Assembly (NCBI GenBank): GCA_036567985.1
Contig: DATCTK010000044.1
Coordinates: forward strand, 14,062 to 78,061
DNA length: 64,000 nucleotides
From: Gammaproteobacteria bacterium
GTDB taxonomy: Bacteria; Pseudomonadota; Gammaproteobacteria; SZUA-229
Direction of reading: 5' to 3'
In this document: piece after piece, positions 1 to 64,000 of the stretch
How the letters are laid out: each line of letters starts with the position of its first letter
Numbering within the stretch: position 1 is the first letter of the stretch
The notes under the pieces: model-generated
Database searches by the model: none
What the model was told of the DNA's origin: nothing
Seen by the model: only the letters and a program-made list of their open reading frames with translations
Made by a program: the position numbers and the translations under genes

Positions 1-2
1 CC

Positions 3-313
3 AATAAGGCCGAGGAAGAAAAGCTGATTGCCCGTGCACAGAGCGCGCCCAAGCCCCTGTATTATCGGGCTGATTTTTTACAGCAGCAGCTAGCGATTTA
101 CCTGCAGGAAAACAATCTGCAATATGCCGCGCAAATGGATCCCGATGAATTTACCCGCTGGATATTCCCGCGACTGTTCCATTCGCGTATTCCACGCTAT
201 GAGGAAATTGCCAAGCAGGGCTATACCGTGACCTCTGAAGAAGTCGCACAGGTCAGGAATGAGGGCGATTTTCTTAAGCTGCTGGAAACCGCCATTACAA
301 GACAGGGTAAATA
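3..313 (+). CDS. C-terminal fragment of a hypothetical protein; the 5' end lies outside the window
   Basis: Frame 3 is open from the window edge to TAG at 311-313 and reads ...KAEEEKLIARAQ...ITRQGK*. No family recognised. Confidence 0.35.
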
Positions 314-394
314 GCTATCTGGCGTGATACTGAATTTATCAGTCACGAGCCGCCCGTTTAACCAGCTCATTAACCTGAACCAAAAGACAGACAC

Positions 395-1462
395 ATGCCA
401 TTAGTTGCACACAACCAGTTACCATCGTTTCGTCGTCTGCAGGATGAAGGCATCAAGGTGCTTGCGCCGGATGCGGCCAGCCACCAGGATATTCGCGAAT
501 TGCATATCGGTTTACTGAATATGATGCCGGATGCCGCGCTGGCGGCAACTGAACGACAGTTTTTCAGATTGATTGGCGAGAGTAACCCGATTGCACAGTT
601 TTATGTGCACCCGTTTACCCTGAGCGAACTTGCAAGAGGCGAGAAAGCGCAGGCGCATATTGATCAGTATTATGAGAGCTTTGAACAGATCAAGGCTCAG
701 GGACTGGACGCGCTGATTATTACCGGTGCCAATGTGATTGGTGCGGAATTGTCGAACCAGACTTTCTGGAAGCCGTTGATTGAAGTGGCTGACTGGGCCC
801 ATGAAAATGTCACTTCAACCTTATGCTCCTGCCTGGCGACACACGCGGTATTGCAATTCCGTTACGGACAGAAACGTGTGCCTCAGCCGATAAAAAAATG
901 GGGGGTGTTTACCCATAAATTGACGCAGCCCGAACATCCGCTGGTGAATGATATCAACACCCGCTTTGATGTGCCCCATTCACGCTGGAATGATGTAAGC
1001 CAGACACAGTTTGCCGCAGCCGGTTTGAAAGTACTGGTCACCGGTGAGCAGGATGGCTGTGTACACCTGGCGACTTCTGAAGATGGTTTTCGTAGTGTGT
1101 TCTTTCAGGGGCATCCCGAGTATGACACCATCTCTCTGCTAAAAGAGTTTAAGCGTGAAGTGCTGCTTTATATCGAAGGGCATAGAAAAGACTACCCGCC
1201 GTTTCCAGCAAATTACTTCACCACACAGGCCGCTGCTATACTGCGTGAATATGCGTACCGGCTGCACCAGGCGATGCAGTGTAATACTGATCTACCGGAA
1301 TTTCCGGAAGCACTGATTCTGGATCAACTGGATAACACCTGGCATGACACCGCCGGTGAGGTGGTCGGTAACTGGGTCGGGCTGGTGTATCAGCTCACCC
1401 ACTCGGATCGTATGAAACCGTTTATGGATGGTGTGGATATCCGCAATCCACTCGGCTTGTAA
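395..1462 (+). CDS. metA: Homoserine O-acyltransferase, MetA family (homoserine O-succinyl/acetyltransferase)
   Basis: 355 aa. Colinear with E. coli MetA, including the MPxxxP N-terminus, the HxTSTL segment with the catalytic Cys region (VTSTLCSCLATHA) and the GHPEYD motif. Confidence 0.85.
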   Translation: MPLVAHNQLPSFRRLQDEGIKVLAPDAASHQDIRELHIGLLNMMPDAALAATERQFFRLIGESNPIAQFYVHPFTLSELARGEKAQAHIDQYYESFEQIKAQGLDALIITGANVIGAELSNQTFWKPLIEVADWAHENVTSTLCSCLATHAVLQFRYGQKRVPQPIKKWGVFTHKLTQPEHPLVNDINTRFDVPHSRWNDVSQTQFAAAGLKVLVTGEQDGCVHLATSEDGFRSVFFQGHPEYDTISLLKEFKREVLLYIEGHRKDYPPFPANYFTTQAAAILREYAYRLHQAMQCNTDLPEFPEALILDQLDNTWHDTAGEVVGNWVGLVYQLTHSDRMKPFMDGVDIRNPLGL

Positions 1463-1494
1463 GTCCAGGCTTATAAATAAATCTCAATATAAAG

Positions 1495-1534
1495 CACATC
1501 AATAAGGCTGGCATATGCCAGCCTTATTGATGTG
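1495..1534 (+). terminator. Perfect 18-bp stem hairpin downstream of metA (cacatcaataaggctggc-atat-gccagccttattgatgtg). Likely a terminator, although no clear U-tract follows.
   Basis: Inverted repeat read directly from the sequence, 32 nt after the metA stop. Confidence 0.45.
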
Positions 1535-1562
1535 TTACCCGTGCCCTGGTCAGGGTCTGCCA

Positions 1563-1738
1563 GACTGTTAGGGAACCTCTGAAAAACTCAGAGGTTCCGC
1601 GGCACAGGGATGTGCCGCCCCATGACTAAACTAACATGGCAATAACTGTTAAGTTATTGAAAATGAAAAACAAATCGAAATCGCATTTTGATTTGTTTTT
1701 GCTCTGAATAATTCATGGATGAATTATTCAGAGCTTCC
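1563..1738 (+). mobile_element. MITE-like, hairpin-rich repeat element, copy 1 (~176 bp)
   Basis: Reverse complement of 50999-51240 at about 95% identity. The termini are imperfect inverted repeats (GGAACCTCTGA ... TCAGAGCTTCC). It contains five consecutive perfect palindromes and has no coding capacity. Confidence 0.6.
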
Positions 1739-2833
1739 TTAGAAGTAATAATCAATCGAGACATAGACCGCATCGAAATCGGCCTGGTAAATATCGCCGT
1801 CTGCACCGATATCACCGTCTGAGGTCAGGTATTCCAGATAAATCCAGCCCGGACCATAACTGTAGCTGGCACCCAGCGCATGCCCCTGTACGCTGTCCGC
1901 TGTATTGCCCTCGGTGTCTGTGTCTGCAATCGAGGCATCCAGGTAGTAGAACCATTTATCCACTGTGTAGCCCAGTTCTATTGCAGTACGCCAGTTCTCA
2001 ATTTTATTCGCGACATTGGGTAGCTCACGCTCCACCAGTATGTACTGTGCTTTAGTGTAAAAATTGCCGAACTGTCCGTGATAATGCAGATTGAATGCAT
2101 GGTGCCTGCCGCTGAGAGGGGCGTCAGCTGTGGTTGCATACTGGCTGAGGTCCTGTAATCGGCCGGATTGAGCAGAAAAACCCAGTGTCTGTTTGTCTGC
2201 CAGTTGATATTCGATATTGAAAACCGCTGTCTGCATCTTCCGGTAGCTGTCCGGGCTGCCCCAGTGGCCATTATCATCCACGGTATCGGTGCTGGTCTCA
2301 CCCCAGTCGTCAGCGTGGTAATAGGCGAGGTCGTAGTGCAGCTGATTCTGGCTACGACTGTATTTGAAGCCCACGTCCATCTGGTCACCATATCCGCCGA
2401 GGAGAACATCGCCGGGCCAGAAATTCACTGTTTTCCAGCCGAAAGGCACCTGGCTTTTACCGATTTTAAGTTCGCCACCGTCAGTAAACTGATAGGCGAT
2501 CCAGGCCTTGTGCAGGGTGAAATTATCTCCCGTTGAGTTCGCAGCGGGGTTGGTAAAGCCACCTGGACCAAAACGCATCTCGGCGGAGAGATACCAGGGC
2601 TGGCCCTCCTGCTTGTGATCGGCATATAAAATCAGCGCTTCATCGGCGATATCACCACGGGTTTCGCTGTCCAGATCGCTATTGAAGGTAGCGGAACTGA
2701 AATCGGAATCGGTTATATTACGGTAATTAAACCACACGCCGCCACTGAGCGAAGGGGATGCCTGGCTGATTATGGGCGTGATTAGTGCGCAGCTGAGTGA
2801 GCCTGCGATTAGGGTATGAAGCCGTGATTTCAT
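1739..2833 (-). CDS. Outer-membrane beta-barrel (porin-like) protein
   Basis: 364 aa with an N-terminal signal peptide (MKSRLHTLIAGSLSCALITPIISQA). It is rich in alternating aromatic and Gly-Asp residues and has a C-terminal YF. Confidence 0.55.
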   Translation of the reverse strand: MKSRLHTLIAGSLSCALITPIISQASPSLSGGVWFNYRNITDSDFSSATFNSDLDSETRGDIADEALILYADHKQEGQPWYLSAEMRFGPGGFTNPAANSTGDNFTLHKAWIAYQFTDGGELKIGKSQVPFGWKTVNFWPGDVLLGGYGDQMDVGFKYSRSQNQLHYDLAYYHADDWGETSTDTVDDNGHWGSPDSYRKMQTAVFNIEYQLADKQTLGFSAQSGRLQDLSQYATTADAPLSGRHHAFNLHYHGQFGNFYTKAQYILVERELPNVANKIENWRTAIELGYTVDKWFYYLDASIADTDTEGNTADSVQGHALGASYSYGPGWIYLEYLTSDGDIGADGDIYQADFDAVYVSIDYYF

Positions 2834-2926
2834 GGCTGCTCCTTGCTGTGATTGTGCGGTTATTTCATTTTAAAAAATCATCAACACGCAACTGATGCCT
2901 TCTGAACATAGCACACCAAACAGCCT

Positions 2927-2959
2927 GCTGCAGGCTGGTTTAAATTTTCCAGCCTGCAG
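2927..2959 (-). terminator. 11-bp perfect inverted repeat (ctgcaggctgg ... ccagcctgcag) immediately downstream of the sqr stop
   Basis: Read from the sequence. It lies between the convergent/divergent sqr and porin genes. Confidence 0.4.
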
Positions 2960-2972
2960 AGTTAGACGCGTT

Positions 2973-4250
2973 TTATTTATCGTCCTGCAATTTTCTTATG
3001 CCCAGCACCTTAAGCACAAAGGTTTCAAAGATTGAGTCGGTGTTGCCTTTGCGCATTTTTCGCAGAAAGTATTTTTCAAAGCCGATTTTTGCCTGATGTA
3101 CCCACTTGCCTTTTTTATACCAGGTGACATTGCGTGGTGGAATTTGCGGCAGGGCAACAAAAGCAGCACCTGTGTCCCCCATGTCTGCCAGACAGATAGC
3201 ATTCCAGGTGCCACATTTTTCCGGCGCTTCACCACGAATTTCATGCACAATATTGTGCGCAATTGCAGTCGACATGGTTTCAATCATATAGCCAGTTTTG
3301 GGTGCACCCGTAGGCACGGGTGTGGCTTCGACCGGCGGAATAGCAACACAGACACCGGATGAGTAAATATTTTTATATTTCGGGTTGCGCTGGTGTTCAT
3401 CAATCAGTACAAAGCCGCGGGGATTGCACAGGCCTTCAACTGCGGCAATGGCATCAATGCCCTTGAACGCGGGAAGCATCATGGCAAAATTAAAATCCAG
3501 TTCATGGGATTTCTTCAGCTCACCGTCCTCATTCAGCTCATCAACAAACATTTTTCCCTGTTCGACACGGGTGGTTTTTGCATTGGTGATAGTTTTTATA
3601 TCATGGTGACGAAAATCGGATTCCAGCATGCTTTTTGAGTCGCCCACGCCGCCCAGGCCGAGGTGACCGATATAGGGTTCGGAGCTGACATAGGTCATCG
3701 GGTATTTATGGCGGATTTTACGCTTGCGCAGTTCGGCATCCACAATAAACGCAAACTCGTAGGCGGGGCCAAAACAGCTGGCACCTGGCATGGCACCGAT
3801 CACAATCGGTCCGGGATTCTGTAGCAGCTTCTGGAATTCTGTATAGGCCAGTCTGGCATGTTCCGATGTGCATACCGAGGTGGTAAAGCCTTCGGGGCCG
3901 GAGCCGGGCACTTCATCAAAGGCCAGTTTGGGGCCGGTGGCAATTACCAGGTAGTCGTAGCTGACTGGCTCGTGGTTGGTGAATTTTAGCGTATTGTTCT
4001 CTGCATCAATTTCGCTGACGGAGTCTACTATCAGCTGGATACTTTTTTTATCCAGCACCGGTTTGAGTGGTACCGCGATATCTTCTGCGGTACGCCAGCC
4101 AACCGCGAGCCAGGGATTTGACGGGGTAAACTGAAAATGATCCCGGTTATTGATCACCGTTATCTGGTGCTGGCTGTCGAGCTGCTCGCGCAGTTCATAG
4201 GCACAGGGTAAACCACCGATACCTGCACCAATAATTGCAATATGTGCCAT
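2973..4250 (-). CDS. sqr: Sulfide:quinone oxidoreductase (type I SQR)
   Basis: 425 aa. It has the N-terminal FAD fold MAHIAIIGAGIGG and no signal or Tat peptide, which argues against FccB. Strong colinear similarity to Rhodobacter-type SQR (FTPSNPW, IATGP, GASCFGPAYEF, GVCVAIPP, ICLADMGD). Confidence 0.85.
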   Translation of the reverse strand: MAHIAIIGAGIGGLPCAYELREQLDSQHQITVINNRDHFQFTPSNPWLAVGWRTAEDIAVPLKPVLDKKSIQLIVDSVSEIDAENNTLKFTNHEPVSYDYLVIATGPKLAFDEVPGSGPEGFTTSVCTSEHARLAYTEFQKLLQNPGPIVIGAMPGASCFGPAYEFAFIVDAELRKRKIRHKYPMTYVSSEPYIGHLGLGGVGDSKSMLESDFRHHDIKTITNAKTTRVEQGKMFVDELNEDGELKKSHELDFNFAMMLPAFKGIDAIAAVEGLCNPRGFVLIDEHQRNPKYKNIYSSGVCVAIPPVEATPVPTGAPKTGYMIETMSTAIAHNIVHEIRGEAPEKCGTWNAICLADMGDTGAAFVALPQIPPRNVTWYKKGKWVHQAKIGFEKYFLRKMRKGNTDSIFETFVLKVLGIRKLQDDK

Positions 4251-4670
4251 TTTTTAACCCTCCTGCTGGGTATGTGTGAGCTGCTGATAACTGGGACATT
4301 ATGACCGGGTATTGCCCGCAGCCCTGTCAGTGACGTTAATATGTATATGCTACAGCGCATTTTCTGACAATATATTGTGTTTGATCAGCTAATCGCGGAA
4401 TAAAGGCAGGTGTCAGCGCCAGAAACGCCGCTGTTTTGACTATAGCACCACCGTTTCAGTGAATGGAAGCACAGGGGCTGTCATCTGTGCCTGGGGTTCT
4501 ATGGACAGACCCTTCGGACACTTGGTTGTATGTGTTATAAATTATTGTTTATTAAGGAGAAAATATATAAATTATGGTGCGGCTTAGTAACACCAGCATA
4601 ATTAGTGCGCTTAATGCGCGCAGCGTATTGGTGTATAATCAGGGCTGTTATTCACTCGAAAGGTAGACCA

Positions 4671-4985
4671 ATGGAAGCATCATCCTGTAGTAAAGCTGAA
4701 CCCTTTGCATTGCAAGTACTTGGCGATTCCATGCAGCCTGAATTTATGGACGGCGTAGTCATAGTGGTGGACCCGGAAGGTGTGGTGCGTGATGGCTGTT
4801 ATGTGGTGGCGCTGGATCAACGCAATGAGTACACATTTCGTCAGTACCGTGAATATGGCGATAAGCACTATCTGGTACCGCTGAATGACTTATATGAAAC
4901 CGAGGAATTTGCCGGCCCTTCCCATATCAAGGGCGTGGTGGTACAGCAGGCGGGAAAACACCGAAAAGATCGAAAGTTTTATTAA
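4671..4985 (+). CDS. Stand-alone S24 (LexA/UmuD-like) peptidase domain protein
   Basis: GDSMQP catalytic serine motif. An AAGG Shine-Dalgarno lies 7 nt upstream of the ATG at 4671. The longer ORF from 4605 has no RBS. No HTH domain is present. Confidence 0.6.
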   Translation: MEASSCSKAEPFALQVLGDSMQPEFMDGVVIVVDPEGVVRDGCYVVALDQRNEYTFRQYREYGDKHYLVPLNDLYETEEFAGPSHIKGVVVQQAGKHRKDRKFY

Positions 4986-5358
4986 GTTTTAATTAAGGTG
5001 CCTCTGAGCAAGGCTGACATGCCAGTATTATTCAGAGAGCCCTTAACGCTTCCCAGCGTGTATGACATATGCCGGTGCCTTCGCGCTAATCGTTTCTACA
5101 GGATGGCATCAGGCAAAGTGTAGTTTCCATATCCCGTAAAAATCTGTCAGACCTGCAGATGACGCTTATGTTAATCAAAGAAACCATGAAACGCGAATGA
5201 ATACTAAGGCTTACTGTTAAAAGCCTTGCTTGCGTTTATTTATTCCACACATCCTGCGCTTCACCCTTCGGGCCGTGCGTTCGCTCGTTCAAAGTGCTCC
5301 TGCACTTTAGTGCGTTTTCTTTCTGCTTCTGGCATTTAATGCCAGGGTGGAGGCGGGT

Positions 5359-5829
5359 TCAGTCTGTATCCGGCCCCATCTGTTCCGGGTCGGGGCTTTT
5401 GCTGAAATAGGCGTCGGCAGTGTCTTCGTCCACTTCTTTATTGTCGCTGTTATAAAGCGGCAGTTCATAATCAAACCAGCCACGCAGGCCGGTTTTTAGC
5501 GAGATCACATGATTAAAGCCCATTTGCTGCATGGTGTGGGCTGCCAGTGCGCTGCGATTACCGGAACGGCAGATGACGACCACCTCCTTGTCACGCGCCG
5601 CTGCCAGCTTGGGTAAGGTGTCTGTATAGCCCCAGTCACAGGCTGATTCCAGAATACCACGTGGCACATTGAGTGAGTTCTGGATGTGTACCGTGTTGTA
5701 CTCGCGAGGCTCGGTAATATCGATCAGCAGAATATCTTCGGCTGCGTTGAGCTTTTCTTCCAGGTCCCAGGGAAAAATTTCCCTGATTGAGGGAAGAATA
5801 TCATCAATTAATGAGCGAAATGTTTTCAT
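5359..5829 (-). CDS. Rhodanese-domain sulfurtransferase
   Basis: 156 aa with the CRSGNRS active-site loop. It sits 15 bp downstream of the response regulator on the same strand. Confidence 0.8.
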   Translation of the reverse strand: MKTFRSLIDDILPSIREIFPWDLEEKLNAAEDILLIDITEPREYNTVHIQNSLNVPRGILESACDWGYTDTLPKLAAARDKEVVVICRSGNRSALAAHTMQQMGFNHVISLKTGLRGWFDYELPLYNSDNKEVDEDTADAYFSKSPDPEQMGPDTD

Positions 5830-5844
5830 AGCGGCGCTGCCTGA

Positions 5845-6516
5845 TTAACTGTTGCTGTCATGAGTTTTATTTTGCTTCAGGCCCTGTTCTACCGCAATAA
5901 CCGCGGCTTCGACCCGTGAGTGTACTTCCAGTTTGCGTAGAATCGCTTTAACGTGAAGTTTTACCGTGCCATCGGATATCCCCAGATTGCGTGCGATAAC
6001 CTTATTGCTCTGTCCATCGGCAAGCAGGCAGAGAATTTCCAGTTCGCGTGGTGTGAGCTCGGAAAACGGTGTTTCCTTTTCGACTTCTTCAATCGGGTCG
6101 CCCTGTACCATTTTTGCCAGCACATCGGTGAGGCCATGGGCAACCACGCTTTTGCCTTTTTCGATATCGCGCAGGGCACTGACCAGTTCATCCGGTTCCA
6201 TGTCTTTTAGTAGATAGCCCTGTGCGCCATTGCGCAGCGCTTCAACCAGATCATGTTCTTCATTGCTGGTAGTAAGCATTACAATGGGGATATCAATGTG
6301 CTGTTTTTTGGCTTCGATTAATACTTCCAGGCCGCTCATGTCTGGCATGCGTAAATCCAGCAGCACAATGTCCGGCTTGAGCTCATCAATCAGTTGCAGG
6401 CCGGTGGCGCCTTCGGCAACTGCATCTATGACTTCTATGCCGCGTTGTTCAAGCAGCCCCTGCAGGCCGACGCGGAACAGCGCGTGGTCATCAATTATTA
6501 ATACACGCATACTCAA
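5845..6516 (-). CDS. Two-component response regulator, NarL/LuxR family (REC plus LuxR HTH)
   Basis: 223 aa. The phospho-acceptor D lies in VLLDLRMPDMSG, and the C-terminal GQSNKVIARNLGISDGTVKLHV is a LuxR-type HTH. The gene overlaps the kinase stop by 4 bp. Confidence 0.85.
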   Translation of the reverse strand: MSMRVLIIDDHALFRVGLQGLLEQRGIEVIDAVAEGATGLQLIDELKPDIVLLDLRMPDMSGLEVLIEAKKQHIDIPIVMLTTSNEEHDLVEALRNGAQGYLLKDMEPDELVSALRDIEKGKSVVAHGLTDVLAKMVQGDPIEEVEKETPFSELTPRELEILCLLADGQSNKVIARNLGISDGTVKLHVKAILRKLEVHSRVEAAVIAVEQGLKQNKTHDSNS

Positions 6517-7928
6517 GCGCTTATCTCCGATAATCGTTGTAGCGGATCATATTTGGTCTCGCTGCTATAGGTAAAGTACAACTCGATGCGTGTGCCTTCA
6601 TCAGGTTCGCTTTCGATGCGTAAGTCGCCACCCAGGTAATTGGCGCGTTCGCGCATAATATTAAGCCCGACATGCTTGCCGGGGTGTTCGCTGATATTCG
6701 GTGTTTCAAAACCCTGGCCGTCGTTTTCAATCAGAATATGGTGGTTGCCATTTTCATCGCAACGAAACATCAGGCGTACATTGTGCGCATTGCTGTGCTT
6801 GCGAATATTATTCATCGCTTCCTGCACAATGCGGAAAATGTGCATTTCGAGGTTGGTGGGTAAGTCGGAATTTTCCCATTGCTGCTGCAACAGGATATGC
6901 ATGCCTGTGTCCTTGCGTAAACGGGATATGAGCTTCTCGACCGCGGGCATCAGGCCCTGTTTATCAATTGGCGTACGGCAGTGGGCAATCAGCTCGCGCA
7001 GATCGGAATAGGCTTCATCCAGGCTGTTTTCTACCTGCTCGATGCCACGAATCGATTTGAATTCGGAGGTGGGCTGCAGGGTTTCATCCAGCACCCGTAC
7101 CTGGAAACGTAAACTGGCCAGGGTCTGTGCCAGTGAGTCATGCAGTTCATTGGCGATCAGGCTACGCTCCTGCATAATAATCATGCGTCGGGATTCCTGG
7201 TCCTGTTTGGCTTTTTCAATGGCGATTGACAGTTGATCCGCCAGTGTCGACAGTAATTCAAGTAAATCATTCTGGCTGGCAAACGGGCGCTGGTTCAGCT
7301 TGATACGAATGACGCCCAGGGTGTGCTTGCCGTTGTGCAGTGGCAGGTAATAGGAGCGTACATCATCACTTACATCACACTGCAGGATTTCCGCCAACCG
7401 GGTGACATGCTGGTTGTCATGGATAATGTCGTTTTCAATCAGCGTGCTGGCCAGCTCTTCGGTGATCTTGACCCGCCGCGGCTGTGAAACCACCTTGGGG
7501 TCAATGCCAGAACCGGCAATGTACTCCAGCCAGTTGTTTTCAGTAATCAGCCACACGGATACATTCTTTGCATCCAGTTCTTCATTGGTTTTTTTGCAGA
7601 ACAGCACCAGCACTTCTTTCAGCTCGCGTCCACTGCTCACCGTGCTGGTGACGTTATACAGAATCTGCTGTGCCTTGTTCTGCTGCTGATTGTTCAGTGT
7701 CTGCCTGCGCTGGCTGCGAAAGGCAATATAGGAAATGGCCAGAAACGACAGCAGCAGCAACACGATGTGTATGCTCAGCGGCAGGGTTTTTGAGCCCTCA
7801 GTGGTCGCCAGCCAGATGCCGGTGAGCAGTAGTAGACTGAGCAGGGTAAACAGCGCAGTGATGCAGTTAAGCAAATGCTTGAGAGACATTTGCCTGAATT
7901 CCATCTGTATACGCTCGGTAAATGACAT
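6513..7928 (-). CDS. Sensor histidine kinase (2 TM, cytoplasmic GAF-like domain, HisKA_3, HATPase_c; NarX-like)
   Basis: 471 aa. Two N-terminal transmembrane helices are separated by a loop of about 10 aa, so no periplasmic sensor. The H-box is ERSLIANELHDSLAQTL and the ATPase carries N/G-boxes (NNIRKHS...GDLRIES). Confidence 0.8.
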   Translation of the reverse strand: MSFTERIQMEFRQMSLKHLLNCITALFTLLSLLLLTGIWLATTEGSKTLPLSIHIVLLLLSFLAISYIAFRSQRRQTLNNQQQNKAQQILYNVTSTVSSGRELKEVLVLFCKKTNEELDAKNVSVWLITENNWLEYIAGSGIDPKVVSQPRRVKITEELASTLIENDIIHDNQHVTRLAEILQCDVSDDVRSYYLPLHNGKHTLGVIRIKLNQRPFASQNDLLELLSTLADQLSIAIEKAKQDQESRRMIIMQERSLIANELHDSLAQTLASLRFQVRVLDETLQPTSEFKSIRGIEQVENSLDEAYSDLRELIAHCRTPIDKQGLMPAVEKLISRLRKDTGMHILLQQQWENSDLPTNLEMHIFRIVQEAMNNIRKHSNAHNVRLMFRCDENGNHHILIENDGQGFETPNISEHPGKHVGLNIMRERANYLGGDLRIESEPDEGTRIELYFTYSSETKYDPLQRLSEISA

Positions 7929-7972
7929 AATGGCCTGCTGCTGTTGTGTTGACTGTGCCGTCTGTTGTCCGC

Positions 7973-8290
7973 TTATTTTTCTTTTGGCGGAACGTAACTC
8001 GGGTCGTTGGGGTTCATAAAGATAAACTGGGGTTCACCACCTTCTTCCAGCGCAACATAGTCAACTTTGGTGCCGTTAAGAAACTCATTGGCGGTGACCG
8101 ATACAATAACATCTACACCTTCGGATGTGTGGGTAATATCACCTTCCTTGATGTCATCGAAGCCCATGCCATAGTGAAAGCTGCCGTCATCCATACGGGT
8201 GCAGGCCAGGCGCAGTGGCAGGCCGTCGAGGTTCGATTCTTTGGCTGAATGTTTGATCTGCTTTGCAGCAGCCGAGGTTAGTGTAATCAT
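7973..8290 (-). CDS. dsrR: DsrR, an IscA-like protein lacking the Fe-S ligand cysteines
   Basis: 105 aa with an IscA/HesB-type N-terminus (MITLTSAAAKQIK) but no C-terminal CxC/CGC motif. It is the last gene of the dsr operon, as in Allochromatium vinosum. Confidence 0.7.
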   Translation of the reverse strand: MITLTSAAAKQIKHSAKESNLDGLPLRLACTRMDDGSFHYGMGFDDIKEGDITHTSEGVDVIVSVTANEFLNGTKVDYVALEEGGEPQFIFMNPNDPSYVPPKEK

Positions 8291-9684
8291 GTGTTACTCC
8301 GCTTAGTACGTTTACAATGCTGTACAAACTGTACAAATCGTTGTGCCCAGTGATTGCTTGCCGTGTCACGCAGGTGAGCATAGCAAGCCAGGGTGTTGTT
8401 GATGATAATGCCGTCAAATTCACCGGTGATGCCCGAACCACGTTTAACCCGGTAGGCAAATTTAACATCCGGGTCGAGGTTTTCAAGTGACGAATAATGG
8501 AACTCGTGCGCGGCAATCAGCGGTGCTGGTTGCGGTGCAAAGTCCAGCCATGGATGCGCCGGCGTTTCTTCCAGCTGGATATAACCCCGTCCCTGGGGTT
8601 TATCGTGCATGACGCAATCGGCGGGAATAAAGCCCACCATATCGCCCTGTGTTTCGTTCCAGCTCAGCTTGCGGCTAAGGTACATCAGCCCACCGCATTC
8701 CGCATAGCAGGGAAGGCCGTCCTGCAATGCCTGTTTGATTGCCTCGCGCATTGTGCGGTTCGCTGACAGTGCTTCAATGCGTGTTTCAGGGAAGCCCCCG
8801 CCAATGAATAAAGCGTCGATCTCGGGCAACTCAGTGTCCCTGATGGTGTCGATTGTTACCAGTTTCGCACCACAATCTTCAAGTGCCTGTAAATCGCCCG
8901 GGTAGTAGAAGCCGAAGGCATCGTTTTTAACCACGCCAATGCTTATCGGCGAGTCGAGTTGAATCGGTGAAGTGACAGAAGTTTCTGGTAGCGTTATTTC
9001 ACCTGCACTGTCGGCAATCGAGCGCAGACCTGATAGATCAACCTGCTGTTTCACCAGGTCACGTATCTGCATAATCTTGCGGTCGGCGGAATCATCTTCA
9101 TTGCTGGGCATCAGGCCCAGGTGGCGTTCCTCGATGGACATGTCGGGGTTGCGCTGCACCGCGCCAATTACTTTGACGTCTGTGTAGTGCTCGATAACCT
9201 GACGCAGTTTGCTTTCATGGCGGCTGCCACCGACCTGGTTGAGAATCACCCCGGCGATATTGATGTCTTTTTCAAATGACTGGTAACCGAGGATCAGCGG
9301 CGCTACCCCACGGCTGACACCACGGGTATCCAGCACCAGCACCACCGGCGCGTTTAGCAGGCGGGCGAGGGCGGCATTGGAGTTACTGCCGTGCAGGTCG
9401 AGGCCGTCGAACAGCCCCTTATTGCCTTCAATCAGTGAAATATCGGCGCTTGCAGATTGCTGTGCGAAGGTCTCGCGGATTTCATCCTGCTGCATGGTGT
9501 AGAAATCCAGATTATGGCAGGGGCGACCGCTGGCACGTCCCAGCCACATGGGGTCGATATAATCCGGGCCTTTCTTGAATGGTTGAACCCGCAGGCCGCT
9601 TTCAGCCAGTGCTGCGCATAAGCCAATACTCAGGGTGGTTTTACCTGAGGATTTATGTGCTGCTGAGATAAGAAAATGCGACAT
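8287..9684 (-). CDS. dsrN: DsrN, a cobyrinate a,c-diamide synthase-like siroheme amidase
   Basis: 465 aa. CobB/CbiA family, with an N-terminal P-loop (AAHKSSGKTT) and a C-terminal glutamine amidotransferase domain. The stop overlaps the dsrR start (ATGA). Confidence 0.85.
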   Translation of the reverse strand: MSHFLISAAHKSSGKTTLSIGLCAALAESGLRVQPFKKGPDYIDPMWLGRASGRPCHNLDFYTMQQDEIRETFAQQSASADISLIEGNKGLFDGLDLHGSNSNAALARLLNAPVVLVLDTRGVSRGVAPLILGYQSFEKDINIAGVILNQVGGSRHESKLRQVIEHYTDVKVIGAVQRNPDMSIEERHLGLMPSNEDDSADRKIMQIRDLVKQQVDLSGLRSIADSAGEITLPETSVTSPIQLDSPISIGVVKNDAFGFYYPGDLQALEDCGAKLVTIDTIRDTELPEIDALFIGGGFPETRIEALSANRTMREAIKQALQDGLPCYAECGGLMYLSRKLSWNETQGDMVGFIPADCVMHDKPQGRGYIQLEETPAHPWLDFAPQPAPLIAAHEFHYSSLENLDPDVKFAYRVKRGSGITGEFDGIIINNTLACYAHLRDTASNHWAQRFVQFVQHCKRTKRSNT

Positions 9685-9891
9685 GCTGTTAGGTTACCTG
9701 TAACAAGAAAACGCCAGACTAAACAGCGAATCCGCGCAGCATTGCTGCCAATAGAATTGTGCTGGTTTATATAGGGCCACTGGCTGGTTTTTCAATCGTT
9801 CCCCTTTAACAGCGTATAAATACAAACGGCTCGAAGTGAACTCCGAGCCGTTGTTAGCGGGTGATCAGGTCATTGACCTAACCCGTTTTAT

Positions 9892-11115
9892 TTATTCCGC
9901 TTTGGCGTGTGGATCTGCAACCGAATCTGCAAGTGACGCAGGCAGGAAGCCCAGTACCTTGACACCGAACGCAATCATCAGCAGTGACAGTGCAACACCA
10001 CCCAGACCCAGCATAATTTCCGGCAGGGTAGCTGAGTACTGGCTGACAAGTCCATCATTAAAGCCACTTTCCAGAATGGTCATGCCCGGGAACATTTCCA
10101 GCGGGTAGGCCTGGCCGGCAATGATAATGGTGTACAGCTGTGCAAGGCCACCGAACACAACCAGCACACTGGCCAGTGTTAATGTCTTGCGGCAGTTGGC
10201 AACGGCGGGTGCGTAGATCAGCGCCAGTGGAACCAGGCTACCCAGCAGTATCTGGCCAACCCAGAAGATCATCGAATACTTCTCACCGCCATTTTCACCC
10301 AGCAGCATAAAGGCTTCAAAGCCATGGTGCTCGGTCGCGTACAGGTTAGAGATGTGATACACGAATACAAAGTAGAGTACCGCCAGCACAAACACGCCGA
10401 GTAATTTACGCAGACGATTCACCACAACATCACCCAGCTCACGGCCAGTCCAGTTATAAGACGCCAGCAGTACCAGGATAAACACAGCCAGACCGAACGA
10501 GAACGACATAATAATAAACATCGGAGCCATCATCGCCATGTCATAGCCGGTGCGGGCTACAAGGAAGCCGAAGATTGAACCGGTACCCGTGGTCAGTGCC
10601 AGGCGCCATACAAAGGCGGCAATACCCGCATAGCGGCTGTACTGTTTCATGGTGCGATCCAGCATAAACCAGGCATAGACACCGACGATAACGAAGAAGC
10701 CGTTATACAGGATCATATTCCAGGCAAAGATGGACTTGAAGTTGTAATAGGTCATGGCAACGATCAGTCGATCCGGGCGACCCAGGTCAAGAACAAGTAT
10801 CATCAGGCCGCCAGCCAGCAACGCCAGGGCTACCAGAGTAGACAGCGGTGCCAGTGGCTTATAGATCTTCTTGTTAAAAACCGAGGAGATAGATGCAACA
10901 TTGAGCGCGCCAGAAGCGGCAACAATCAGGAATACCGCGAATACATGGGGCATGCCCCAGACAACCTGGTTGTCCATGCCGGTAACCCAGTGTCCGTTGT
11001 GCTCCATATAGTAGGTAGAGCCCAGTGCGCCGAGAATAAAGGCGCCTAGCAGGGCTACAAGCCCCATATAGCCTGCGCTTTTACCTTCAATTGCTTGTAA
11101 GTGTATTTTTTTCAT
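9892..11115 (-). CDS. dsrP: DsrP, an NrfD/PsrC-like integral membrane subunit of the DsrMKJOP complex
   Basis: 407 aa, polytopic membrane protein. It occupies the canonical position after dsrO. Confidence 0.85.
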   Translation of the reverse strand: MKKIHLQAIEGKSAGYMGLVALLGAFILGALGSTYYMEHNGHWVTGMDNQVVWGMPHVFAVFLIVAASGALNVASISSVFNKKIYKPLAPLSTLVALALLAGGLMILVLDLGRPDRLIVAMTYYNFKSIFAWNMILYNGFFVIVGVYAWFMLDRTMKQYSRYAGIAAFVWRLALTTGTGSIFGFLVARTGYDMAMMAPMFIIMSFSFGLAVFILVLLASYNWTGRELGDVVVNRLRKLLGVFVLAVLYFVFVYHISNLYATEHHGFEAFMLLGENGGEKYSMIFWVGQILLGSLVPLALIYAPAVANCRKTLTLASVLVVFGGLAQLYTIIIAGQAYPLEMFPGMTILESGFNDGLVSQYSATLPEIMLGLGGVALSLLMIAFGVKVLGFLPASLADSVADPHAKAE

Positions 11116-11155
11116 AATGATTTTTATTCAAAGAATATTGATCGGTTATGCTGCT

Positions 11156-11911
11156 TTAGATTCCTCTATAGCGAACACCAGTATTTAAGCCAAGATCTGC
11201 GCGAATCTGCTTGCCGCCGTGTTTCTCGAGCTGCTTTGAGATTTCGCTTTGCGGATCTTTCAGGTCGCCAAATACCATGGCACCGTGATCGTTTGACGAA
11301 CAGGCCTCAACACAGGCGGGTGTACCGTCGTTATCTACGCGGTGTACACACATGGTGCATGACTCAACCGTACCCTTGCCACGTGGCTGGAATTCGACCT
11401 TGTTATCAACTGCTTCATGTGCAAAAGAGCGTGCCTTATAAGGGCAGGCCATCATGCAATAGCGACAACCGATACAGATGTGACGATCGACCAGAACAAT
11501 GCCATCGGCGCGCTTGAAGGAAGCACCGGTTGGGCATACATCGACACAGGGTGGATTTTCACAGTGCTGACACATCATGGGCAGAGATACCACGTGATTG
11601 GTCAGATTGTCTTTCAGTTTAATCTTGCGAATCCACTTCTGGTCGGTTAATGGGCGACCATGTGATTCGATACCGTTTTCCTCATGACAGGCTGTGACAC
11701 AATCGTTACAGCCGCTGCCGCATTTAGCAGTGTCAATCAGTATGCCCCAGCGTTTTGCATCGGTAACAGGCTCAGCGGCAGGCTTTGCATGTACCTGGTT
11801 AAGAACGACGCCAGGTGCAATGGTAAATACTGCGGCAGCCGTTGCAGATTTTTCAACAAAACTACGGCGTGAAATATTTACCGATTCCTGAGTTACATTG
11901 TTTTTATTCAT
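11156..11911 (-). CDS. dsrO: DsrO, a periplasmic Tat-exported 4Fe-4S ferredoxin-like subunit
   Basis: It has a twin-arginine motif (SRRSFVEKSATAAAVF) and multiple CxxCxxCxxxCP clusters. The start is placed at the ATG preceded by GGGAG (11911). The longer ORF to 11944 would overlap the dsrJ 3' end. Confidence 0.85.
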   Translation of the reverse strand: MNKNNVTQESVNISRRSFVEKSATAAAVFTIAPGVVLNQVHAKPAAEPVTDAKRWGILIDTAKCGSGCNDCVTACHEENGIESHGRPLTDQKWIRKIKLKDNLTNHVVSLPMMCQHCENPPCVDVCPTGASFKRADGIVLVDRHICIGCRYCMMACPYKARSFAHEAVDNKVEFQPRGKGTVESCTMCVHRVDNDGTPACVEACSSNDHGAMVFGDLKDPQSEISKQLEKHGGKQIRADLGLNTGVRYRGI

Positions 11912-12380
11912 TGCTTGCTCCCGAAACGGATCCATCTGCAACATCAGTGCTGAGTGGTAAGTTTACCTGTGCATTTGATTTGTGCGGATTTTTACCCACT
12001 GGGCGGTCTGTATGGCATTGGAAGCAATCGATGCTGACACCGGCATAATTGTGACAACTGCTACAGAAGTGCTTGTCATCACCGAAACGTACCTCGGTGT
12101 TTTCAGGAACATGACAGTCGATGCATTCTTTAAGGCTGTGTTGCTTGGTACGAATACCCTGATGCATTGTTTTATCACGTTGATGAAGCAGGTACTCCAT
12201 GTGATTTTTTTTCATATCATCTACAGGTTCTACGCATTCCGTTGACCCGTTTGTTGGGTGGGGAACCTGAGGTGCAAAAGCTGGTTTTTCACCGGAACTA
12301 GCAAAAGCGGTAAACACCACTGCTGTAGTGCCCGCGATTGTAATCAAGGCTTTATGCATGAGATTTTTCATCTGCAGCAT
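11904..12380 (-). CDS. dsrJ: DsrJ, a periplasmic triheme cytochrome c
   Basis: Three CxxCH motifs (CIDCH, CSSCH, CFQCH). It has a signal peptide, and a GGAG Shine-Dalgarno lies 7 nt upstream of the ATG at 12380. Confidence 0.85.
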   Translation of the reverse strand: MLQMKNLMHKALITIAGTTAVVFTAFASSGEKPAFAPQVPHPTNGSTECVEPVDDMKKNHMEYLLHQRDKTMHQGIRTKQHSLKECIDCHVPENTEVRFGDDKHFCSSCHNYAGVSIDCFQCHTDRPVGKNPHKSNAQVNLPLSTDVADGSVSGASNE

Positions 12381-12457
12381 TAGTCACTCCAATAGTTAAA
12401 GACCTTGTAACTATTCAGGTTGTTCCGCCAGCAGGCTGCTGGCGGAAAACTGAGATG

Positions 12458-14431
12458 TTACTCACCCATACCCATGTCAATGTAGCCAGTAGGGCATACA
12501 TCAGCACAGATATGACAACCGATACATCTGCTGTAGTCAGTATCAACATAGCGACCGGTAGTCGATTTATCCTTGCTTACACGGAACACAGCGTCCTGTG
12601 GGCAGAAGATAACGCAGTTATCACACTCGAAGCACATACCGCAGCTCATGCAGCGCTCGGCTTCAGCAACTGCTGCCTCTTCAGCCAGGCCACCCATACG
12701 CTCTGCGAAGTGACCCAGTACTGCATCAGATGATGGAACATCTTCAGGACGCATATTACGGGGCACAGACGGGAAGTGACCCAGGAACATCAGATCAGTT
12801 GAAATGATTTCCTGCTTGGAACGGTCTTCAAAGTTGTGAACAGCGTAATCACTGTCGCAAGTACCGCGTTGCTGGTCTTCCTGCAGGTTCTTGTCAGCGT
12901 AAGTGGATGGTGCCAGGTGAGACTCATCCAGCTTGCTCAGCAGGTTGAAGTGATGAACGTCAACTTTAGGACGTTTCTTGACTTCTTTCTGATCCAGGAA
13001 CTGCTTGATAGTTTCAGCAACCACTGAACCCTGACCAATCGCTGTAGTTAACAGGTGAGGGCGGATAATATCGCCAGCTACGAAGTGACCAACTTTGCCA
13101 GGTACCTGGTAGAACTTGTCAGCGTCGATTAATGAACGACCATTATCGAAGTCTTCAACACCTTCCAGGTCACCAAACTGGCCTATCGCAGATACGATCA
13201 GGTCACATTCAACAATGTGCTCCTTACCGCCTTCAACCGCAACTGGCGCATTGTTTTCAAATTTACACTCAACTAGTTTCAGTGCAGTTGCACGGCCATT
13301 TTCATCAGTGATGATTTCAACCGGCATAACTTCATTCAGAATAACAACACCTTCGTGCAGTGCATCATGAACTTCGTGCTCGGCGGCAGTCATTTCTTCC
13401 TGCTTGAACAGTGCAGTCAGAACCACGCTGTCACAGGCTTTCTTGTCAGCATCATTAACATCACCGTGCTTCAGGCGACCTTCTGCTGAATCTTCAGGCT
13501 TCTCACCAGCCATGTCTTTCAGTGTGCCGATACGACGGGAAACAGAGACCACGTCGATAGAGGTATCACCACCACCCACACATACGATCTTGTTACCGGT
13601 GTACTTCATTTCACCCTTGTTGAATTGCTCAAGGAAGTCAACCGCGGTTACTGCATTGGGAACGTCTTTCCAGTTGTCCAGGAACAGGCCACGACCTTTC
13701 TTGCAACCCAGTGCCCACAGAACTGCATCGTACTCTTTTTCAAGAGCTTCAACAGCTACGTCTTTACCAACACGGGTGTTCAGTTTGGTGTCGATACCGC
13801 CCATGTCCAGGATACGCATACATTCGTGATCCATTACGTCACGCGGTGTACGGTAGCCGGGAATGCCGTAGCGCATCATGCCACCCAGTTCTTCATGGTC
13901 GTCAAAGATGGTGCTGCCGATACCGAATTTACGCAGGTGATAGGCAGCAGACATACCGGCTACACCGCCACCGATAATAGCTACTTTCTTGCCACTCAGT
14001 TCTGGCAGATTACCGAACTTGTATTTACCAGCGTAGGCACTGTCACCAATGTACTGTTCAACTGAGTTGATGCCAACGAAGTCGTCTACATCGTTACGGT
14101 TACAGCCATCCTGACAAGGTGCTGGACATACACGACCCATCATTGCAGGGAAGGGGTTGGCAGAAGTCGAGCGCTGGAATGCGTACTCTTCTTTTGTCAT
14201 ACCTTCTGGTGGACGTTCAATACCACGGATGATATCCAGCCAGCCACGGATATCCTCACCTGATGGGCAGCTACCCTGACATGGGGGTGTGCGATGCACA
14301 TAGGTAGGGCACTTATGTGAAGTATCCTGAACAAATATCTTTTCACTGAAATCTGACCATGTATGATCGCCATCCTGGAAGCGGCGAAATGTTAAGTCTT
14401 TTTTCTGCATGTCTTCTTTTGAAGTTGCCAT
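12458..14431 (-). CDS. dsrL: DsrL, an NAD(P)H:acceptor oxidoreductase (GltD-like, with C-terminal ferredoxin domain)
   Basis: 657 aa with FAD/NAD Rossmann motifs (VAIIGGGVAGMSAAY; VCVGGGDTSID). N- and C-terminal CxxCxxCxxxC Fe-S motifs. An AGGAGAG Shine-Dalgarno is present. Confidence 0.85.
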   Translation of the reverse strand: MATSKEDMQKKDLTFRRFQDGDHTWSDFSEKIFVQDTSHKCPTYVHRTPPCQGSCPSGEDIRGWLDIIRGIERPPEGMTKEEYAFQRSTSANPFPAMMGRVCPAPCQDGCNRNDVDDFVGINSVEQYIGDSAYAGKYKFGNLPELSGKKVAIIGGGVAGMSAAYHLRKFGIGSTIFDDHEELGGMMRYGIPGYRTPRDVMDHECMRILDMGGIDTKLNTRVGKDVAVEALEKEYDAVLWALGCKKGRGLFLDNWKDVPNAVTAVDFLEQFNKGEMKYTGNKIVCVGGGDTSIDVVSVSRRIGTLKDMAGEKPEDSAEGRLKHGDVNDADKKACDSVVLTALFKQEEMTAAEHEVHDALHEGVVILNEVMPVEIITDENGRATALKLVECKFENNAPVAVEGGKEHIVECDLIVSAIGQFGDLEGVEDFDNGRSLIDADKFYQVPGKVGHFVAGDIIRPHLLTTAIGQGSVVAETIKQFLDQKEVKKRPKVDVHHFNLLSKLDESHLAPSTYADKNLQEDQQRGTCDSDYAVHNFEDRSKQEIISTDLMFLGHFPSVPRNMRPEDVPSSDAVLGHFAERMGGLAEEAAVAEAERCMSCGMCFECDNCVIFCPQDAVFRVSKDKSTTGRYVDTDYSRCIGCHICADVCPTGYIDMGMGE

Positions 14432-14506
14432 GCTACTCTCCTATATGCTAAACCGTATAGTTAAAAATCGTTGTGTTAAATCGTTCTGTCGGAGCTCAGT
14501 TTCCTG

Positions 14507-16048
14507 TTAGTCTTCCGGGTCAACCTGGCCTTCCAGGATGATCGCATTACTAACAAGTTGATGAACACTGACAATCTGGTCCATGGTAAAACCATAGTAG
14601 GGTAGTACCTTGGTAAACTGGCTCTTACAGATCGCACAGATCGCTGCCATATGTGTTACCCCATTTTCCTCGACTGCATTTTTCAGTGCAGTCGCACGCG
14701 GTAAAATACCTTTAACGCGCAGTTCCATCAGGTCGTCTGTTAACAGACCACCGCCACCGCCACAACAGAATGTTGCATCGTGGATGGTATCCTGTTCCAT
14801 ATCGACAAAGTTGTTACAAACCGCCTTGATAACAGCACGGGGAATCTCAAATTGTCCGCCTGGCTTGTTGCCCATGCCCGATGCACGTGCAACGTTGCAC
14901 GAGTCGTGGAATGTCAGGGTCATATCATCATTGCGTGATTTGTCGATATTCAGCTCACCTTTTTCAAGCTTGTCCAGCGTGAATTCACAGATGTGCTGTG
15001 GAATGGGGTAGTTCTGGTCAAGGAAGTCAAATGGTCCTGCCAGGGTATTGAGGAAGCTGTAACCTACGCGCCATGCGTGGCCACACTCACCGTAAACAAT
15101 TCGCTTAACACCCAGCTGTAATGCGGCTTCACGAATACGCATCGAAATACGTTGCATGTTTTCGTAAGAACCGATAAACAGACCGAAGTTAGCCGCTTCT
15201 GAAGCAACAGAGCTCAGGGTCCAGCTGGTGTTGGTTGCATGGAACACCTTGGCGTAGCCAATCAGGCCATCAATATGTGGCTCGGCGAAGAAGTCGGCTG
15301 AAGGGGTAACCAGCAGAATGTCTGCGCCTTTCTGATCCAGCGGGAATTTAACCGGTACTTCAATGTCGTATTCTACGTCTTCTTCAAGACCTTCAAGTAC
15401 GTTTGCCAGTGCTTTTTCAGGCAGACCCAGGTTGTTACCAATGGTGAATACCTTGCCGATAATTTCATTGGAGTACTTCTGGCCTTTACCAATGTGTGCC
15501 ATGATTTCACGAGCAGCCATGGTCACTTCAGCGGTGTCGATACCGTAAGGGCAGAATACCGCGCAACGACGACACTCTGAACACTGGTGGAAATAACTAT
15601 ACCAGTCGTCGACCACTTCTTCAGTCAGGTCTCTTGCACCCACCAGTTTGGGGAAGTATTTCCCGGCAAAGGTGAAGTAACGGCGGTATACACTGCGCAG
15701 CAGGTCCTGACGGGCGACTGGCATATTCTTCGCATCCTGGGTACCCAGGAAATAGTGACACTTATCGGTACAGGCACCACATTTTACACAGGAGTCCATA
15801 AACACCTGCAGGCTGCGGTAACGACTCAGCAGGTCGCCCATCTTGTCGATGGCTTTTTCTTTCCAGCCATCAACCAGAACATACTTCGGCATTTCGTCAT
15901 CAGAAGTCTGTTCTTTTTTACCAACGTAGTTAAGTGCTTCCTGAAATTCCGGCTTAGCCACAAAAGGACTCAGATGGGTCATTACGCCATCTTTCGGCAT
16001 AGGAACTACCGCATACTCTTTGACTTCTGGTACTTCGTAATCAGCCAC
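14507..16048 (-). CDS. dsrK: DsrK, the HdrD-like catalytic subunit (CCG domain, Fe-S)
   Basis: 513 aa. Ferredoxin-like CxxCxxCxxxC motifs plus C-terminal CCG-type cysteine clusters (TFCCGGGGG). Confidence 0.9.
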   Translation of the reverse strand: MADYEVPEVKEYAVVPMPKDGVMTHLSPFVAKPEFQEALNYVGKKEQTSDDEMPKYVLVDGWKEKAIDKMGDLLSRYRSLQVFMDSCVKCGACTDKCHYFLGTQDAKNMPVARQDLLRSVYRRYFTFAGKYFPKLVGARDLTEEVVDDWYSYFHQCSECRRCAVFCPYGIDTAEVTMAAREIMAHIGKGQKYSNEIIGKVFTIGNNLGLPEKALANVLEGLEEDVEYDIEVPVKFPLDQKGADILLVTPSADFFAEPHIDGLIGYAKVFHATNTSWTLSSVASEAANFGLFIGSYENMQRISMRIREAALQLGVKRIVYGECGHAWRVGYSFLNTLAGPFDFLDQNYPIPQHICEFTLDKLEKGELNIDKSRNDDMTLTFHDSCNVARASGMGNKPGGQFEIPRAVIKAVCNNFVDMEQDTIHDATFCCGGGGGLLTDDLMELRVKGILPRATALKNAVEENGVTHMAAICAICKSQFTKVLPYYGFTMDQIVSVHQLVSNAIILEGQVDPED

Positions 16049-16100
16049 TATGTATTCCTCGTTATACTCGCAGTAAATGCTCGTTATTTATTCGTTAAGC

Positions 16101-16904
16101 TTACGCTTTGCTTTCTTCAGTCGCTTCCGCTTGAGGCTGCAACTCAGGGTAGTTACCACGAGTTTCATCCAGCGGCTTCGCCCAGTCTGCGATATGACGT
16201 TTTTCGCGTGGGTTGTCTACCTGGTTACGGGTTGGTGCATAGAATACGCCCGGGATATGCAGTAATTTACTGACGGGTAATACAAAGCCAAGTAAAGCAA
16301 CCAGTAATAGATGGGCTACCAGCGCAGTGCCCTCAGGAAGTTCCTGAAGATCAAAGTTCAGTATGCCCAGCATAAACATTTTCACCTGTACTACATCCAC
16401 GTTAGTGATGAAGCTCATAACGAAACCGCTGATGGCAATCGCCAGTAATAAAAGCAGCATCAGGTAATCAGAAGGCGCAGAGATGTAACGTACACGTGCT
16501 ACCAGGAAGCGGCGTGCCAGCAGGCCCAGCAGGCCAATGATCATGCCAAATACAGCATATTTACCAGCAGTCTGTACAAGCCACAGGTTAAGGAAAGGCA
16601 TCATGAAACCTAGCATGCCTTCTGGGTCGATGACATAGCGCAGGTGGCGGATAAAGGCCAGTGCCAGTGATACATGGAAAATCCAGCCGAAGATCCAGGT
16701 CCACTTGCTGGAACGGAACAACGAGGCAAACAGGATAACTTCTTTTGCCATACGCACTACAACACCACCAGTGCTCTTAGGTGCAGGTGTTACCGGGATT
16801 TTTAATGGAGCGGGAGTCGCGCTGTACTGGCGGGCTTTTCGTACCACTCCAACTATCATTACTATGGTAGCCAAGGTTAACAGTACTGCAATCAAGGTGG
16901 ACAT
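16101..16904 (-). CDS. dsrM: DsrM, a NarI-like membrane di-heme b subunit
   Basis: 267 aa, multi-TM with conserved His residues. It sits between dsrC and dsrK as in A. vinosum. Confidence 0.85.
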   Translation of the reverse strand: MSTLIAVLLTLATIVMIVGVVRKARQYSATPAPLKIPVTPAPKSTGGVVVRMAKEVILFASLFRSSKWTWIFGWIFHVSLALAFIRHLRYVIDPEGMLGFMMPFLNLWLVQTAGKYAVFGMIIGLLGLLARRFLVARVRYISAPSDYLMLLLLLAIAISGFVMSFITNVDVVQVKMFMLGILNFDLQELPEGTALVAHLLLVALLGFVLPVSKLLHIPGVFYAPTRNQVDNPREKRHIADWAKPLDETRGNYPELQPQAEATEESKA

Positions 16905-17070
16905 TAAGGCGTACTCCGCAACAAATTCTATATTTTAATGTTTAAGTTCTTCAATAATTAATCAGGCTCACTTTCTATAGCGCAGACCAGGCGCTGGCTT
17001 GTTAGTCGCTCAGGGCTAACAAACAAAAAACCCAAATACAAATATCATTGAGCTTTCAGAAATTCAGGTA

Positions 17071-17095
17071 GAGAAGAGAAGCGTTGCTTCTCTCC
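17071..17095 (-). terminator. Attenuator-like hairpin immediately downstream of dsrC (gagaagagaagcgttgcttctctcc)
   Basis: Inverted repeat read from the sequence in the 207-bp dsrC-dsrM spacer. This is consistent with partial termination after the highly expressed dsrC. Confidence 0.4.
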
Positions 17096-17111
17096 CCATA
17101 CACGTTTTGTA

Positions 17112-17444
17112 TTAAACGCAACCAGTTGGCTTTGGCAGACCAGCATACTTACATGCTTGCTTACCAGGGCCGTAAGGGAACAGTTCGTACAGGTACTTGC
17201 TGTTGCCTTTGTCTTTACCAAGCTTCTTACCAATTGCTTTAGTCAGTACACGTACTGCTGGAGCGATCTGGTATTCGTCATAGTATTCACGCAGGAAGTT
17301 GATAACTTCCCAGTGGTTTTCAGTCAGTTCCTGATCTTCCAGTGTTGCCATTGCAGTTGCACACTCTGGCTCCCACTCGTTCAGGTTTACCATGTAACCT
17401 TCTTCATCAGTCTCGAAAGTCTTACCGTTTGCTTCAAAAGGCAT
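17112..17444 (-). CDS. dsrC: DsrC, the sulfur-carrier substrate protein of DsrAB
   Basis: 110 aa. The C-terminal arm ...KQACKYAGLPKPTGCV has both conserved cysteines (CysB and penultimate CysA). A strong AGGAG RBS is present. Confidence 0.95.
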   Translation of the reverse strand: MPFEANGKTFETDEEGYMVNLNEWEPECATAMATLEDQELTENHWEVINFLREYYDEYQIAPAVRVLTKAIGKKLGKDKGNSKYLYELFPYGPGKQACKYAGLPKPTGCV

Positions 17445-17481
17445 CTCTATACTCCTACGTAAGAAATAATATTAAACAGGT

Positions 17482-17790
17482 TTATAACCAGGACTGACAC
17501 GTATCGTGTTGCTTGGTTAAATCTACGAATCCGCTGTAATCAACAACCTGTATACCGTCGATTACACGATCTTCACTCATACCACGAGCGGCCAGATCGG
17601 GACCTAAAACATAAAATGATGCATTTTGCATTGCGTCCTGAACCATTGCTGAATGGTCAGTACCCGCCATGGCACCAAAAATGCCATCTTCTATAAGAAG
17701 AATTGCGCTACCTTTTTTTGCTAATCTGATGCATGAAGACAAAGAGTCGCGTTCAAAAGGTGATTTGTTTACTGTGTGTAAAGTTGACAT
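17482..17790 (-). CDS. dsrH: DsrH (TusB homolog)
   Basis: 102 aa. Position and size match the DsrEFH complex subunit. Confidence 0.9.
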   Translation of the reverse strand: MSTLHTVNKSPFERDSLSSCIRLAKKGSAILLIEDGIFGAMAGTDHSAMVQDAMQNASFYVLGPDLAARGMSEDRVIDGIQVVDYSGFVDLTKQHDTCQSWL

Positions 17791-17801
17791 ATGAATACCC
17801 C

Positions 17802-18206
17802 TTAGAAGCTTAGAACAACGTCTTGTTCGTCTAGAACTTCAGCCAGTTCAGCCGAGCTAACCAGACGAATCGATGGCTTTTCAGCGTAGTCGTCATCTTC
17901 GTCTTCCCAGGTTAAATCCATCAGATCATCCAATGTCAAACCGCGTGCCTCAAGAGACTCTTTTTCAACATAAAGTTTGTTAACTTCATAGTCACCCAGT
18001 GCTTTGAAAGTAGGTGAGAAGTTTTTCATGCCAATGCCGTCAGTCTTCTGGTTCTTGGCAATCTGGTATACGCCATCACCAATAAAGCATAAAGATACGT
18101 CCTGCTCGAAAGCAGCACCGATCAGAACAACTTCAAGTGACTCAAGCGCATAAACTGTGCCGTAAGGAGCTTTTCTGTTTACATACATAAATTTCTTAGT
18201 AGACAT
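17802..18206 (-). CDS. dsrF: DsrF (TusC homolog)
   Basis: 134 aa, DsrE/DsrF-like fold. It lies between dsrE and dsrH. Confidence 0.9.
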   Translation of the reverse strand: MSTKKFMYVNRKAPYGTVYALESLEVVLIGAAFEQDVSLCFIGDGVYQIAKNQKTDGIGMKNFSPTFKALGDYEVNKLYVEKESLEARGLTLDDLMDLTWEDEDDDYAEKPSIRLVSSAELAEVLDEQDVVLSF

Positions 18207-18208
18207 AC

Positions 18209-18610
18209 TTAATCTCCAAACACTAACTGACGATCACAGATTATGCCGGCTTCGATCAGCTGGCCAAGGCCAGAAATGCGGAAACCAGGTGCGATATTGT
18301 CACCATCAAGACCCTGACGCTTTGCTTCGTCAGCATCCATAATGCCGCGGCGCTGGGCTGCTGCAATACAGATAACCAGATCGATGTCATGGGCTTTTGC
18401 AAGCTTTGACCATTCTTGCTGGATATTGCGATCGTCCTGAGGTGGCACGGTATAACGGGTACCGTTATTTACACCATCGTGATAGAAAAAAACGCGAAAG
18501 ATCTCATTACCCGCTTCCAACGCTGCTTTGCAAAAATGCAAAGCAGTGTCAGACGCCTGATGAGTATATGGACCTTCGTTTACCATAATACTATATTTCA
18601 TCTTTACCAC
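18209..18610 (-). CDS. dsrE: DsrE (TusD homolog), the sulfur-binding subunit
   Basis: 133 aa with the active-site Cys in DLVICIAA. Confidence 0.9.
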   Translation of the reverse strand: MVKMKYSIMVNEGPYTHQASDTALHFCKAALEAGNEIFRVFFYHDGVNNGTRYTVPPQDDRNIQQEWSKLAKAHDIDLVICIAAAQRRGIMDADEAKRQGLDGDNIAPGFRISGLGQLIEAGIICDRQLVFGD

Positions 18611-18612
18611 AC

Positions 18613-19689
18613 TTAGAAACGGATGTGAGTAGAAGCATTCAGGCTTGCACGAGCACCACGCCAGTTATCGATGTGGTATTTAGTGAAAGGCAGACCAGTC
18701 AGTTCGAAGAAACGAGGCCAGCCGATACGCTCAACCCACTCACCAACACGTTCCCAGTCACGCGCATCTTCTTTGTAGCACTTCAGGATCTGCTTAACGA
18801 TAGCAGTCGCTTCAGGCCAGCGTGGTGGGTTGTTAGGAATTGCAGAAGCAACCAGTTTCTGGAATGTAGGCTTACCACGTGCATTAGAGTGGTTACCACC
18901 AACCCATACTGCCAGTTTAGAATGCTCTGCATCATTGATTTGCATTGGAGGACAAGGAGGGAAACATGCACCACAACAGATACATTTCTTCTCGTCAACT
19001 TCCAGTGATGGCTTTCCGTCTACCAGGGCAGGACGAATAGCCGCTACAGGACAACGCGCTACAACAGATGGACGCTCACATACGTTAGAAACCTGTGAGT
19101 GGTCAATCTTGGGTGGCTTGGTGTGCTGAACGTTGATTGCGATGTCGCCCTGACCACCACAGTTGATCTGACAGCATGAAGTTGTCAGGTGAACACGGTT
19201 AGGCATGTTCCACTGACGGAATTCGTCAATCAGTTCGTCCATCATGGACTTAACAACGCCTGATGCGTCAGTACCAGGAATGTCGCAATGTAACCAGCCC
19301 TGTGTGTGAGACAGAGTAGTAACAGAGTTACGTGTACCACCAACAACGTAGCCTTTATCTTCAAGCGCTTTGATTAAAGGCTCTACTTTTGCTTCGTCGG
19401 TTACTGTGTATTCAACGTTTGAACGGATAGTGAAACGGATGTAACCGTCCGCATATTCGTCGCCGATTGAAGTCAGTTCACGCAGAGTGAACAGGTCAAG
19501 AATACGCTGAGTACCACACTTAACTGTGTAAACAGTTTCGCCGCTTTCAGCAACGTGGCATAAAACGCCAGGGCGTGGGTCAGTGTGATATTTCCACTGG
19601 CCAAAGTTACGACGCATCGCAGGATGCATGTACTGGAAACCGTCTGGACATCCAGACTCGATGGGCGGACGCATATCTGCCATTGCCAT
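18613..19689 (-). CDS. dsrB: Dissimilatory sulfite reductase beta subunit (reverse-acting type)
   Basis: 358 aa. Siroheme/Fe-S cysteine clusters (TTSCCQINCGG...; CICCGACFPPCP). It directly follows dsrA. Confidence 0.95.
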   Translation of the reverse strand: MAMADMRPPIESGCPDGFQYMHPAMRRNFGQWKYHTDPRPGVLCHVAESGETVYTVKCGTQRILDLFTLRELTSIGDEYADGYIRFTIRSNVEYTVTDEAKVEPLIKALEDKGYVVGGTRNSVTTLSHTQGWLHCDIPGTDASGVVKSMMDELIDEFRQWNMPNRVHLTTSCCQINCGGQGDIAINVQHTKPPKIDHSQVSNVCERPSVVARCPVAAIRPALVDGKPSLEVDEKKCICCGACFPPCPPMQINDAEHSKLAVWVGGNHSNARGKPTFQKLVASAIPNNPPRWPEATAIVKQILKCYKEDARDWERVGEWVERIGWPRFFELTGLPFTKYHIDNWRGARASLNASTHIRF

Positions 19690-19778
19690 GATTATTTCCT
19701 CAAGTTATATATTCAAATCTTTCAAAAATAGCCGTGAAAACTAATCCACGGCTATCGGTTCGTACAATGAAGGGCTAA

Positions 19779-21029
19779 TTAAGCTTCTGCTTGATTCTCA
19801 AACCACTTAATTGCTTCGTCATCCCAACCGTCCATACGAACGTAAGAGCTTTGACGTGTGTTGCTAACCATGTTTGGATTAACATCAATATCAAGGCCTT
19901 CCAGGAAGTTAACCAGACCGATACGCTCGATCATTTCACCGCAACGCTCGTGCTCAAGTGCATTTTCAGCCCAGAAGTCGATAACTTCTTCAGCCAGCTC
20001 AACCAGTTCTTCGTAATCGTCACGAGTTTCCAGCTTCTTGAAAGGCACAACAACTGTACCCATCAGGTCGCCGATTTTCAGTGTACGCTTACCACCGATA
20101 AGAACAGTAACGCCCTTGTCAGTACCAGTGCGCAGTGCTTTAGGCAGAACGTTGATGCAGTGCATGCAACGAACACAGTTACGGTTATCAACAGCAATTG
20201 TGTCGTCATCATTCAGTGCAAGTGCCTGAGTTGGGCAACGAGTAATAACGTTGTCGATAATGTATTGACGGCCTTTGGTTTCAATGTAGTTTTTGAACTC
20301 AGCCTGATCAACACGCATATCGTCACGCCATGTACCGATTACCGCAAAGTCAGCACGTTCGATAGCATTCTGACAGTCGTTTGGACAACCAGAAATCTTG
20401 AACTTGAATTTGTAAGGAAGTGCAGGACGGTGAACATCGTCTGTGAAGTTGTTAACCAACCAGCGCTGGATAGCGTGCTCGTTACAGTTAGACATCTCAC
20501 AACGTGCAGCACCTACACATGACATCGCTGTACGTACACATGGACCCGCACCACCCAGGTCCCAGCCATATTCATTGATTTCATCAAAGAATGCCTGAGT
20601 GCCTTTGGTAGTAGTACCGATAAACATGATGTTACCAGTCTGGCCGTGGAAAGTTACAAGGCCTGAACCGTGCTTTTCCCAGCTGTCGCCCAGCTTGTTT
20701 AACATCTCGGTTGTGTAGTAGTTACCTGGAGTAGGCTGTACACGCAGTGTGTGGAATTCTTTAGATTCCGGGAAAGCTGCTGCCACTTCAGAGAAGCGAG
20801 GGATAATACCACCGCCGTAACCAAATACAGATACAGTGCCGCCTTTCCAGTAGCCCTTACGCGTTTCGTAAGAGTGCTCTAACTGACCCAGCAGCGAGCT
20901 GGTCATGTCATTGATGAATTGGCTTTCGTGGTTGTCACGCAGAGCTTTGATACCAGTAATGAAGCTAGGCCAGGGACCTTTCTCCAGTTCGTCAAGCATC
21001 GGTGTTTCATAGATCTTATTTGCTGCCAT
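19779..21029 (-). CDS. dsrA: Dissimilatory sulfite reductase alpha subunit (reverse-acting type)
   Basis: 416 aa. Cys clusters CVRTAMSCVGAARCEMSNC and a ferredoxin domain CVRCMHC. Size and synteny match A. vinosum DsrA. Confidence 0.95.
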   Translation of the reverse strand: MAANKIYETPMLDELEKGPWPSFITGIKALRDNHESQFINDMTSSLLGQLEHSYETRKGYWKGGTVSVFGYGGGIIPRFSEVAAAFPESKEFHTLRVQPTPGNYYTTEMLNKLGDSWEKHGSGLVTFHGQTGNIMFIGTTTKGTQAFFDEINEYGWDLGGAGPCVRTAMSCVGAARCEMSNCNEHAIQRWLVNNFTDDVHRPALPYKFKFKISGCPNDCQNAIERADFAVIGTWRDDMRVDQAEFKNYIETKGRQYIIDNVITRCPTQALALNDDDTIAVDNRNCVRCMHCINVLPKALRTGTDKGVTVLIGGKRTLKIGDLMGTVVVPFKKLETRDDYEELVELAEEVIDFWAENALEHERCGEMIERIGLVNFLEGLDIDVNPNMVSNTRQSSYVRMDGWDDEAIKWFENQAEA

Positions 21030-21738
21030 GGCGATCTCCGTAGTAGGGACGACAGTTTATTATCCAAGGGGGGCTACTGCCTTGTCCCTCATCTAAATTT
21101 AAATATATGACCGAAGTCATAAGGTTAAAAATTTTCTGGGTTTGTCTCAAAACTGCGGTCGTCCAACCGCCGATTTAAAACATCCCAAATTTAGTACGAC
21201 GTAGTCTAGGCCGAGTTACCGGCTCAGAACATCTATCCCTTGGGAGGGTGTGTGATATTCCGGATATCCCTAATGGGATATGTCTTATTGGCCCAGTTCA
21301 GGGTCAATCCCCGATATGCCGCATAAAAATTGGGGTCAGTAATATAGCATACAAACCTGCGGGTCGTTAATCCATATATAAGATTTTTTTGTTGGCGGTT
21401 TGATCGCCCGCTGTGGCGGCGTTTTATGCGTGTGTGGATGGTTTTTATCCGGCAGCAGGTACCGGCTTTACTGGGTGTTTTCAATGGCGCCGGTCGAGCT
21501 CCGGGCTGGCGGTTATATCCATTATGGGTTGAGCTGTATAATTAAGTATCTGTGTGCCAAAACGCCTAATGTCTGGTTTGGCAGAAATCCGCTGACACAT
21601 TGGCTCGACTATGTGGGATTGCACATAGTCTGCTGTTTGCTCATATATATAAAGTATCCTATCTGCCTGTTAGGGATATTGCCTGGGTAGCGGGTAAATC
21701 GGATACACTGTAATCATGTTTGTTTTCAGGGTAATACA
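21030..21738. promoter_or_regulatory. 709-bp divergent intergenic region between dsrA and the TauD-like gene, containing palindromic GGGATAT motifs
   Basis: A perfect hairpin/palindrome ATATCCC-TAAT-GGGATAT lies at 21262-21284. Related half-sites are at 21671-21680 and 21306-21316. No credible ORF is present (21400-21690 has no RBS). Confidence 0.5.
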
Positions 21739-22632
21739 GTGCAATTTGATCCAGTCAGTACAGATACAACCTCTGCCTACCGCCACTGGCGTGATGGCAA
21801 GCAACGGGCCTATGAAAATAGTGCCCATACACAACTGATCGAGCTTGATTCACGGGCGCTTAACGGGGAGACGCTGCAGCGCCTGCTCGAAGCCTGTTCA
21901 CGCTTTAATTTTGTGCTCTACCGGCTGGCTGATCCGGCGCTGGGCGACAAGGCCTTTGTGCGCGAGCTGGGGCAGCAGCTGGGCTTGCAGCGGCTGGATG
22001 GTAACCTGTGCTCCGATGAGGATAATATCAGCTCGATCCAGGTGATGCAGGCGGGACGGCATACCGGCTATATCCCCTATACCGACCGCCAGCTGACCTG
22101 GCACACCGATGGCTATTACAACGACCCCGAGCGCACCATCCGCGCCATGGTGCTGCACTGTGTCAGGCCGGCAGCCAGTGGTGGCGAGAACCTGATGCTG
22201 GACCATGAAATGGCCTATCTGCAGTTGCGTGAGACCGAGCCCCGCTTTATTCAGGCGCTGGCGCAGCTTGATGTTCTGACCATTCCCCCCAATATAGAGA
22301 ATGGCAAGCAGATTCGCCCGGCGCAGAGTGGCCCGGTGTTCTCGCTGGATGCCCAGAGTAACAGCCTGCACATGCGCTATTCAGCCCGTACGCGGAATAT
22401 CGAATGGAAGCAGGATGCCTTAACCCAGGAGGCGCTGGCCTGTATGCGTGAGCTGCTGGACACCAATAACCATTATGTTATTACCTATAGAATGCAGGCG
22501 GGTGAAGGTATAATTGCCAATAACGTGCTGCATAACCGCACCGCATTTAGTGATGCCGAAGCCGTGGAACAGAAACGACTGTTATACCGCGCAAGATATT
22601 ATGATCGTGTTAAACCGCTAGAGAGCCCGTAA
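21739..22632 (+). CDS. TauD/TfdA-family Fe(II)/2-oxoglutarate-dependent dioxygenase
   Basis: 297 aa with a GTG start. WHTDGYY...PxxGGEN...H matches the TauD His-x-Asp...His facial triad region (compare E. coli WHTDVTF...STGGDT). Confidence 0.65.
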   Translation: MQFDPVSTDTTSAYRHWRDGKQRAYENSAHTQLIELDSRALNGETLQRLLEACSRFNFVLYRLADPALGDKAFVRELGQQLGLQRLDGNLCSDEDNISSIQVMQAGRHTGYIPYTDRQLTWHTDGYYNDPERTIRAMVLHCVRPAASGGENLMLDHEMAYLQLRETEPRFIQALAQLDVLTIPPNIENGKQIRPAQSGPVFSLDAQSNSLHMRYSARTRNIEWKQDALTQEALACMRELLDTNNHYVITYRMQAGEGIIANNVLHNRTAFSDAEAVEQKRLLYRARYYDRVKPLESP

Positions 22633-22823
22633 TGATTTACTTGAGTGACATACTGACCCAGGAGCATGAGCTGAACTGCTTCGAGGATCTGCTTGAAGTT
22701 GCACGGCAGAAGGCCCGTGACGGCGAGATTCACCTGGATGTAGATATCAAGCCGCCGTTCAAGGACACGCCCCGCGACTGGCAAAATCAGGTGGAGATGG
22801 CGTTTACCTTTCCCAATAGGTAA
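22632..22823 (+). CDS. Small hypothetical protein (63 aa), translationally coupled to the TauD-like gene (TAATG overlap)
   Basis: The ORF start overlaps the upstream stop codon. No recognisable domain. Confidence 0.4.
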   Translation: MIYLSDILTQEHELNCFEDLLEVARQKARDGEIHLDVDIKPPFKDTPRDWQNQVEMAFTFPNR

Positions 22824-22849
22824 GCAACTGATTTAAAAGAGAATATATT

Positions 22850-23563
22850 ATGTTATGGCAAGAAGATAAGAAAACCGAAGCCTATGTAGTGCCGGATACG
22901 GTGACTGACCTGTCCTTCAAGGTCGACTGTAAAATGGTGCCGCTGGATCATGCCCAGGAACTGTCTGATGCCATTCTGGAAATACTTCCCTGGATGGCCG
23001 ATGAACCCCAGGCAGGGGTGCACATGATTCACGGTGCCTCCACTGGCAATGGCTGGCAACGCCCGGAAGACGATACCAACGACGGCTGTATTTACCTGTC
23101 GCGCCGTTCACGCATGCGCATCCGTATGCCCAAGCACCGCCATGAAGATGCTGCGGCGCTGGTGAGGCAGACAATTCGCCTGGGCGGGCATGATTTAACC
23201 TTTGGTGATTTCCAGGTTAAAAAATTCAGCCCCCTGAGCACGCTGTTTTCCCGTTATGTGATTGTTGGCGACAATGAAAGTGAAGAAGCCTTTGTCAGCC
23301 GCGTCTCGGCGGAGATGAAGGAGATGGGGATCAACCTGCGCAAGGCGCTGTGTGGCATTGGCCATCGCTTTAATCTGGCAGAAGGGCCGGTGAACACCAT
23401 GAGCATTATGGTGGCCGATCTGGACCCGGAAGAGGCGGTGACACTGCAGCAGCAGGGCATAGGCGAGGGGCAGAAAATGGGTTTTGGCCTGTTTATTCCC
23501 CATAAAGGCATCAAGGCCGTGGGGGATATGTCGGAAAGCAGTCATTTTGATGGCACCGCCTGA
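22850..23563 (+). CDS. Cas6e (CasE/Cse3)-like RAMP-family protein, stand-alone with no array or other cas genes
   Basis: 237 aa. The C-terminal LQQQGIGEGQKMGFGLF matches the Cas6e glycine-rich loop of E. coli CasE (LVQQGIGPAKSMGCGLL) and the generic Cas6 GhGxxxxxGhG signature. Confidence 0.5.
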   Translation: MLWQEDKKTEAYVVPDTVTDLSFKVDCKMVPLDHAQELSDAILEILPWMADEPQAGVHMIHGASTGNGWQRPEDDTNDGCIYLSRRSRMRIRMPKHRHEDAAALVRQTIRLGGHDLTFGDFQVKKFSPLSTLFSRYVIVGDNESEEAFVSRVSAEMKEMGINLRKALCGIGHRFNLAEGPVNTMSIMVADLDPEEAVTLQQQGIGEGQKMGFGLFIPHKGIKAVGDMSESSHFDGTA

Positions 23564-23613
23564 TTTCGGCGGATTATAATTATATTATTTTCTACTGATG
23601 CACAATAACACCC

Positions 23614-23650
23614 GCGGGTTTTTTTGAAGCTCGGCGGGTGTTTTTGTGTG
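23614..23650 (+). terminator. GC hairpin(s) followed by T-tracts after the Cas6e-like gene (cacccgcgggttttttt ... ggcgggtgtttttg)
   Basis: Read from the sequence. Confidence 0.45.
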
Positions 23651-23838
23651 TGCTGTAGATGACCCAGGTTATTGAAAATTAAAAGAAAAATAAAATCTCT
23701 GCGCCAGATGCGGATAAACAAGATTTATAAGTCCATATATAACTAATGGGATAAGTGACATTAATGGGCTTTTATGATTAAGTATGCGCCCTAGAAATTA
23801 CTTGTTTAACTTGATCAATTGGGACTGAGGCAACAATC

Positions 23839-24159
23839 ATGGCACTTGAATCTGTTGAAAGAACTGACAAAGGTTACCTGGTAGACGCGAACGACTGGAA
23901 CGAAGAAATTGCGGCTGAGCTTTTCGCTGAAGAAGGCATTGAGCCGACTGACCGTCATTGGGATATCGTTAGATACGTTCGTGAAGAAACACTGGCAGGC
24001 AACGAGCCTAACGAGCGTGGCATTATGAAAGCGATGGGTAAGCTATGGGGTGAAAAAGTGACTTCCAAGCTTATGTACGAAATGTTCCCGCTTATGCCAT
24101 CCAAGCAAGGTCTGAAAATTGGCGGTTGCCCCATGTCTACACGCAAGGGCGGCTACTAG
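23839..24159 (+). CDS. DsrC/TusE/DsvC-family paralog lacking both canonical C-terminal cysteines
   Basis: 106 aa. It is colinear with DsrC (...HWDIVRYVRE..., ...YEMFPLMPSKQ...) but ends ...KQGLKIGGCPMSTRKGGY, whereas DsrC ends KQACKYAGLPKPTGCV. Confidence 0.8.
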   Translation: MALESVERTDKGYLVDANDWNEEIAAELFAEEGIEPTDRHWDIVRYVREETLAGNEPNERGIMKAMGKLWGEKVTSKLMYEMFPLMPSKQGLKIGGCPMSTRKGGY

Positions 24160-24290
24160 TAGTAAATAAATCGCCTCTATTCCTTATGGGGTAGAGGTAT
24201 TTTTTCCTGAATGCAGCTATACTACGCTCACTCGCTGGGCCCACATTAGTGGATAAGGCCGCACACAAACGAATTCATGAGGTTAGAACC

Positions 24291-24494
24291 ATGGCTGATA
24301 GAAATGCGCTGATCAAAGAACTGATCGAAATGCAGAACAAATTCATCGAAAACGAGCACAAGAACGGCTTTAATGCCAAAGAGTACTTCACACCAGAGTC
24401 TGGCACAGTGCTGGAAGGCTACCGTGAAACTTTCCGTGATAAAGCGATGGAGCTGGTTGACGCAGCACATGCGGATAAGGGTTCTCACCGCTAG
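24291..24494 (+). CDS. Small hypothetical protein (67 aa from the ATG preceded by GAGG; longer ORF from 24249)
   Basis: ORF with an RBS (gaggttagaaccATG) and followed by a strong terminator. No family recognised. Confidence 0.45.
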   Translation: MADRNALIKELIEMQNKFIENEHKNGFNAKEYFTPESGTVLEGYRETFRDKAMELVDAAHADKGSHR

Positions 24495-24522
24495 GATTCA
24501 GTTTCTGGATCTTATCTGACAA

Positions 24523-24550
24523 AAAAGCCGAACACTGTTCGGCTTTTTTG
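24523..24550 (+). terminator. Rho-independent terminator (aaaagccgaacactgttcggcttttttg)
   Basis: Perfect GC-rich stem-loop followed by a T6 run. Confidence 0.75.
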
Positions 24551-24617
24551 TGCCTGATTGACAGGCATTGTTCAGGTAGCCACTGAAAAACTCCAGGGCA
24601 GCTCAGGCATACCCCGC

Positions 24618-25292
24618 CTAGATTTCACTCCACATGCGCACCAGGTTGATATAGGTGTGATCGATTTTAACCACCTCCTCATCATCGGGGTATTTGCGCT
24701 GCAGCCGCTCACGGCTTTTATACAGGTTGTATAAAAGCTCGCGCTTCTCCGCCTCGCGAATCATGCTTTGCGCCCAGGTGACCGCAACCAGACGTTCCCC
24801 CTGCGTGACTTCCGCCACCCGATGCAGTGAGCCGGAGGGATAGGTAATGGCGCTGCCTGCGGGGAGTTTGATCTGCTGTTCACCGGACTGGGTCTGGATC
24901 ACAATTTCGCCGCCGCTGTAATCCTCCGGCTCATTAAGAAACACCGTGGTGGATACATCGGTGCGGTAACGGCCCTGCATGGGGCCCATCACCGGGTCAT
25001 CCACATGAAAGCCATAGGCTTCGCCCGGCTGGTAACGGGCGTAGAAAGGGGTGGCCTGGCGGTGCGGCAGTACCGCTGTCTGATAGTCAGCATGGTTGAA
25101 CAGCGCATTCATCACAATCTGGTTTAACTGACCCTGCAATTGGGAGTCTGCAGGTAGCTCGTGATTTTTTTTAACCTTGCGCGCACTGCTGCCGGCACTG
25201 AGGCGGCCATCGATAAAACGTGCACCGTCGAGCAGTTGCCTGACCTTGCCCAGTTGTTCCGCGTTGAGTACATCGGGGATGGCTAATAACAT
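24618..25292 (-). CDS. ybiX: PKHD-type Fe(II)/2OG hydroxylase (YbiX family)
   Basis: 224 aa. Colinear with E. coli YbiX, including the HxD...H region (FHVDDP...SLHRV). Confidence 0.75.
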   Translation of the reverse strand: MLLAIPDVLNAEQLGKVRQLLDGARFIDGRLSAGSSARKVKKNHELPADSQLQGQLNQIVMNALFNHADYQTAVLPHRQATPFYARYQPGEAYGFHVDDPVMGPMQGRYRTDVSTTVFLNEPEDYSGGEIVIQTQSGEQQIKLPAGSAITYPSGSLHRVAEVTQGERLVAVTWAQSMIREAEKRELLYNLYKSRERLQRKYPDDEEVVKIDHTYINLVRMWSEI

Positions 25293-25376
25293 TAAAGTCT
25301 CACTGTGTGTCGGGTCTAAATGAATGCGGCTCTGGTATACTACCGCGTTTTACAAGCTGCGAAGCCGAGTGATTTT

Positions 25377-25700
25377 ATGCAATTCAATATTACCATTGAT
25401 CAGCAACTCTATACACTGGATATCCCCGAGGCGGTGATTGAAGAAGCCCAGACCTTTATAGCGGAAATGGACAGGGATTTTGACCGCGGACTGCAACTGG
25501 GACGCTACTGGATTGATGAGCCAACTGCAGAACAGCGCTGCCAGATTGCCGCGAATAAAATCGTCAATGCACTGCACCAGGAAAACGTGCGTCTGTTTTA
25601 TATAATGGCGGCTTATATTCTAAATAAGTTTCCCGGCCTGAAAATGGTTACCGTGGATTCCGATTACGAAATTGACGAGATTGATATCGCAAGCGAATAA
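25377..25700 (+). CDS. Hypothetical protein (longer ORF from 25320)
   Basis: ORF only. Acidic C-terminus. Confidence 0.35.
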   Translation: MQFNITIDQQLYTLDIPEAVIEEAQTFIAEMDRDFDRGLQLGRYWIDEPTAEQRCQIAANKIVNALHQENVRLFYIMAAYILNKFPGLKMVTVDSDYEIDEIDIASE

Positions 25701-25720
25701 GCGCTTAATCGAGTTGCGTC

Positions 25721-26092
25721 ATGGCCGATTTATTTTCAATGAAATCCCCGTTAATGATTCGCTTTCCCGGCGGCGAAAGCCATGTGATGGCCGAATATTT
25801 CAGGCATCCGCAGGGCTTGCTGTATTTTGATCTGTTCTGGACTGATTATCTCGACCAGGATAGCGCGCTGCAAAAACTGCAGCCAGCGGTGCATCTGGTC
25901 AAGGGTGAATACCGGGGCGAGGGGCCGTGGAAAGTTGGCGATGCGGTGATCAGCGTGCTCGGATGTCACGGTTGTGATGCCCGTCTTGCCAGTGAGTTTG
26001 CCAGCTGGCAGAGTTTTTTGCAGATGGCGGCAGACACCTACCCGCAAGCTGAACAGATACAGCGCATTGCGCAGCATTTTGGCGCGCGATAA
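25721..26092 (+). CDS. Hypothetical protein (123 aa)
   Basis: ORF lying 20 bp downstream of the previous one on the same strand. Confidence 0.35.
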   Translation: MADLFSMKSPLMIRFPGGESHVMAEYFRHPQGLLYFDLFWTDYLDQDSALQKLQPAVHLVKGEYRGEGPWKVGDAVISVLGCHGCDARLASEFASWQSFLQMAADTYPQAEQIQRIAQHFGAR

Positions 26093-26105
26093 CCTGCCCT
26101 GCCTC

Positions 26106-26534
26106 TTACAGATTTTTCTGCATCTTATAATGTTGAATGCTGCCAAACAGCAGGTAGCTGGGTTCGATTATTTCGTATCCCAGTTTACGGTAAAAACCCA
26201 GCGCATTATCCCTGGCATGTAAAAACAGCTGGCGTGCCCCCTGTTGCCGGGCAATTCCTTCCATATGCTCGACAATTTCCCGGCCTACACCTTTTCCCTG
26301 CCAGGCATCAGCCACCGCCATATAGCGCAGCTGTGCGGCATCGTCGGCGGGGAACTGGAGTCGTGCTACGCCTATCACCTGTTGCCCGTCACGGGCCATG
26401 AGGTGATAACTGCTGGCTTCTTCCATGTCCTGTTCGCTGCCCCTGGGCTGGCCCCAGGGATGTCTTAGAATGCGCCAGCGCAGTTCATAATATTGTGCAA
26501 ACTCTTCGGTGGTTTCAGGCTGGCTCAGGTACAT
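26106..26534 (-). CDS. GNAT-family N-acetyltransferase
   Basis: 142 aa with the acetyl-CoA binding motif QGKGVGREIV. Confidence 0.8.
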   Translation of the reverse strand: MYLSQPETTEEFAQYYELRWRILRHPWGQPRGSEQDMEEASSYHLMARDGQQVIGVARLQFPADDAAQLRYMAVADAWQGKGVGREIVEHMEGIARQQGARQLFLHARDNALGFYRKLGYEIIEPSYLLFGSIQHYKMQKNL

Positions 26535-26577
26535 GGTGATGGGTGGTTAGTGCGTGATGCAACTGACGAAGTTGCGT

Positions 26578-27186
26578 TCAGGCAAATGAAATCCATGTGG
26601 TGGCCACATATTTAACACCCTGTTGCAGTTGCGAGTTGCGGTGCTCGTGGGTCCAGAAGGGTGGAAACAAAATTAGCGAGCCTTCAGTGGGTTGCACCGC
26701 AACATCCTGGTACATAAATTCGGTGGCACCGCCGGGGCCCGGTACATCATTTAAATACCACAGTGCTACCAGTTGTCGATCCGCAAAGTCATGGCTGCCG
26801 CCATCAATGTGCCAGTTATAATATTCCCCCACATCGGTGCGCTGCATATTGTAACCAATGTCTTTAAAACGTCCCTTGAAAAACGGGAAGGCTCCGGAGA
26901 ATTCACGCAGTGAGGTGCCCAGCGAGCGAAACAGTTCACGGGAAATATCCTGCCAGTGTTCATGGGCACTGATCGCAAGATCCGTCGACTGTTTTATATT
27001 GGGGTCTTCCTTGAAGTCCTGGCCAATGCGCCCACGATACTGTGATTGCTGGTCACTTTCAAAGCGGCGAATCATTTCCCGGCAGATATCTTTGGCCAGC
27101 GCATTTTCCCTGATAAAAATAAAACTGTCCTGCTTTACTTCTTTTAATGTCAGCAGGGGCTGGCGTTGGGTGGCATCGTGATACAT
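26578..27186 (-). CDS. 2OG-Fe(II) oxygenase superfamily protein (prolyl 4-hydroxylase-like)
   Basis: 202 aa. HxD...H: WHIDGG ... FWTHEH. Confidence 0.65.
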   Translation of the reverse strand: MYHDATQRQPLLTLKEVKQDSFIFIRENALAKDICREMIRRFESDQQSQYRGRIGQDFKEDPNIKQSTDLAISAHEHWQDISRELFRSLGTSLREFSGAFPFFKGRFKDIGYNMQRTDVGEYYNWHIDGGSHDFADRQLVALWYLNDVPGPGGATEFMYQDVAVQPTEGSLILFPPFWTHEHRNSQLQQGVKYVATTWISFA

Positions 27187-27239
27187 GAATTTATGTTCTA
27201 TGGGTTAGGTCTGTGAACGCCTAGCTTAGCAAAAAAAGC

Positions 27240-28310
27240 CTAAAAATAGTTGTCGTTAATCAATTTTTGCAGATGGCTGTCAGCAGCAGTGCCGTGTTGC
27301 TGGTACAGGCCAAGCATCTGTGTTGCCATATTAATCCAGTGTTCGTTGGCCGGCTCTATCAGTTCACTTAAGCTGCGAGTGTTTTTGCTCTCAAGCCAGC
27401 GACTGTAGGCCTGTTGCAAGCTGGGAAAAATCATCTTGCGCAGACTACTGAGATTGGCAAAATAAAAATGAATCTGCGCTGCTTCATTGTTTTCAATCAG
27501 TTTTGGTAATGTCGACTGCATGTCTGCAATATTGTCGCGCACCGCACGGGCCATCATTTCCGCCTGCGAGCGGGGCAGTTCCATTAACATGGTTTCCCAG
27601 AGTTCACCGAGTATTTTGCCCGCCTTGATCTCGCCGATTTCATGGTGCAGCACCGTATTAACTTCATTGTCGGTCATGCGCTCCAGTGCATCCTGTGGTG
27701 CCTGTTTAAAATCATAACAGGTGAGTGCCCGGGATAATGGATTTTCCTGCTTATGCCAGTGGGATTCCTCGAACTTTTCCCAGATAAAGCGGCGCAGTGA
27801 CTCACGCCGGATATACACGGTTTTATCCTGCGTCATGCCCGGTGGTGCGGCCAGGTCCCGCGCCAGTTCCCGGCCGGAAACATACAGGGTGAAATCTTCG
27901 TGTGTTTCCTTGTGCTTCAGTTCGGCGAGAAAAAATACCGGCTTGCCATAGAGTCCATAGCCGCCGCTGTATACCAGTTGTTCCGCTTCCAGCTGCTGGT
28001 TAATGGCGGCACTGTCATACAGGTCAAAGCGCTGGTCATTAATATCGAGGTTGCTCAGGGGGCGGGTTTCTATTTCATCCCACAGGGCTTCGCGCTGGGT
28101 CAGCCATTTGCCAATGTGGCTGTTATCCAGGCTCTGGCTAAAGGGTAACTGGTGCTCCCAGCGATAGAATTCACGCATTTTTAGCAGGTAAATACACAGC
28201 GTGTAGTTGCCTGCATACTGGGCATCGGAAATGTGGCAATTGTCTTGAACGAGCTGGGTGAGTGCTTGCATAAGTCTCCCATTGGCCAATCGCAGCAGTT
28301 GAACCAGCAC
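27240..28310 (-). CDS. Hypothetical protein (356 aa)
   Basis: Long ORF with no recognised motifs. It lies divergent to 28531-29112. Confidence 0.45.
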   Translation of the reverse strand: MLVQLLRLANGRLMQALTQLVQDNCHISDAQYAGNYTLCIYLLKMREFYRWEHQLPFSQSLDNSHIGKWLTQREALWDEIETRPLSNLDINDQRFDLYDSAAINQQLEAEQLVYSGGYGLYGKPVFFLAELKHKETHEDFTLYVSGRELARDLAAPPGMTQDKTVYIRRESLRRFIWEKFEESHWHKQENPLSRALTCYDFKQAPQDALERMTDNEVNTVLHHEIGEIKAGKILGELWETMLMELPRSQAEMMARAVRDNIADMQSTLPKLIENNEAAQIHFYFANLSSLRKMIFPSLQQAYSRWLESKNTRSLSELIEPANEHWINMATQMLGLYQQHGTAADSHLQKLINDNYF

Positions 28311-28530
28311 CTCGGCGCTGGACAGATATACTATGGAAACCCTGGTTAATGCAGAGTTCCGCTATATCACTTTGGAGGTGAAGATAATTCCTTAGTGGGT
28401 TGATTATTTGCGTCCGGCAATAATCAACAGTCCGCACATCCCTGTCCATAAATAGTATACTACTCGCCAGCGAATATCCCCCCGCAAACAGTCGGGAATC
28501 ATTTGAAATAAAAGAGTGTGAGTAGATCCC

Positions 28531-29112
28531 ATGAGAATGAGAACCAAATGGCATAATAAAGAGCGTGAAGTCAGCGTTGAAGAAAAAGCCAATACCATGG
28601 CCTTTATCTCCTGGCGAATTGCCGCGGGCATGGTGCTGAACCTGGAAAACGAGAATTTCCAGACTGACACCCAGCAACAGCGCCTGGAAGTGATTAAGGA
28701 AGCACTGGCCTTCCTGGTGTCGGTGACTGACCGGCTGGTGGCGGGGCAGATGGAACAGCAGGAACGACAGGAATTTATCGTCAAGTTCGCTACCAAGCTG
28801 GCAAAAACCTTCCAGGAAAATTGTGAAGACCTGATCGAGCGGGGCGTGGATTATAAAAAGCCCTTTATCGATGTGCTGAACCAGCGCCTTGATGCCTATG
28901 CCGCCTGCTCATGGGATGATGAAGCGGACATGCCCGGTTTTAAATACATGCGTGATTTCGGTGATTTTGTCAGCGCGGTGATGGGTGAGCGGGATCGTAA
29001 ATGGATTACCGACCAGGTGCTGGCGATTGAAGTGCCTGAGATGATGGAAAACCTGAAAAAAGCCAAATATGAAATGGTGGATGGACGCAGCTCGGCCCGC
29101 CTGGGCGACTAG
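28531..29112 (+). CDS. Hypothetical protein (193 aa)
   Basis: ORF followed by a bidirectional terminator. Confidence 0.45.
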   Translation: MRMRTKWHNKEREVSVEEKANTMAFISWRIAAGMVLNLENENFQTDTQQQRLEVIKEALAFLVSVTDRLVAGQMEQQERQEFIVKFATKLAKTFQENCEDLIERGVDYKKPFIDVLNQRLDAYAACSWDDEADMPGFKYMRDFGDFVSAVMGERDRKWITDQVLAIEVPEMMENLKKAKYEMVDGRSSARLGD

Positions 29113-29154
29113 CTGGGTTGTCTTGTGCATCAACGTTTTCTTTTAAGACACAAA

Positions 29155-29190
29155 CAAAAAAGGGGCCGAAATTAATCTGGCCCCTTTTAT
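29155..29190. terminator. Bidirectional rho-independent terminator (aaaaaaggggccgaaattaatctggccccttttatt)
   Basis: GC stem flanked by an A-tract and a T-tract, lying between convergent genes. Confidence 0.7.
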
Positions 29191-29234
29191 TAAACTGAAG
29201 CGTTAACTTCAAGTCACTGTTTCAAGCGCGTAGA

Positions 29235-29431
29235 TTACGCTTTGAAGTTAGCAGCGTTATCTGTGTTGTGATTGCTGCCATCTTCGTAGCCTGCTTCATA
29301 GGCTTCGTTAGAGTTCTGTTCTTCACGCTCCGGGTTACATACGTAACCACCTTGCCAACCCTGGATGTATTCTGGATCGATACCATCTTTTTCCAGTTTA
29401 ACAACTGTGTCATAGTATTCTTGGTTCATAG
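29235..29431 (-). CDS. Small acidic protein (64 aa) with a perfect AGGAG RBS
   Basis: The start is placed at the internal ATG preceded by aggagttagctATG. The Asn/Glu/Tyr-rich C-terminus is hydrophilin-like. Confidence 0.5.
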
Positions 29432-29981
29432 CTAACTCCTGGTAAAGACCATGTTTAGTCACATATCGTTGGCTGTGCTGCCAGCGACACTTGAAATAGG
29501 TTAATGTCGGAAAAAGGCAGTCGAGTACCTTTTTCAGAATGCGCGATAGTATAGCAGACTGATAAACTGGCTATATATCCCTATAGGGAGGGGTGGAACA
29601 TCTACCCTAGTAAGTCAGGGGATTCTACGGCTAAAGCGCGAAAAATCAAGGATTAAGCTCATTTCTGCACTAAAACCGTCGCAAAAGCCGTCATCACGGG
29701 CTGTGCGGTGGTGTCGCTAACCCGGCGGCCAGCTCATGTCAGCGCCTGCTGTGGGCCATGTCGGCGCGCTGGTGGGCTGATTCAGCATCACTGCACAGTG
29801 GCGGGGACTAAATCCACAAATAAGCCCCGTTTATGTTCATTATTAAACTCTGTTAATATGCAGCGGTTTAAATGAGAATTATTCTCCCCATATAGGGATA
29901 TACGCTGCCCGCGGGCCCTGCTTTATGCTAGGCGGTGCCTGTCTGGCGAATCCCCCCAATAGCAAGATTAAGAGGTTTACC

Positions 29982-30416
29982 ATGTCTGAAGAAATGCCGA
30001 TGAACGACCCCGATTATGCCAGTGGCATAGCGGCATTCGAGGAGAAAAATTTCAATACCGCGATGCGCTTTCTGAACAGATACGCCCAGGAAGGTGATGC
30101 AGAGGCCCAGCACAAGGTGGCCATTATGTATCAGAATGGTCTGGGTGTGGTTGCCAATGACGAGAATGCCTTCAAATGGATGAAAGCCGCCGCCGAACAG
30201 GGGCATGCGATTGCGCAGCACGGCCTGGGCTTTATGTATATGGAAGGCGAGTGCATTGCCCAGGACCTGGGCGAAGCCATGTGCTGGTTTGAAAAAGCCG
30301 CCGAGCAGGGCCTGATTGGTTCCATGACCACCATTGCCATGATGTATGAAGAAGGCCGTGGTGTTGAAAAAAACCAGGACAAGGCGCAGGAGTGGTATAA
30401 GAAAGCCGGCTTCTAG
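29982..30416 (+). CDS. Sel1-repeat (TPR-like) protein
   Basis: Repeated AxxxLGxMYxxGxGVxxDxxxAxxWxxKAAEQG units. An AAGAGG RBS precedes the ATG at 29982. Confidence 0.75.
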   Translation: MSEEMPMNDPDYASGIAAFEEKNFNTAMRFLNRYAQEGDAEAQHKVAIMYQNGLGVVANDENAFKWMKAAAEQGHAIAQHGLGFMYMEGECIAQDLGEAMCWFEKAAEQGLIGSMTTIAMMYEEGRGVEKNQDKAQEWYKKAGF

Positions 30417-30435
30417 TAAGTAACTGTCCAGCTCA

Positions 30436-30525
30436 CCTCTGGGGCGCTCCATCTCTGCGTTGAAAAATGGTCATTTACGCGTTGTAAACTCACATTTTTC
30501 GCCTTGAGCTGAAGCACCCCAGAGG
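30436..30525 (+). repeat. Structured leader element A (core ctgcgttgaaaaatggtcatttacgcgttgtaaactcacatttttcgccttg, flanked by the 12-bp inverted repeat cctctggggcgc / gcaccccagagg)
   Basis: About 90% identical to the element at 31661-31765. Each sits in the 5' leader of one of the two consecutive genes, the MoxR-like AAA+ gene and the vWA/HExxH gene. Confidence 0.55.
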
Positions 30526-30604
30526 CAATCTGAACAGTCACGGTCAATGTTAAATTAAAGCTATAAACTTCATCTAAAAGCAAAATTATTAATTCGGGAT
30601 AGTC

Positions 30605-31645
30605 ATGCGCCCAGCAAAATTATTATCAGTTCTTAATCGTGAATTTCTCAGTACCGAAACCGGTCATCACACCCCGGTGATGTTGTGGGGGCCACCGGGG
30701 GTGGGCAAGTCGCAGATGGTTGCCCAGGTGGCGGAGCGACACGACATTCCGGTGATTGATATCCGCCTGTCACAGATGGAGCCCAGCGACCTGCGGGGGA
30801 TTCCGTTTAAAAACGGTAATGCGGTGGAGTGGGCCGTGCCGGCGATGCTGCCGGATGCGGAGCGTCACGGAGCAAAAGGTATTCTGTTCCTGGACGAGGT
30901 GACCTCGGCCCCGCCCAGTGTCTCCGCTGCCGCCTACCAGCTGATTCTGGATCGGAAGCTGGGTAACTATGAAGTGCCCGATGGGTGGGCGATTTTTGCC
31001 GCGGGCAACCGCCAGGGCGACCGCGGTGTCACCTACACCATGCCGGCGCCACTGGCCAATCGCTTCTCCCATTATGAAGTGGATGTCAACCTGGATGACT
31101 GGGTGGCCTGGGCCTGGGAGCACAACATCAATGAGCGGGTGATCGGTTTCCTGCGTTTCCGTCCCGATCTGCTGTTTGATTTTGACCCGGCGCATAACCC
31201 GGTGGCCTTCCCCTCGCCACGTTCCTGGGAGTTTGCCCACAATGCACTGCACAAGTTCGAGGATCACCCCGATCTGTTGCTGGGTACACTGCAGGCCTGT
31301 GTAGGCCCGGCGGCAGGGGTGGAACTGAATGCCTTTATCGAAAGCCTGGATCAGATGCCGGATCTGGATGCGATTATTGCCGGTGAAAAAGTCGCGGCAC
31401 CTAAAGAGATTGATCTGCAATACGCGGTGGCCGCCGCACTGGTGGGTCGTGCGATTCGCGTCAGGGGCACTGCTGAAGCCCCCCAGGTGATGGGCAATAT
31501 TCTCAAATACGCGAAAAATTTCCGCCAGAAGGAAATGGGTGTGATGATGGTGTCGGATATGCACCGCGCGATTGGTGAGGATATCTTCGCGGTGCCGGAG
31601 TTTGCCGAATGGGCAAATGATATCGCCGAGCTAATGATTTATTAA
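30605..31645 (+). CDS. MoxR-like AAA+ ATPase (AAA_5 family)
   Basis: 346 aa with Walker A GPPGVGKS, Walker B ILFLDEV and sensor motifs. Confidence 0.85.
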   Translation: MRPAKLLSVLNREFLSTETGHHTPVMLWGPPGVGKSQMVAQVAERHDIPVIDIRLSQMEPSDLRGIPFKNGNAVEWAVPAMLPDAERHGAKGILFLDEVTSAPPSVSAAAYQLILDRKLGNYEVPDGWAIFAAGNRQGDRGVTYTMPAPLANRFSHYEVDVNLDDWVAWAWEHNINERVIGFLRFRPDLLFDFDPAHNPVAFPSPRSWEFAHNALHKFEDHPDLLLGTLQACVGPAAGVELNAFIESLDQMPDLDAIIAGEKVAAPKEIDLQYAVAAALVGRAIRVRGTAEAPQVMGNILKYAKNFRQKEMGVMMVSDMHRAIGEDIFAVPEFAEWANDIAELMIY

Positions 31646-31660
31646 AATAATGGTCCATAT

Positions 31661-31765
31661 TAGCCCTGTGCCATCACATGCCTGCGTTGAAAAATGGACA
31701 CTTACCTATGTAAGCTCACATTTTTCGCCTTGCCCTGTGACCGCACAGAACTAATCTGAACCATT
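31661..31765 (+). repeat. Structured leader element B (core ctgcgttgaaaaatggacacttacctatgtaagctcacatttttcgccttg)
   Basis: Direct repeat of element A. It lies between the MoxR stop and the vWA gene start. Confidence 0.55.
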
Positions 31766-31793
31766 ATTTGCCCCTGTGAGTTTCATATAAAAC

Positions 31794-33101
31794 ATGGCAA
31801 TTGATCTGGAAAAAAAGCTGGCGACTGCTCGCACAAAACTGATCCTGGAAAAACCCTTCCTGGGCGCACTGGTATTGCGCCTGCCGATGGTGCGCGCAAA
31901 GGATGACTGGTGTGATGCCACCTTCAGCAATGGCAAGAAGCTGTATTACAACGAGCACTATATCGATGCGCTGAGCCCCGAGCAGACCCAGTTTGCACTG
32001 GCCCATGAAGCGCTGCACTGTGCACTGTCACATTTCGCCCGTCGCCAGAACCGGGTGCAGCACCGCTGGGACATGGCCTGTGACTTTGCCATCAATCCGA
32101 TGCTAATCAACGACGGTATGAAACCGCCGCCGGATGTGAATTATCTGCGCGAATACGACGGCATGACGGCCGAGGAAATTTATCCACTGCTCGAAGATAA
32201 CGATAATGATCGGGAGCGGGAGCTGCAACAGGAGATCAACCCGGATTCTGATAATGATCAGGACGAGGACAACGAAAGCAGTACCGGTGATCAGCCCGAG
32301 GAACAGCACGAAGGTAAAAACCAGAAACAGAAAAGTGACTCCCAGGGGCGCGGTGAAGATCAGGGCGGTGCCCGTGAGGACAATTCAGAGGCCAGTGGTG
32401 ATGACGGCAAACAGCAGTCGGGCCCACCGGAAGAAGGCGAGGGTGAGCCGGAGCCGCTGACCCCGCAGGAAATCGAATCGCTCAGCCTGCAATGGCAGCA
32501 GCGCATGGCCAGTGCCGCGCAGCAGGCGATACAGGCGGGCAAGCTGGGTGGCTCAATGGCGCGCATGGTGGATCACCTGCTGCAGCCCCGATTGCCCTGG
32601 CGCATGTTGCTGTCACGCTATATCACCATGGTCGCGAGGGATGATTACACCTATGCGCGGCCCTCAAGCCGCCGTGGCGACCCGGCAGTGTATCCCAGCC
32701 TGCGCAGCGCGCAGCTGAATATTGTGGTGGCGCTGGATATCAGTGGCTCGATTTCGGAAAAGGAAGTGGCGGAGTTTGTCTCCGAGGTGGATTCAATTAA
32801 AAGCATGATCCGCGCCCGGGTGACCCTGCTGGCCTGTGACTCCCACCTGGCGGAAGGCTGCCCCTGGGTATTCGAGCCCTGGGAAGAATTTAAAATGCCA
32901 AAGACCTTCAAGGGCGGCGGCGGCACCCGCTTTACCCCGGTTATCGAATGGGTAGAAGCGCAGGACGAAGCCCCTAATTTGCTAGTGTACTTTACTGATG
33001 CCCAGGGTGAGTTTCCTGATAAAGAACCCAGCTTTCCAGTCACCTGGCTGGTTAAAGGCAAAACACCGGTGCCCTGGGGGCAGCGGGTGCAGTTAAACTA
33101 G
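31794..33101 (+). CDS. vWA-domain protein with an N-terminal putative HExxH zinc-metallopeptidase domain (DUF2201-type architecture)
   Basis: 435 aa. HEALHCALSH (HExxH) sits in the N-domain. The C-domain has a VWA fold with the MIDAS-like VVALDISGS. In between is an acidic, low-complexity linker (DNDQDEDNESSTGDQPEE...). Confidence 0.7.
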   Translation: MAIDLEKKLATARTKLILEKPFLGALVLRLPMVRAKDDWCDATFSNGKKLYYNEHYIDALSPEQTQFALAHEALHCALSHFARRQNRVQHRWDMACDFAINPMLINDGMKPPPDVNYLREYDGMTAEEIYPLLEDNDNDRERELQQEINPDSDNDQDEDNESSTGDQPEEQHEGKNQKQKSDSQGRGEDQGGAREDNSEASGDDGKQQSGPPEEGEGEPEPLTPQEIESLSLQWQQRMASAAQQAIQAGKLGGSMARMVDHLLQPRLPWRMLLSRYITMVARDDYTYARPSSRRGDPAVYPSLRSAQLNIVVALDISGSISEKEVAEFVSEVDSIKSMIRARVTLLACDSHLAEGCPWVFEPWEEFKMPKTFKGGGGTRFTPVIEWVEAQDEAPNLLVYFTDAQGEFPDKEPSFPVTWLVKGKTPVPWGQRVQLN

Positions 33102-33178
33102 TCGCCGGAAAATACCGGTGCGAAATTTCCTGTGTCGCCTGCACACACGATAGAATATAACGTTTAAAACAGAAAGTA

Positions 33179-34297
33179 GTGGTTATGGATCTCTCCCCGG
33201 AAGACAGTCTTCGTCTCAATGTATTGCTCACCCAGGGTCTGCAGGCGGTGCGCGTGGATGCCTCACGCATGAAGGTTTATGCCCTTACGGAGCGTGGCGA
33301 GGCACAGGTGCCGCTCAACCCCAATTGCCGTGATGAACAGTATCTGCGCAATGTTAAATCTCTGTTCTCCTCCCACTCGATCGGCTCACCCGGTGGCTAT
33401 CCGGTGTACCTCAAACGCTGGACACGCATGGGACAGGCCAGGGACGAAAGTCTGGACCAGCTGCTGGTGCTGGGTGAAGAGGAGGCTGTGGTGGCGGTGG
33501 TGCATGCCGCGGGCCTGACCGATGAAATTGCCCGTCGTGCCTGGTGGTGTATGCCCACCACCGATAATGCACGGCGCATGCTGGAAAAAAAGGCGGTGGT
33601 GGAAGGCAAAATGGGGCCGATTCTGGCGGAGTTCCTGATTGAGCACCTGCCGTTTGAAGATGAACCCCTGGCGATGATCGACAGTGTCAGGGCTGCTCTG
33701 CAGCCGGGGCTGGTGACCGAGGAGCTGCGCCAGAGCCTGTGGCAGAAAGCGCGCCAGAAGGGCGCCTACTATGTGGGCTTTCTGCAGGCCATGCCCGATG
33801 ACCTGCCCGGCGATGCCGCGCCCCATGCGAACTATGAACACTATAAAGAAGTGCTGGCACCACTGGTGGATAAAGGCAATCCCGCCGCGGCATTATTGCT
33901 CAAGGTGATGTCCGCCGCCGGGCAGAACTATCTGGATACTATTGATGCCGCGCTGAAACGTCCCAGTGACCAGAATGTGGTGGTGGCGCTGTTTATGACC
34001 ATCGAACGCTATTTCGCGGATGTCTGCCCGGGCTTTGTCAACCGCCGTGATATCCAGCTGATTATTGATGAGGCCGGTCAGCGCTGTGCCGAGTGCGATG
34101 AGTCACTGGCGGAAATCAAGGCGTTATTACCGGATGTCGAACCCTATTTGCAGGCGATGATGGTGTTATCCGGCTATTGCGAAGAATTAACCTACCCGGT
34201 GTTCGGCCAGACCGATGCCATTGGCTCGGTGATGCGCAAACGCATCAAGCACCTGACAGACCCGATTAAAGCACACACCCAGCAACTGAGAAGCTGA
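33179..34297 (+). CDS. Hypothetical protein (372 aa), co-directional with the MoxR/vWA genes
   Basis: ORF with no recognised motif. Confidence 0.45.
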   Translation: MVMDLSPEDSLRLNVLLTQGLQAVRVDASRMKVYALTERGEAQVPLNPNCRDEQYLRNVKSLFSSHSIGSPGGYPVYLKRWTRMGQARDESLDQLLVLGEEEAVVAVVHAAGLTDEIARRAWWCMPTTDNARRMLEKKAVVEGKMGPILAEFLIEHLPFEDEPLAMIDSVRAALQPGLVTEELRQSLWQKARQKGAYYVGFLQAMPDDLPGDAAPHANYEHYKEVLAPLVDKGNPAAALLLKVMSAAGQNYLDTIDAALKRPSDQNVVVALFMTIERYFADVCPGFVNRRDIQLIIDEAGQRCAECDESLAEIKALLPDVEPYLQAMMVLSGYCEELTYPVFGQTDAIGSVMRKRIKHLTDPIKAHTQQLRS

Positions 34298-34351
34298 CGG
34301 CCACGCTGGCCACAGCAGCTCGGGTTTTGCCGAACAATACCAGAGGCCGTT

Positions 34352-34891
34352 ATGCCATCACTGCATATCAGTAAAATTCACGTTACATTGAAGGTGAAGC
34401 TGCCCCCTGAATTACTCGAGCGGCATCTGCCATCCTCGGCGGCGGTGGTGGGTGAGGCGTTGACCGAGCAGGTGCTGGCAGCGGTTAAAAAACACCAGTT
34501 GAGTTATTTTCCGCCGCTGGACTACCTGGAGAAAGCAGGGGACATAGATGCGGACCTGCTGGATGCCACCGAAACCATCGCCTGGTTCGCCTGCAAACTG
34601 GTGCGCGAAGAAGTGAATAAAAAACTGCGTGGTTTTTTTTCCACTTTAAGCTTTCAGTCGGTCAAGTGTACCTCCTATGCCATGCCCGGTGTGCGTGCTA
34701 ACCAGCTCAATGCCTGGCACCAGTTGGTGGAACACTACACCCCCAATACCGTCAAGCTGGACATGATCGCCAGTGTGCTGAAAAAGGAAGAGTCACCCAA
34801 AGGGCTGGAAAACTGGTCAAAGCAGTTATTCCGGCGAAACCTGGAAGGGGTGTTTGAAGACTTTGAAGTCACCCAGACAGCTGTTCTATAG
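34352..34891 (+). CDS. Hypothetical protein (179 aa)
   Basis: ORF and last gene of the co-directional cluster. Confidence 0.45.
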   Translation: MPSLHISKIHVTLKVKLPPELLERHLPSSAAVVGEALTEQVLAAVKKHQLSYFPPLDYLEKAGDIDADLLDATETIAWFACKLVREEVNKKLRGFFSTLSFQSVKCTSYAMPGVRANQLNAWHQLVEHYTPNTVKLDMIASVLKKEESPKGLENWSKQLFRRNLEGVFEDFEVTQTAVL

Positions 34892-35005
34892 AGTAACCTC
34901 CCGACTTGTAGAGTTTTTTATAGGGTTTTTTCTGTAAAAGAGACAATTCCTGCCGATAAGCTGTGCTAGGCTTAAAACAGAAAAAACTGGTCTCGCGGGG
35001 AACTG

Positions 35006-35950
35006 ATGCTATTAAGGATATTTGGTCTATGCTGTGCGCTGGTCGTGTCTGGCTGTAGTCAGAATGGCGAACCCACCTTGCGTATCGGCACCAATGTATG
35101 GCCTGGTTATGAACCGCTGTATCTGGCCAGGCAGCTGGGCCATCTGGACAGCAAGCGTATCCGCCTGATTGAATACACCTCGACCTCCCAGGTACTGAAA
35201 GCCTATCGTAGTGGCCTGATCGATGGCGCTGCCGTTACCCTTGATGAAGCCATCAGCCTGCAGGCGGCGGGTGAGGATGTGCGTGTGGTGCTGGTGCTGG
35301 ATGTGTCTGACGGTGCAGACGCGCTGGTTGCACATCGGGATATAGCGCGGCTTGAGGATCTTGAAGGCAAACGTATCGGTGTTGAGCATTCCGCGCTGGG
35401 TGCCTATTTAATCAGCCGGATTATTACCAGGGCACAGCTGGATGAGAGCCAGTTGCAAATTGTGCCGCTGGAAGTGAACCGACATCAACGGGCGTTTCTT
35501 GATGGCGAGGTCGATGCGGTTGTGACCATGGAACCGGTTCGTAGCCGTTTGCTTGAAGCAGGTGGCCAGGTACTGTTTGACAGTTCGCAGATACCCGGTG
35601 AAATTGTTGATGTACTGATTGTGCGTGCCGACAGGCTGGCACAATTTGGCGGGCATGTGGAATATCTGCAAAACGTCTGGTTTGATGTGATAGCACAGAT
35701 AAAAAAATCACCACAGCTACATCTGGCAGATTTGAATAGCCGCTTACGGCTGGAGGAAAACGATGCCAGGTTCGCATTCAGCGCAATCCGCTTTCCCGAC
35801 AGAACAGATAATCAGCGCATGTTGAGCGCAAGCGGAAAAAACAATTTGCTGCAGCTGTCTCGCGAGATGACTAAACTTATGCATGAACATCGTTTAATTC
35901 AGGCCCAGGTGAACACCGAGGTGATGTTCACAGGCAATAACCCCCAATAA
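35006..35950 (+). CDS. Periplasmic substrate-binding lipoprotein (NMT1/SsuA/TauA-like ABC-type binding fold), likely the sensing partner of the adjacent kinase
   Basis: Lipobox LVVSGCSQ. It has a type-2 periplasmic binding fold and lies immediately upstream of the hybrid HK, with no transporter genes nearby. Confidence 0.65.
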   Translation: MLLRIFGLCCALVVSGCSQNGEPTLRIGTNVWPGYEPLYLARQLGHLDSKRIRLIEYTSTSQVLKAYRSGLIDGAAVTLDEAISLQAAGEDVRVVLVLDVSDGADALVAHRDIARLEDLEGKRIGVEHSALGAYLISRIITRAQLDESQLQIVPLEVNRHQRAFLDGEVDAVVTMEPVRSRLLEAGGQVLFDSSQIPGEIVDVLIVRADRLAQFGGHVEYLQNVWFDVIAQIKKSPQLHLADLNSRLRLEENDARFAFSAIRFPDRTDNQRMLSASGKNNLLQLSREMTKLMHEHRLIQAQVNTEVMFTGNNPQ

Positions 35951-35958
35951 TACAGTGC

Positions 35959-38286
35959 GTGCCTATGCGATTTCCCCTCAGTGTTAAGGTTTCAATCGGT
36001 GTTGTAGTAGCCGTGGTGCTAATCGTTAGCATCCTGCTGGTAAATGCCTACTATTTTCTGATTGCCTACGAAACCGATGAGCTGAAACGTAAACTGCATG
36101 TTGACCTGTCACGCATGCAGCATACCCTGGAGTTTCTGTCCCGACATAATGAGCACGAACAAATGCAGGTGGAGCTGTCATCACTGGCGACACTGCCGCA
36201 TGTTCAACTGGCGCTGTTGCTTGATGAAAACAGCCGTGTTATTGCTTCCTCGCAACTGGTACACCTGGGGAAAAATGCTGTTGATGGTGTACTGACCCGT
36301 CAAGGCCAGGCAGTGCTGCAAAACAAACAGACATCAGGCAATCGCCTGAGTTCGCTGGTATGGGAGGACAAGAGTGCACAGCATCTGTTCGCGATTTATC
36401 CACTGGTGCTGGGCTTGCAGGATACTGACAAATTAATTGATAACCGTATCGGTTATATCTATGCACGCCTGGATCTTTCATGGGCCGCCGACAAATCGAT
36501 GCAGATACTGCAGCTAAAGGCTGCACCCATGCTGTTTATATTGCTGCTGATGGTGGCGTTTTTTATTGTCCTGCATGATCGGTTCCTGGTGCGCAGAATT
36601 AAAAATATTAACCAGGCGGCGAAAGCTTTTGCCAGTTCGGGTTATCAGTCACGGGCCAGGGTTAAAGGCAATGATGAGCTCACTGACCTGGCGATCAGCT
36701 TTAACCAGATGGCCGACACCGTAGAACAGAAAAATACCGAGCTGGTGAATAAGGAAGAAAGTATTTCATTGATACTGAATACCATGGAGAACGGTGTGAT
36801 CACCATTGATGAAGGCGGTCGGATACACAGTTTTAACCGTGCTGCAGAGAGAATGTTCGGTTACAGCGATACGGAAATTATCGGTAAAAATGTCAGTTGC
36901 ATTATGCCCGAGCCCTATCGCAGTGAACATAACGGTTATATACAGCATTTCCTGCAAACCGGTGAAAAGAAAATTATTGGCAATGCCCGCGATGTGCCAG
37001 CACAACACAAGGACGGAGATGAATTCTCAATTCACCTGTCTGTGAATGAGTTGCCATACCAGGTTGACGGTAAACGCATGTTTATCGGATCCTGCACAGA
37101 CATTACGCTGTTAAAACAGCAGGAGATGCAGTTAAGGCATAGCCAGAAAATGGATGCACTGGGTAAACTTACCGGTGGTATCGCCCATGACTACAATAAT
37201 ATGCTGGGGGTGATACTGGGGTATTCCGAGCTGTTGCTGGATCAGTTGCCCGATGATTCAAAAATTAAAAAATACGTTAATGAAATTTTCCATGCTGGCA
37301 ACCGGGGTGCGAATCTGACGAAAAAACTACTCTCATTTTCCCGGCAGAAATCGGCTGAGCCAGATGTGGTGGATATCAATAGTGTGCTGGAACAGAACAG
37401 AAACATGCTGGAAAAAACGCTCACTGCGCGTATCCAGCTTGAGTTTCATCAGCAGGCAGATCTGTGGCCGGTGTTTCTTGATCGAAATGACCTGGAAGAC
37501 GCCATATTAAATATGAGTATTAACGCCATGCATGCAATCGAAGGCAGTGGCAAGCTGGATATACAAACCCGTAATTTCAATATCGATCGAACGCAGGCGG
37601 CTGAACTAAAACTGCCGACAGGTGCGGGTGAATATGTGCGTCTACGCATTTGTGATACGGGTTATGGAATCGACGACGAGTCGCTGGGGCGTATCTTCGA
37701 TCCTTTTTATTCCACCAAGGGTGACCAGGGCAGTGGGCTGGGGCTGAGCCAGGTATATGGTTTTGTTAAACGCAGTTCGGGGCTGGTGCGGGTTGAATCG
37801 GAACTTGCCCGTGGTACCTGTTTTGATCTGTATTTCCCGCGTTATCTGGGGGAGCTGGTGCAAACAGCGTCAAATAAACAGACACAGGCAGCAACCGCGC
37901 GAGGCAAGGAAACGATTCTGGTGGTGGATGATGAGCCTTCATTGCGCTTTTTGCTGGAAGAAACCCTGAGCACGGTCGGTTATACGGTGTTTATGGCAGA
38001 AAATGCGGAACAGGCAATTGAGGTGCTGCAAAAGGAACACATTGACCTGATGATCAGCGATGTCATTATGCCGGGTATGGATGGCTATAAGCTGGCTGAA
38101 TATGTACGTGAACATTATCCGCAGATAAAAATTCAACTGGCCAGTGGATACAGTGATAACCGTCATCAGCAAAGTCGTGACCCGGAACTGCATGATACCC
38201 TGCTAGTAAAGCCCTTCGATCGTCAGCATTTGCTCTATCGAGTACGGGAGTTACTGCATGGAGATGCCACGGGTGGCGATGCATAG
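35959..38286 (+). CDS. Hybrid sensor histidine kinase (TM, HAMP, PAS, HisKA, HATPase_c, REC)
   Basis: 775 aa. Its H-box is AHDYNNMLGVI and it has HATPase motifs (DTGYGIDDE, GSGLGLS). A C-terminal receiver domain is present (VVDDEPS...DVIMPGMDG). Confidence 0.85.
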   Translation: MPMRFPLSVKVSIGVVVAVVLIVSILLVNAYYFLIAYETDELKRKLHVDLSRMQHTLEFLSRHNEHEQMQVELSSLATLPHVQLALLLDENSRVIASSQLVHLGKNAVDGVLTRQGQAVLQNKQTSGNRLSSLVWEDKSAQHLFAIYPLVLGLQDTDKLIDNRIGYIYARLDLSWAADKSMQILQLKAAPMLFILLLMVAFFIVLHDRFLVRRIKNINQAAKAFASSGYQSRARVKGNDELTDLAISFNQMADTVEQKNTELVNKEESISLILNTMENGVITIDEGGRIHSFNRAAERMFGYSDTEIIGKNVSCIMPEPYRSEHNGYIQHFLQTGEKKIIGNARDVPAQHKDGDEFSIHLSVNELPYQVDGKRMFIGSCTDITLLKQQEMQLRHSQKMDALGKLTGGIAHDYNNMLGVILGYSELLLDQLPDDSKIKKYVNEIFHAGNRGANLTKKLLSFSRQKSAEPDVVDINSVLEQNRNMLEKTLTARIQLEFHQQADLWPVFLDRNDLEDAILNMSINAMHAIEGSGKLDIQTRNFNIDRTQAAELKLPTGAGEYVRLRICDTGYGIDDESLGRIFDPFYSTKGDQGSGLGLSQVYGFVKRSSGLVRVESELARGTCFDLYFPRYLGELVQTASNKQTQAATARGKETILVVDDEPSLRFLLEETLSTVGYTVFMAENAEQAIEVLQKEHIDLMISDVIMPGMDGYKLAEYVREHYPQIKIQLASGYSDNRHQQSRDPELHDTLLVKPFDRQHLLYRVRELLHGDATGGDA

Positions 38287-38532
38287 GGACAATATTTAAA
38301 CGGTCAGTCCCGCAAGTTGCCCCAGCATTGTTCAAAGTGAGTCTGGATTATTCACAGACAGCCTATGCCACTTGTGCTACATATACAAAGCACTGGTTGA
38401 TTAAAGAGGATATGTAGCGATTGATGGCACGTGTATTACAGGATCATCTGCCTGATATGCAAAGGCAGAGCGTAGTTACAGCTTTGTCCGGGGTACAGAT
38501 GATCCGCACTGAGACAGGCCGGAAGGGATCTA

Positions 38533-39717
38533 ATGGCTAGAATTTATATCGTAGACGATGATATACAGGTTGCGGAGCTGTTTTCTGCTGCCATCGACAG
38601 TGTGGGCATAGACAACCAGTACTTCACCAATGCACGGGAGTTTCTGGATTTGGATCTGAAGGATACGGATGTTGTTCTGCTGGATCTGAATATGCCGGAC
38701 ATTGATGGTATCGAAGTGATTCGTGTGCTGGGTAAAAATTCTGCACAGGTTCAACTGGTGCTGATCAGCGGGCATGACAAGGGGGTTCTGCACTCTGCGC
38801 AACAGCTGGCCCAGGCACATGCGCTGCGTGTTGCCGGCAGCCTGAGCAAACCGGTGTCGATTGAAAAGCTCAAGATGCTGGTGATCGAGCTGTCACAACA
38901 GGCGCAGTCGAGCAACCGGCAGGGTGTGGCTGCGCAACATATGCCGACGCTTGAGGAACTGAAAACCGCTTTGCGTGAAAAGCAGCTGGTGCTGCATTAC
39001 CAGCCACAAATTGATATCAGGAGCGGCGAGCTGCACGGGGTTGAAGCACTGTCACGCTGGCAGCATCCAGAGCGCGGACTGATATTTCCCGATATGTTTA
39101 TTCCACTGGCTGAACAGCATGACCTGATCGGTGAGCTGACTGCTGAGGTGATTGGCCAGTCGATTGAGCAGAGTCGAAAGTGGCAGCAACAGGGTCTGAC
39201 AAGCAATATCTCGGTGAATATTTCGGCGGATAATATTACCAGCCTGTCCTTGCCCGAGCAGCTCAGTGACCTGTTAATCAATAACCAGCTGGATCCCGCC
39301 ATGCTCACCCTGGAGATTACCGAAAGCGCACTGATGTGTGAGCTGGTGACCTCGCTGGATATTCTCACCCGACTGCGCATGAAAGGCTTTGGCCTGTCGA
39401 TTGATGACTTTGGTACCGGTTATTCCTCGCTGTCCCAGTTACACCGCATTCCATTTACCGAGCTGAAAATCGATAAAAGTTTTACCATGTCGATGGCTCA
39501 GGACGAGGAATCCAGGGCAATTGTTAAAACCTGTATTATGTTAGGTCAGGAGCTGAATATGCAGGTGGTGGCTGAAGGGGTGGAATCAGCCGAAATTTTA
39601 ATGCTGCTTGAAAACTATGGTTGCGATATCGCACAGGGCTACCATATTGCCAGGCCCATGCCGGCTGAGAATTTGCCGGGCTGGGTGCGGCAATCAGGTA
39701 TGGTGGTCAATGCGTAA
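38533..39717 (+). CDS. Response regulator with an EAL (c-di-GMP phosphodiesterase) output domain
   Basis: 394 aa. REC domain (IVDDD...LLDLNMPDIDG) plus an EAL domain (QPQIDIRSGELHGVEALSRW, DDFGTGYSSL). Confidence 0.85.
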   Translation: MARIYIVDDDIQVAELFSAAIDSVGIDNQYFTNAREFLDLDLKDTDVVLLDLNMPDIDGIEVIRVLGKNSAQVQLVLISGHDKGVLHSAQQLAQAHALRVAGSLSKPVSIEKLKMLVIELSQQAQSSNRQGVAAQHMPTLEELKTALREKQLVLHYQPQIDIRSGELHGVEALSRWQHPERGLIFPDMFIPLAEQHDLIGELTAEVIGQSIEQSRKWQQQGLTSNISVNISADNITSLSLPEQLSDLLINNQLDPAMLTLEITESALMCELVTSLDILTRLRMKGFGLSIDDFGTGYSSLSQLHRIPFTELKIDKSFTMSMAQDEESRAIVKTCIMLGQELNMQVVAEGVESAEILMLLENYGCDIAQGYHIARPMPAENLPGWVRQSGMVVNA

Positions 39718-39722
39718 GCGAT

Positions 39723-40955
39723 TTAGATTTTCTGGTAACTGCGCTCGATATAGGCGTCTACCAGCTGCTGGAATTCCGCTGCAATATTATCACCCTTGAG
39801 GGTTACGGTTTTTTCGCCGTCTTCATAAACCGGTGCGACCGGCGTCTCCCCCGTGCCCGGCAGGCTGATGCCGATATTGGCGTGCTTGCTTTCGCCGGGA
39901 CCATTGACCACGCAGCCCATTACCGCCACCGACATGCTTTCTACACCCTGGTATTTACTTGCCCATACGGGCATCTGTTCCCGCAGATAAGCCTGGATCT
40001 GTTCCGCCAGCTCCTGGAAGTAGCTGCTGGAGGTGCGTCCGCAACCGGGGCAGGCGGTGACCAGGGGTACAAAGGCACGCAATCCCATGGTCTGCAGAAT
40101 TTCCTGTGCCACAATCACTTCCTTGGTACGTGCGGCACCGGGTTCCGGGGTCAGTGAAATACGTATGGTGTCACCTATGCCATCATGCAGCAGAATCGCC
40201 AGTGCGGCGGTGGAGGCGACTATGCCCTTGGAGCCCATACCGGCTTCGGTCAGCCCCAGGTGCAGTGCGTAGTCGCAGCGTTCCGCCAGCGCGCGGTAGA
40301 CGGTAATCAGGTCCTGTACATCGGACATCTTGCAGGAGAGAATGATTTTGTTCCTGGCCAGCCCCAGTTTTTCTGCGGTTTCCGCGCTCTCCAGGGCAGA
40401 GCGGATAACAGTTTCGAACATCACCGATTTGGGGTCTCTGGGTTCACTGAGCTGTGCATTTTCATCCATCAGTTTTGCCAGCAGAGCCTGATCCATGCTG
40501 CCCCAGTTAACGCCGATACGCACCGGTTTATTGTATTTCACCGCGATCTCGATCATGGTGGCAAACTGCTCGTCGCGTTTTTTGCCACGGCCCACATTGC
40601 CCGGGTTGATGCGGTATTTATCCAGTGCTTCGGCACACTCCGGGCACTGGCTTAACAGCTTGTGGCCGTTAAAGTGGAAATCACCTACCAGGGGTACGTC
40701 TATGCCCATGTGTTTTAAACGGGCCTTGATACCGGGCACGGCCTGAGCCGCTTCCAGGGTGTTCACCGTGATGCGCACGATCTCCGAGCCGCTGGCGGCC
40801 AGTTCAGCAATCTGGATGGCAGTGGCTACCTCGTCTGCGGTGTCGGTATTGGTCATCGACTGCACCACCACAGGTGCATCTCCACCAACGGTGACATTGC
40901 CCACCTGAACCGGTATGGACTGACGACGGGGACGAAAGGGAGGGTTAAAACTCAT
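39723..40955 (-). CDS. ispG: 4-hydroxy-3-methylbut-2-en-1-yl diphosphate synthase (IspG/GcpE)
   Basis: Colinear with E. coli IspG ([29 protein letters not shown]). The start is placed at the ATG preceded by AGGAA. The longer ORF reaches 40985. Confidence 0.9.
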
Positions 40956-41102
40956 GCCATGTTCCTGGAAATCTGTATGCTGCAAGCTGTCGATGGATTA
41001 AGTTGTTTTAGAATCACTTAATGACCGCGTTGATTATGGGTTGTAAGGCAGCTGTGAACAATGCTGACATAGCATGATTGTTCAAAGCTGCCTTTATATA
41101 GC

Positions 41103-42293
41103 GTGGTAATATTATCACTTTCGGTAGCAGATGCGGATAGCGAATTGTTTAGATTAGGTTTAATTATTAATCCGCTGGCGGGGTTAGGTGGTCGTGTCGG
41201 GCTGAAAGGCTCCGATGGTGAAGATATTCAGCGTCTGGCGCGCCAGCGGGGTGCCGCTCCACTGGCACAGCAGCGTATGCAACAGGCGCTGGATTACCTG
41301 CTGGATTACCGTCAGCAGTTGCAGATTTACACAGCCGCAGGTGAGATGGGTGAAACCCTGTGTATGAGTATGGGTTTTGCACACAGCGTGGTGTTTACAC
41401 CGCAGGCGGGTGAAACCCATGCAGCAGACACCGAAGCCGCGGTAGAACAGTGCCTGGCACAGGGTATTGACCTATTGCTGTTTGCCGGTGGCGATGGCAC
41501 GGCACGCAATGTCTTTAGCGCACTGCAGCGGGCAACTGAGACAGCGGATGGGTCGCTGCAGCTACCGCCGGTAATCGGCGTGCCGGCAGGTTGCAAAATC
41601 CATTCGTCGGTATACGCGGTAACTCCAGCCCATGCGGGTGAGTTGCTCAGCCTGCTACTCAAGGGGCGACCGCTGTCGCTGGCCGAGGCCTCGGTGATGG
41701 ATATAGATGAGGAAGCATTTCGTCAGGATCAGGTCAGGGCGCAGCTGTATGGCCACCTGATGGTGCCGGCGGAAAACCGTTTTATGCAAAACATGAAACA
41801 GGGCGGGGTGCAGCATGGGGAGATTGCCCTGCAGGATATAGCCGCGTTTATGCTGGAAACCATGGAAGATGACTGTCTGTACCTGATCGGCTCCGGCACC
41901 ACCCCCAGGGCGATACTCGATGAGCTGGGACTGCCATCAACCCTGCTGGGGGTGGATGCAGTTTACAACCGGCAGTTACTGGCCAGTGACCTGAGCGAGC
42001 AGCAAATTCTGCAGTTACTGGATGAATATGGCAGGGTACGACTGGTGATTACCCCGATCGGTGGACAGGGGCATGTGTTCGGTCGCGGCAACCAGCAACT
42101 CAGCCCGGCTGTGATTCGCCGCCTGGGGATGCAAAATATTGATATTATTTCCACCGCAGAAAAAATACACTCGCTGAATGGTCAGCCATTGCGGGTGGAC
42201 ACTGGAGATGAGACCCTTAACCAGTCATTGTATGGCATGGTGCCGGTGATTACCGGCTACGATGAAAAAACCCTGTGCCGCATTGCGCGTTAG
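41103..42293 (+). CDS. ATP-NAD kinase / diacylglycerol-kinase-like family protein (GGDGT motif)
   Basis: It carries the GGDGT catalytic motif and the IINPLAG N-terminus. The start is ambiguous: GTG at 41103 or TTG near 41148. Confidence 0.55.
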   Translation: MVILSLSVADADSELFRLGLIINPLAGLGGRVGLKGSDGEDIQRLARQRGAAPLAQQRMQQALDYLLDYRQQLQIYTAAGEMGETLCMSMGFAHSVVFTPQAGETHAADTEAAVEQCLAQGIDLLLFAGGDGTARNVFSALQRATETADGSLQLPPVIGVPAGCKIHSSVYAVTPAHAGELLSLLLKGRPLSLAEASVMDIDEEAFRQDQVRAQLYGHLMVPAENRFMQNMKQGGVQHGEIALQDIAAFMLETMEDDCLYLIGSGTTPRAILDELGLPSTLLGVDAVYNRQLLASDLSEQQILQLLDEYGRVRLVITPIGGQGHVFGRGNQQLSPAVIRRLGMQNIDIISTAEKIHSLNGQPLRVDTGDETLNQSLYGMVPVITGYDEKTLCRIAR

Positions 42294-42349
42294 CTTTAAG
42301 CAAACGCATTACAAACACCAATACCAACTCACTTATTTTCAGGACAATT

Positions 42350-43630
42350 ATGAACGACGAAAAATTCAATTATGACTTGATGGATTTTCTCGCCATGTCG
42401 CCCACGCCGTTTCATGCGGTGGAACAAATTATTTACAAACTGGAGTGCGCCGGCTATCAGCGCCTGTTCGAAGCCGATAGCTGGAAACTGGAAACATCAC
42501 AGGGCTACTATGTAACACGTAATGACTCATCGATTATTGCCTTCAAGCTGGGTGAAGACCCGGTGGCAAAGGGCATTAATATGGTAGGCGCACATACCGA
42601 CAGCCCCTGCCTTAAAGTTAAACCCCGGCCAGATATACTGTTCAATGGTTATTACCAGCTCGGTGTGGAGGTGTACGGCGGTGCGCTGTTAAACCCCTGG
42701 TTTGACCGTGACCTGTCACTCGCCGGTCGGGTGAACTACCTGGATGAAGACGGTGATCTGTGCAGCACACTGGTTAACTTTGAAAACCCGATTGCAGTGA
42801 TTCCCAGCCTGGCGATTCACCTCGACCGCGAAGCCAATAAAAACCGCAGCGTCAACGCGCAAACCGATATTCCGCCGATCCTGTTAAAACTGCCGAATTC
42901 GGAAAGCGAAGACAAACCGTCCTTCCACGATATTCTGTTGCAGAAAATTCAGGATGAAACCGATGCGACTGAAGTGCTGGATTTTGAACTGAGTTTTTAC
43001 GATGTGCAGGAGCCTGCTTATATCGGCCTGCACCAGGACTTTATCGCCAGCGCGCGGCTGGATAACCTGCTCAGTTGCTACACCGGTTTGATGGCGTTGA
43101 CGGAAACCAGCAATCCGGGCAGCAAATTACTGGTGTGTACCGATCACGAAGAAGTGGGTAGCGTGTCGACCAGTGGTGCCCAGGGCACGTTTTTGCAGTC
43201 GGTGCTGGAACGCATTGCCGGCAGCCATGAGAACATGGGGCGCATGATGGACCAGTCAATGATGATCTCTGCCGATAATGCCCATGCGCTGCATCCTAAT
43301 TTTGCCGATCGTCACGATGAAAATCACGGGCCGGAAATTAATAAAGGTCCGGTGATTAAAGTGAATGCCAATCAGCGTTATGCCAGTAATGGCCATACCA
43401 GTGCCATCTTCAGACAACTGTGCAAACAGGCGGATGTGCCGGTGCAGTCGTTCGTGGTGCGGTCGGATATGGGCTGTGGCAGCACCATTGGTCCTATTAC
43501 TGCGAGTAACCTGGGAGTGAAAACCCTGGATGTGGGTGTGCCGACCTTTGCCATGCATTCAATACGTGAACTGGCCGGACGCTGGGATGCCTACTACCTG
43601 TTCCGGGTGTTAAAGGAATTCTATGCCTGA
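42350..43630 (+). CDS. apeB: M18-family aminopeptidase (ApeB-like)
   Basis: About 426 aa from the ATG preceded by AGGA. The longer ORF from 42275 is not supported. Conserved His/Asp metal-ligand regions of M18 are present. Confidence 0.8.
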   Translation: MNDEKFNYDLMDFLAMSPTPFHAVEQIIYKLECAGYQRLFEADSWKLETSQGYYVTRNDSSIIAFKLGEDPVAKGINMVGAHTDSPCLKVKPRPDILFNGYYQLGVEVYGGALLNPWFDRDLSLAGRVNYLDEDGDLCSTLVNFENPIAVIPSLAIHLDREANKNRSVNAQTDIPPILLKLPNSESEDKPSFHDILLQKIQDETDATEVLDFELSFYDVQEPAYIGLHQDFIASARLDNLLSCYTGLMALTETSNPGSKLLVCTDHEEVGSVSTSGAQGTFLQSVLERIAGSHENMGRMMDQSMMISADNAHALHPNFADRHDENHGPEINKGPVIKVNANQRYASNGHTSAIFRQLCKQADVPVQSFVVRSDMGCGSTIGPITASNLGVKTLDVGVPTFAMHSIRELAGRWDAYYLFRVLKEFYA

Positions 43631-43693
43631 TTTATTGTTTAACCTCAGGGCATTTATCTTGTGCTGCAGGACATGTTTTACAGGTGAATTTCG

Positions 43694-44290
43694 ATGAATA
43701 AACCAGTAGCCGAATCCTGCTTACAAAATCAGCAGCCCATTCTGGATGCGTTGCGCGATGTGTTTATCGAAGCGGGGGAGGTGCTTGAGGTAGGTAGCGG
43801 CACCGGTCAGCATGCGGTGTTTTTCAGCCAGCATCTGCCACACCTGACATGGCAGCCCAGTGACCTGCAGGATCAACACCCGGGTATGTTATTGTGGCTG
43901 GACGAGGTGGAACATAATCGCATCAAACCACCGTTGGTGCTGGATGTGGATGATGAGACATGGCCATTGCAGAATATGGACTATGTATTTACCGCCAATA
44001 CCACGCATATTATTTCACTGTCGCAGGCGGAACGAATGTTTGCGCATATCGCCAGCGTACTAAAACAGGGTGGGCTGTTTGCCCAGTACGGGCCGTTTAA
44101 TTATAACGGTGAGTACACATCAGCAAGCAATGCACGATTTGACCAGTGGCTTAAGCAACAGCACCCGCAGAGTTGCATCAAGCATTTTGAACAACTGCAG
44201 GATTTTGCCGCTGATAATGCGATGCACTGTATTGATGACATTGAAATGCCTGCCAATAACCGCTTGCTTGTGTGGCAAAAACAGCCTTAA
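43694..44290 (+). CDS. DUF938-family class I SAM-dependent methyltransferase-like protein
   Basis: 198 aa with the SAM-binding motif I, LEVGSGTGQH. Confidence 0.55.
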   Translation: MNKPVAESCLQNQQPILDALRDVFIEAGEVLEVGSGTGQHAVFFSQHLPHLTWQPSDLQDQHPGMLLWLDEVEHNRIKPPLVLDVDDETWPLQNMDYVFTANTTHIISLSQAERMFAHIASVLKQGGLFAQYGPFNYNGEYTSASNARFDQWLKQQHPQSCIKHFEQLQDFAADNAMHCIDDIEMPANNRLLVWQKQP

Positions 44291-44410
44291 AATAAACTAA
44301 CAAACAGGCGCTGACCCATAAACGAAGTGCCATAAAAATAAATTCGCAAAATAAATTAGCAATATAGATTAGCAAATCGACCATCGACCTAGCGTGAACA
44401 GGGAAGCAGC

Positions 44411-44785
44411 ATGCCAATTAATTTTCATTACGATCCCCAGCTCGAAGTTTTAATGGTGAAGCTGCAAGGCCTGGTCAGTCTGGCTGAAATGCAGGATGCG
44501 TTAATGCAGGTGGTCAGTGCCAGCGATATACCCTCCCATGCGAATGCGTTGTGGGATGTGAGTGATATGGAGTTCAATAATATCACCATCGATTTCCAGC
44601 GTGAGCTGATAGACATGCGTCGCCAGCATGCCACTCGCAGACAACCCGCAAAAATTGCTATTTTATGCACCTACACCCTGGCCGAGCCGTTGGTGAAAAT
44701 GTATACCATTCTGTGCAAGGAACTGGGCGAAGATGCCAGAGTGTTTATGCATGAAGCAGAAGCACTGGAGTGGCTGGCTGAATAA
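44411..44785 (+). CDS. Hypothetical protein, possibly STAS-like
   Basis: ORF with only weak resemblance to STAS/SpoIIAA-like folds. Confidence 0.3.
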   Translation: MPINFHYDPQLEVLMVKLQGLVSLAEMQDALMQVVSASDIPSHANALWDVSDMEFNNITIDFQRELIDMRRQHATRRQPAKIAILCTYTLAEPLVKMYTILCKELGEDARVFMHEAEALEWLAE

Positions 44786-44846
44786 GCCGTTTATTGATTT
44801 CCCGAATCAGTCTCGTCAAGGCGCTGAATCATTAGTGCATCTCGCT

Positions 44847-45875
44847 TTAATATAAATCAAGACTTTTAACCGGCTGACTTAAGGCCGGGTTTAAGCGCTG
44901 GTGTTTGAACGCATCCAGTGTGTCAAGCAAACTCGCCTGCCAGCTGATTTGTGGATCATAGCCGAGCAGGGACTGTGCCGGTTGCAGGTCAATTTCTGGC
45001 GAAGCTAGCATGTAACGCATGGCCGCGGTAAACAGCGGCTGCTGTGCATGCCGGGCAGACAGATTACGAGCAAACAGTACCAGTTCTGCCAATGCTGCGG
45101 GCAGGGCATAATTTAACGGGCTGTGCCCCAGCTGGCTTTTGATAAATTGCATCACCGCTTTATGTGACGGGGTTTCCGCGCCACTGATATTCACCGAGTG
45201 ATAACCTGCCTCAAGGGGTGCCAGTGCCGCACGGCTGAAGGCCTGGCCGATGTCCTGGCCATCGACGATGGGAAGATGGCCATAGGCTCCCTGGTAATAT
45301 GGCAACGAATACTTCCCGCTGCGTGCCAGCAGCAGCGGTAACAGCCCCATATTCAGCTGTTTTCCTGAATACAGGCCAATTCGCAGATTAATAAACTGGG
45401 TGCGGCTGTCGCGGTACTGTCTCAGGTAGTCTTCAATCGCAATCAGCCCGTTAAGCATGGGCCAGCTGGCGCGGGGCTTGCCGGCTAACTGCGCCGAGTT
45501 GCGCTGCGCTGGCGCGCTGACAAACAGGCTGCTTAAATTAACAAAACGCTGTACCCGCCATTCCACCGCACGGTTAATCAAGTCCAGTGTGGGTTCGAGA
45601 TAGGCCTGGTGTTGTGGGTCCTGTTGCCGCTCAAAACTGCTCCAGCCGGCGGCATGGCAAACCACATCTATGCCCACCAGTAATCGATCCAGGTAATCCA
45701 CATCCCGCAGGTCGCCACAGCGTACCTCGCCCTGATACCCGGCAGGCAGCTTATCCGCATTGCGACAGGCCGCAATAACCTGAAGCTCACTGTGCTGAAT
45801 CTGCATCAGGCTTTGCAGTATATGGCGGCCAACGAAACCGCTGGCGCCGGTGACGAGTATTTTAATGATAATCAA
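44847..45875 (-). CDS. NAD-dependent epimerase/dehydratase (extended SDR family)
   Basis: N-terminal VTGASGFVGRH Rossmann motif. Confidence 0.8.
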   Translation of the reverse strand: MIIIKILVTGASGFVGRHILQSLMQIQHSELQVIAACRNADKLPAGYQGEVRCGDLRDVDYLDRLLVGIDVVCHAAGWSSFERQQDPQHQAYLEPTLDLINRAVEWRVQRFVNLSSLFVSAPAQRNSAQLAGKPRASWPMLNGLIAIEDYLRQYRDSRTQFINLRIGLYSGKQLNMGLLPLLLARSGKYSLPYYQGAYGHLPIVDGQDIGQAFSRAALAPLEAGYHSVNISGAETPSHKAVMQFIKSQLGHSPLNYALPAALAELVLFARNLSARHAQQPLFTAAMRYMLASPEIDLQPAQSLLGYDPQISWQASLLDTLDAFKHQRLNPALSQPVKSLDLY

Positions 45876-46221
45876 TCCCTGCCTGTTTCAGGCCCTGTGT
45901 TGCGTCTGTATGGGCTATAAGAAAACTTACTGTTTAATTATGCCTGCTGATGTATGGTTTGCAATGCGTGCGGTGCTGAATAGACGTTATCAATCAGGCA
46001 CAATTAATGTACTCTTTGCAATATCAGGTATAGTAGCAGCTGCTTTTTTCTTAATTTATGATATTGGTAGTGAATAATCCTGCCTAATGCACAGCGGCTA
46101 AGGTCATTACAGAAATTAATTTTAAAAATGCAAATAGATACAAGTCAATCAACTACGTGCATAAAAAGCACGCGCCCGGCCGTGCATGACGGACGGGAGG
46201 TTATCAGGTGTTAGCGCAGCT

Positions 46222-46947
46222 ATGAAACTCAAGAAGTTACTCAGTTACGAATGGGATGCGATTGCGGGGATTCTGGCCGCTGTGTTCGCTATTATTCTTC
46301 ATTTGCTCCACATTGTGGACGAGCAGGTCATTTTGCCTATCGTGCTTGCCCTGCTGGGGCTTTTATTTATAAATTTCATGCGTCATTCGAGAAGCAACGA
46401 ACTTACGGCTGAGCAGGTTGAACGAACCGAACACAGTGTTCGCAGAATACAGGCAGGGCTCAAGGTGCCCGATGTCATTCTTGTTGGCCCGCGTGAGTTA
46501 CGCTCTGTGAGCGAGCAGTTTGCGCGTAATATGAAAGGTGACGCTATCTGGTTCAATGTCTGCCTGTCGATGTACAGACCGCAGCCACTATTCGATGCAT
46601 TGCTGCGACCAGCGATAGACAACCCAATGGTCACCTCAATTCAGTTCGTACTCGATGAGAGTCAGAAGGATCTATGGCGGGACGTGGTAAAGCCAAAAAT
46701 TCTTGCCTGTTCCGGCCACTCCAAGGTGAGAGAACCCTGCTGGTGCGCGCTGAGTGAAAACCTTTCGTTTATTCTAGCGGATAGTCATCATAGCAACGGT
46801 ACCGAGGCGTTGCTGAGTTTCTGGGGTGAGCCATTCATGGCAAAATCCACTGAGCGGGACGTGCCACGCTACATCTTTCATGTACAAAAATACTCCGAGC
46901 TATTGCCGCACCTGGTGGAACTGGAGCGCGGTTGCGTACACCGTTGA
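46222..46947 (+). CDS. Hypothetical membrane-anchored protein (2 N-terminal TM helices plus a cytoplasmic domain)
   Basis: The ORF 46186-46947 probably starts at MKLKKLL. Hydrophobic N-terminus. No family recognised. Confidence 0.4.
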   Translation: MKLKKLLSYEWDAIAGILAAVFAIILHLLHIVDEQVILPIVLALLGLLFINFMRHSRSNELTAEQVERTEHSVRRIQAGLKVPDVILVGPRELRSVSEQFARNMKGDAIWFNVCLSMYRPQPLFDALLRPAIDNPMVTSIQFVLDESQKDLWRDVVKPKILACSGHSKVREPCWCALSENLSFILADSHHSNGTEALLSFWGEPFMAKSTERDVPRYIFHVQKYSELLPHLVELERGCVHR

Positions 46948-47157
46948 TTTCCTGCGTGTTAATAGATTCATTATGGATTCGAGACCGCTCAAAATTTTTC
47001 CAGTCGGCAGTTAGCAGTAGTTCGCTATGCTGAATCTCGTCAACGATGCAGTCAATGGCGTCCAATAAAACCGCTGAAACAGCTGGCGAGTATTTTAACG
47101 ATAACCAGTAATCAAGCTGTGTTATGCCTACGCTGGATGGTTTGCTCAGACAGCCAG

Positions 47158-47979
47158 TTATTCCAGCCAGCTATTAAGGTATTGCAGCAGCTGTTGTCGG
47201 TTAGCCTCATAGCTGAACAGGTTGCTGTGCCTGCCTGTAAGTCGGCTTATAAATTTGGGTTCATTGCTTTGCTGGTACAGTGCCCGTACATGTCTGGGGT
47301 GAATCACTTCGTCCTGCTCACTGTAGAGGTAGAGCAGAGGTATCTGCGGCAGCTGTCCCACAGCGTCGAGTGGTCGATAACGGTTGCTGATGGTCAGTGA
47401 TAGCGGCCACTGAAATGCCCAGGTCAGCCAGGAAGTTGCCAGCATGTCACGGCTGATTTCGCGGTAATCACTGAATGGGGATATAAACACGGCAGCATCT
47501 ATGCCCTGTGGTCGCTGGGCGAGGCTGTAGATGCCCAGGCTGGCACCGAGGCTTTGTCCAATCAGAAATATTTTTTTATCGGCGGGGTAGCGTTTGCGCG
47601 CGTATTCCATGGCGTGATAAATATCGTTGATAGCGCCATCAAGTCCGGGCTGGCCCTGCGATAAACCGTAGCCGCGGTAATCGAAAATAAATACATCATA
47701 CTGATGACGGGTAAGCCAGTAGACAGCGGCAGAATGCGTACTGATATTTTCCGCATTGCCATGTAGGAACAGAATCAGCGCGTTTGATTCTTCTTCAGCC
47801 GGAAACCACCAGCCATGCAGTTGCAGATTATCGCTGCTGGAAAAATACACATCGCGGTATTCAATTCCCAGTTGATCTGGCGTAACCAGCAGCTCTTTAC
47901 TGGGCTGGAAAAATACATGGCTGCAGCCACTGAGCAAACTAAGTGACGAAAATAATAATATACTTATTAAGTGTTGCAT
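47158..47979 (-). CDS. Alpha/beta-hydrolase lipoprotein (esterase/lipase-like)
   Basis: Lipobox LLSGCS and the nucleophile elbow GQSLG. 273 aa. Confidence 0.75.
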   Translation of the reverse strand: MQHLISILLFSSLSLLSGCSHVFFQPSKELLVTPDQLGIEYRDVYFSSSDNLQLHGWWFPAEEESNALILFLHGNAENISTHSAAVYWLTRHQYDVFIFDYRGYGLSQGQPGLDGAINDIYHAMEYARKRYPADKKIFLIGQSLGASLGIYSLAQRPQGIDAAVFISPFSDYREISRDMLATSWLTWAFQWPLSLTISNRYRPLDAVGQLPQIPLLYLYSEQDEVIHPRHVRALYQQSNEPKFISRLTGRHSNLFSYEANRQQLLQYLNSWLE

Positions 47980-48262
47980 GGCCCGGGTTGCGCTTTGTTA
48001 TCCATTGAGATGCGCCTGATAGCTGCTCCTGTCGATAAGCCTGGTGTCTGTCATCGGTTGTGCAGGCGGCAATTAGGCATTATACCTTATGTGTCTTATG
48101 AATCATTTCGCATTTTGTCAAAGCGCATTTGAGCCAACGCTTAAATATAGCAAATTGTTGTTGCATAGTGATACCCCGCTGCTATTATAGCTTTCGTGGG
48201 ATAATAAATAACAAAAATTCTTTTATGCAGTACCCAACGCTGCTAAAAAACGGAGAAACCTT

Positions 48263-48739
48263 ATGAAAAAACTAATTGCAGGTTCAATTCTGATGGTTGC
48301 ATCTTCCAGCGCATTTGCTGTTGCGCCGGGCGGCCCTGACTGTGGCTGGGGTAATATGTTATTTGACGGGCAGGCTGGTCTTGGTCCGCACTTTATGGCA
48401 TCCATTACCAACGGTACTTCAGGTAACGCAACTTTCGGTATGACATCGGGCACCAACGGCTGTTCAGCCAATGGCAACCTGACCTATGGTGGAAAATCCT
48501 TACTGGCTTCTATCATGGACGAGTTCTCGCAGGACGTTGCCATGGGTGAAGGTGAGGCCATGAATGCGGTTGCAGTAATGATGGGTATAGCACCTGAAGA
48601 TCGCGACAGCTTTGCACAGCTGACACATGAAAACTTTGCTGTTATCTTTCCAGGTGAAAATGTAACTGCAGAAGACGTGCTGGCTTCTCTGGAAACACTG
48701 ATGAAAGCTGATGCGCGCTTATCCAAGTATGTAAGCTAA
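48263..48739 (+). CDS. Secreted DUF3015-family protein
   Basis: Signal peptide plus the CGWGNMLFDG motif. It pairs with the downstream DUF4105 protein, a common arrangement. Confidence 0.55.
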   Translation: MKKLIAGSILMVASSSAFAVAPGGPDCGWGNMLFDGQAGLGPHFMASITNGTSGNATFGMTSGTNGCSANGNLTYGGKSLLASIMDEFSQDVAMGEGEAMNAVAVMMGIAPEDRDSFAQLTHENFAVIFPGENVTAEDVLASLETLMKADARLSKYVS

Positions 48740-48887
48740 TCGTTTTTATCTGCGAACGGAGTCTGTGTGTAATATAACAGGCTCCGTTTTTTATCTGCTT
48801 CTTTCTTAATTTTATACCTGTCTATGTTGCTTTATATTCTGCCGTATTATCTGGCAGTTTCTTTCTCATTTCGGTTTTCGGTAACGA

Positions 48888-50864
48888 TTGATGATAAATA
48901 ACCCGGTAGCCGTTAACTCAGCTTGTTCCCGTTCAAAATTTTCACACATGCACAACTGGCTGCAAAGTCATCAATGCGGGCGACTTTTCTATCACATTAT
49001 TATGCTGGTACTGTTGTGTGGATTTCATCCACTGTTACAGGCATCGTCATTACCCGATGGTCTGCTGGAGCATGCGCAGCAACAACAGTTGTGGCAACAC
49101 AAAACATGGCATGATCTATTGCATTATGAAACCGAAAAAAGTTCACCCAGCGGATATTTAAGCCAGGTGGATGATGTGCGGTTTTTTACTGCCGCAGACG
49201 GTAAACAGAACCCGCAGGCCGAGTTGCAGCACACACTGCAGGCATTTTATCTGCCGCCTTCGGATAATACGCAGCATGCGCAATGCCGCTTTATTGCACG
49301 CTTTAACTGGCTCAAACAGCAACTGACAGAAAGGTTGGTAAATCTGCCACAGGTGGAGTGCAGGCAATACAATGAGTGGCGATCTTTTGTGGCAGATGAC
49401 CAGGTCACACTGGTGTTTCCGGCCTATCACCTGAACAGCCCCTCGTCCATGTTCGGTCATACCCTGTTACGGCTTGATGCGGCGGATGACAAAAACAGTT
49501 CCGACTGGTTGTCAGTGGCGGTTAATTTCGGTGCCGATGTCAGCCATGATGACAACTCACTGTTTTATGCCTTTAAAGGCCTGAGCGGCGGTTATCCCGG
49601 TTTTTTTATCGTTGAGCCCTATTTCAAAAAAATTCAGGAGTACAACCAGAAGGAAAAGCGAGATATCTGGGAGTACCCGTTAAACCTGACCCCACAGGAA
49701 ACCCGCCGTATGGTAGAGCATCTGTGGGAGTTAAAGGAAATGGAGTTCGATTATTATTTTTTTGACGAAAACTGCTCCTATCGCTTGCTGGAATTACTGG
49801 AAGTCGCGCGGCCGGGCATTGACCTGACCAGTGAATACGGCTTTTCCGTGATTCCGGTGGATACGATTCGCGGTATCAAGGCGGCGGGACTGATTGATGA
49901 TGCGCATTATCGACCCTCGCAGGTGACCACCCTGGAAAACCTGTTAAGGCAGATTAAGCTTGAGCATCGCCATTATGTAAATGCTTTGTCTATTGATGCC
50001 AGTGGCATCGATACAGCGGCATTCAAGGCGATTGATGCCGAGCAGCAAAAACTGATTCTGCAAACCGCCTATAAATACCTGCGCTACAAAAAAACCGATG
50101 AGGCGAGAGATGCGCAGTCAGCCGCGACCAGCTATCGCCTGTTAACTGCTCTTAGTCAGTCAGCGGCGGCGGATATTGCAGATGCACCGCCTGTGCCTTC
50201 ACAGCCCGAGCACGGGCATTATTCCAAACGGCTTAATCTGAAATTCGGTCGCGAAGACGAACAGAACTATATTGAGGCCGGTGTGCGCATGGCCTTTCAC
50301 AGCCTGCAGGATAACGTGCAGGGGTTTCTTCCCGGTGCACAGATTAATATGGGCAGTCTGCAGATCAGGGTCACAGAAGATGACTCGGTTAAACTGCAGC
50401 GCCTTGATGTGGTGGATATATTCTCGTTGACACCACGTACCGAGTTATTCGATCCGCTGTCCTGGAAAATACTTACCGGACTGGAGCGCCAGCTAATGGA
50501 TGGTCAGCGGCGACTGCTGACCCATGTCACGGGTGGTGTCGGGGTGGCCTATCAGCCGCTGGACAGATCATTAATGTACGGGCTGCTTACGCTGCGGCTG
50601 GAGCGCAACCGGGCTTTTGAACGAACTATCGAGGCGGCCTGGGGTGTGGACAGCGGTTTTCTCTATCATTTTTCCAGTGGCACCACGCGACTGGGGCTGA
50701 GCGGTGAGGAGTTTGCAAATGATTACTATCGCCACCGTGCCGAGCTGGGGCATAACCATGTGCTGAGCCAGAACCACGGCCTGCGCTTTAGTCTACGGCG
50801 TGAACGCCAGCCACAGCAGTCTTATTCTGAATTCAGTATCGCCTATCAGTATTTTTTCTTCTAG
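48888..50864 (+). CDS. DUF4105-domain protein with a C-terminal beta-barrel-like region (ends YQYFFF)
   Basis: 658-aa ORF. The true start is possibly an internal Met ahead of the signal peptide (HIIMLVLLCGFHPLLQASS). Confidence 0.55.
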   Translation: MMINNPVAVNSACSRSKFSHMHNWLQSHQCGRLFYHIIMLVLLCGFHPLLQASSLPDGLLEHAQQQQLWQHKTWHDLLHYETEKSSPSGYLSQVDDVRFFTAADGKQNPQAELQHTLQAFYLPPSDNTQHAQCRFIARFNWLKQQLTERLVNLPQVECRQYNEWRSFVADDQVTLVFPAYHLNSPSSMFGHTLLRLDAADDKNSSDWLSVAVNFGADVSHDDNSLFYAFKGLSGGYPGFFIVEPYFKKIQEYNQKEKRDIWEYPLNLTPQETRRMVEHLWELKEMEFDYYFFDENCSYRLLELLEVARPGIDLTSEYGFSVIPVDTIRGIKAAGLIDDAHYRPSQVTTLENLLRQIKLEHRHYVNALSIDASGIDTAAFKAIDAEQQKLILQTAYKYLRYKKTDEARDAQSAATSYRLLTALSQSAAADIADAPPVPSQPEHGHYSKRLNLKFGREDEQNYIEAGVRMAFHSLQDNVQGFLPGAQINMGSLQIRVTEDDSVKLQRLDVVDIFSLTPRTELFDPLSWKILTGLERQLMDGQRRLLTHVTGGVGVAYQPLDRSLMYGLLTLRLERNRAFERTIEAAWGVDSGFLYHFSSGTTRLGLSGEEFANDYYRHRAELGHNHVLSQNHGLRFSLRRERQPQQSYSEFSIAYQYFFF

Positions 50865-50998
50865 CTGGGCGTTATACTGCAATGTATAACTGAGTATTTT
50901 TGCGACGGATCATCCGGCGGGCTTTTCGGGCTAATTAAACCGATTGTCTGCACAGGCAAATAAATTGTCCCGCAGGCAGAAGTTTTCAAAGCATCTTA

Positions 50999-51240
50999 GG
51001 AAGCTCTGAATAATTCATCCATGAATCATTCGTCTGGAACGAATGATCGCACTAGCTCCGAAGGGGTGAGTCTCATGGATGAGACGAACAATGATCAGAG
51101 CAAAAACAAATTAAAATGCGATTTTTATTTGTTTTTCATTTTCAATAACTTAGCAGTTATTGCCATGTTAGTTTAGTCATGGGGCGGCACATCCATGTGC
51201 CGCGGAACCTCTGAGAAACTCAGAGGTTCCCTAAATCAGT
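50999..51240 (-). mobile_element. MITE-like, hairpin-rich repeat element, copy 2 (~242 bp, inverted relative to copy 1, with a ~70-bp internal insertion)
   Basis: The reverse complement aligns with 1563-1738. The extra segment at about 51023-51095 itself contains two more perfect palindromes. Confidence 0.6.
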
Positions 51241-51323
51241 GCAGTATGTTGTAGCGCTGTGAGTTTCTGCTTCGGTGACTCGTATGGCTGTAATTATGTA
51301 ACAAAATTGAGTGGGAATTAATA

Positions 51324-51635
51324 ATGGCAGAACCTTATAGATATGTCGGTATAAACAATGAGCCCCATGGTGCCATGACACCGATTTGCAAAATCATTCG
51401 TGATGCCTGGGTGTTTGGCCTGCTGGATGAATCTGAAACCTGTGAAGGCTGGAATCTTGCGGGTATAGATGCACTGAAGCATAAGGTAAATGATGAGTGG
51501 GATAAATATGGCTGTATTGTCAGTAATCTGCCTGCAGACCTGTTTGAACGCCATCAGCGAATTTATGCCGAAGCGATCAAAAATGCACGTGAAGCAGGCT
51601 GGTCTGGTGAAGCCGAACTGGAAGACGATAAATAG
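51324..51635 (+). CDS. Small hypothetical protein (103 aa)
   Basis: ORF only. Confidence 0.4.
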   Translation: MAEPYRYVGINNEPHGAMTPICKIIRDAWVFGLLDESETCEGWNLAGIDALKHKVNDEWDKYGCIVSNLPADLFERHQRIYAEAIKNAREAGWSGEAELEDDK

Positions 51636-51764
51636 GCAGGTTGAGTCTGCCTGCACTGCTTAGCCAATCACGCTTATTAAGCAGAATCGATAACACTATT
51701 TTTCCGGAATCGGAAACGGCAGTGGACCCACAAGCCTGCATAATTAAACAGGAACCCTGCTACT

Positions 51765-52160
51765 AAGTCGTAGCTGATGAAGTTGAGCTTTATACGGCGG
51801 AATACCATTCAGGCATGCCAATGATGCTGAGGGCTCTACCGGCTGTGGTAAGTCGCGCTTTGTTGAATACATGGCGTTACACTGGGGCGTTTCCTGCTGG
51901 ATAGCGATGGTACCCGGTGGCAGGGGCCCATTGGCGACCGCGGCGCGTATCGGCGCTATCTGTTACCTTGACGAAGTGGTTGAGGCCCGTCAGGATACCA
52001 CGGTGATTATACACCCGTTGACAGACCATCGACGCACCCTGCCACTGGATAAAAACTGGATAAAAAAGGTGAGCTGATTGAAGCGCACCCCGACTTCCAG
52101 CTGGTGATTTCCTGTAACCCCGGCTACCAGAGCCTGATGAAAGACCTCAAGCAGTAGACA
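51765..52160 (+). pseudogene. Decayed CbbQ/NorQ/NirQ-family MoxR AAA+ ATPase gene (internal deletion, frameshifts and premature stop)
   Basis: Three pieces can be read in different frames: [17 protein letters not shown]; [12 protein letters not shown] / [43 protein letters not shown]; and [29 protein letters not shown]. In frame 1 a stop occurs immediately after SCWIAM (in the deleted middle region), and a frameshift precedes the final piece; the protein ends after about 130 of roughly 270 residues. Confidence 0.65.
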
Positions 52161-52295
52161 CCTTTTTTGCCTGACGACGGGCTTATGCAGCCAGCCACAA
52201 TGCATTAAAATAGCCGGGCATTGGCAAAAAATAAATAATTGGCCAGGTCTGAAGCCCTGGTTTCTAATCAAGATTAAGAGATAGTAAGCGCCACC

Positions 52296-53024
52296 TTGGA
52301 TGCCCCGCACACCCTCACGTCCGTCCTGCTTATCGGGCTGCTCAGCAGTCTGCATTGTCTGGGTATGTGTGGTGGCATTATGGGTGCGCTCAGCCTGAGC
52401 CTGCCCGCTGAGATTCGCAATAACCGTTTACGTAGCGGGCTGTATATCGGTGCCTATAATCTGGGGCGTATCAGCAGCTACGCGATGGCTGGCGCGCTGG
52501 CCGGCGCCTTTGGGGTGGAAATCCTCAATGGCCTGGGGCTGGAGCAGGGCAGTGCCCACCAGCTACTGCGTATTGCCAGTGTGGTTTTTATTGTAGCGAT
52601 CGGCCTGTATCTGGGGGGCTGGTTTCCGCAGCTGATTCGCCTGGAAAAGCTGGGGCAGCCGGTGTGGAAAAAAATTCAGCCGCTGGCGCATCGCTTGATG
52701 CCCATCAAAACGCCGTCACAGGCATTGTTATACGGTATGCTCTGGGGCTGGCTGCCCTGCGGTCTGGTGTATGTGGTGTTACTGATGAGTATTACCGCAG
52801 GCTCGGCGCTGCAGGGGGCACTGATGATGGCGGCTTTCGGACTGGGTACCCTGCCTTCTATGCTGTCAGCCGGGGTGATGCTGGGCTGGGTCAGAAAGCT
52901 GGCGCAATCAACCCGCGCGCGACAGCTGGTGGCCATAACGCTGATTGTGATGGCACTGGCCAGCCTGTACCTGGGCGACCTGTATTTCGCCGCAGAGGCG
53001 GAACATGGGCATCACCATCACTAA
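52296..53024 (+). CDS. DsbD_2-like polytopic membrane protein (HCxxMCGG motif) with a C-terminal His-rich tail (EHGHHHH)
   Basis: 242 aa and multi-TM. The SLHCLGMCGG motif is present. The histidine tail suggests metal binding or transport. Confidence 0.5.
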   Translation: MDAPHTLTSVLLIGLLSSLHCLGMCGGIMGALSLSLPAEIRNNRLRSGLYIGAYNLGRISSYAMAGALAGAFGVEILNGLGLEQGSAHQLLRIASVVFIVAIGLYLGGWFPQLIRLEKLGQPVWKKIQPLAHRLMPIKTPSQALLYGMLWGWLPCGLVYVVLLMSITAGSALQGALMMAAFGLGTLPSMLSAGVMLGWVRKLAQSTRARQLVAITLIVMALASLYLGDLYFAAEAEHGHHHH

Positions 53025-53152
53025 TGACCCGCTAACGGGTGATCGGGGAACAGTCCGTTACCGACTGTATAGATTGAATAACTCGGCAGCTAAGCTCGGC
53101 TTGAAGCAGTGACTGCCGGTATAACCTGTAAGAAAACTTTACGGAAGGTCTT

Positions 53153-54115
53153 ATGGCTAAGGCGCATTTCTCAGAACTGATTGGTCAGTCGGCTGCATTG
53201 CAGCAGTTACTGAATACCGCCGCCCTGCTGGCGGTAACGGATGTGACGGTGCTAATAGAAGGGGCTACCGGCACCGGCAAGGAACTGCTGGCGCGGGCAT
53301 TGCACCAGTCCAGCCCGCGCAGCCAGCGTGATTTTGTTGCAGTGAACTGTGCCTCCTTGCCGGAAGGTCTGGTTGAGTCACAGCTGTTTGGTCACCGCAA
53401 AGGCGCCTTTACCGGTGCGGACCAGGACCATAAAGGCTTTGTGCAGCAGGCGGAAGGCGGCACACTGTTTCTGGATGAAGTGGGCGAGCTGTCACTGGCG
53501 GCGCAGGCGCGGCTGTTACGTTTTATCGAATACGGCGAATGCCAGCGTGTGGGAGACAGTCAACCGGGTAAAAGCAATGTGCGTATCCTTGCCGCCACTA
53601 ACCGCAACCTGCAACAGCAGGTGCAATCCGGCGAGTTCAGGGAAGACCTGTATTTTCGCCTCAAGGTGGTTCCCCTCGAGCTGCCCACGCTGGCGCAACG
53701 CAGAGACGACGTGCCGCTACTGGCACAGCATTTTATCCAGCAGATTGCAGCGCAGTATGATCTGCCTGCTGCAAGACTCAGTCGCGACGCGATAAAACGT
53801 CTGCAGGCTTATAGCTGGCCGGGCAATGTGCGTGAATTGCGTAATCTGTGTGAGTCGCTGGTGGTGTTACTACAGGGAAAAACCATTGACGCCAGTAATC
53901 TGCCGACACATATCAGCGCGGATTCACTGCCTCATGCCGGGGCCCATGCCGGCTTTAAATTGCCCGCCAGTGGTATCAGGCTGGATGAACTGGAAGTGGA
54001 TTTACTGCAACAGGCGCTGCAGGCCAGCGCCGGTAATAAATCACGCGCCGCGCGCCTGCTGGGTATTAGTCGGGATGTGTTTCTGTATCGCCTGAAAAAG
54101 TACGCCATTGCCTGA
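53153..54115 (+). CDS. Sigma-54-dependent transcriptional activator (AAA+ sigma-54 interaction domain plus Fis-type HTH, no N-terminal sensor domain; PspF-like)
   Basis: GAFTGA motif, Walker A GATGTGKE, and a C-terminal HTH. Confidence 0.85.
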
Positions 54116-54269
54116 GCGGGTATTATACTGGCCTGGAAAAAAACCGTAGGTTGGGGTAAGGCACGCACCCCAACATAACCCACTGAATATTCCTGTGGCG
54201 TTGGGGTTCCTGCGTCACCCCAACCTACTGCTACATCACTCACGCGGGATTCAGTACGTTTGACCCGGC

Positions 54270-54680
54270 CTAACCGCGCTTTTTTGCGCGGTGGCTGAAA
54301 TTCTGTATATCGCAGACAATTTCGTTGAAGGGAAAATCATCCACCCTACCATAGCGTTGCTCCGCCAGCTGTATCAGCTGCAGTACATCGGGTACGCTGC
54401 AATCCTCACTTTCCTCCAGTATGCGCTGCATACCCTGCAGGCCGCCGCATCGGATTTTCATTAACTGCATATGGGTTAGTTCACTGTCGGCGTGGCTAAG
54501 GCCCAGTACAAAACGGGACTTTTCCCGGAAAGTATCCACCAGTGCATAGCAACCAGCCAGGTGTTCATGGGCCTGCAGGCAGGTCATTTTTCCCGCGCAG
54601 CGCTCATCCAGGTTGGCATGCTGGCACTGGCACCAGTTGCCGATAATCGGTTTGGAAAACGGGCATAGGGTTTTTTTCAT
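54270..54680 (-). CDS. Cysteine-rich hypothetical protein (136 aa)
   Basis: ORF containing several cysteines, some as CxC pairs. No family recognised. Confidence 0.35.
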   Translation of the reverse strand: MKKTLCPFSKPIIGNWCQCQHANLDERCAGKMTCLQAHEHLAGCYALVDTFREKSRFVLGLSHADSELTHMQLMKIRCGGLQGMQRILEESEDCSVPDVLQLIQLAEQRYGRVDDFPFNEIVCDIQNFSHRAKKRG

Positions 54681-54872
54681 GGGCTGACTTTGTTCATGCT
54701 TCTATTTGCCGGCGTTTCTGCTTAACGGCGCCTGCTGATTTATACAGTAATATAAACAGTATAGCGTAAGCGTGCCTCGCGGATTAAGTCAATCACAGCT
54801 GGCTGTTGCTCTCTATTCAACTGCAATATTGCTGTGTTACCCTTATTCGACACTTTTTTCGGATAATGGATT

Positions 54873-55727
54873 ATGCAGAAAAAATGCCTTTCCCTTTGTG
54901 CCTGTTGTTTAGGTTTTATTCTGATGACAGGCAGTCTGCCATGCCTGGCATCATCCCCGTTAATGTTGGCAACTGTTTATCCGCAGGATGTTGCTGATTT
55001 TCCCGTAGAAGATTACTGGGTTAGTGAAAAACTTGATGGTGTGCGTGCCCGTTGGGATGGGCAGCAACTATTGTCAAAAAACGGCTATAAGTTCGCGGCA
55101 CCTGCATGGTTTACCGAGCAGTTTCCTGAGGTGGTAATGGAGGGTGAGTTATGGATGCAGCGTCAATCCTACGAAAAAATTTCATCCATTACCAGCCAGC
55201 ACACACCACATAATGGCTGGGCTAAAATAAAACTGATGCTGTTTGATCTGCCTGAACAGGGCGGAACATTCAGTGAACGGGTCAGTGCCATGCAGCAACT
55301 GGTTGCAAATATTAATAGCGATTATCTGGGAATGATTCCGCAGTTTCGGCTGGCGAACCAGCAACAGTTGATGCAGCGACTGAATCAGGTGGTTAAGGCG
55401 GGTGGTGAGGGACTGATGTTGCATCACCAGGCTGCGCATTATGTGCATGGTCGCAGTGATGCCTTGCTGAAACTGAAACTGTACCAGGACGCAGACGCCA
55501 CAGTGATTGCCTACAAACCCGGCAAGGGAAAGTTCAGCGGCATGCTGGGTTCGATTAAGGTGCGAGATGATCAGGGGCGGGAATTTTATATTGGTAGCGG
55601 CTTTAGCCATCAGCAGCGCAAACACCCGCCAGTTTTACACAGCCGGATAACTTACCGCTATCAGGGACTGACCCGTCATGGTCTGCCACGCTTCCCGGTG
55701 TTTCTGCGAGTACGTACTGAAAAATAA
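54873..55727 (+). CDS. ligE: Periplasmic ATP-dependent DNA ligase (LigE type)
   Basis: 284 aa with a signal peptide. Motif I is KLDGVRA (KxDG). Size is typical of the minimal Neisseria/Haemophilus/Vibrio-type secreted ligases. Confidence 0.8.
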   Translation: MQKKCLSLCACCLGFILMTGSLPCLASSPLMLATVYPQDVADFPVEDYWVSEKLDGVRARWDGQQLLSKNGYKFAAPAWFTEQFPEVVMEGELWMQRQSYEKISSITSQHTPHNGWAKIKLMLFDLPEQGGTFSERVSAMQQLVANINSDYLGMIPQFRLANQQQLMQRLNQVVKAGGEGLMLHHQAAHYVHGRSDALLKLKLYQDADATVIAYKPGKGKFSGMLGSIKVRDDQGREFYIGSGFSHQQRKHPPVLHSRITYRYQGLTRHGLPRFPVFLRVRTEK

Positions 55728-55833
55728 TCAGGCTGTTCTCGTGGCAAAGCGTGTGCTGTCATAAAAAAGCCCGCACCGTGCTTCGTAAAGCGTGTACGGG
55801 CTCAGGCGATTGTAGTTGAACCGCTATGCCGGC

Positions 55834-56535
55834 TTATTCGAACATAAACTGCATTTTGACACCGGCCACTTCGATGACATCCCCGTGCTTTAATTCCTGT
55901 GCACTGGTACCGATTTCCATATCATTGACTCTGGGTCGACTGCTGTTATCGCCGCCGTCGATATGTATCAGGAAATAGCCGGTAGGGCGTCGGGTAATGG
56001 CGGCAACCTGTACGCCGGGTTTGCCCAGTGTGGTCAGTACCTTGGTTAAGGGCAGTTCCTTGCCACTATTGGTGCCACTGGTAATCTTTATCAGCGCCTT
56101 CTGCTGACTGCCGGAGGTGCCGGAGGAGGCAATCTCCGCAGCCAGCTTATTCACCGACTGATTAACCGCCGCGCTGCCTTCGGTTTCCTGCAGGCCATCC
56201 GATGCGGGATTAATGATCATGGTGTGTTCAAAGCTGCCGTTACCGACACCGTCATTGATAAATTTAATATCATGTTTGCCGACCTTGATAACGTCATTGT
56301 TCGACAGCTGCTGCTTTTTAATCAGTGAGCCATTCAGGTAGGTGCCATTGGTGCTGTTGGTATCTTCGATAAAGGAGTCATTCATTACGGTGACAATGCG
56401 TGCATGGTGTCCACTGACAGCCAGGTTGTCCAGATGAATATCGCAATCACTTTTGCGGCCAATGGTCATAGTGTCCTTGGTGATATCCATTTCATCTATT
56501 ACCTCACCATGGAATAAAATTTGTAGTTTAGCCAT
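55834..56535 (-). CDS. Tandem FHA-domain protein
   Basis: Two FHA cores (TIGRKSDCDIHL...NGTYLNG, and a C-terminal GDVIEVAGVKMQF). Confidence 0.75.
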   Translation of the reverse strand: MAKLQILFHGEVIDEMDITKDTMTIGRKSDCDIHLDNLAVSGHHARIVTVMNDSFIEDTNSTNGTYLNGSLIKKQQLSNNDVIKVGKHDIKFINDGVGNGSFEHTMIINPASDGLQETEGSAAVNQSVNKLAAEIASSGTSGSQQKALIKITSGTNSGKELPLTKVLTTLGKPGVQVAAITRRPTGYFLIHIDGGDNSSRPRVNDMEIGTSAQELKHGDVIEVAGVKMQFMFE

Positions 56536-56582
56536 TTTTCTACCTGTTAATTATGTCTGTTTAATTTTGCGAATTCGTGTGT

Positions 56583-57407
56583 TCAGGATAACAAGTTAAA
56601 GATCCGGGAATACCAGGCGGAGTTGGCCGGATATTCTTTGAGTACCTGGGCGAGCATTACCGATACATTGTCCTTGCCGCCATGGTCTTTGGCCTGTTTG
56701 ATTAATTCCTGGTTCATTTTTTCCAGATCGTTTTTATAGTTGAGCTGAATGTCTTCTATCAGGTCGTCGCTGATCATATCGGTAAGACCATCGGAGCACA
56801 GCAGATACAGATCATTCTGCAGCGCAATGTCTTCCAGCAGGTCAATTTCTACCGTCGGGCTTACTCCTACGGCGCGGGTCACCAGGTTCTTGTTCAGCGA
56901 CTCACGCGCCTCCTTGCGCGTATAAAAGCCCCGATCCACCAGTTCCTGTAATAGCGTGTGGTCGCGGGTCAGTTGCTCCAGCAGTGTGTCACGCAGCCGA
57001 TACAGACGTGAATCGCCAACGTGGGCAACTGTGATGCGATTATCATAAAACAGCAACACCACAATGGTGGTGCCCATGCCTTCATACTGTGAATTATCCT
57101 GCGCGGTGTGGTAAATATGGGAATTTGCATTTTTAATCGCGCTTTCAACCGCCATGCTTTCCAGGCTGTAGCCGGTAGTGTCATCGGTTTTTCCACTGGC
57201 AATCTCCGGTAACACCTTGCGCAGTTCCTGCAGTATCGAATCTACCGCAATTGCGCTGGCAACTTCACCACCCTTGTGGCCGCCCATGCCGTCGGCCAGT
57301 ACCAGCAGCCCCAGATCCGCATCACTGCCGATGGTATCTTCATTGTTGCTGCGTACCAGGCCGGTGTCGGTAATGCCGCTGATGCTGATTTTATCTGCCA
57401 GACTCAT
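56583..57407 (-). CDS. PP2C-family Ser/Thr protein phosphatase (Stp-like)
   Basis: DGMGGH motif and the metal-binding Asp residues. The stop overlaps the kinase gene start. Confidence 0.85.
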   Translation of the reverse strand: MSLADKISISGITDTGLVRSNNEDTIGSDADLGLLVLADGMGGHKGGEVASAIAVDSILQELRKVLPEIASGKTDDTTGYSLESMAVESAIKNANSHIYHTAQDNSQYEGMGTTIVVLLFYDNRITVAHVGDSRLYRLRDTLLEQLTRDHTLLQELVDRGFYTRKEARESLNKNLVTRAVGVSPTVEIDLLEDIALQNDLYLLCSDGLTDMISDDLIEDIQLNYKNDLEKMNQELIKQAKDHGGKDNVSVMLAQVLKEYPANSAWYSRIFNLLS

Positions 57408-59968
57408 TCTTGCTCAGCCTTCTTCTGCATGGCCGCCAGCTGCATGCATTTACGCAGGTCGGATGCCATCTGTGCGCCGGTCTGGTAGCGTTTTTCCGGG
57501 TCCTTGGCCAGTGCACGGTTAATAATTACCGTGACGCAGCGTGGCAGTTCAGGGCGGATGGTATCCGGTTTGGGGTGGGGCTCATTGGCAATCTTAAACA
57601 TCAGTGTGGCCATGGACTCACCCTGGAACGGTAAGCGGCCGGTGACCAGCTGGAACATCATGACTCCCAGCGAGAACAGGTCGGAGCGGCCATCCACCTT
57701 TTTACCGGACAGCTGTTCCGGTGACATATAGGATGGGGTTCCCAGTACCATGCCGGTTTTGGTTTTGCTGGAGTCGGTGATGCGGGCGATGCCGAAGTCG
57801 GTAATTTTCAGGCCATCGGTTTCCGCTTCGTACATCACATTGGCCGGTTTGATATCACGGTGCACCACATTCTGCTGATGTGCATAGTGCAGGGCTTCAG
57901 CGGCGCGGCGGATGATATCCATCACCGTGATCACCGGCAGCAGATTGTCCGGTTTGCTGTAGCGCACCAGGTCATGGCCCTTGAGGTACTCCATGGCGAT
58001 ATAGGCCAGGTCGTGCTCTTCGCCGGCATCATAAATGGTGACGATATTGGGATGGCTTAAGCGGCCTGCGGTTTCCGCTTCGCGGAAAAAGCGTGCTTTC
58101 ACTTCCTGCAGTTCATCTTCCTCGAACTCCTGGGCCAGGGCCATGGTTTTAATCGCCACAATACGTGCGATTTTCGGGTCACGCCCCAGGTACACCGAGC
58201 CCATGGCGCCCTTGCCGATTTCTTTCTCAACCGCATAACGACCCAGCATAGGTTTCTCGAAACCTTTTTTATCCAGCCTGAGTCCGCGCGAGGAGGCAGA
58301 CGCACCGCCCAGAATCACACTGGCATCCATCGCCTCGGCACGGTAGCTGCGGTCTTTGGCATCGCGGAATTTCGGGTTGAGTTCGATAATCATCTGATAC
58401 ACCGAAACCGCTTTATTGAAGACGCGCTTGCGTTCGAAATCCAGTGCCAGGTTATACAGCAGCTCCAGTTTTTCACTGGATTTTGGCAGGCGACGGAATT
58501 TTTCAAATGCCGCATCCAGCTGGCCCTGACCCTGCAGGGATAAGCCCAGCATGCGATTGGTTTCTGCGGATTCCGCATCCAGTGCCAGCTTGCCTTTTTC
58601 GGTGACCAGGTAACGCTTTGAGGTTATCAGTATATGGCCGGCCACCAGCAACACCGCCGGGTTCATCAGCTGCAGCCACAGGCCGTGGCTAGTCATCAGT
58701 GTGTAATGGGTAACCAGCAGTGCGCTCAGTATGATCAGGCTGAGGGTGGTGGACAGACCGGCATTCATGCGTGGCAGCAGCAGGATAATGTACAGCGCAA
58801 TGCCCAGGGTGATACCAATAATCGCCTGGCGGCTCCATTGCGGCTGGATAAAAAAGTCTTCGTTAAGAATGCTAGAAACCGAATGCGCCAGTGTCAGCAC
58901 CGGGGCCATGCTGGAACTGATCGGTGTGATCATGCTGCTGCCGACACCCACTGCGGTGGCACCGATAAGTACGGTTTTGCCTTTGTATTTGCTGGCGGGA
59001 ATTTTACCGGCGAGCACGTCATAGAATGAATCCACCGGGAACACCGGGCCGTTACTGTTACTGTAGAAAAAGGTATTCATCAGCAGATTGGGGCTGGTTT
59101 TGATAGTCAGTCCACCCAGTTGCACACTTTCCCCAAGGTTAACCACTACATCATCCGGGCCAAGGTTCAGGCTGCGCATGGCAATCTGCAGTGACAGCGA
59201 CGGATACATCTGGTTGTAGTAATCCAGCACCAGTGGTTCGGAGCGAATACTGCCGTCGGCTTCACGGTAGGTGGACAATGCGCCAATGCTGTCGGCTTCA
59301 CGCCCCAGCAGTTCAATCGGGTAAAGAATTTCTGATACCGGTAACGGCATGGCATTATCGGGGTTGGTGGCGGGGTTGTTCTTTATATTCAGTAACTGGT
59401 TACGACTGACGTAATCTGGAAGCGAGGTGTCCGGGCGACCGATGGGTTTGTCGTTTTTCATCTGCATCGCGAGTATCACATTATCGCTGGCGCGCAGGCT
59501 GTTGGCCAGGGTCTGGTCGCTGTTCAGGTCTTTTTCCGCGGTTAGCAGGCGATTGCCCAGCTCGGCAATATCGGCGCTGATCGCCTGGTTCTTCTGGTTG
59601 AGCTGCAGCAGCTCGCTATTGGCATAAAATTGCAGCAGTTGCTGGATATGCATCAGCCCGGGGTCGAGTTGTGGCTCGACAAAAAACACGCTCTGTGCAA
59701 TGACTTTGGCACCGCCCTCGGTAAGTAGCTGTTGCATCTCGGCATGCACATTGCGCGACCAGGGCCAGCGACCGATATTGGCGATGCTCTCATCGTCAAT
59801 CGCAATCACCGCGATCTTGTCACTGGCGCTCTGTGTGGAAGCCTGCACCCCCAGGTCATACGCATTGCGCTCCAGGCTATCGAACAGGCCGGCTCTTCCC
59901 AGTGAAATCACCACAATGCATATGGCAAGACCGGTAACCCAGTCTTTTTTCCAGAATGCCTGCTTCAT
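57404..59968 (-). CDS. CHASE2 sensor domain, TPR and Ser/Thr protein kinase fusion
   Basis: 854 aa. N-terminal CHASE2 with TM helices. C-terminal Hanks kinase (GKGAMGSVY, HRDIKPAN, DFGIA, SPE). Confidence 0.85.
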   Translation of the reverse strand: MKQAFWKKDWVTGLAICIVVISLGRAGLFDSLERNAYDLGVQASTQSASDKIAVIAIDDESIANIGRWPWSRNVHAEMQQLLTEGGAKVIAQSVFFVEPQLDPGLMHIQQLLQFYANSELLQLNQKNQAISADIAELGNRLLTAEKDLNSDQTLANSLRASDNVILAMQMKNDKPIGRPDTSLPDYVSRNQLLNIKNNPATNPDNAMPLPVSEILYPIELLGREADSIGALSTYREADGSIRSEPLVLDYYNQMYPSLSLQIAMRSLNLGPDDVVVNLGESVQLGGLTIKTSPNLLMNTFFYSNSNGPVFPVDSFYDVLAGKIPASKYKGKTVLIGATAVGVGSSMITPISSSMAPVLTLAHSVSSILNEDFFIQPQWSRQAIIGITLGIALYIILLLPRMNAGLSTTLSLIILSALLVTHYTLMTSHGLWLQLMNPAVLLVAGHILITSKRYLVTEKGKLALDAESAETNRMLGLSLQGQGQLDAAFEKFRRLPKSSEKLELLYNLALDFERKRVFNKAVSVYQMIIELNPKFRDAKDRSYRAEAMDASVILGGASASSRGLRLDKKGFEKPMLGRYAVEKEIGKGAMGSVYLGRDPKIARIVAIKTMALAQEFEEDELQEVKARFFREAETAGRLSHPNIVTIYDAGEEHDLAYIAMEYLKGHDLVRYSKPDNLLPVITVMDIIRRAAEALHYAHQQNVVHRDIKPANVMYEAETDGLKITDFGIARITDSSKTKTGMVLGTPSYMSPEQLSGKKVDGRSDLFSLGVMMFQLVTGRLPFQGESMATLMFKIANEPHPKPDTIRPELPRCVTVIINRALAKDPEKRYQTGAQMASDLRKCMQLAAMQKKAEQE

Positions 59969-60277
59969 TAACCCCCCGATTGGTGCTCTTATTATGCCGC
60001 GCTCTACTATCAGATACGCAAATGAGTAGATAGAGCATAGACCGAAGCATCCACTCTCGCTAGCAGATACAGATTATTTTTTTAATAAAATCACAGTCTT
60101 GGGCTTTATTTCTGAATTTCTTTTGAATCATTATGGGAGGCAATCTGGTCTTTATCGGAGGCCAGGCTGGTTACGCTGCGTATGGGGTCGAGTCGTCCTG
60201 AGCCATTGCAGTCTAAAACGCGTAAAAAAAGCCACGCCATCACTGCCGCGGCTTTTTTTCAGGGCTAAGCGTTAAGC

Positions 60278-61216
60278 TTAACGTAAATGTACGTTGTTAC
60301 TTTGCTCAAGCAGCAGGCTGGAAACCTGCGCACCAATGCCACGGGAAAAGCGCTCGAGAAAATCCGGTTGTACGGTGAAATTAACGATGTTTTCTGCCTC
60401 GAATACCTCGCGTGCCACCATGCTGGAACTGCCCAGCTCATCCACCAGGCCCAGCTCTACGCTCTGGTCACCGGTCCAGATCAGGCCGCTGAACATGCCT
60501 TCAACTTCTCTCAGGCGTTCGCCACGACCCTGTTTTACCGCATTGATAAACTGGTGATGCACATTGCTGAGCAGGCCTTTCATATGCGCGGTGACATCAG
60601 GGTTTTCCGGCGCGAATGGATCAAGCAGCGCCTTGTTTTCACCGGCGGTGATGGTGCGTCTTTCTATGCCCAGGTTTTTCATCGCTTCAACAAAACCGAA
60701 ATTATCCATACGTACACCGATTGAGCCGACAATACTCGCCTGGTCTGCATAGATTTTTTCTGCGGCTGCGGCCACATAATAACCGCCGGAGGCACAGATG
60801 TCGGTGACCACCGCATATAAGGGTGTGTCCGGGTGTTTCTCGCGCAGGCGCAGTATTTCATCGTAGATATAACCGGACTGCACCGGGCTGCCACCGGGGC
60901 TGTTAATGCGCAGAATCACGCCGGCGGTTTTTTTATCTTCAAAAGCATTACGCAACGCAGTGATAATATTGTCTGCGCTGGCTTCTGCGTCGGGTGCAAT
61001 AATGCCATGCAGATCAACCAGTGCGGTGTGTTTGCCACTCTTTTGAATGTGTACATCCTGGCTGCTGGAATTGATAAAAATAAAAATAGCGATCAGGTAG
61101 GCGAAGGTGAGTAGTTTGAAAAAGATGCCCCAGCGACGGCTGCGTTTCTGTTCTTTAATGCCTTCAGTGGCGATGGATATCAGGACGTCTTTTTCCCAGT
61201 TGTTCGAGTCGCTCAT
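60278..61216 (-). CDS. sppA: Signal peptide peptidase SppA (S49 family, 36K type)
   Basis: Catalytic Ser region SGGYYVA and an N-terminal TM anchor. Confidence 0.85.
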   Translation of the reverse strand: MSDSNNWEKDVLISIATEGIKEQKRSRRWGIFFKLLTFAYLIAIFIFINSSSQDVHIQKSGKHTALVDLHGIIAPDAEASADNIITALRNAFEDKKTAGVILRINSPGGSPVQSGYIYDEILRLREKHPDTPLYAVVTDICASGGYYVAAAAEKIYADQASIVGSIGVRMDNFGFVEAMKNLGIERRTITAGENKALLDPFAPENPDVTAHMKGLLSNVHHQFINAVKQGRGERLREVEGMFSGLIWTGDQSVELGLVDELGSSSMVAREVFEAENIVNFTVQPDFLERFSRGIGAQVSSLLLEQSNNVHLR

Positions 61217-61285
61217 AAATGCTTCCGCTGTGTTGGTTTATGGACTTGCTTTATTATTGTAGCAGTGTGTTGTCGGGCATGCTTT

Positions 61286-61969
61286 TCAGCACACCCGTTG
61301 CTGGCTAAACTGTTTGAGAAAATCATCGAGCTGATTGATGTCATCCAGACAGCCTATGGGCTGGTGCTTGTGCAGGCGTTCAACCGGGTGTACGCCATAG
61401 CTGACACCGAGTCGATCCATCTGTGCGTTTCTGGCCATTTCCATATCGTATTCGGTATCACCGATCATCAGCGCCTCACGTGCATCCAGCCCGGTTTGTC
61501 GCAGGATTTCTTCCAGCATCAGTGGGTGCGGTTTGGAGAAGGTTTCCGATGCGCAGCGGGTGCAGTGAAAGCGATCCGTGAGGCCGGTGAGTTGCAGCAC
61601 CTGGTCCAGTCCCTCGCGACCCTTGCCGGTGGCTACCGCCAGCCAGTAGCCCTGTTGCTCGAGACGCTGCAGCAGGTCTTCGACCCCGTGAAACAGCCTG
61701 GAAGTCGTCTGGTTGACCTGCATATACTGGTAACGGTAGGCGTCCGCCATGGCCTGTAGCTGTGTGTTGGTGCAGTTCGGGTGTAGCTGGCGCAGGGCTT
61801 CATTGAGCCCCAGGCCAATCACGTCCTTGAGTTCATCAGTGCTGCGATTCGCTGGACCAAGTACCGAGTCACTGGCAATGCGCAGGCAGTCGACGATGCG
61901 TGCTACCGAATCCATCAGGGTGCCGTCCCAGTCGAAAATTAACAGCTGATAGGGGCGTTGGTCACTCAT
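61286..61969 (-). CDS. HAD-superfamily hydrolase (phosphoglycolate phosphatase-like, subfamily IA)
   Basis: Motif I is FDWDGTL. Motif IV is GDTEYD. Confidence 0.75.
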   Translation of the reverse strand: MSDQRPYQLLIFDWDGTLMDSVARIVDCLRIASDSVLGPANRSTDELKDVIGLGLNEALRQLHPNCTNTQLQAMADAYRYQYMQVNQTTSRLFHGVEDLLQRLEQQGYWLAVATGKGREGLDQVLQLTGLTDRFHCTRCASETFSKPHPLMLEEILRQTGLDAREALMIGDTEYDMEMARNAQMDRLGVSYGVHPVERLHKHQPIGCLDDINQLDDFLKQFSQQRVC

Positions 61970-62014
61970 TGTTTTTTACGTGTTGGGATGAAAATGTTTC
62001 ACAGGATGCTGTGT

Positions 62015-63331
62015 TCAGCTGGTTAGCCACTGGTTGATCTGCACCACATCATCTTCAGATAAAATCCCCGCTGCCTGTTTTAAACGTAAAATATTTAAAA
62101 TATAGTCATAGCGTGAGCGTGCATAGTCACGTTCTGCGCGGAACTGTTCGCGCAGTACCGAAAGCACTTCCACCGCAGTACGGGTGCCTACCTCGAAACC
62201 GGCCTGGCTGGCTTCGTAGGCGGTCTGTGTTGATACCAGTGCCTGATTGAAAGCTTTTACCTGGGCAATCGATGCGCTGATTCCCAGGTAACTGTCCCGT
62301 GCCGATTTTACCGCGTTGCGCAGCTCACGTTCATGTAACGAGCGGGCGCGTTCTTTCTGCGCCACCGCCTGACGGGTTTTTGCACTGGTCAAACCGCCGG
62401 AATAAATGGGTATATTCAGGTTAAGCATCAGGCGCGTATCTTCAGTGTCGATCGTCGTGGTATCGGTGTCGGTGCTGCTGTCATCGCGAGACAGGTTAAG
62501 ATGCAGTGAAGGGTAGTGCCCCGAGCGGTCGATGCCAATCTGTGTCTGCGCGATCTCCAGGGCATACTGTGCCGATTTAAGCGCCAGGTTATTTTCTTTT
62601 GAGGTGGCTACCCACTTATCGATATCCGCAGGCTCGGGCACCAGCAGTGGTAACTCACTGTCGAGCTGGTCGAGTTTCTGCGGGTAGCTGCCAATAATGG
62701 TGCGTAGGGTTTCGCGGCTGGTGTGTACCTGGTTCTGTGCCTGGATTTCCGCGGCAACCGACAGGTCGTATTGCGCCTGTGATTCCTTTACATCGGTGAT
62801 GGCAATCAGGCCCACTTCAAAACGCTGGCGGGTTTGTTCGAGTTGTTCGCCTATGGCTTTCTTCTCGGCCGTGGCAAAGGCCAGGGTGTCTTCGGCTGAC
62901 AGAACATTGAAATAGGCTTCGGCCACGCGCACGATCAGCGCCTGTTGCTGTGCAGAATAATTGGTGGCCGCGGCGGCAATTGACAGGTCGGTTTGTTCCA
63001 GTTGCAAATGCAGCCCGTGATTATAAATAGACTGGCTGAGTGACAGGGTGTAACCGGTAGTCTCGTAATCCCCGGTCGTTGTAGTCATCAGTGAGGCACC
63101 ATCCCGTTCGGTGCGTGAGCCGAAAATATCCAGGTCAATATTGGGCAGCAGTGATGAGCGGGACTGCGAGCGGGTTTGCAGTGTGGACTGATAATCATAC
63201 TGTGCCGCAAGTATATCCGGGTCGTTTTCCACTGCCAGCTGATAGGACTCGAGGAAATCTAGTGCATACGCCGGTGTGGTGGCAAGGGAAACTAACAGGC
63301 TGAGGGAGATGGTTCTGAATGTCTTTTGCAT
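62015..63331 (-). CDS. tolC: TolC-family outer-membrane efflux protein
   Basis: 438 aa with a signal peptide and two tandem repeated halves typical of TolC. Confidence 0.85.
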   Translation of the reverse strand: MQKTFRTISLSLLVSLATTPAYALDFLESYQLAVENDPDILAAQYDYQSTLQTRSQSRSSLLPNIDLDIFGSRTERDGASLMTTTTGDYETTGYTLSLSQSIYNHGLHLQLEQTDLSIAAAATNYSAQQQALIVRVAEAYFNVLSAEDTLAFATAEKKAIGEQLEQTRQRFEVGLIAITDVKESQAQYDLSVAAEIQAQNQVHTSRETLRTIIGSYPQKLDQLDSELPLLVPEPADIDKWVATSKENNLALKSAQYALEIAQTQIGIDRSGHYPSLHLNLSRDDSSTDTDTTTIDTEDTRLMLNLNIPIYSGGLTSAKTRQAVAQKERARSLHERELRNAVKSARDSYLGISASIAQVKAFNQALVSTQTAYEASQAGFEVGTRTAVEVLSVLREQFRAERDYARSRYDYILNILRLKQAAGILSEDDVVQINQWLTS

Positions 63332-63390
63332 GGTCTCATCTAATCTGTTTGGCCAGTGTTGGATACTGCATTCTAACTGATTGTAAACGG

Positions 63391-64000
63391 CTAAAACCAG
63401 TCATTCAGCATAATGCCGAAACTGAGCCGCTGGTTGCGGTGGTTATAATCAATCAGTGATTCGCCGTAGCCACTGACATACTGTACATAGGCGCGGAATT
63501 TACGGTTAATTGAAAAACTGTAACCGATTTCATAAAACGCGCGCAGTTCGCCGCCGCTGACCGTGCCTCTTAGCAGGGTGGATAACTGGTGATCCTGCTT
63601 TTTCTGCCCAATTCTTAAATCGAAGTGCCCCAGATAATCCTGAATATCCGGGTTGTCATCGTCACCGGACAGTTCCGGCAGGCGATACCAGGGACGCAAT
63701 TCAAGCACCCAGTGATCGTAGGTTAGTACGCTGCTCACGAACAGGCGGTTCCAGCTGCGCGACAGAGGTTCAGATTGTCCATTTGACTGATGGTTCAGTC
63801 CTACGGATAAATGGGTCAGCTTCACTTCACCGAAACCGCGGTTAATGAGAAAGGACCAGATAATTTCCGGTTCATGGTTGGTTTCCCGAAACGGCGAGGA
63901 ATTGTCGCGGTTATACAGCTGCCACAGGGAGAGCTGGGTATAGGCAAACCAGAGCTGGCTATTTTTAATGAGAAAATTATTGATAATGGGTACGCGGAAA
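63391..64000 (-). CDS. pldA: Outer-membrane phospholipase A (OMPLA). The 5' end extends beyond the window edge.
   Basis: Colinear with E. coli PldA, including SSPFRETNHEPE, the catalytic HQSNG (H/S) and YVSGYGESLIDYN. The frame stays open upstream of the listed Met to position 64000. Confidence 0.85.
   Translation of the reverse strand, partial: FRVPIINNFLIKNSQLWFAYTQLSLWQLYNRDNSSPFRETNHEPEIIWSFLINRGFGEVKLTHLSVGLNHQSNGQSEPLSRSWNRLFVSSVLTYDHWVLELRPWYRLPELSGDDDNPDIQDYLGHFDLRIGQKKQDHQLSTLLRGTVSGGELRAFYEIGYSFSINRKFRAYVQYVSGYGESLIDYNHRNQRLSFGIMLNDWF

Follow-up and report, generated by a model that had tools for sequence, protein, structure and literature searches.

Correia elements of Neisseria and ERIC elements of Enterobacteriaceae are MITEs, which are small, non-coding, highly structured and intergenic and are bounded by terminal inverted repeats (TIRs). 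The target duplicated by Correia elements is TA. The REP/BIME sequences are extragenic palindromic units, present singly or in mosaics and mobilised by RAYT; REPs are associated with RAYT genes, and neither the REP/BIME nor the IS200/IS605 systems have TIRs or duplicate their targets. IS5 duplicates a target with the motif YTAR (PMC5009759). Hairpin tips carrying GGA are typical of the Csr/Rsm small RNAs (CsrB and RsmX/Y/Z/W): the CsrB repeats read CAGGA(U/A/C)G, the SELEX consensus is RUACARGGAUGU with the GGA in a hairpin loop, and strong CsrA ligands have short stems (PMC7652899). The element described here is very probably a non-autonomous DNA transposon (MITE) belonging to a large family of environmental Gammaproteobacteria. 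This family has all of the above features of Correia and ERIC elements, as well as size variants that arise by internal insertions and deletions and possible co-transcription with neighbouring genes (reviewed in PMC10969869), but differs from them in sequence, TIRs, host range and a 4-bp YTAR target-site duplication (TSD). The family is apparently unnamed so far, as a description of it was found neither in Rfam nor in a review of prokaryotic MITEs from 2024 (PMC10969869), nor by sequence, keyword and taxon searches, with ISfinder outside the scope; literature searches by sequence returned only primers and unrelated genes.

The window, i.e., the whole stretch of 64,000 nucleotides that was analysed, contains two copies. 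Copy 1 (1572-1738, + strand; 167 bp) is a non-coding chain of consecutive hairpins that matches the family profile over its full length (nhmmer, E = 1e-32). It sits between two convergent genes, after the stop codon of metA (1462) and before that of a porin-like ORF (1739-2833, minus strand); the only ORFs overlapping copy 1 or copy 2 are spurious (51-53 aa). The termini, GGAACCTCTGA and TCAGAGCTTCC, are 11-nt TIRs that match at 10 of 11 bases, so that the near-perfect inverted-repeat ends reported in the preliminary description were borne out; when the arms are extended to 27 nt, they are 78% complementary. A perfect TSD, TTAG, is present on the left (1568-1571) and on the right (1739-1742). 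The extent originally given, 1563-1738, is hence corrected to the 167 bp between the duplicated TTAG copies, while the claim that the element abuts the porin stop codon stands: the porin ORF ends at 1739, within the right TSD, and 1739-1741 is its stop codon, TAA on the minus strand. The folding check proposed for this element was also informative, with the predicted fold being far more stable than that of shuffled sequence for both the + strand (-84.4 kcal/mol, z = -11.05) and the - strand (-77.1 kcal/mol, z = -10.98).

All five of the palindromes that had been noted are present and perfect, in the case of H4 over the inner 9-11 nt. In H1 (1572-1598), the left TIR (1572-1582) and a second, internal occurrence of the right-TIR sequence, TCAGAGGTTCC (1588-1598), form a perfect stem of 11 bp around the loop AAAAC. 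H2 (1599-1618), which reads GCGGCACA-GGGA-TGTGCCGC, has a perfect 8-bp stem (arms 1599-1606 and 1611-1618) and a tip, ACAGGGATGT, with the family-invariant CANGGANG motif. It is followed by a 21-nt lineage-specific patch, CCCATGACTAAACTAACATGG (1619-1639), which takes the place of some of the outer 5' arm of H3; one more small hairpin, the sixth, is formed by CCATG..CATGG at 1620-1639. The inner part of H3 (1640-1659) pairs CAATAACT with AGTTATTG (arms 1640-1647 and 1652-1659). H4 (1666-1700) is A/T-rich, with 16 nt per arm (1666-1681 and 1685-1700) that are 94% complementary. The last segment (1701-1738) contains both H5 (1701-1734), a perfect 16-bp stem (arms 1701-1716 and 1719-1734) with the tip CATGGATG, and the right TIR (1728-1738). 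All of these features are on the + strand.

A second, inverted copy had been reported 49 kb away and is indeed present at 50999-51230 on the minus strand (family-profile match, E = 5e-30). Copy 2 has a length of 232 bp because of a 65-nt insertion with two extra hairpins (51030-51094, minus strand) that is located, by alignment with copy 1, inside the last hairpin, H5; the same insertion is found in two other family members (L007 and L117). Over their shared parts, the two copies are 94% identical. The flanks of copy 2, CTTA (50995-50998) and CTAA (51231-51234), constitute an imperfect TSD, i.e., TTAG versus TAAG in the orientation of the element, with one mismatch. The loop of its H1 (51204-51230, minus strand) is inverted relative to its subfamily (GTTTC versus AAAAC), an inversion shared by few members of the family (about 5 of 180 oriented copies). 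An almost identical copy 2 occupies the orthologous site in Ga0209692_10000113 (L253), in L254 and in other samples. No third copy and no other TIR match was detected in the 64-kb window. A similarity at 23668-23697 (80% over 30 nt) was considered as a third copy and rejected as an A/T-rich chance match.

Relatives of these two copies are numerous. A scan with H1 with a free loop, GGAACCTCTGA-N5-TCAGAGGTTCC (a 27-nt terminal hairpin), detected at least 120 stretches in metagenomes and at least 119 in species-representative genomes, together more than 240 contigs. Among the genome matches listed, almost all hosts are Gammaproteobacteria, and they include Lysobacterales (Thermomonas, Lysobacter and Ahniella among them), Chromatiales, Acidiferrobacterales, Halothiobacillus and Ectothiorhodospiraceae. 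On a single 3.5-Mb chromosome (OZ244905.1), H1 is matched at least 10 times. Many matches are at contig ends, as expected for a repeat that breaks assemblies, and it is a repeat that breaks the assemblies of many environmental Gammaproteobacteria. Annotation may also mistake the element for a terminator or a structured RNA; with a named family model, it could be masked and insertion polymorphisms between strains could be flagged.

The architecture beside H1 is recurrent. It consists of H2 (GCGGCACA-NGGA-TGTGCCGC), H3 (CATTTTCAAT..ATTGAAAATG), an A/T-rich H4, and H5 (GCTCTGAGAATTCCA-GGA-TGGAATTATTCAGAGC), which runs into the right TIR. Three size classes, of 79-87, 149-157 (the main class) and 164-232+ bp, have the same ends, and extra hairpin modules extend some variants to 270-500 bp, such that the family ranges from 79 to about 500 bp. 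H1 alone (27 bp) was observed between identical 4-bp YTAR repeats at L059 397, L142 7964, L156 3319, L206 4732, L232 5605 and L235 7765. Since H1 comprises the left TIR, a loop and a copy of the right TIR, it may be a 27-bp transposable unit by itself. Rfam yielded no family at the gathering score for the whole window, nor at relaxed E-values for both copies and a standard family member. Likewise, no blastn match to the element was found in collections of plasmids and phages, and scans of IMG/VR gave none for H1 and one partial right end. The central 21-mer, when used as the query for the genome scan, had no match; this 21-mer is the lineage-specific patch.

The signature of transposition is evident across the family. 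Eighty-two copies were delimited, and both 4-bp flanks were readable in 79. The two flanks were identical in 52 of these 79 copies, as compared to 9.3 copies on average, and never more than 19, in 2,000 shuffles of the pairing. YTAR accounted for 37 of the 52 perfect TSDs (15 TTAA, 12 CTAA, 6 TTAG and 4 CTAG), and because the outer bases covary between the left and right flanks, the duplication truly comprises 4 bp and is not one of TA. Comparison of relatives at the site of copy 1 provides further evidence. In the closest relative with the same gene order (L244; porin 93% identical), the element occupies the same site and is again enclosed by TTAG repeats, whereas in a more distant relative (L250/L251; porin 84% identical) the site is empty, ...ctgcgtTTAGaagtaataatc..., and TTAG is present once, at the porin stop codon. 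In the L244 population, short contigs break off 24-50 nt, and in one case 183 nt, past the porin stop codon; the longest of them, L245, spans the element, and the pattern is consistent with a repeat at this position. Several features expected of a bacterial MITE were found, namely small size and lack of coding capacity, TIRs, a TSD of fixed length and many dispersed copies with presence and absence at orthologous sites. The suggestion that this is a miniature transposable element is strongly supported by the TIRs, the 4-bp TSD, the hundreds of dispersed relatives and the empty versus filled site.

The most likely means of movement, judging from the sequences of targets and ends, would be mobilisation in trans by a DDE transposase of the IS5 group. 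The family resembles this group in its 4-bp YTAR TSD, in ends that begin with GGAAG and in its preference for intergenic sites; the reverse complement of the right end, GGAAGCTCTGAATAAT, is identical at 12 of 16 bases, including the first five, to one IS5 end, that of E. coli K-12 IS5A (GGAAGGTGCGAATAAG), the single end used in this comparison. The family differs from IS5 in having no transposase gene, in its interior, a chain of conserved hairpins unrelated to IS5 sequence, and in a left end that is itself a perfect hairpin containing a copy of the right end. The search for a cognate insertion sequence with matching TIRs, as advocated in the preliminary description, did not detect one in the window or in 240 loci. 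No InsH-like ORF was found in either of these by tblastn with E. coli InsH; pairs of TIRs 0.4-3.5 kb apart enclosed ordinary host genes and no transposase; no split matches to the left-end and right-end profiles enclosed a transposase; and all-against-all clustering of 2,739 ORFs identified no recurrent transposase near the copies. Because no autonomous partner was found, the assignment to IS5 is based only on the TSD and the 12 of 16 TIR bases. Each copy in the family is bounded by GGAA(C/G)CTCTGA inverted repeats and a duplicated 4-bp target, usually YTAR; in the mechanism that we propose, an IS5-group DDE transposase, encoded elsewhere, would bind both ends, cut YTAR with a 4-bp stagger and then insert the element.

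This target also accounts for the position of copy 1. YTAR holds TAR on one strand and its complement on the other, and hence stop codons are natural targets. On the coding strand of the porin gene the target is CTAA, in which C is the third base of the final Phe codon and TAA the stop codon; copy 1 abuts the porin stop codon because YTAR has a stop codon on both strands. Within the family, 21 of 82 copies have a flank that coincides with the stop codon of an ORF (80 codons or longer). By distance from the stop codon, the copies peak sharply at 0, with 11 copies on one side and 12 on the other, versus 0-3 at any other distance. The orientation of the elements at stop codons is equal (11 versus 12), with no bias. 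Duplication of the target regenerates the stop codon, so that insertions placed exactly there are harmless and accumulate. The family offers a clean example of a target motif, YTAR, that coincides with stop codons on both strands and permits safe landing at the ends of genes.

Once inserted, the copies appear to retain their palindromes. In an alignment of 33 standard copies, 88% of the cells paired and changes on both sides were detected in 28 of 59 pairs (163 cells), a level that was reached in 0 of 500 shuffles and was much lower in controls with slid partners. Both sides had changed in 7 of 8 pairs of H2 and in 8 of 12 pairs of H4, while the invariance of H1 is a consequence of the way in which copies were chosen. 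Nearly all stem pairs are Watson-Crick. The local history suggests a DNA-level process that keeps the palindromes perfect: in copy 1, as compared to its L244 orthologue, a 1-nt insertion makes H5 perfect, and the terminator palindrome next to it has changed symmetrically in its two arms. Hairpins H1-H5 persist via compensatory changes. The 21-nt patch is found in copy 1, in copy 2 (51163-51183) and in the copy-2 orthologues, and is absent from the L244 orthologue of copy 1 (7096-7246) and from all other family members; single-nucleotide differences near the patch were not co-converted. The simplest reading of this distribution is a short-patch gene conversion from copy 2 to copy 1, over 49 kb. 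In general, the evolution of copies would involve both gene conversion over short patches and changes that make the palindromes perfect.

Other explanations for the element have to be weighed against a MITE. The two copies in the window might be a segmental duplication or a chance pair of palindromic regions, for which the presence of only two copies in 64 kb could be cited, but this is almost certainly not so: the similarity of the two copies stops a few bases beyond the TIRs and the flanks are unrelated past the TSD, hundreds of relatives exist elsewhere, and the orthologous site is empty in one relative and filled in others. Segmental duplication had been named in the preliminary description as the scenario to be favoured if TIRs and TSDs were absent; both are present, and it is excluded in that form. 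Likewise highly improbable is a hairpin repeat of the REP/BIME type or derived from IS200/IS605, moved as single-stranded DNA by a tyrosine (HUH) transposase. The chain of hairpins, the conserved tip motifs with an excess of G.T pairs on one strand, and the existence of solitary hairpin units are all reminiscent of such repeats, and the family shares with REP/BIME sequences the arrangement of extragenic palindromic units, single or in mosaics. Variable 4-bp duplications in 52 of 79 copies and inverted-repeat ends are, however, contrary to movement of this type, and no recurrent protein, RAYT or TnpA, is encoded near the copies. A third proposal was that the element supplies terminators for metA and the porin, i.e., that it is a mobile terminator module that stops transcription of both genes. 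We consider this very unlikely. Copy 1 does lie between convergent genes, straight after the porin stop codon, its hairpins are very stable on both strands, and more family copies are found between convergent than between divergent genes (25 versus 16). However, no T-tract follows any of the hairpins, a scan for promoters and terminators found no terminator-like site inside copy 1 or copy 2, a T-rich tail follows just 2 of the 82 family copies, and copy 2 is upstream of a gene start and antisense to both of its neighbours. The sole terminator-like site found by the scan is outside the element, at 1495-1534, where an ancestral bidirectional terminator palindrome (20+20) lies between metA and the porin gene. 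Its counterpart in both L244 and L250 is a canonical bidirectional terminator, AAAAAAGGCTGA..TCAGCCTTTTTT, with A6/T6 tracts, and as L250 is without the element, this gene pair had its own terminator before the insertion. The proposal is therefore unsupported; most likely, the window copies are passengers in two intergenic regions and not the terminators of their neighbours.

A fourth explanation is compatible with a MITE and competes with the plain form of it only in assigning a strand-specific RNA role to the hairpins. According to this explanation, the hairpins bind CsrA/RsmA and are carried by the MITE as such or were inherited from the mRNA leader and trailer of its parent insertion sequence; upon transcription of the top strand, H2 and H5 would display GGA in their tips and bind CsrA/RsmA, as a decoy or as a regulatory tag on the host transcript. 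The tip of H2 has the form CA-N-GGA-N-G in 74 of 80 distinct copies and that of H5 the form C(A/C)-N-GGA-NG in 64 of 80; both are on the same strand, never on the opposite one, and are the most conserved interior positions; their GGA does not vary, in contrast to the covarying stems and to the variable loops of H1, H3 and H4. The CANGGANG motif resembles a CsrA/RsmA site. The H2 tip in the window is equal to the SELEX core ACARGGAUGU, and the commonest H5 tip of the family, CCAGGATG, contains CAGGATG, the CsrB repeat, although the H5 tip in the window differs. A standard copy has two such hairpins (H2 and H5); in long variants the number rises to between 4 and 7, and although their stems are unrelated, every tip is CANGGANG. 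These variants with extra hairpins were observed in L114 (4281-4750), L108 (8092-8570), L186 (3675-3970) and L057 (1704-1975). The best or recurrent sub-threshold Rfam matches of the long variants are to rsmX (22.9 bits, E = 0.035; gathering 56) and to RsmW (21.5 and 19 bits; gathering 52), all on the top strand. Moreover, on the top strand, G.T pairs (G.U in a transcript) outnumber A.C pairs 2.7-fold (117 versus 44); the excess is 43 versus 8 when counted by sequences and 16 versus 4 by sequence clusters (p = 0.012). The invariant tips on one strand and the G.T excess go beyond what a plain MITE predicts.

Several observations are nevertheless at odds with an RNA role. The orientation of the element is not biased, either between co-directional genes (27 sense versus 18 antisense) or at stop codons. 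No promoter was found in the element, no GacA/UvrY box was found upstream beyond the control level, and there is no terminator tail. Rfam gave no Rsm-clan match for the window copies or the standard copy, and all scores were far below gathering. The stems, of 8-16 bp with 3-4-nt loops, are long in comparison with the short stems of strong CsrA ligands (PMC7652899). The family is therefore like the Csr/Rsm small RNAs in having GGA in hairpin tips within CANGGANG, 2 to 7 times and on one strand, and unlike them in falling below the Rfam gathering scores, in lacking its own promoter, GacA box and terminator, in its long and perfect stems, in being bounded by TIRs and a TSD and in inserting in either orientation. 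On balance, we regard an RNA role as unlikely. That the family scatters CsrA-binding modules, with its hairpins under a strand-specific, single-strand constraint and the long variants as possible Rsm-like decoys, is an unlikely proposition as well, if one that would provide a transposon-borne route for rewiring the Csr/Rsm global regulator or for creating its antagonists. Under this minority reading, if the GGA tips bind CsrA/RsmA, the spread of a transposon would be linked to a global post-transcriptional regulator. Speculatively, the observations for and against an RNA role could be brought together if the hairpins were inherited from the leader and trailer of the transcript of a parent insertion sequence, with selection on the transposase mRNA. 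A MITE remains by far the preferred reading of the element.

Some differences between the window and its relatives were observed around copy 1. Both arms of the palindrome at 1495-1534 have changed symmetrically in the window (CAATAAGGCTGG / CCAGCCTTATTG); complementarity is perfect and both T-tracts are lost. In L250/L251, a 3.7-kb block (7090-10850) is located between the porin gene and metA and encodes a 123-aa ORF, an ECF sigma factor, an anti-sigma factor, a small ORF and a TPR protein. The last four of these are downstream of metA in two other relatives (L001 7732-11497), and the block is absent from the window (1463-1570) and from L244. Loss of the block through the element was considered and rejected, as the junction is at or before the terminator palindrome and not at the element. 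The region 1739-4407 of the window, with the porin gene and a sulfide:quinone-reductase-like gene, is only 83% identical to Ga0209692_10000113, as compared to 92-97% for its flanks and for the region at about 48-54 kb; from these identities, the genome is probably a mosaic generated by recombination.

Further observations concern other parts of the window. A cbbQ/norQ-like AAA gene (266 aa in L253 and L254) sits between a 103-aa ORF and a DsbD_2 gene in relatives; at about 51700-52295 of the window this gene is apparently broken, with about 290 nt missing near 52155 and no long ORF. A 29-nt inverted repeat (GTAGGTTGGGGTAAGGCACGCACCCCAAC ...; 86% complementary, with a 25-nt spacer) is present at 54146-54228, after the ORF at 53153-54115. 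Finally, a repeat of about 115 nt (70-77% identical) occurs at 30418-30535 and 31645-31761, upstream of two neighbouring ORFs (30605-31645 and 31794-33101) that may be paralogues; a CTTAC-N4/5-GTAAG palindrome, present in both repeats, is possibly a shared regulatory site.

Follow-up and report, generated by a model that had tools for sequence, protein, structure and literature searches.

A large and old clade of Cas6 proteins, derived from the Cas6 of type I-B (Cmx6) systems and kept under purifying selection, lies outside CRISPR-Cas and is a fixed neighbour of the reverse dsr genes. We call these proteins Cas6L. The member analyzed here is encoded in a 64-kb stretch of gammaproteobacterial DNA (the window, in what follows) and belongs to a module with the gene order [TauD]-s63-[p235]-Cas6L-DsrC/RspA-like-[p67], which is normally arranged head-to-head with the reverse dsr operon. 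In the lineage of the window, TauD and s63 are present and p235 has been lost. The relevant features of the window are the following.

18613-21029, minus strand: dsrAB, the start of an oxidative-type dsr operon, divergent from the cassette
19779-21029, minus strand: dsrA (TIGR02064, 607 bits)
21265-21280, no strand assigned: Site 1, a 16-bp palindrome (TATCCC-TAAT-GGGATA) in the dsrA/cassette intergenic region
21739-22632, plus strand: TauD/TfdA-family Fe(II)/2-oxoglutarate dioxygenase, 297 aa, optional first gene of the cassette
22632-22823, plus strand: s63, 63 aa, no family, its start overlapping the TauD stop (TAATG)
22850-23563, plus strand: Cas6L, 237 aa, Cas6b/Cmx6-derived, non-CRISPR clade
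23738-23753, no strand assigned: Site 2, a half-palindrome (TATAAC-TAAT-GGGATA) abutting a -35-like GTGACA, 5' of the DsrC-like gene
23839-24159, plus strand: DsrC/TusE/RspA-family paralogue, 106 aa, ending ...GGCPMSTRKGGY
24173-24198, plus strand: Site 3, a hairpin/palindrome (GCCTCTATTCC-TTAT-GGGGTAGAGGT) between the DsrC-like gene and p67
24291-24494, plus strand: p67, 67 aa, no family; in the ORF list it begins at a GTG at 24249

The original prediction had placed the three ORFs from TauD to Cas6L, all on the plus strand, exactly where we find them, with the TAATG overlap and with the whole cassette directly upstream of, and divergent from, dsrA. It had described them as a three-gene cassette; the three genes are real, but they are part of a larger module that includes the genes at 23839-24159 and 24291-24494.

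A Pfam profile search places the 237-aa protein in PF09559 (Cas6 Crispr) at 2.2e-56 (191.3 bits, cut-off 26.7), and an NCBIfam profile search matches it to TIGR02807 (cas6_cmx6) at 129.3 bits (cut-off 98.85). Its AF2 model (pLDDT 84, pTM 0.83) has the duplicated ferredoxin/RRM (RAMP) fold, and the top Foldseek matches of this predicted structure are the type I-B Cas6 chains 8fcu_B and 8fcj_B (TM 0.73-0.81, E 7e-17), the best being 8fcu_B (TM 0.73/0.81); 8fcj_B is also the PDB sequence match, at 1.7e-18. Among the 39 Foldseek matches at E<=1e-3, 38 are Cas6 chains and the remaining one falls in a Cas6-RT-Cas1 fusion, on its Cas6 domain. The profile matches above cut-offs and the fold of the model bear out the proposed RAMP protein with a Cas6 fold, for which the lack of either had been named as grounds for rejection, and its setting is indeed non-CRISPR. 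The proposed likeness to Cas6e, however, is not upheld, as the nearest relatives are Cas6b/Cmx6 and Foldseek scores type I-B Cas6 far better. The GhGxxxxxGhG signature that had been noticed is present as GIGEGQKMGFG at residues 203-213, a GxGxxxxxGxG loop, but the protein does not end at ...GFGLF as was thought: 22 further residues follow (IPHKGIKAVGDMSESSHFDGTA).

The Cas6L clade is large, with at least 150 clusters at 50% identity; 294 clusters match at E<=1e-30 and 1534 at E<=1e-3. Its members carry an inserted SGNGWxRP and a PHK motif and are further marked by an acidic pI and a G-loop depleted of charge. The clade-specific insertion is found in all 150 Cas6L representatives listed; SGNGWxRP forms a surface loop of low pLDDT that is invariant in the clade and missing from real Cas6b. 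Cas6L of the window is acidic (pI 5.35, net charge -10), and the median pI of the clade is 6.5, against 9.4-9.6 for real Cas6b. The glycines of the G-loop are kept in 92-96% of the clade, and this loop carries no or one basic residue in 107 of 151 representatives, whereas real Cas6b has three (KRR). D33-H34, where helix 1 begins, is aligned with an ADH motif in the Gloeothece and Synechocystis Cas6b proteins; H34, a candidate for the catalytic histidine, is kept in 92% of the clade representatives in the alignment. The R86/R88/R92 strand and R135, common to real Cas6b, are also kept across the clade representatives. Had RNA chemistry been lost, drift would be expected at H34, the Arg strand, R135, and the G-loop, which are instead conserved. 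From these sequences, we infer that Cas6L may be an endoribonuclease.

The neighbouring dsr operon is of the oxidative type. In addition to dsrA, the dsrAB region matches TIGR02066 (522 bits), DsrK was also identified, and the operon continues past dsrAB with DsrK, DsrL-like, and DsrN-like genes; a true dsrC is present inside the dsr operon. Across related loci with enough upstream DNA, the Cas6L gene adjoins and diverges from dsrA in 44 of 52, and this dsr-linked context recurs down to about 35-40% identity, its hosts including many uncultured marine Gammaproteobacteria. A DsrC-like gene lies directly 3' of Cas6L in 59 of 78 loci. The constant features around Cas6L are s63, the ~235-aa protein, the DsrC/RspA-like protein, and adjacency to dsrAB. 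In one locus (L031), five module genes have been relocated together, away from dsr, which points to a functional unit and to more than inherited synteny. Because the cassette is so strictly linked to an energy operon with a housekeeping function, the defence role once suggested for it is unlikely. We found no description of the Cas6L-dsr arrangement in the searchable literature on Cmx6, stand-alone Cas6, or genes upstream of dsrA, in agreement with the earlier view that it was undescribed.

The dioxygenase had been correctly assigned to the TauD/TfdA family (PF02668, 1e-22, 81.8 bits, cut-off 27). Its iron triad is conserved, with WH[TS]D in 29 of 29 homologues and the distal His in 28 of 29. 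It does not qualify as one of the specific enzymes taurine dioxygenase, TmpA, or gamma-butyrobetaine hydroxylase, the scores for TmpA (68.9 bits against 400) and carnitine_bodg (46.6 against 415) being below cut-offs; its PDB matches are at 3.5e-6 or weaker, with a distant relation to TmpA and gamma-butyrobetaine hydroxylase. It had been proposed that oxygenase and Cas6 form a unit. TauD is indeed adjacent in the window, but it is not a defining partner: s63-p235-Cas6L occurs without a detected TauD in 31 of 110 typed loci, 20 of which have a DsrC-like gene downstream, and no space is left for TauD between dsrA and s63 where the upstream DNA is complete (in L038, L042, L054, and L077, among others). 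TauD as an obligate partner of Cas6L was rejected, since it is missing from many related loci.

Co-occurrence across relatives was borne out for s63, which has homologues in 80 of about 110 related loci with an s63 HMM and in most loci by tblastn, and not for TauD as a fixed partner. These homologues lie directly upstream of Cas6L or p235, and s63 has no match in Pfam or NCBIfam. Similarly, p235 (~235 aa) has no relatives in Pfam, NCBIfam, or the PDB, and it is absent from the window. The DsrC-like protein matches PF04358 (4.7e-23, 82 bits) and TIGR03342 (70.4 bits, cut-off 53.5). It is cysteine-less and lacks the AGLPKPTGC(V/A) arm carrying the penultimate Cys. This arm is a DsrC family motif, and RspA-type members lack the cysteines (PMC8477390). 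With the C-terminal arm missing, we rejected the possibility that it is DsrC proper, the sulfur-carrying substrate of DsrAB. It has a conserved tail, ...(G/C)P(E/M)SxRKGGY, and relatives end in GLPESxRKGGY. The last gene, p67, is conserved 3' of the DsrC-like gene in L001-L032.

The palindrome TATCCC-N4-GGGATA occurs in three intergenic regions of the module, and the window contains seven matches at <=2 mismatches where 1.6 are expected. Most of 56 loci have Site 1 at <=1 mismatch, Site 3 lies about 24 nt 5' of a conserved GCTATAMT box, the position of the palindrome is kept in about 28 loci, and the palindrome recurs in distant clades. The sites are located directly 5' of -35-like hexamers. 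We considered whether this element could be the RNA hairpin of Cas6L and rejected it: 31 of 51 sites are perfect, 11 pair on one strand only, six on the other only, and three are broken, with a compensatory change at a single site. This near absence of covariation, the one-sided changes in both strand directions, the half-site at Site 2, and the proximity to -35-like hexamers led us to treat the palindrome as an operator. It behaves like a transcription-factor operator. The search for another RNA target gave no repeated hairpin family in positions 1-30000 of the window (dsr operon and cassette), no match to Rfam families, and no hairpin common to the loci downstream of Cas6L, where only varied terminators were seen.

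We tentatively favour the reading that Cas6L was exapted into the dsr regulon as a factor that binds or processes hairpin RNA. Like all functional claims for the module, it is based on sequence, predicted structure, and gene neighbourhood. Cas6L would still recognise one specific stem-loop RNA and bind or cleave it, only with a dsr-regulon transcript of the cell as target in place of a CRISPR repeat. In this way Cas6L would determine how stable the sulfur-oxidation mRNAs are or how well they are translated. The s63 and p235 proteins would be its protein partners. Transcription of the module would be tied to that of dsr via the common palindromic operator, possibly bound by the cysteine-less DsrC/RspA-like protein, and the TauD-like oxygenase would be an accessory in some lineages only. 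In a further form of this reading, which is somewhat unlikely, a Cas6 ribonuclease domesticated long ago would be a regulator dedicated to dissimilatory sulfur oxidation that acts by processing or binding RNA, and it would form with s63 and p235 a new, non-CRISPR ribonucleoprotein module that controls dsr transcripts. Several observations count against an RNA reading: no RNA target was found, Cas6L is acidic, its G-loop is poor in basic residues, and the palindrome is operator-like.

The same observations bear on a reading without RNA, in which the Cas6 fold would serve as a protein-binding or scaffold subunit, joined in one complex by s63, p235, and perhaps also the DsrC/RspA-like protein. 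The Dsr sulfur-relay machinery would be aided, sensed, or regulated by this complex, which could, for instance, be a partner of DsrAB/DsrC in assembly or regulation or act together with the RspA-like protein as a regulator. The acidic shift in pI, the loss of basic residues from the G-loop, and the invariant, clade-specific SGNGWxRP surface loop (of low pLDDT and missing in real Cas6b) are consistent with it, as are the constant companions, namely two small or family-less proteins and a DsrC-family protein, and the failure of hairpin, covariation, and Rfam scans to detect an RNA substrate. However, a scaffold has no obvious need for the DH motif, Arg strand, and glycine-rich loop shared with Cas6b, all of which are kept, and Cas6L is not fused to any partner gene (where a protein is longer, a mis-called start or an insertion accounts for it). 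We regard this protein-based explanation, the main rival, as somewhat unlikely. Close to the oxygenase-Cas6 unit discussed above is the idea that Fe(II)/2OG oxygenases hydroxylate a component of the module, be it s63, p67, the tail of the DsrC-like protein, or an RNA held by Cas6L, and thereby couple dsr expression to O2. The window does contain three 2OG oxygenases inside 6 kb (TauD-like, PKHD/YbiX-like, and a second PF13640 protein), two window proteins match the PADLOC model '2OG, CAS-associated' at 7.8e-17, the catalytic triad of TauD is conserved, and TauD and s63 are translationally coupled there. Nevertheless, a large share of loci are without TauD, and PKHD/YbiX was rejected as a constant neighbour, since no more than 21 of 50 loci have it at a distance of up to 3.5 kb. 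As no oxygenase is constant, oxygen control would be at most a lineage-specific add-on, and as a general account of the module it is improbable.

The databases currently label Cas6L proteins "CRISPR-associated", and the simplest view would be that they are trans-acting or leftover Cas6 proteins serving an array and cas genes elsewhere in the genome, beside dsr by chance. The TIGR02807 cut-off is passed, the PGAP name is Cas6/Cmx6, and type III systems borrow Cas6 in trans (PMC12669027). On the other hand, no CRISPR array was found in the 64-kb window by Tandem Repeats Finder, direct-repeat, and Rfam scans, the Cas6 models were the only Cas matches among the 25 families listed by PADLOC for 47 window ORFs, and phmmer searches of ORFs >=50 aa with 12 proteins from two real type I-B(MYXAN) loci gave no match at E<=1 to Cas3, Cas8, Cas7, Cas5, Cas4/1, or Cas2. 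These repeat, PADLOC, and phmmer scans revealed no hidden array and no hidden cas genes in the window, as originally noted, and the context analysis found no cas genes flanking Cas6L in L001-L112. Real Cmx6-type Cas6 proteins are encoded within complete I-B loci whose repeat has a 5-bp stem and a tetraloop, the array of a real type I-B (MYXAN) locus having a 71-nt period. Chance placement is also at odds with the 44 of 52 dsr-linked loci, extending to about 35-40% identity, and the clade is set apart from CRISPR-linked Cmx6 by fixed insertions and charge; solo Cas6L copies have insertion sequences on their flanks. We therefore consider an ordinary CRISPR role very improbable.

From a biological perspective, well over 1000 proteins carry the database label 'type I-MYXAN CRISPR-associated Cas6/Cmx6' without being CRISPR-associated, and they inflate CRISPR counts in the genomes of sulfur oxidisers and symbionts. 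Little is understood, to our knowledge, of how the oxidative Dsr pathway is regulated. A conserved gene set is now defined beside dsrAB (s63, p235, Cas6L, the RspA-like DsrC paralogue, and p67, with a putative operator), and its genes are directly testable handles in any cultivable carrier. In Cas6L, a Cas6 would clearly have passed from immunity to another function in the cell. If the RNA-based reading is true, Cas6L would be the first lineage of Cas6 to have taken on a metabolic housekeeping role, and the module would control dsr transcripts in a large group of environmentally dominant sulfur-oxidising Gammaproteobacteria, including animal symbionts. Cas6L would also be a natural, compact, predicted hairpin-binding scaffold with altered surface properties.

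Finally, the module can be compared with known systems. Myxococcus DevTRS and the array-less type IV or 'type U' Cascade-like modules are Cas-derived and act outside adaptive immunity (see also PMC3150331). As in these systems, whose roles are presumed to be regulatory or of another kind, a Cas-family protein is retained without an adaptation module or array, but they are Cascade-like sets of several subunits (Cas5/Cas7/Cas8), whereas Cas6L is a lone Cas6 derivative in an energy-metabolism locus with family-less partners. With Cas6e (CasE/Cse3), Cas6L shares the general RAMP fold and a glycine-rich loop; however, the structural match in Foldseek is far weaker (TM 0.38-0.49, E 7e-6 to 2e-3), and the Pfam/NCBIfam search of Cas6L gave no match to a Cas6e family. 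The DsrC-like protein of the window resembles the RspA-type proteins in the DsrC/TusE/RspA family (PMC8477390) in passing TIGR03342 without the AGLPKPTGC(V/A) arm and differs from them by its own conserved tail; no earlier description connects a member of this family with a Cas6-like gene. The closest known relative is Cas6b/Cmx6 of the type I-B ('MYXAN') systems, represented by 8fcj_B/8fcu_B, plasmid pSYLB of Synechocystis sp. PCC 6714, and a plasmid of Gloeothece PCC 7424. Cas6L belongs to the same Pfam and TIGRFAM family and has the same double-RRM fold (TM 0.73-0.81, rmsd 2.3 A), DH motif, Arg-rich strand, and GxGxxxxxGxG loop. Nevertheless, it is only 22-27% identical to these proteins, is encoded away from cas3-cas8-cas7-cas5-cas4/1-cas2 and an array, and is distinguished by its SGNGWxRP insertion and PHK motif, its acidity, and a G-loop without KRR.

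Cas6L, the 237-aa Cas6-fold protein encoded upstream of a DsrC-family gene, belongs to the I-B/Cmx6 type of Cas6. It matches PF09559 ("Cas6 Crispr") at 2.2e-56 and TIGR02807 (Cas6/Cmx6, type I-MYXAN) with 129 bits, above the curated cut-off of 98.85, and a profile of its homologues matched a single family in the PDB, the type I-B CAST Cas6 (8fcj_B, 1.7e-18). The AlphaFold2 model (mean pLDDT 84, pTM 0.83) superposes on 8fcu_B and 8fcj_B with TM scores of 0.73-0.81 and an rmsd of 2.3 Å, with P. furiosus Cas6 next at about 0.57. These profile and structure-prediction checks uphold the Cas6/RAMP identity of the original prediction, whereas its likeness to Cas6e did not hold: Cse3/Cas6e aligned with the model much more weakly (TM 0.38-0.49), which rules out a Cas6e identity. 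The proposed C-terminal end at ...GFGLF was also premature, with 22 further residues present.

The features of the window are as follows.
21265-21280: palindrome Site 1, in the dsrA-cassette gap
21338-21347 and 21370-21341 (- strand): conserved box TAATAT(A/T)AGC, at the same place in loci L001-L106
21739-22632: TauD/TfdA-family Fe/2OG dioxygenase, 297 aa
22632-22823: s63, a 63-aa protein of no family
22850-23563: Cas6L
23738-23753: palindrome Site 2, at a conserved position 5' of the DsrC-like gene
23839-24159: DsrC-family paralogue (DsrC-like), passing TIGR03342
24178-24193: palindrome Site 3, at a conserved position between the DsrC-like gene and p67
24291-24494: p67, a conserved 67-aa protein of no family, after the DsrC-like gene
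29576-29591: fourth palindrome site
21739-22632, 24618-25292 (-), 26578-27186 (-) and 27240-28310 (-): oxygenase/DUF6866 group
35006-38286 and, elsewhere, 57404-59968 (-): sulfonate-binding/PAS-kinase pair and 854-aa kinase protein

The three predicted ORFs were recovered at exactly their original coordinates, together with the TAATG overlap between the 297-aa and 63-aa ORFs. A PF02668 match (1e-22) supports the TauD-like assignment; among specific enzyme models this protein falls far under every cut-off, the nearest being TmpA (69 bits vs 400). As predicted, the cassette diverges from dsrA (607 bits, TIGR02064), which is followed by dsrB (522 bits, TIGR02066). DsrM-like, DsrK, DsrL-like and DsrN-like genes occur further along, and the operon is therefore of the oxidative type. 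The claim that no array or other cas genes are present was borne out: array scans found no CRISPR array in the whole 64 kb, and Cas3, Cas8, Cas7, Cas5, Cas4/1 and Cas2 queries from two real I-B(MYXAN) loci, run against all window ORFs, returned the Cas6 gene alone.

Three 2OG oxygenases (TauD-like, PKHD/YbiX-like and a PF13640 protein) lie within 6.5 kb of window sequence, beside a DUF6866 protein. Two of the window's proteins are hit by PADLOC's "2OG, CAS-associated" model (7.8e-17), and one ORF is hit by its "RtcR_PspF2 CARF_AAA_HTH" model (1.7e-115). At the side loci, an SsuA-like sulfonate-binding protein adjoins a PAS hybrid histidine kinase, and the 854-aa protein has a C-terminal Ser/Thr kinase domain that is hit by the PADLOC kinase models PD-T4-6 and MADS6.

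Cas6L represents a distinct, large, non-CRISPR clade. HMMER searches of 1.84 billion cluster representatives returned 1534 homologue clusters at E<=1e-3, of which 294 reach E<=1e-30. All 150 representatives listed, even those only about 30% identical to Cas6L, carry a nearly invariant inserted loop (A/G)xSGNGWxRP (residues 62-72), H58, and PHK(G/S)I directly after the glycine-rich loop. Members with names are MAGs of Gammaproteobacteria throughout, including Thiohalobacteraceae, Thiotrichaceae, Competibacteraceae, a siboglinid endosymbiont and vent metagenomes; the databases label them "type I-MYXAN CRISPR-associated protein Cas6/Cmx6". In one relative (L024, gene at 6001-6693), an in-frame stop at 6259-6261 falls on a conserved Arg; unless this is an assembly error, the gene is a pseudogene.

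The clade is tightly linked to the oxidative dsr genes. The order dsrB<-dsrA<- / ->TauD->s63->Cas6L->DsrC-like->p67 is constant in 26 species-representative genomes wherever the contig reaches, with Cas6L identity down to 41%, and longer contigs carry a complete dsrABEFHCMK... operon on the far side. A metagenome scan seeded from a distant subclade added 80 loci, and HMMs built for each neighbour were run on all loci. In these scans dsrA is adjacent and divergent in 44 of the 52 loci with enough upstream DNA, and a DsrC-family gene lies directly 3' of Cas6L in 59/78. The three-gene cassette with TauD stands in the window and in 26 loci (TauD-s63-Cas6L-DsrCl). Its composition is broader, however: 20 loci have s63-p235-Cas6L-DsrCl, 12 have TauD-s63-p235-Cas6L-DsrCl and the remainder fall into smaller classes, so that TauD is optional (L038, L042, L054 and L077 have no room for it) while p235 and the DsrC-like gene recur. 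The ~235-aa p235, common in related loci and absent from the entire 64-kb window, has no relatives in Pfam, NCBIfam or the PDB; in most relatives it lies between s63/TauD and Cas6L (L023 5292-5999; L024 5231-5956; L025 4632-5360; L027 7292-7999; L028 7284-7988; most of L033-L112). The PKHD/YbiX-like oxygenase and p67 were each detected in about 40% of loci, possibly an underestimate for p67 because its HMM was built from the near clade only. In L031, TauD-s61-Cas6L-DsrC-like-p67 form one block at another site, with MMPL and gatCAB genes on either side. The only copies that stand alone, lacking cassette or dsr neighbours (L105 3985-6814 and 9400-9730; L047, L048, L088, L108-L110), have transposase genes on their flanks, suggesting that insertion sequences drove the rearrangement in a single IS-rich organism.

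The defining arm of DsrC, AGLPKPTGC(V/A) (PMC8477390), is missing from the DsrC-like protein, which has its own conserved tail (...GGCPMSTRKGGY in the window, ...GLPESxRKGGY in distant relatives) and is therefore RspA-like. The ...SxRKGGY tail stands where DsrC has its Cys-bearing arm.

Alignment of the dsrA-cassette gaps (376-709 nt) revealed a palindrome, TATCCC-N4-GGGATA, perfect in 18/29 loci and present at <=1 mismatch in most of 56 loci from both clades. At <=2 mismatches the window holds seven matches vs 1.6 expected. It has a variable spacer, abuts -35-like hexamers, repeatedly occupies conserved places between genes in the module on the dsr side, and is also seen in L005 (12321) and L006 (12401). 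As RNA, 31 of 51 Site 1 copies pair perfectly, 11 pair on the minus strand only, six on the plus strand only and three on neither, and a two-sided compensatory change was found in only one copy (L022). Site 2 keeps only its right half (TAATGGGATA) and abuts a -35-like GTGACA, Site 3 is about 24 nt 5' of a conserved GCTATAMT box, and in the distant clade TTGAC(C/T) often comes directly after Site 1. This pairing pattern, the half-site and the promoter proximity oppose a Cas6L RNA hairpin; the palindrome looks like a dimeric transcription-factor site, and is probably, judging from sequence, the operator of a dsr-regulon regulator. Its sharing argues for co-regulation of dsr with the cassette, the DsrC-like gene and p67. 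The last two of these have separate promoter-like regions, each carrying the palindrome. RspA-type proteins of the DsrC family have a proposed regulatory role, and the RspA-like protein is for this reason a reasonable candidate binder.

The TAATAT(A/T)AGC box lies 60-130 nt from the palindrome, preceded by AGTCAACG in the distant clade and followed by GTTAATCC in the window clade. In several loci the first cassette gene starts 25-45 nt after the box, which therefore likely forms the -10/start region of the cassette promoter; the promoter that the scan tool calls at this place is on the minus strand (TTAACG-18-TATATT). About 35-60 nt 5' of the dsrA start (window ~21070-21095), the near clade conserves a small GGC-N4-8-GCC hairpin enclosed by a G-rich/C-rich pair; GGG...CCC in L015 is a possible compensatory change. 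By eye, a stem CACCCGC...GCGGGTG followed by TTTTTGT is visible 3' of the Cas6L stop (23609-23646), a possible terminator between the TauD-s63-Cas6L operon and the DsrC-like gene; with an 18-nt loop it exceeds the scan tool's 8-nt limit and was not called.

What, then, would a Cas6b-derived fold do in a conserved clade without CRISPR context, beside dsr genes, s63, p235 and an RspA-like paralogue under shared operator-like sites? Our tentative preference is that Cas6L would still recognise, and perhaps cleave, a specific stem-loop in a cellular dsr-regulon transcript, because the residues common with real Cas6b (DH motif, Arg strand, glycine loop) are the best conserved. Searches for a substrate gave no Rfam match, no repeated hairpin family in window 1-30000 and no common hairpin 3' of Cas6L. 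The main rival, somewhat unlikely in our estimate, is that the fold now mediates contacts between proteins in or near the Dsr machinery; an acidic surface, a G-loop stripped of basic residues and the new invariant loop count in its favour. A module in which the oxygenases carry out O2-dependent modification is improbable and could only be lineage-specific, and a stray component of a CRISPR system is very unlikely.

Although the Cas6 family is already known and annotated, the non-CRISPR clade and its module are new, and they matter to specialists in CRISPR evolution and sulfur metabolism. In agreement with the arrangement having been called undescribed, searches of 8 million full texts turned up no account of a Cmx6-type Cas6 that is linked to dsr or otherwise an orphan.

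In a tblastn search of plasmids, relatives embedded in real CRISPR loci were cyanobacterial only (22-27% identity). Gloeothece PCC 7424 has cas6-cas3-cas8a1-devR-cas5-cas4/1-cas2, and Synechocystis 6714 pSYLB has the same set plus an array with repeat GTGTCCAAACCATTGATGCCGTAAGGCGTTGAGCAC (5-bp stem, GTAA loop); this Cas6b is the Cascade subunit holding the hairpin (PMC11096372). Real Cas6b proteins have a pI of 9.4-9.6, whereas Cas6L has 5.35 (net -10) and its clade a median of 6.5. The G-loop is KRR in real Cas6b but has 0-1 basic residues in 107/151 clade representatives, and CRISPR-linked Cmx6 lacks the three clade hallmarks. Both groups share D20, F23, P31, D33-H34, R86, R88, R92, R135, F148, Q200 and the glycines of GxGxxxxxGxG.
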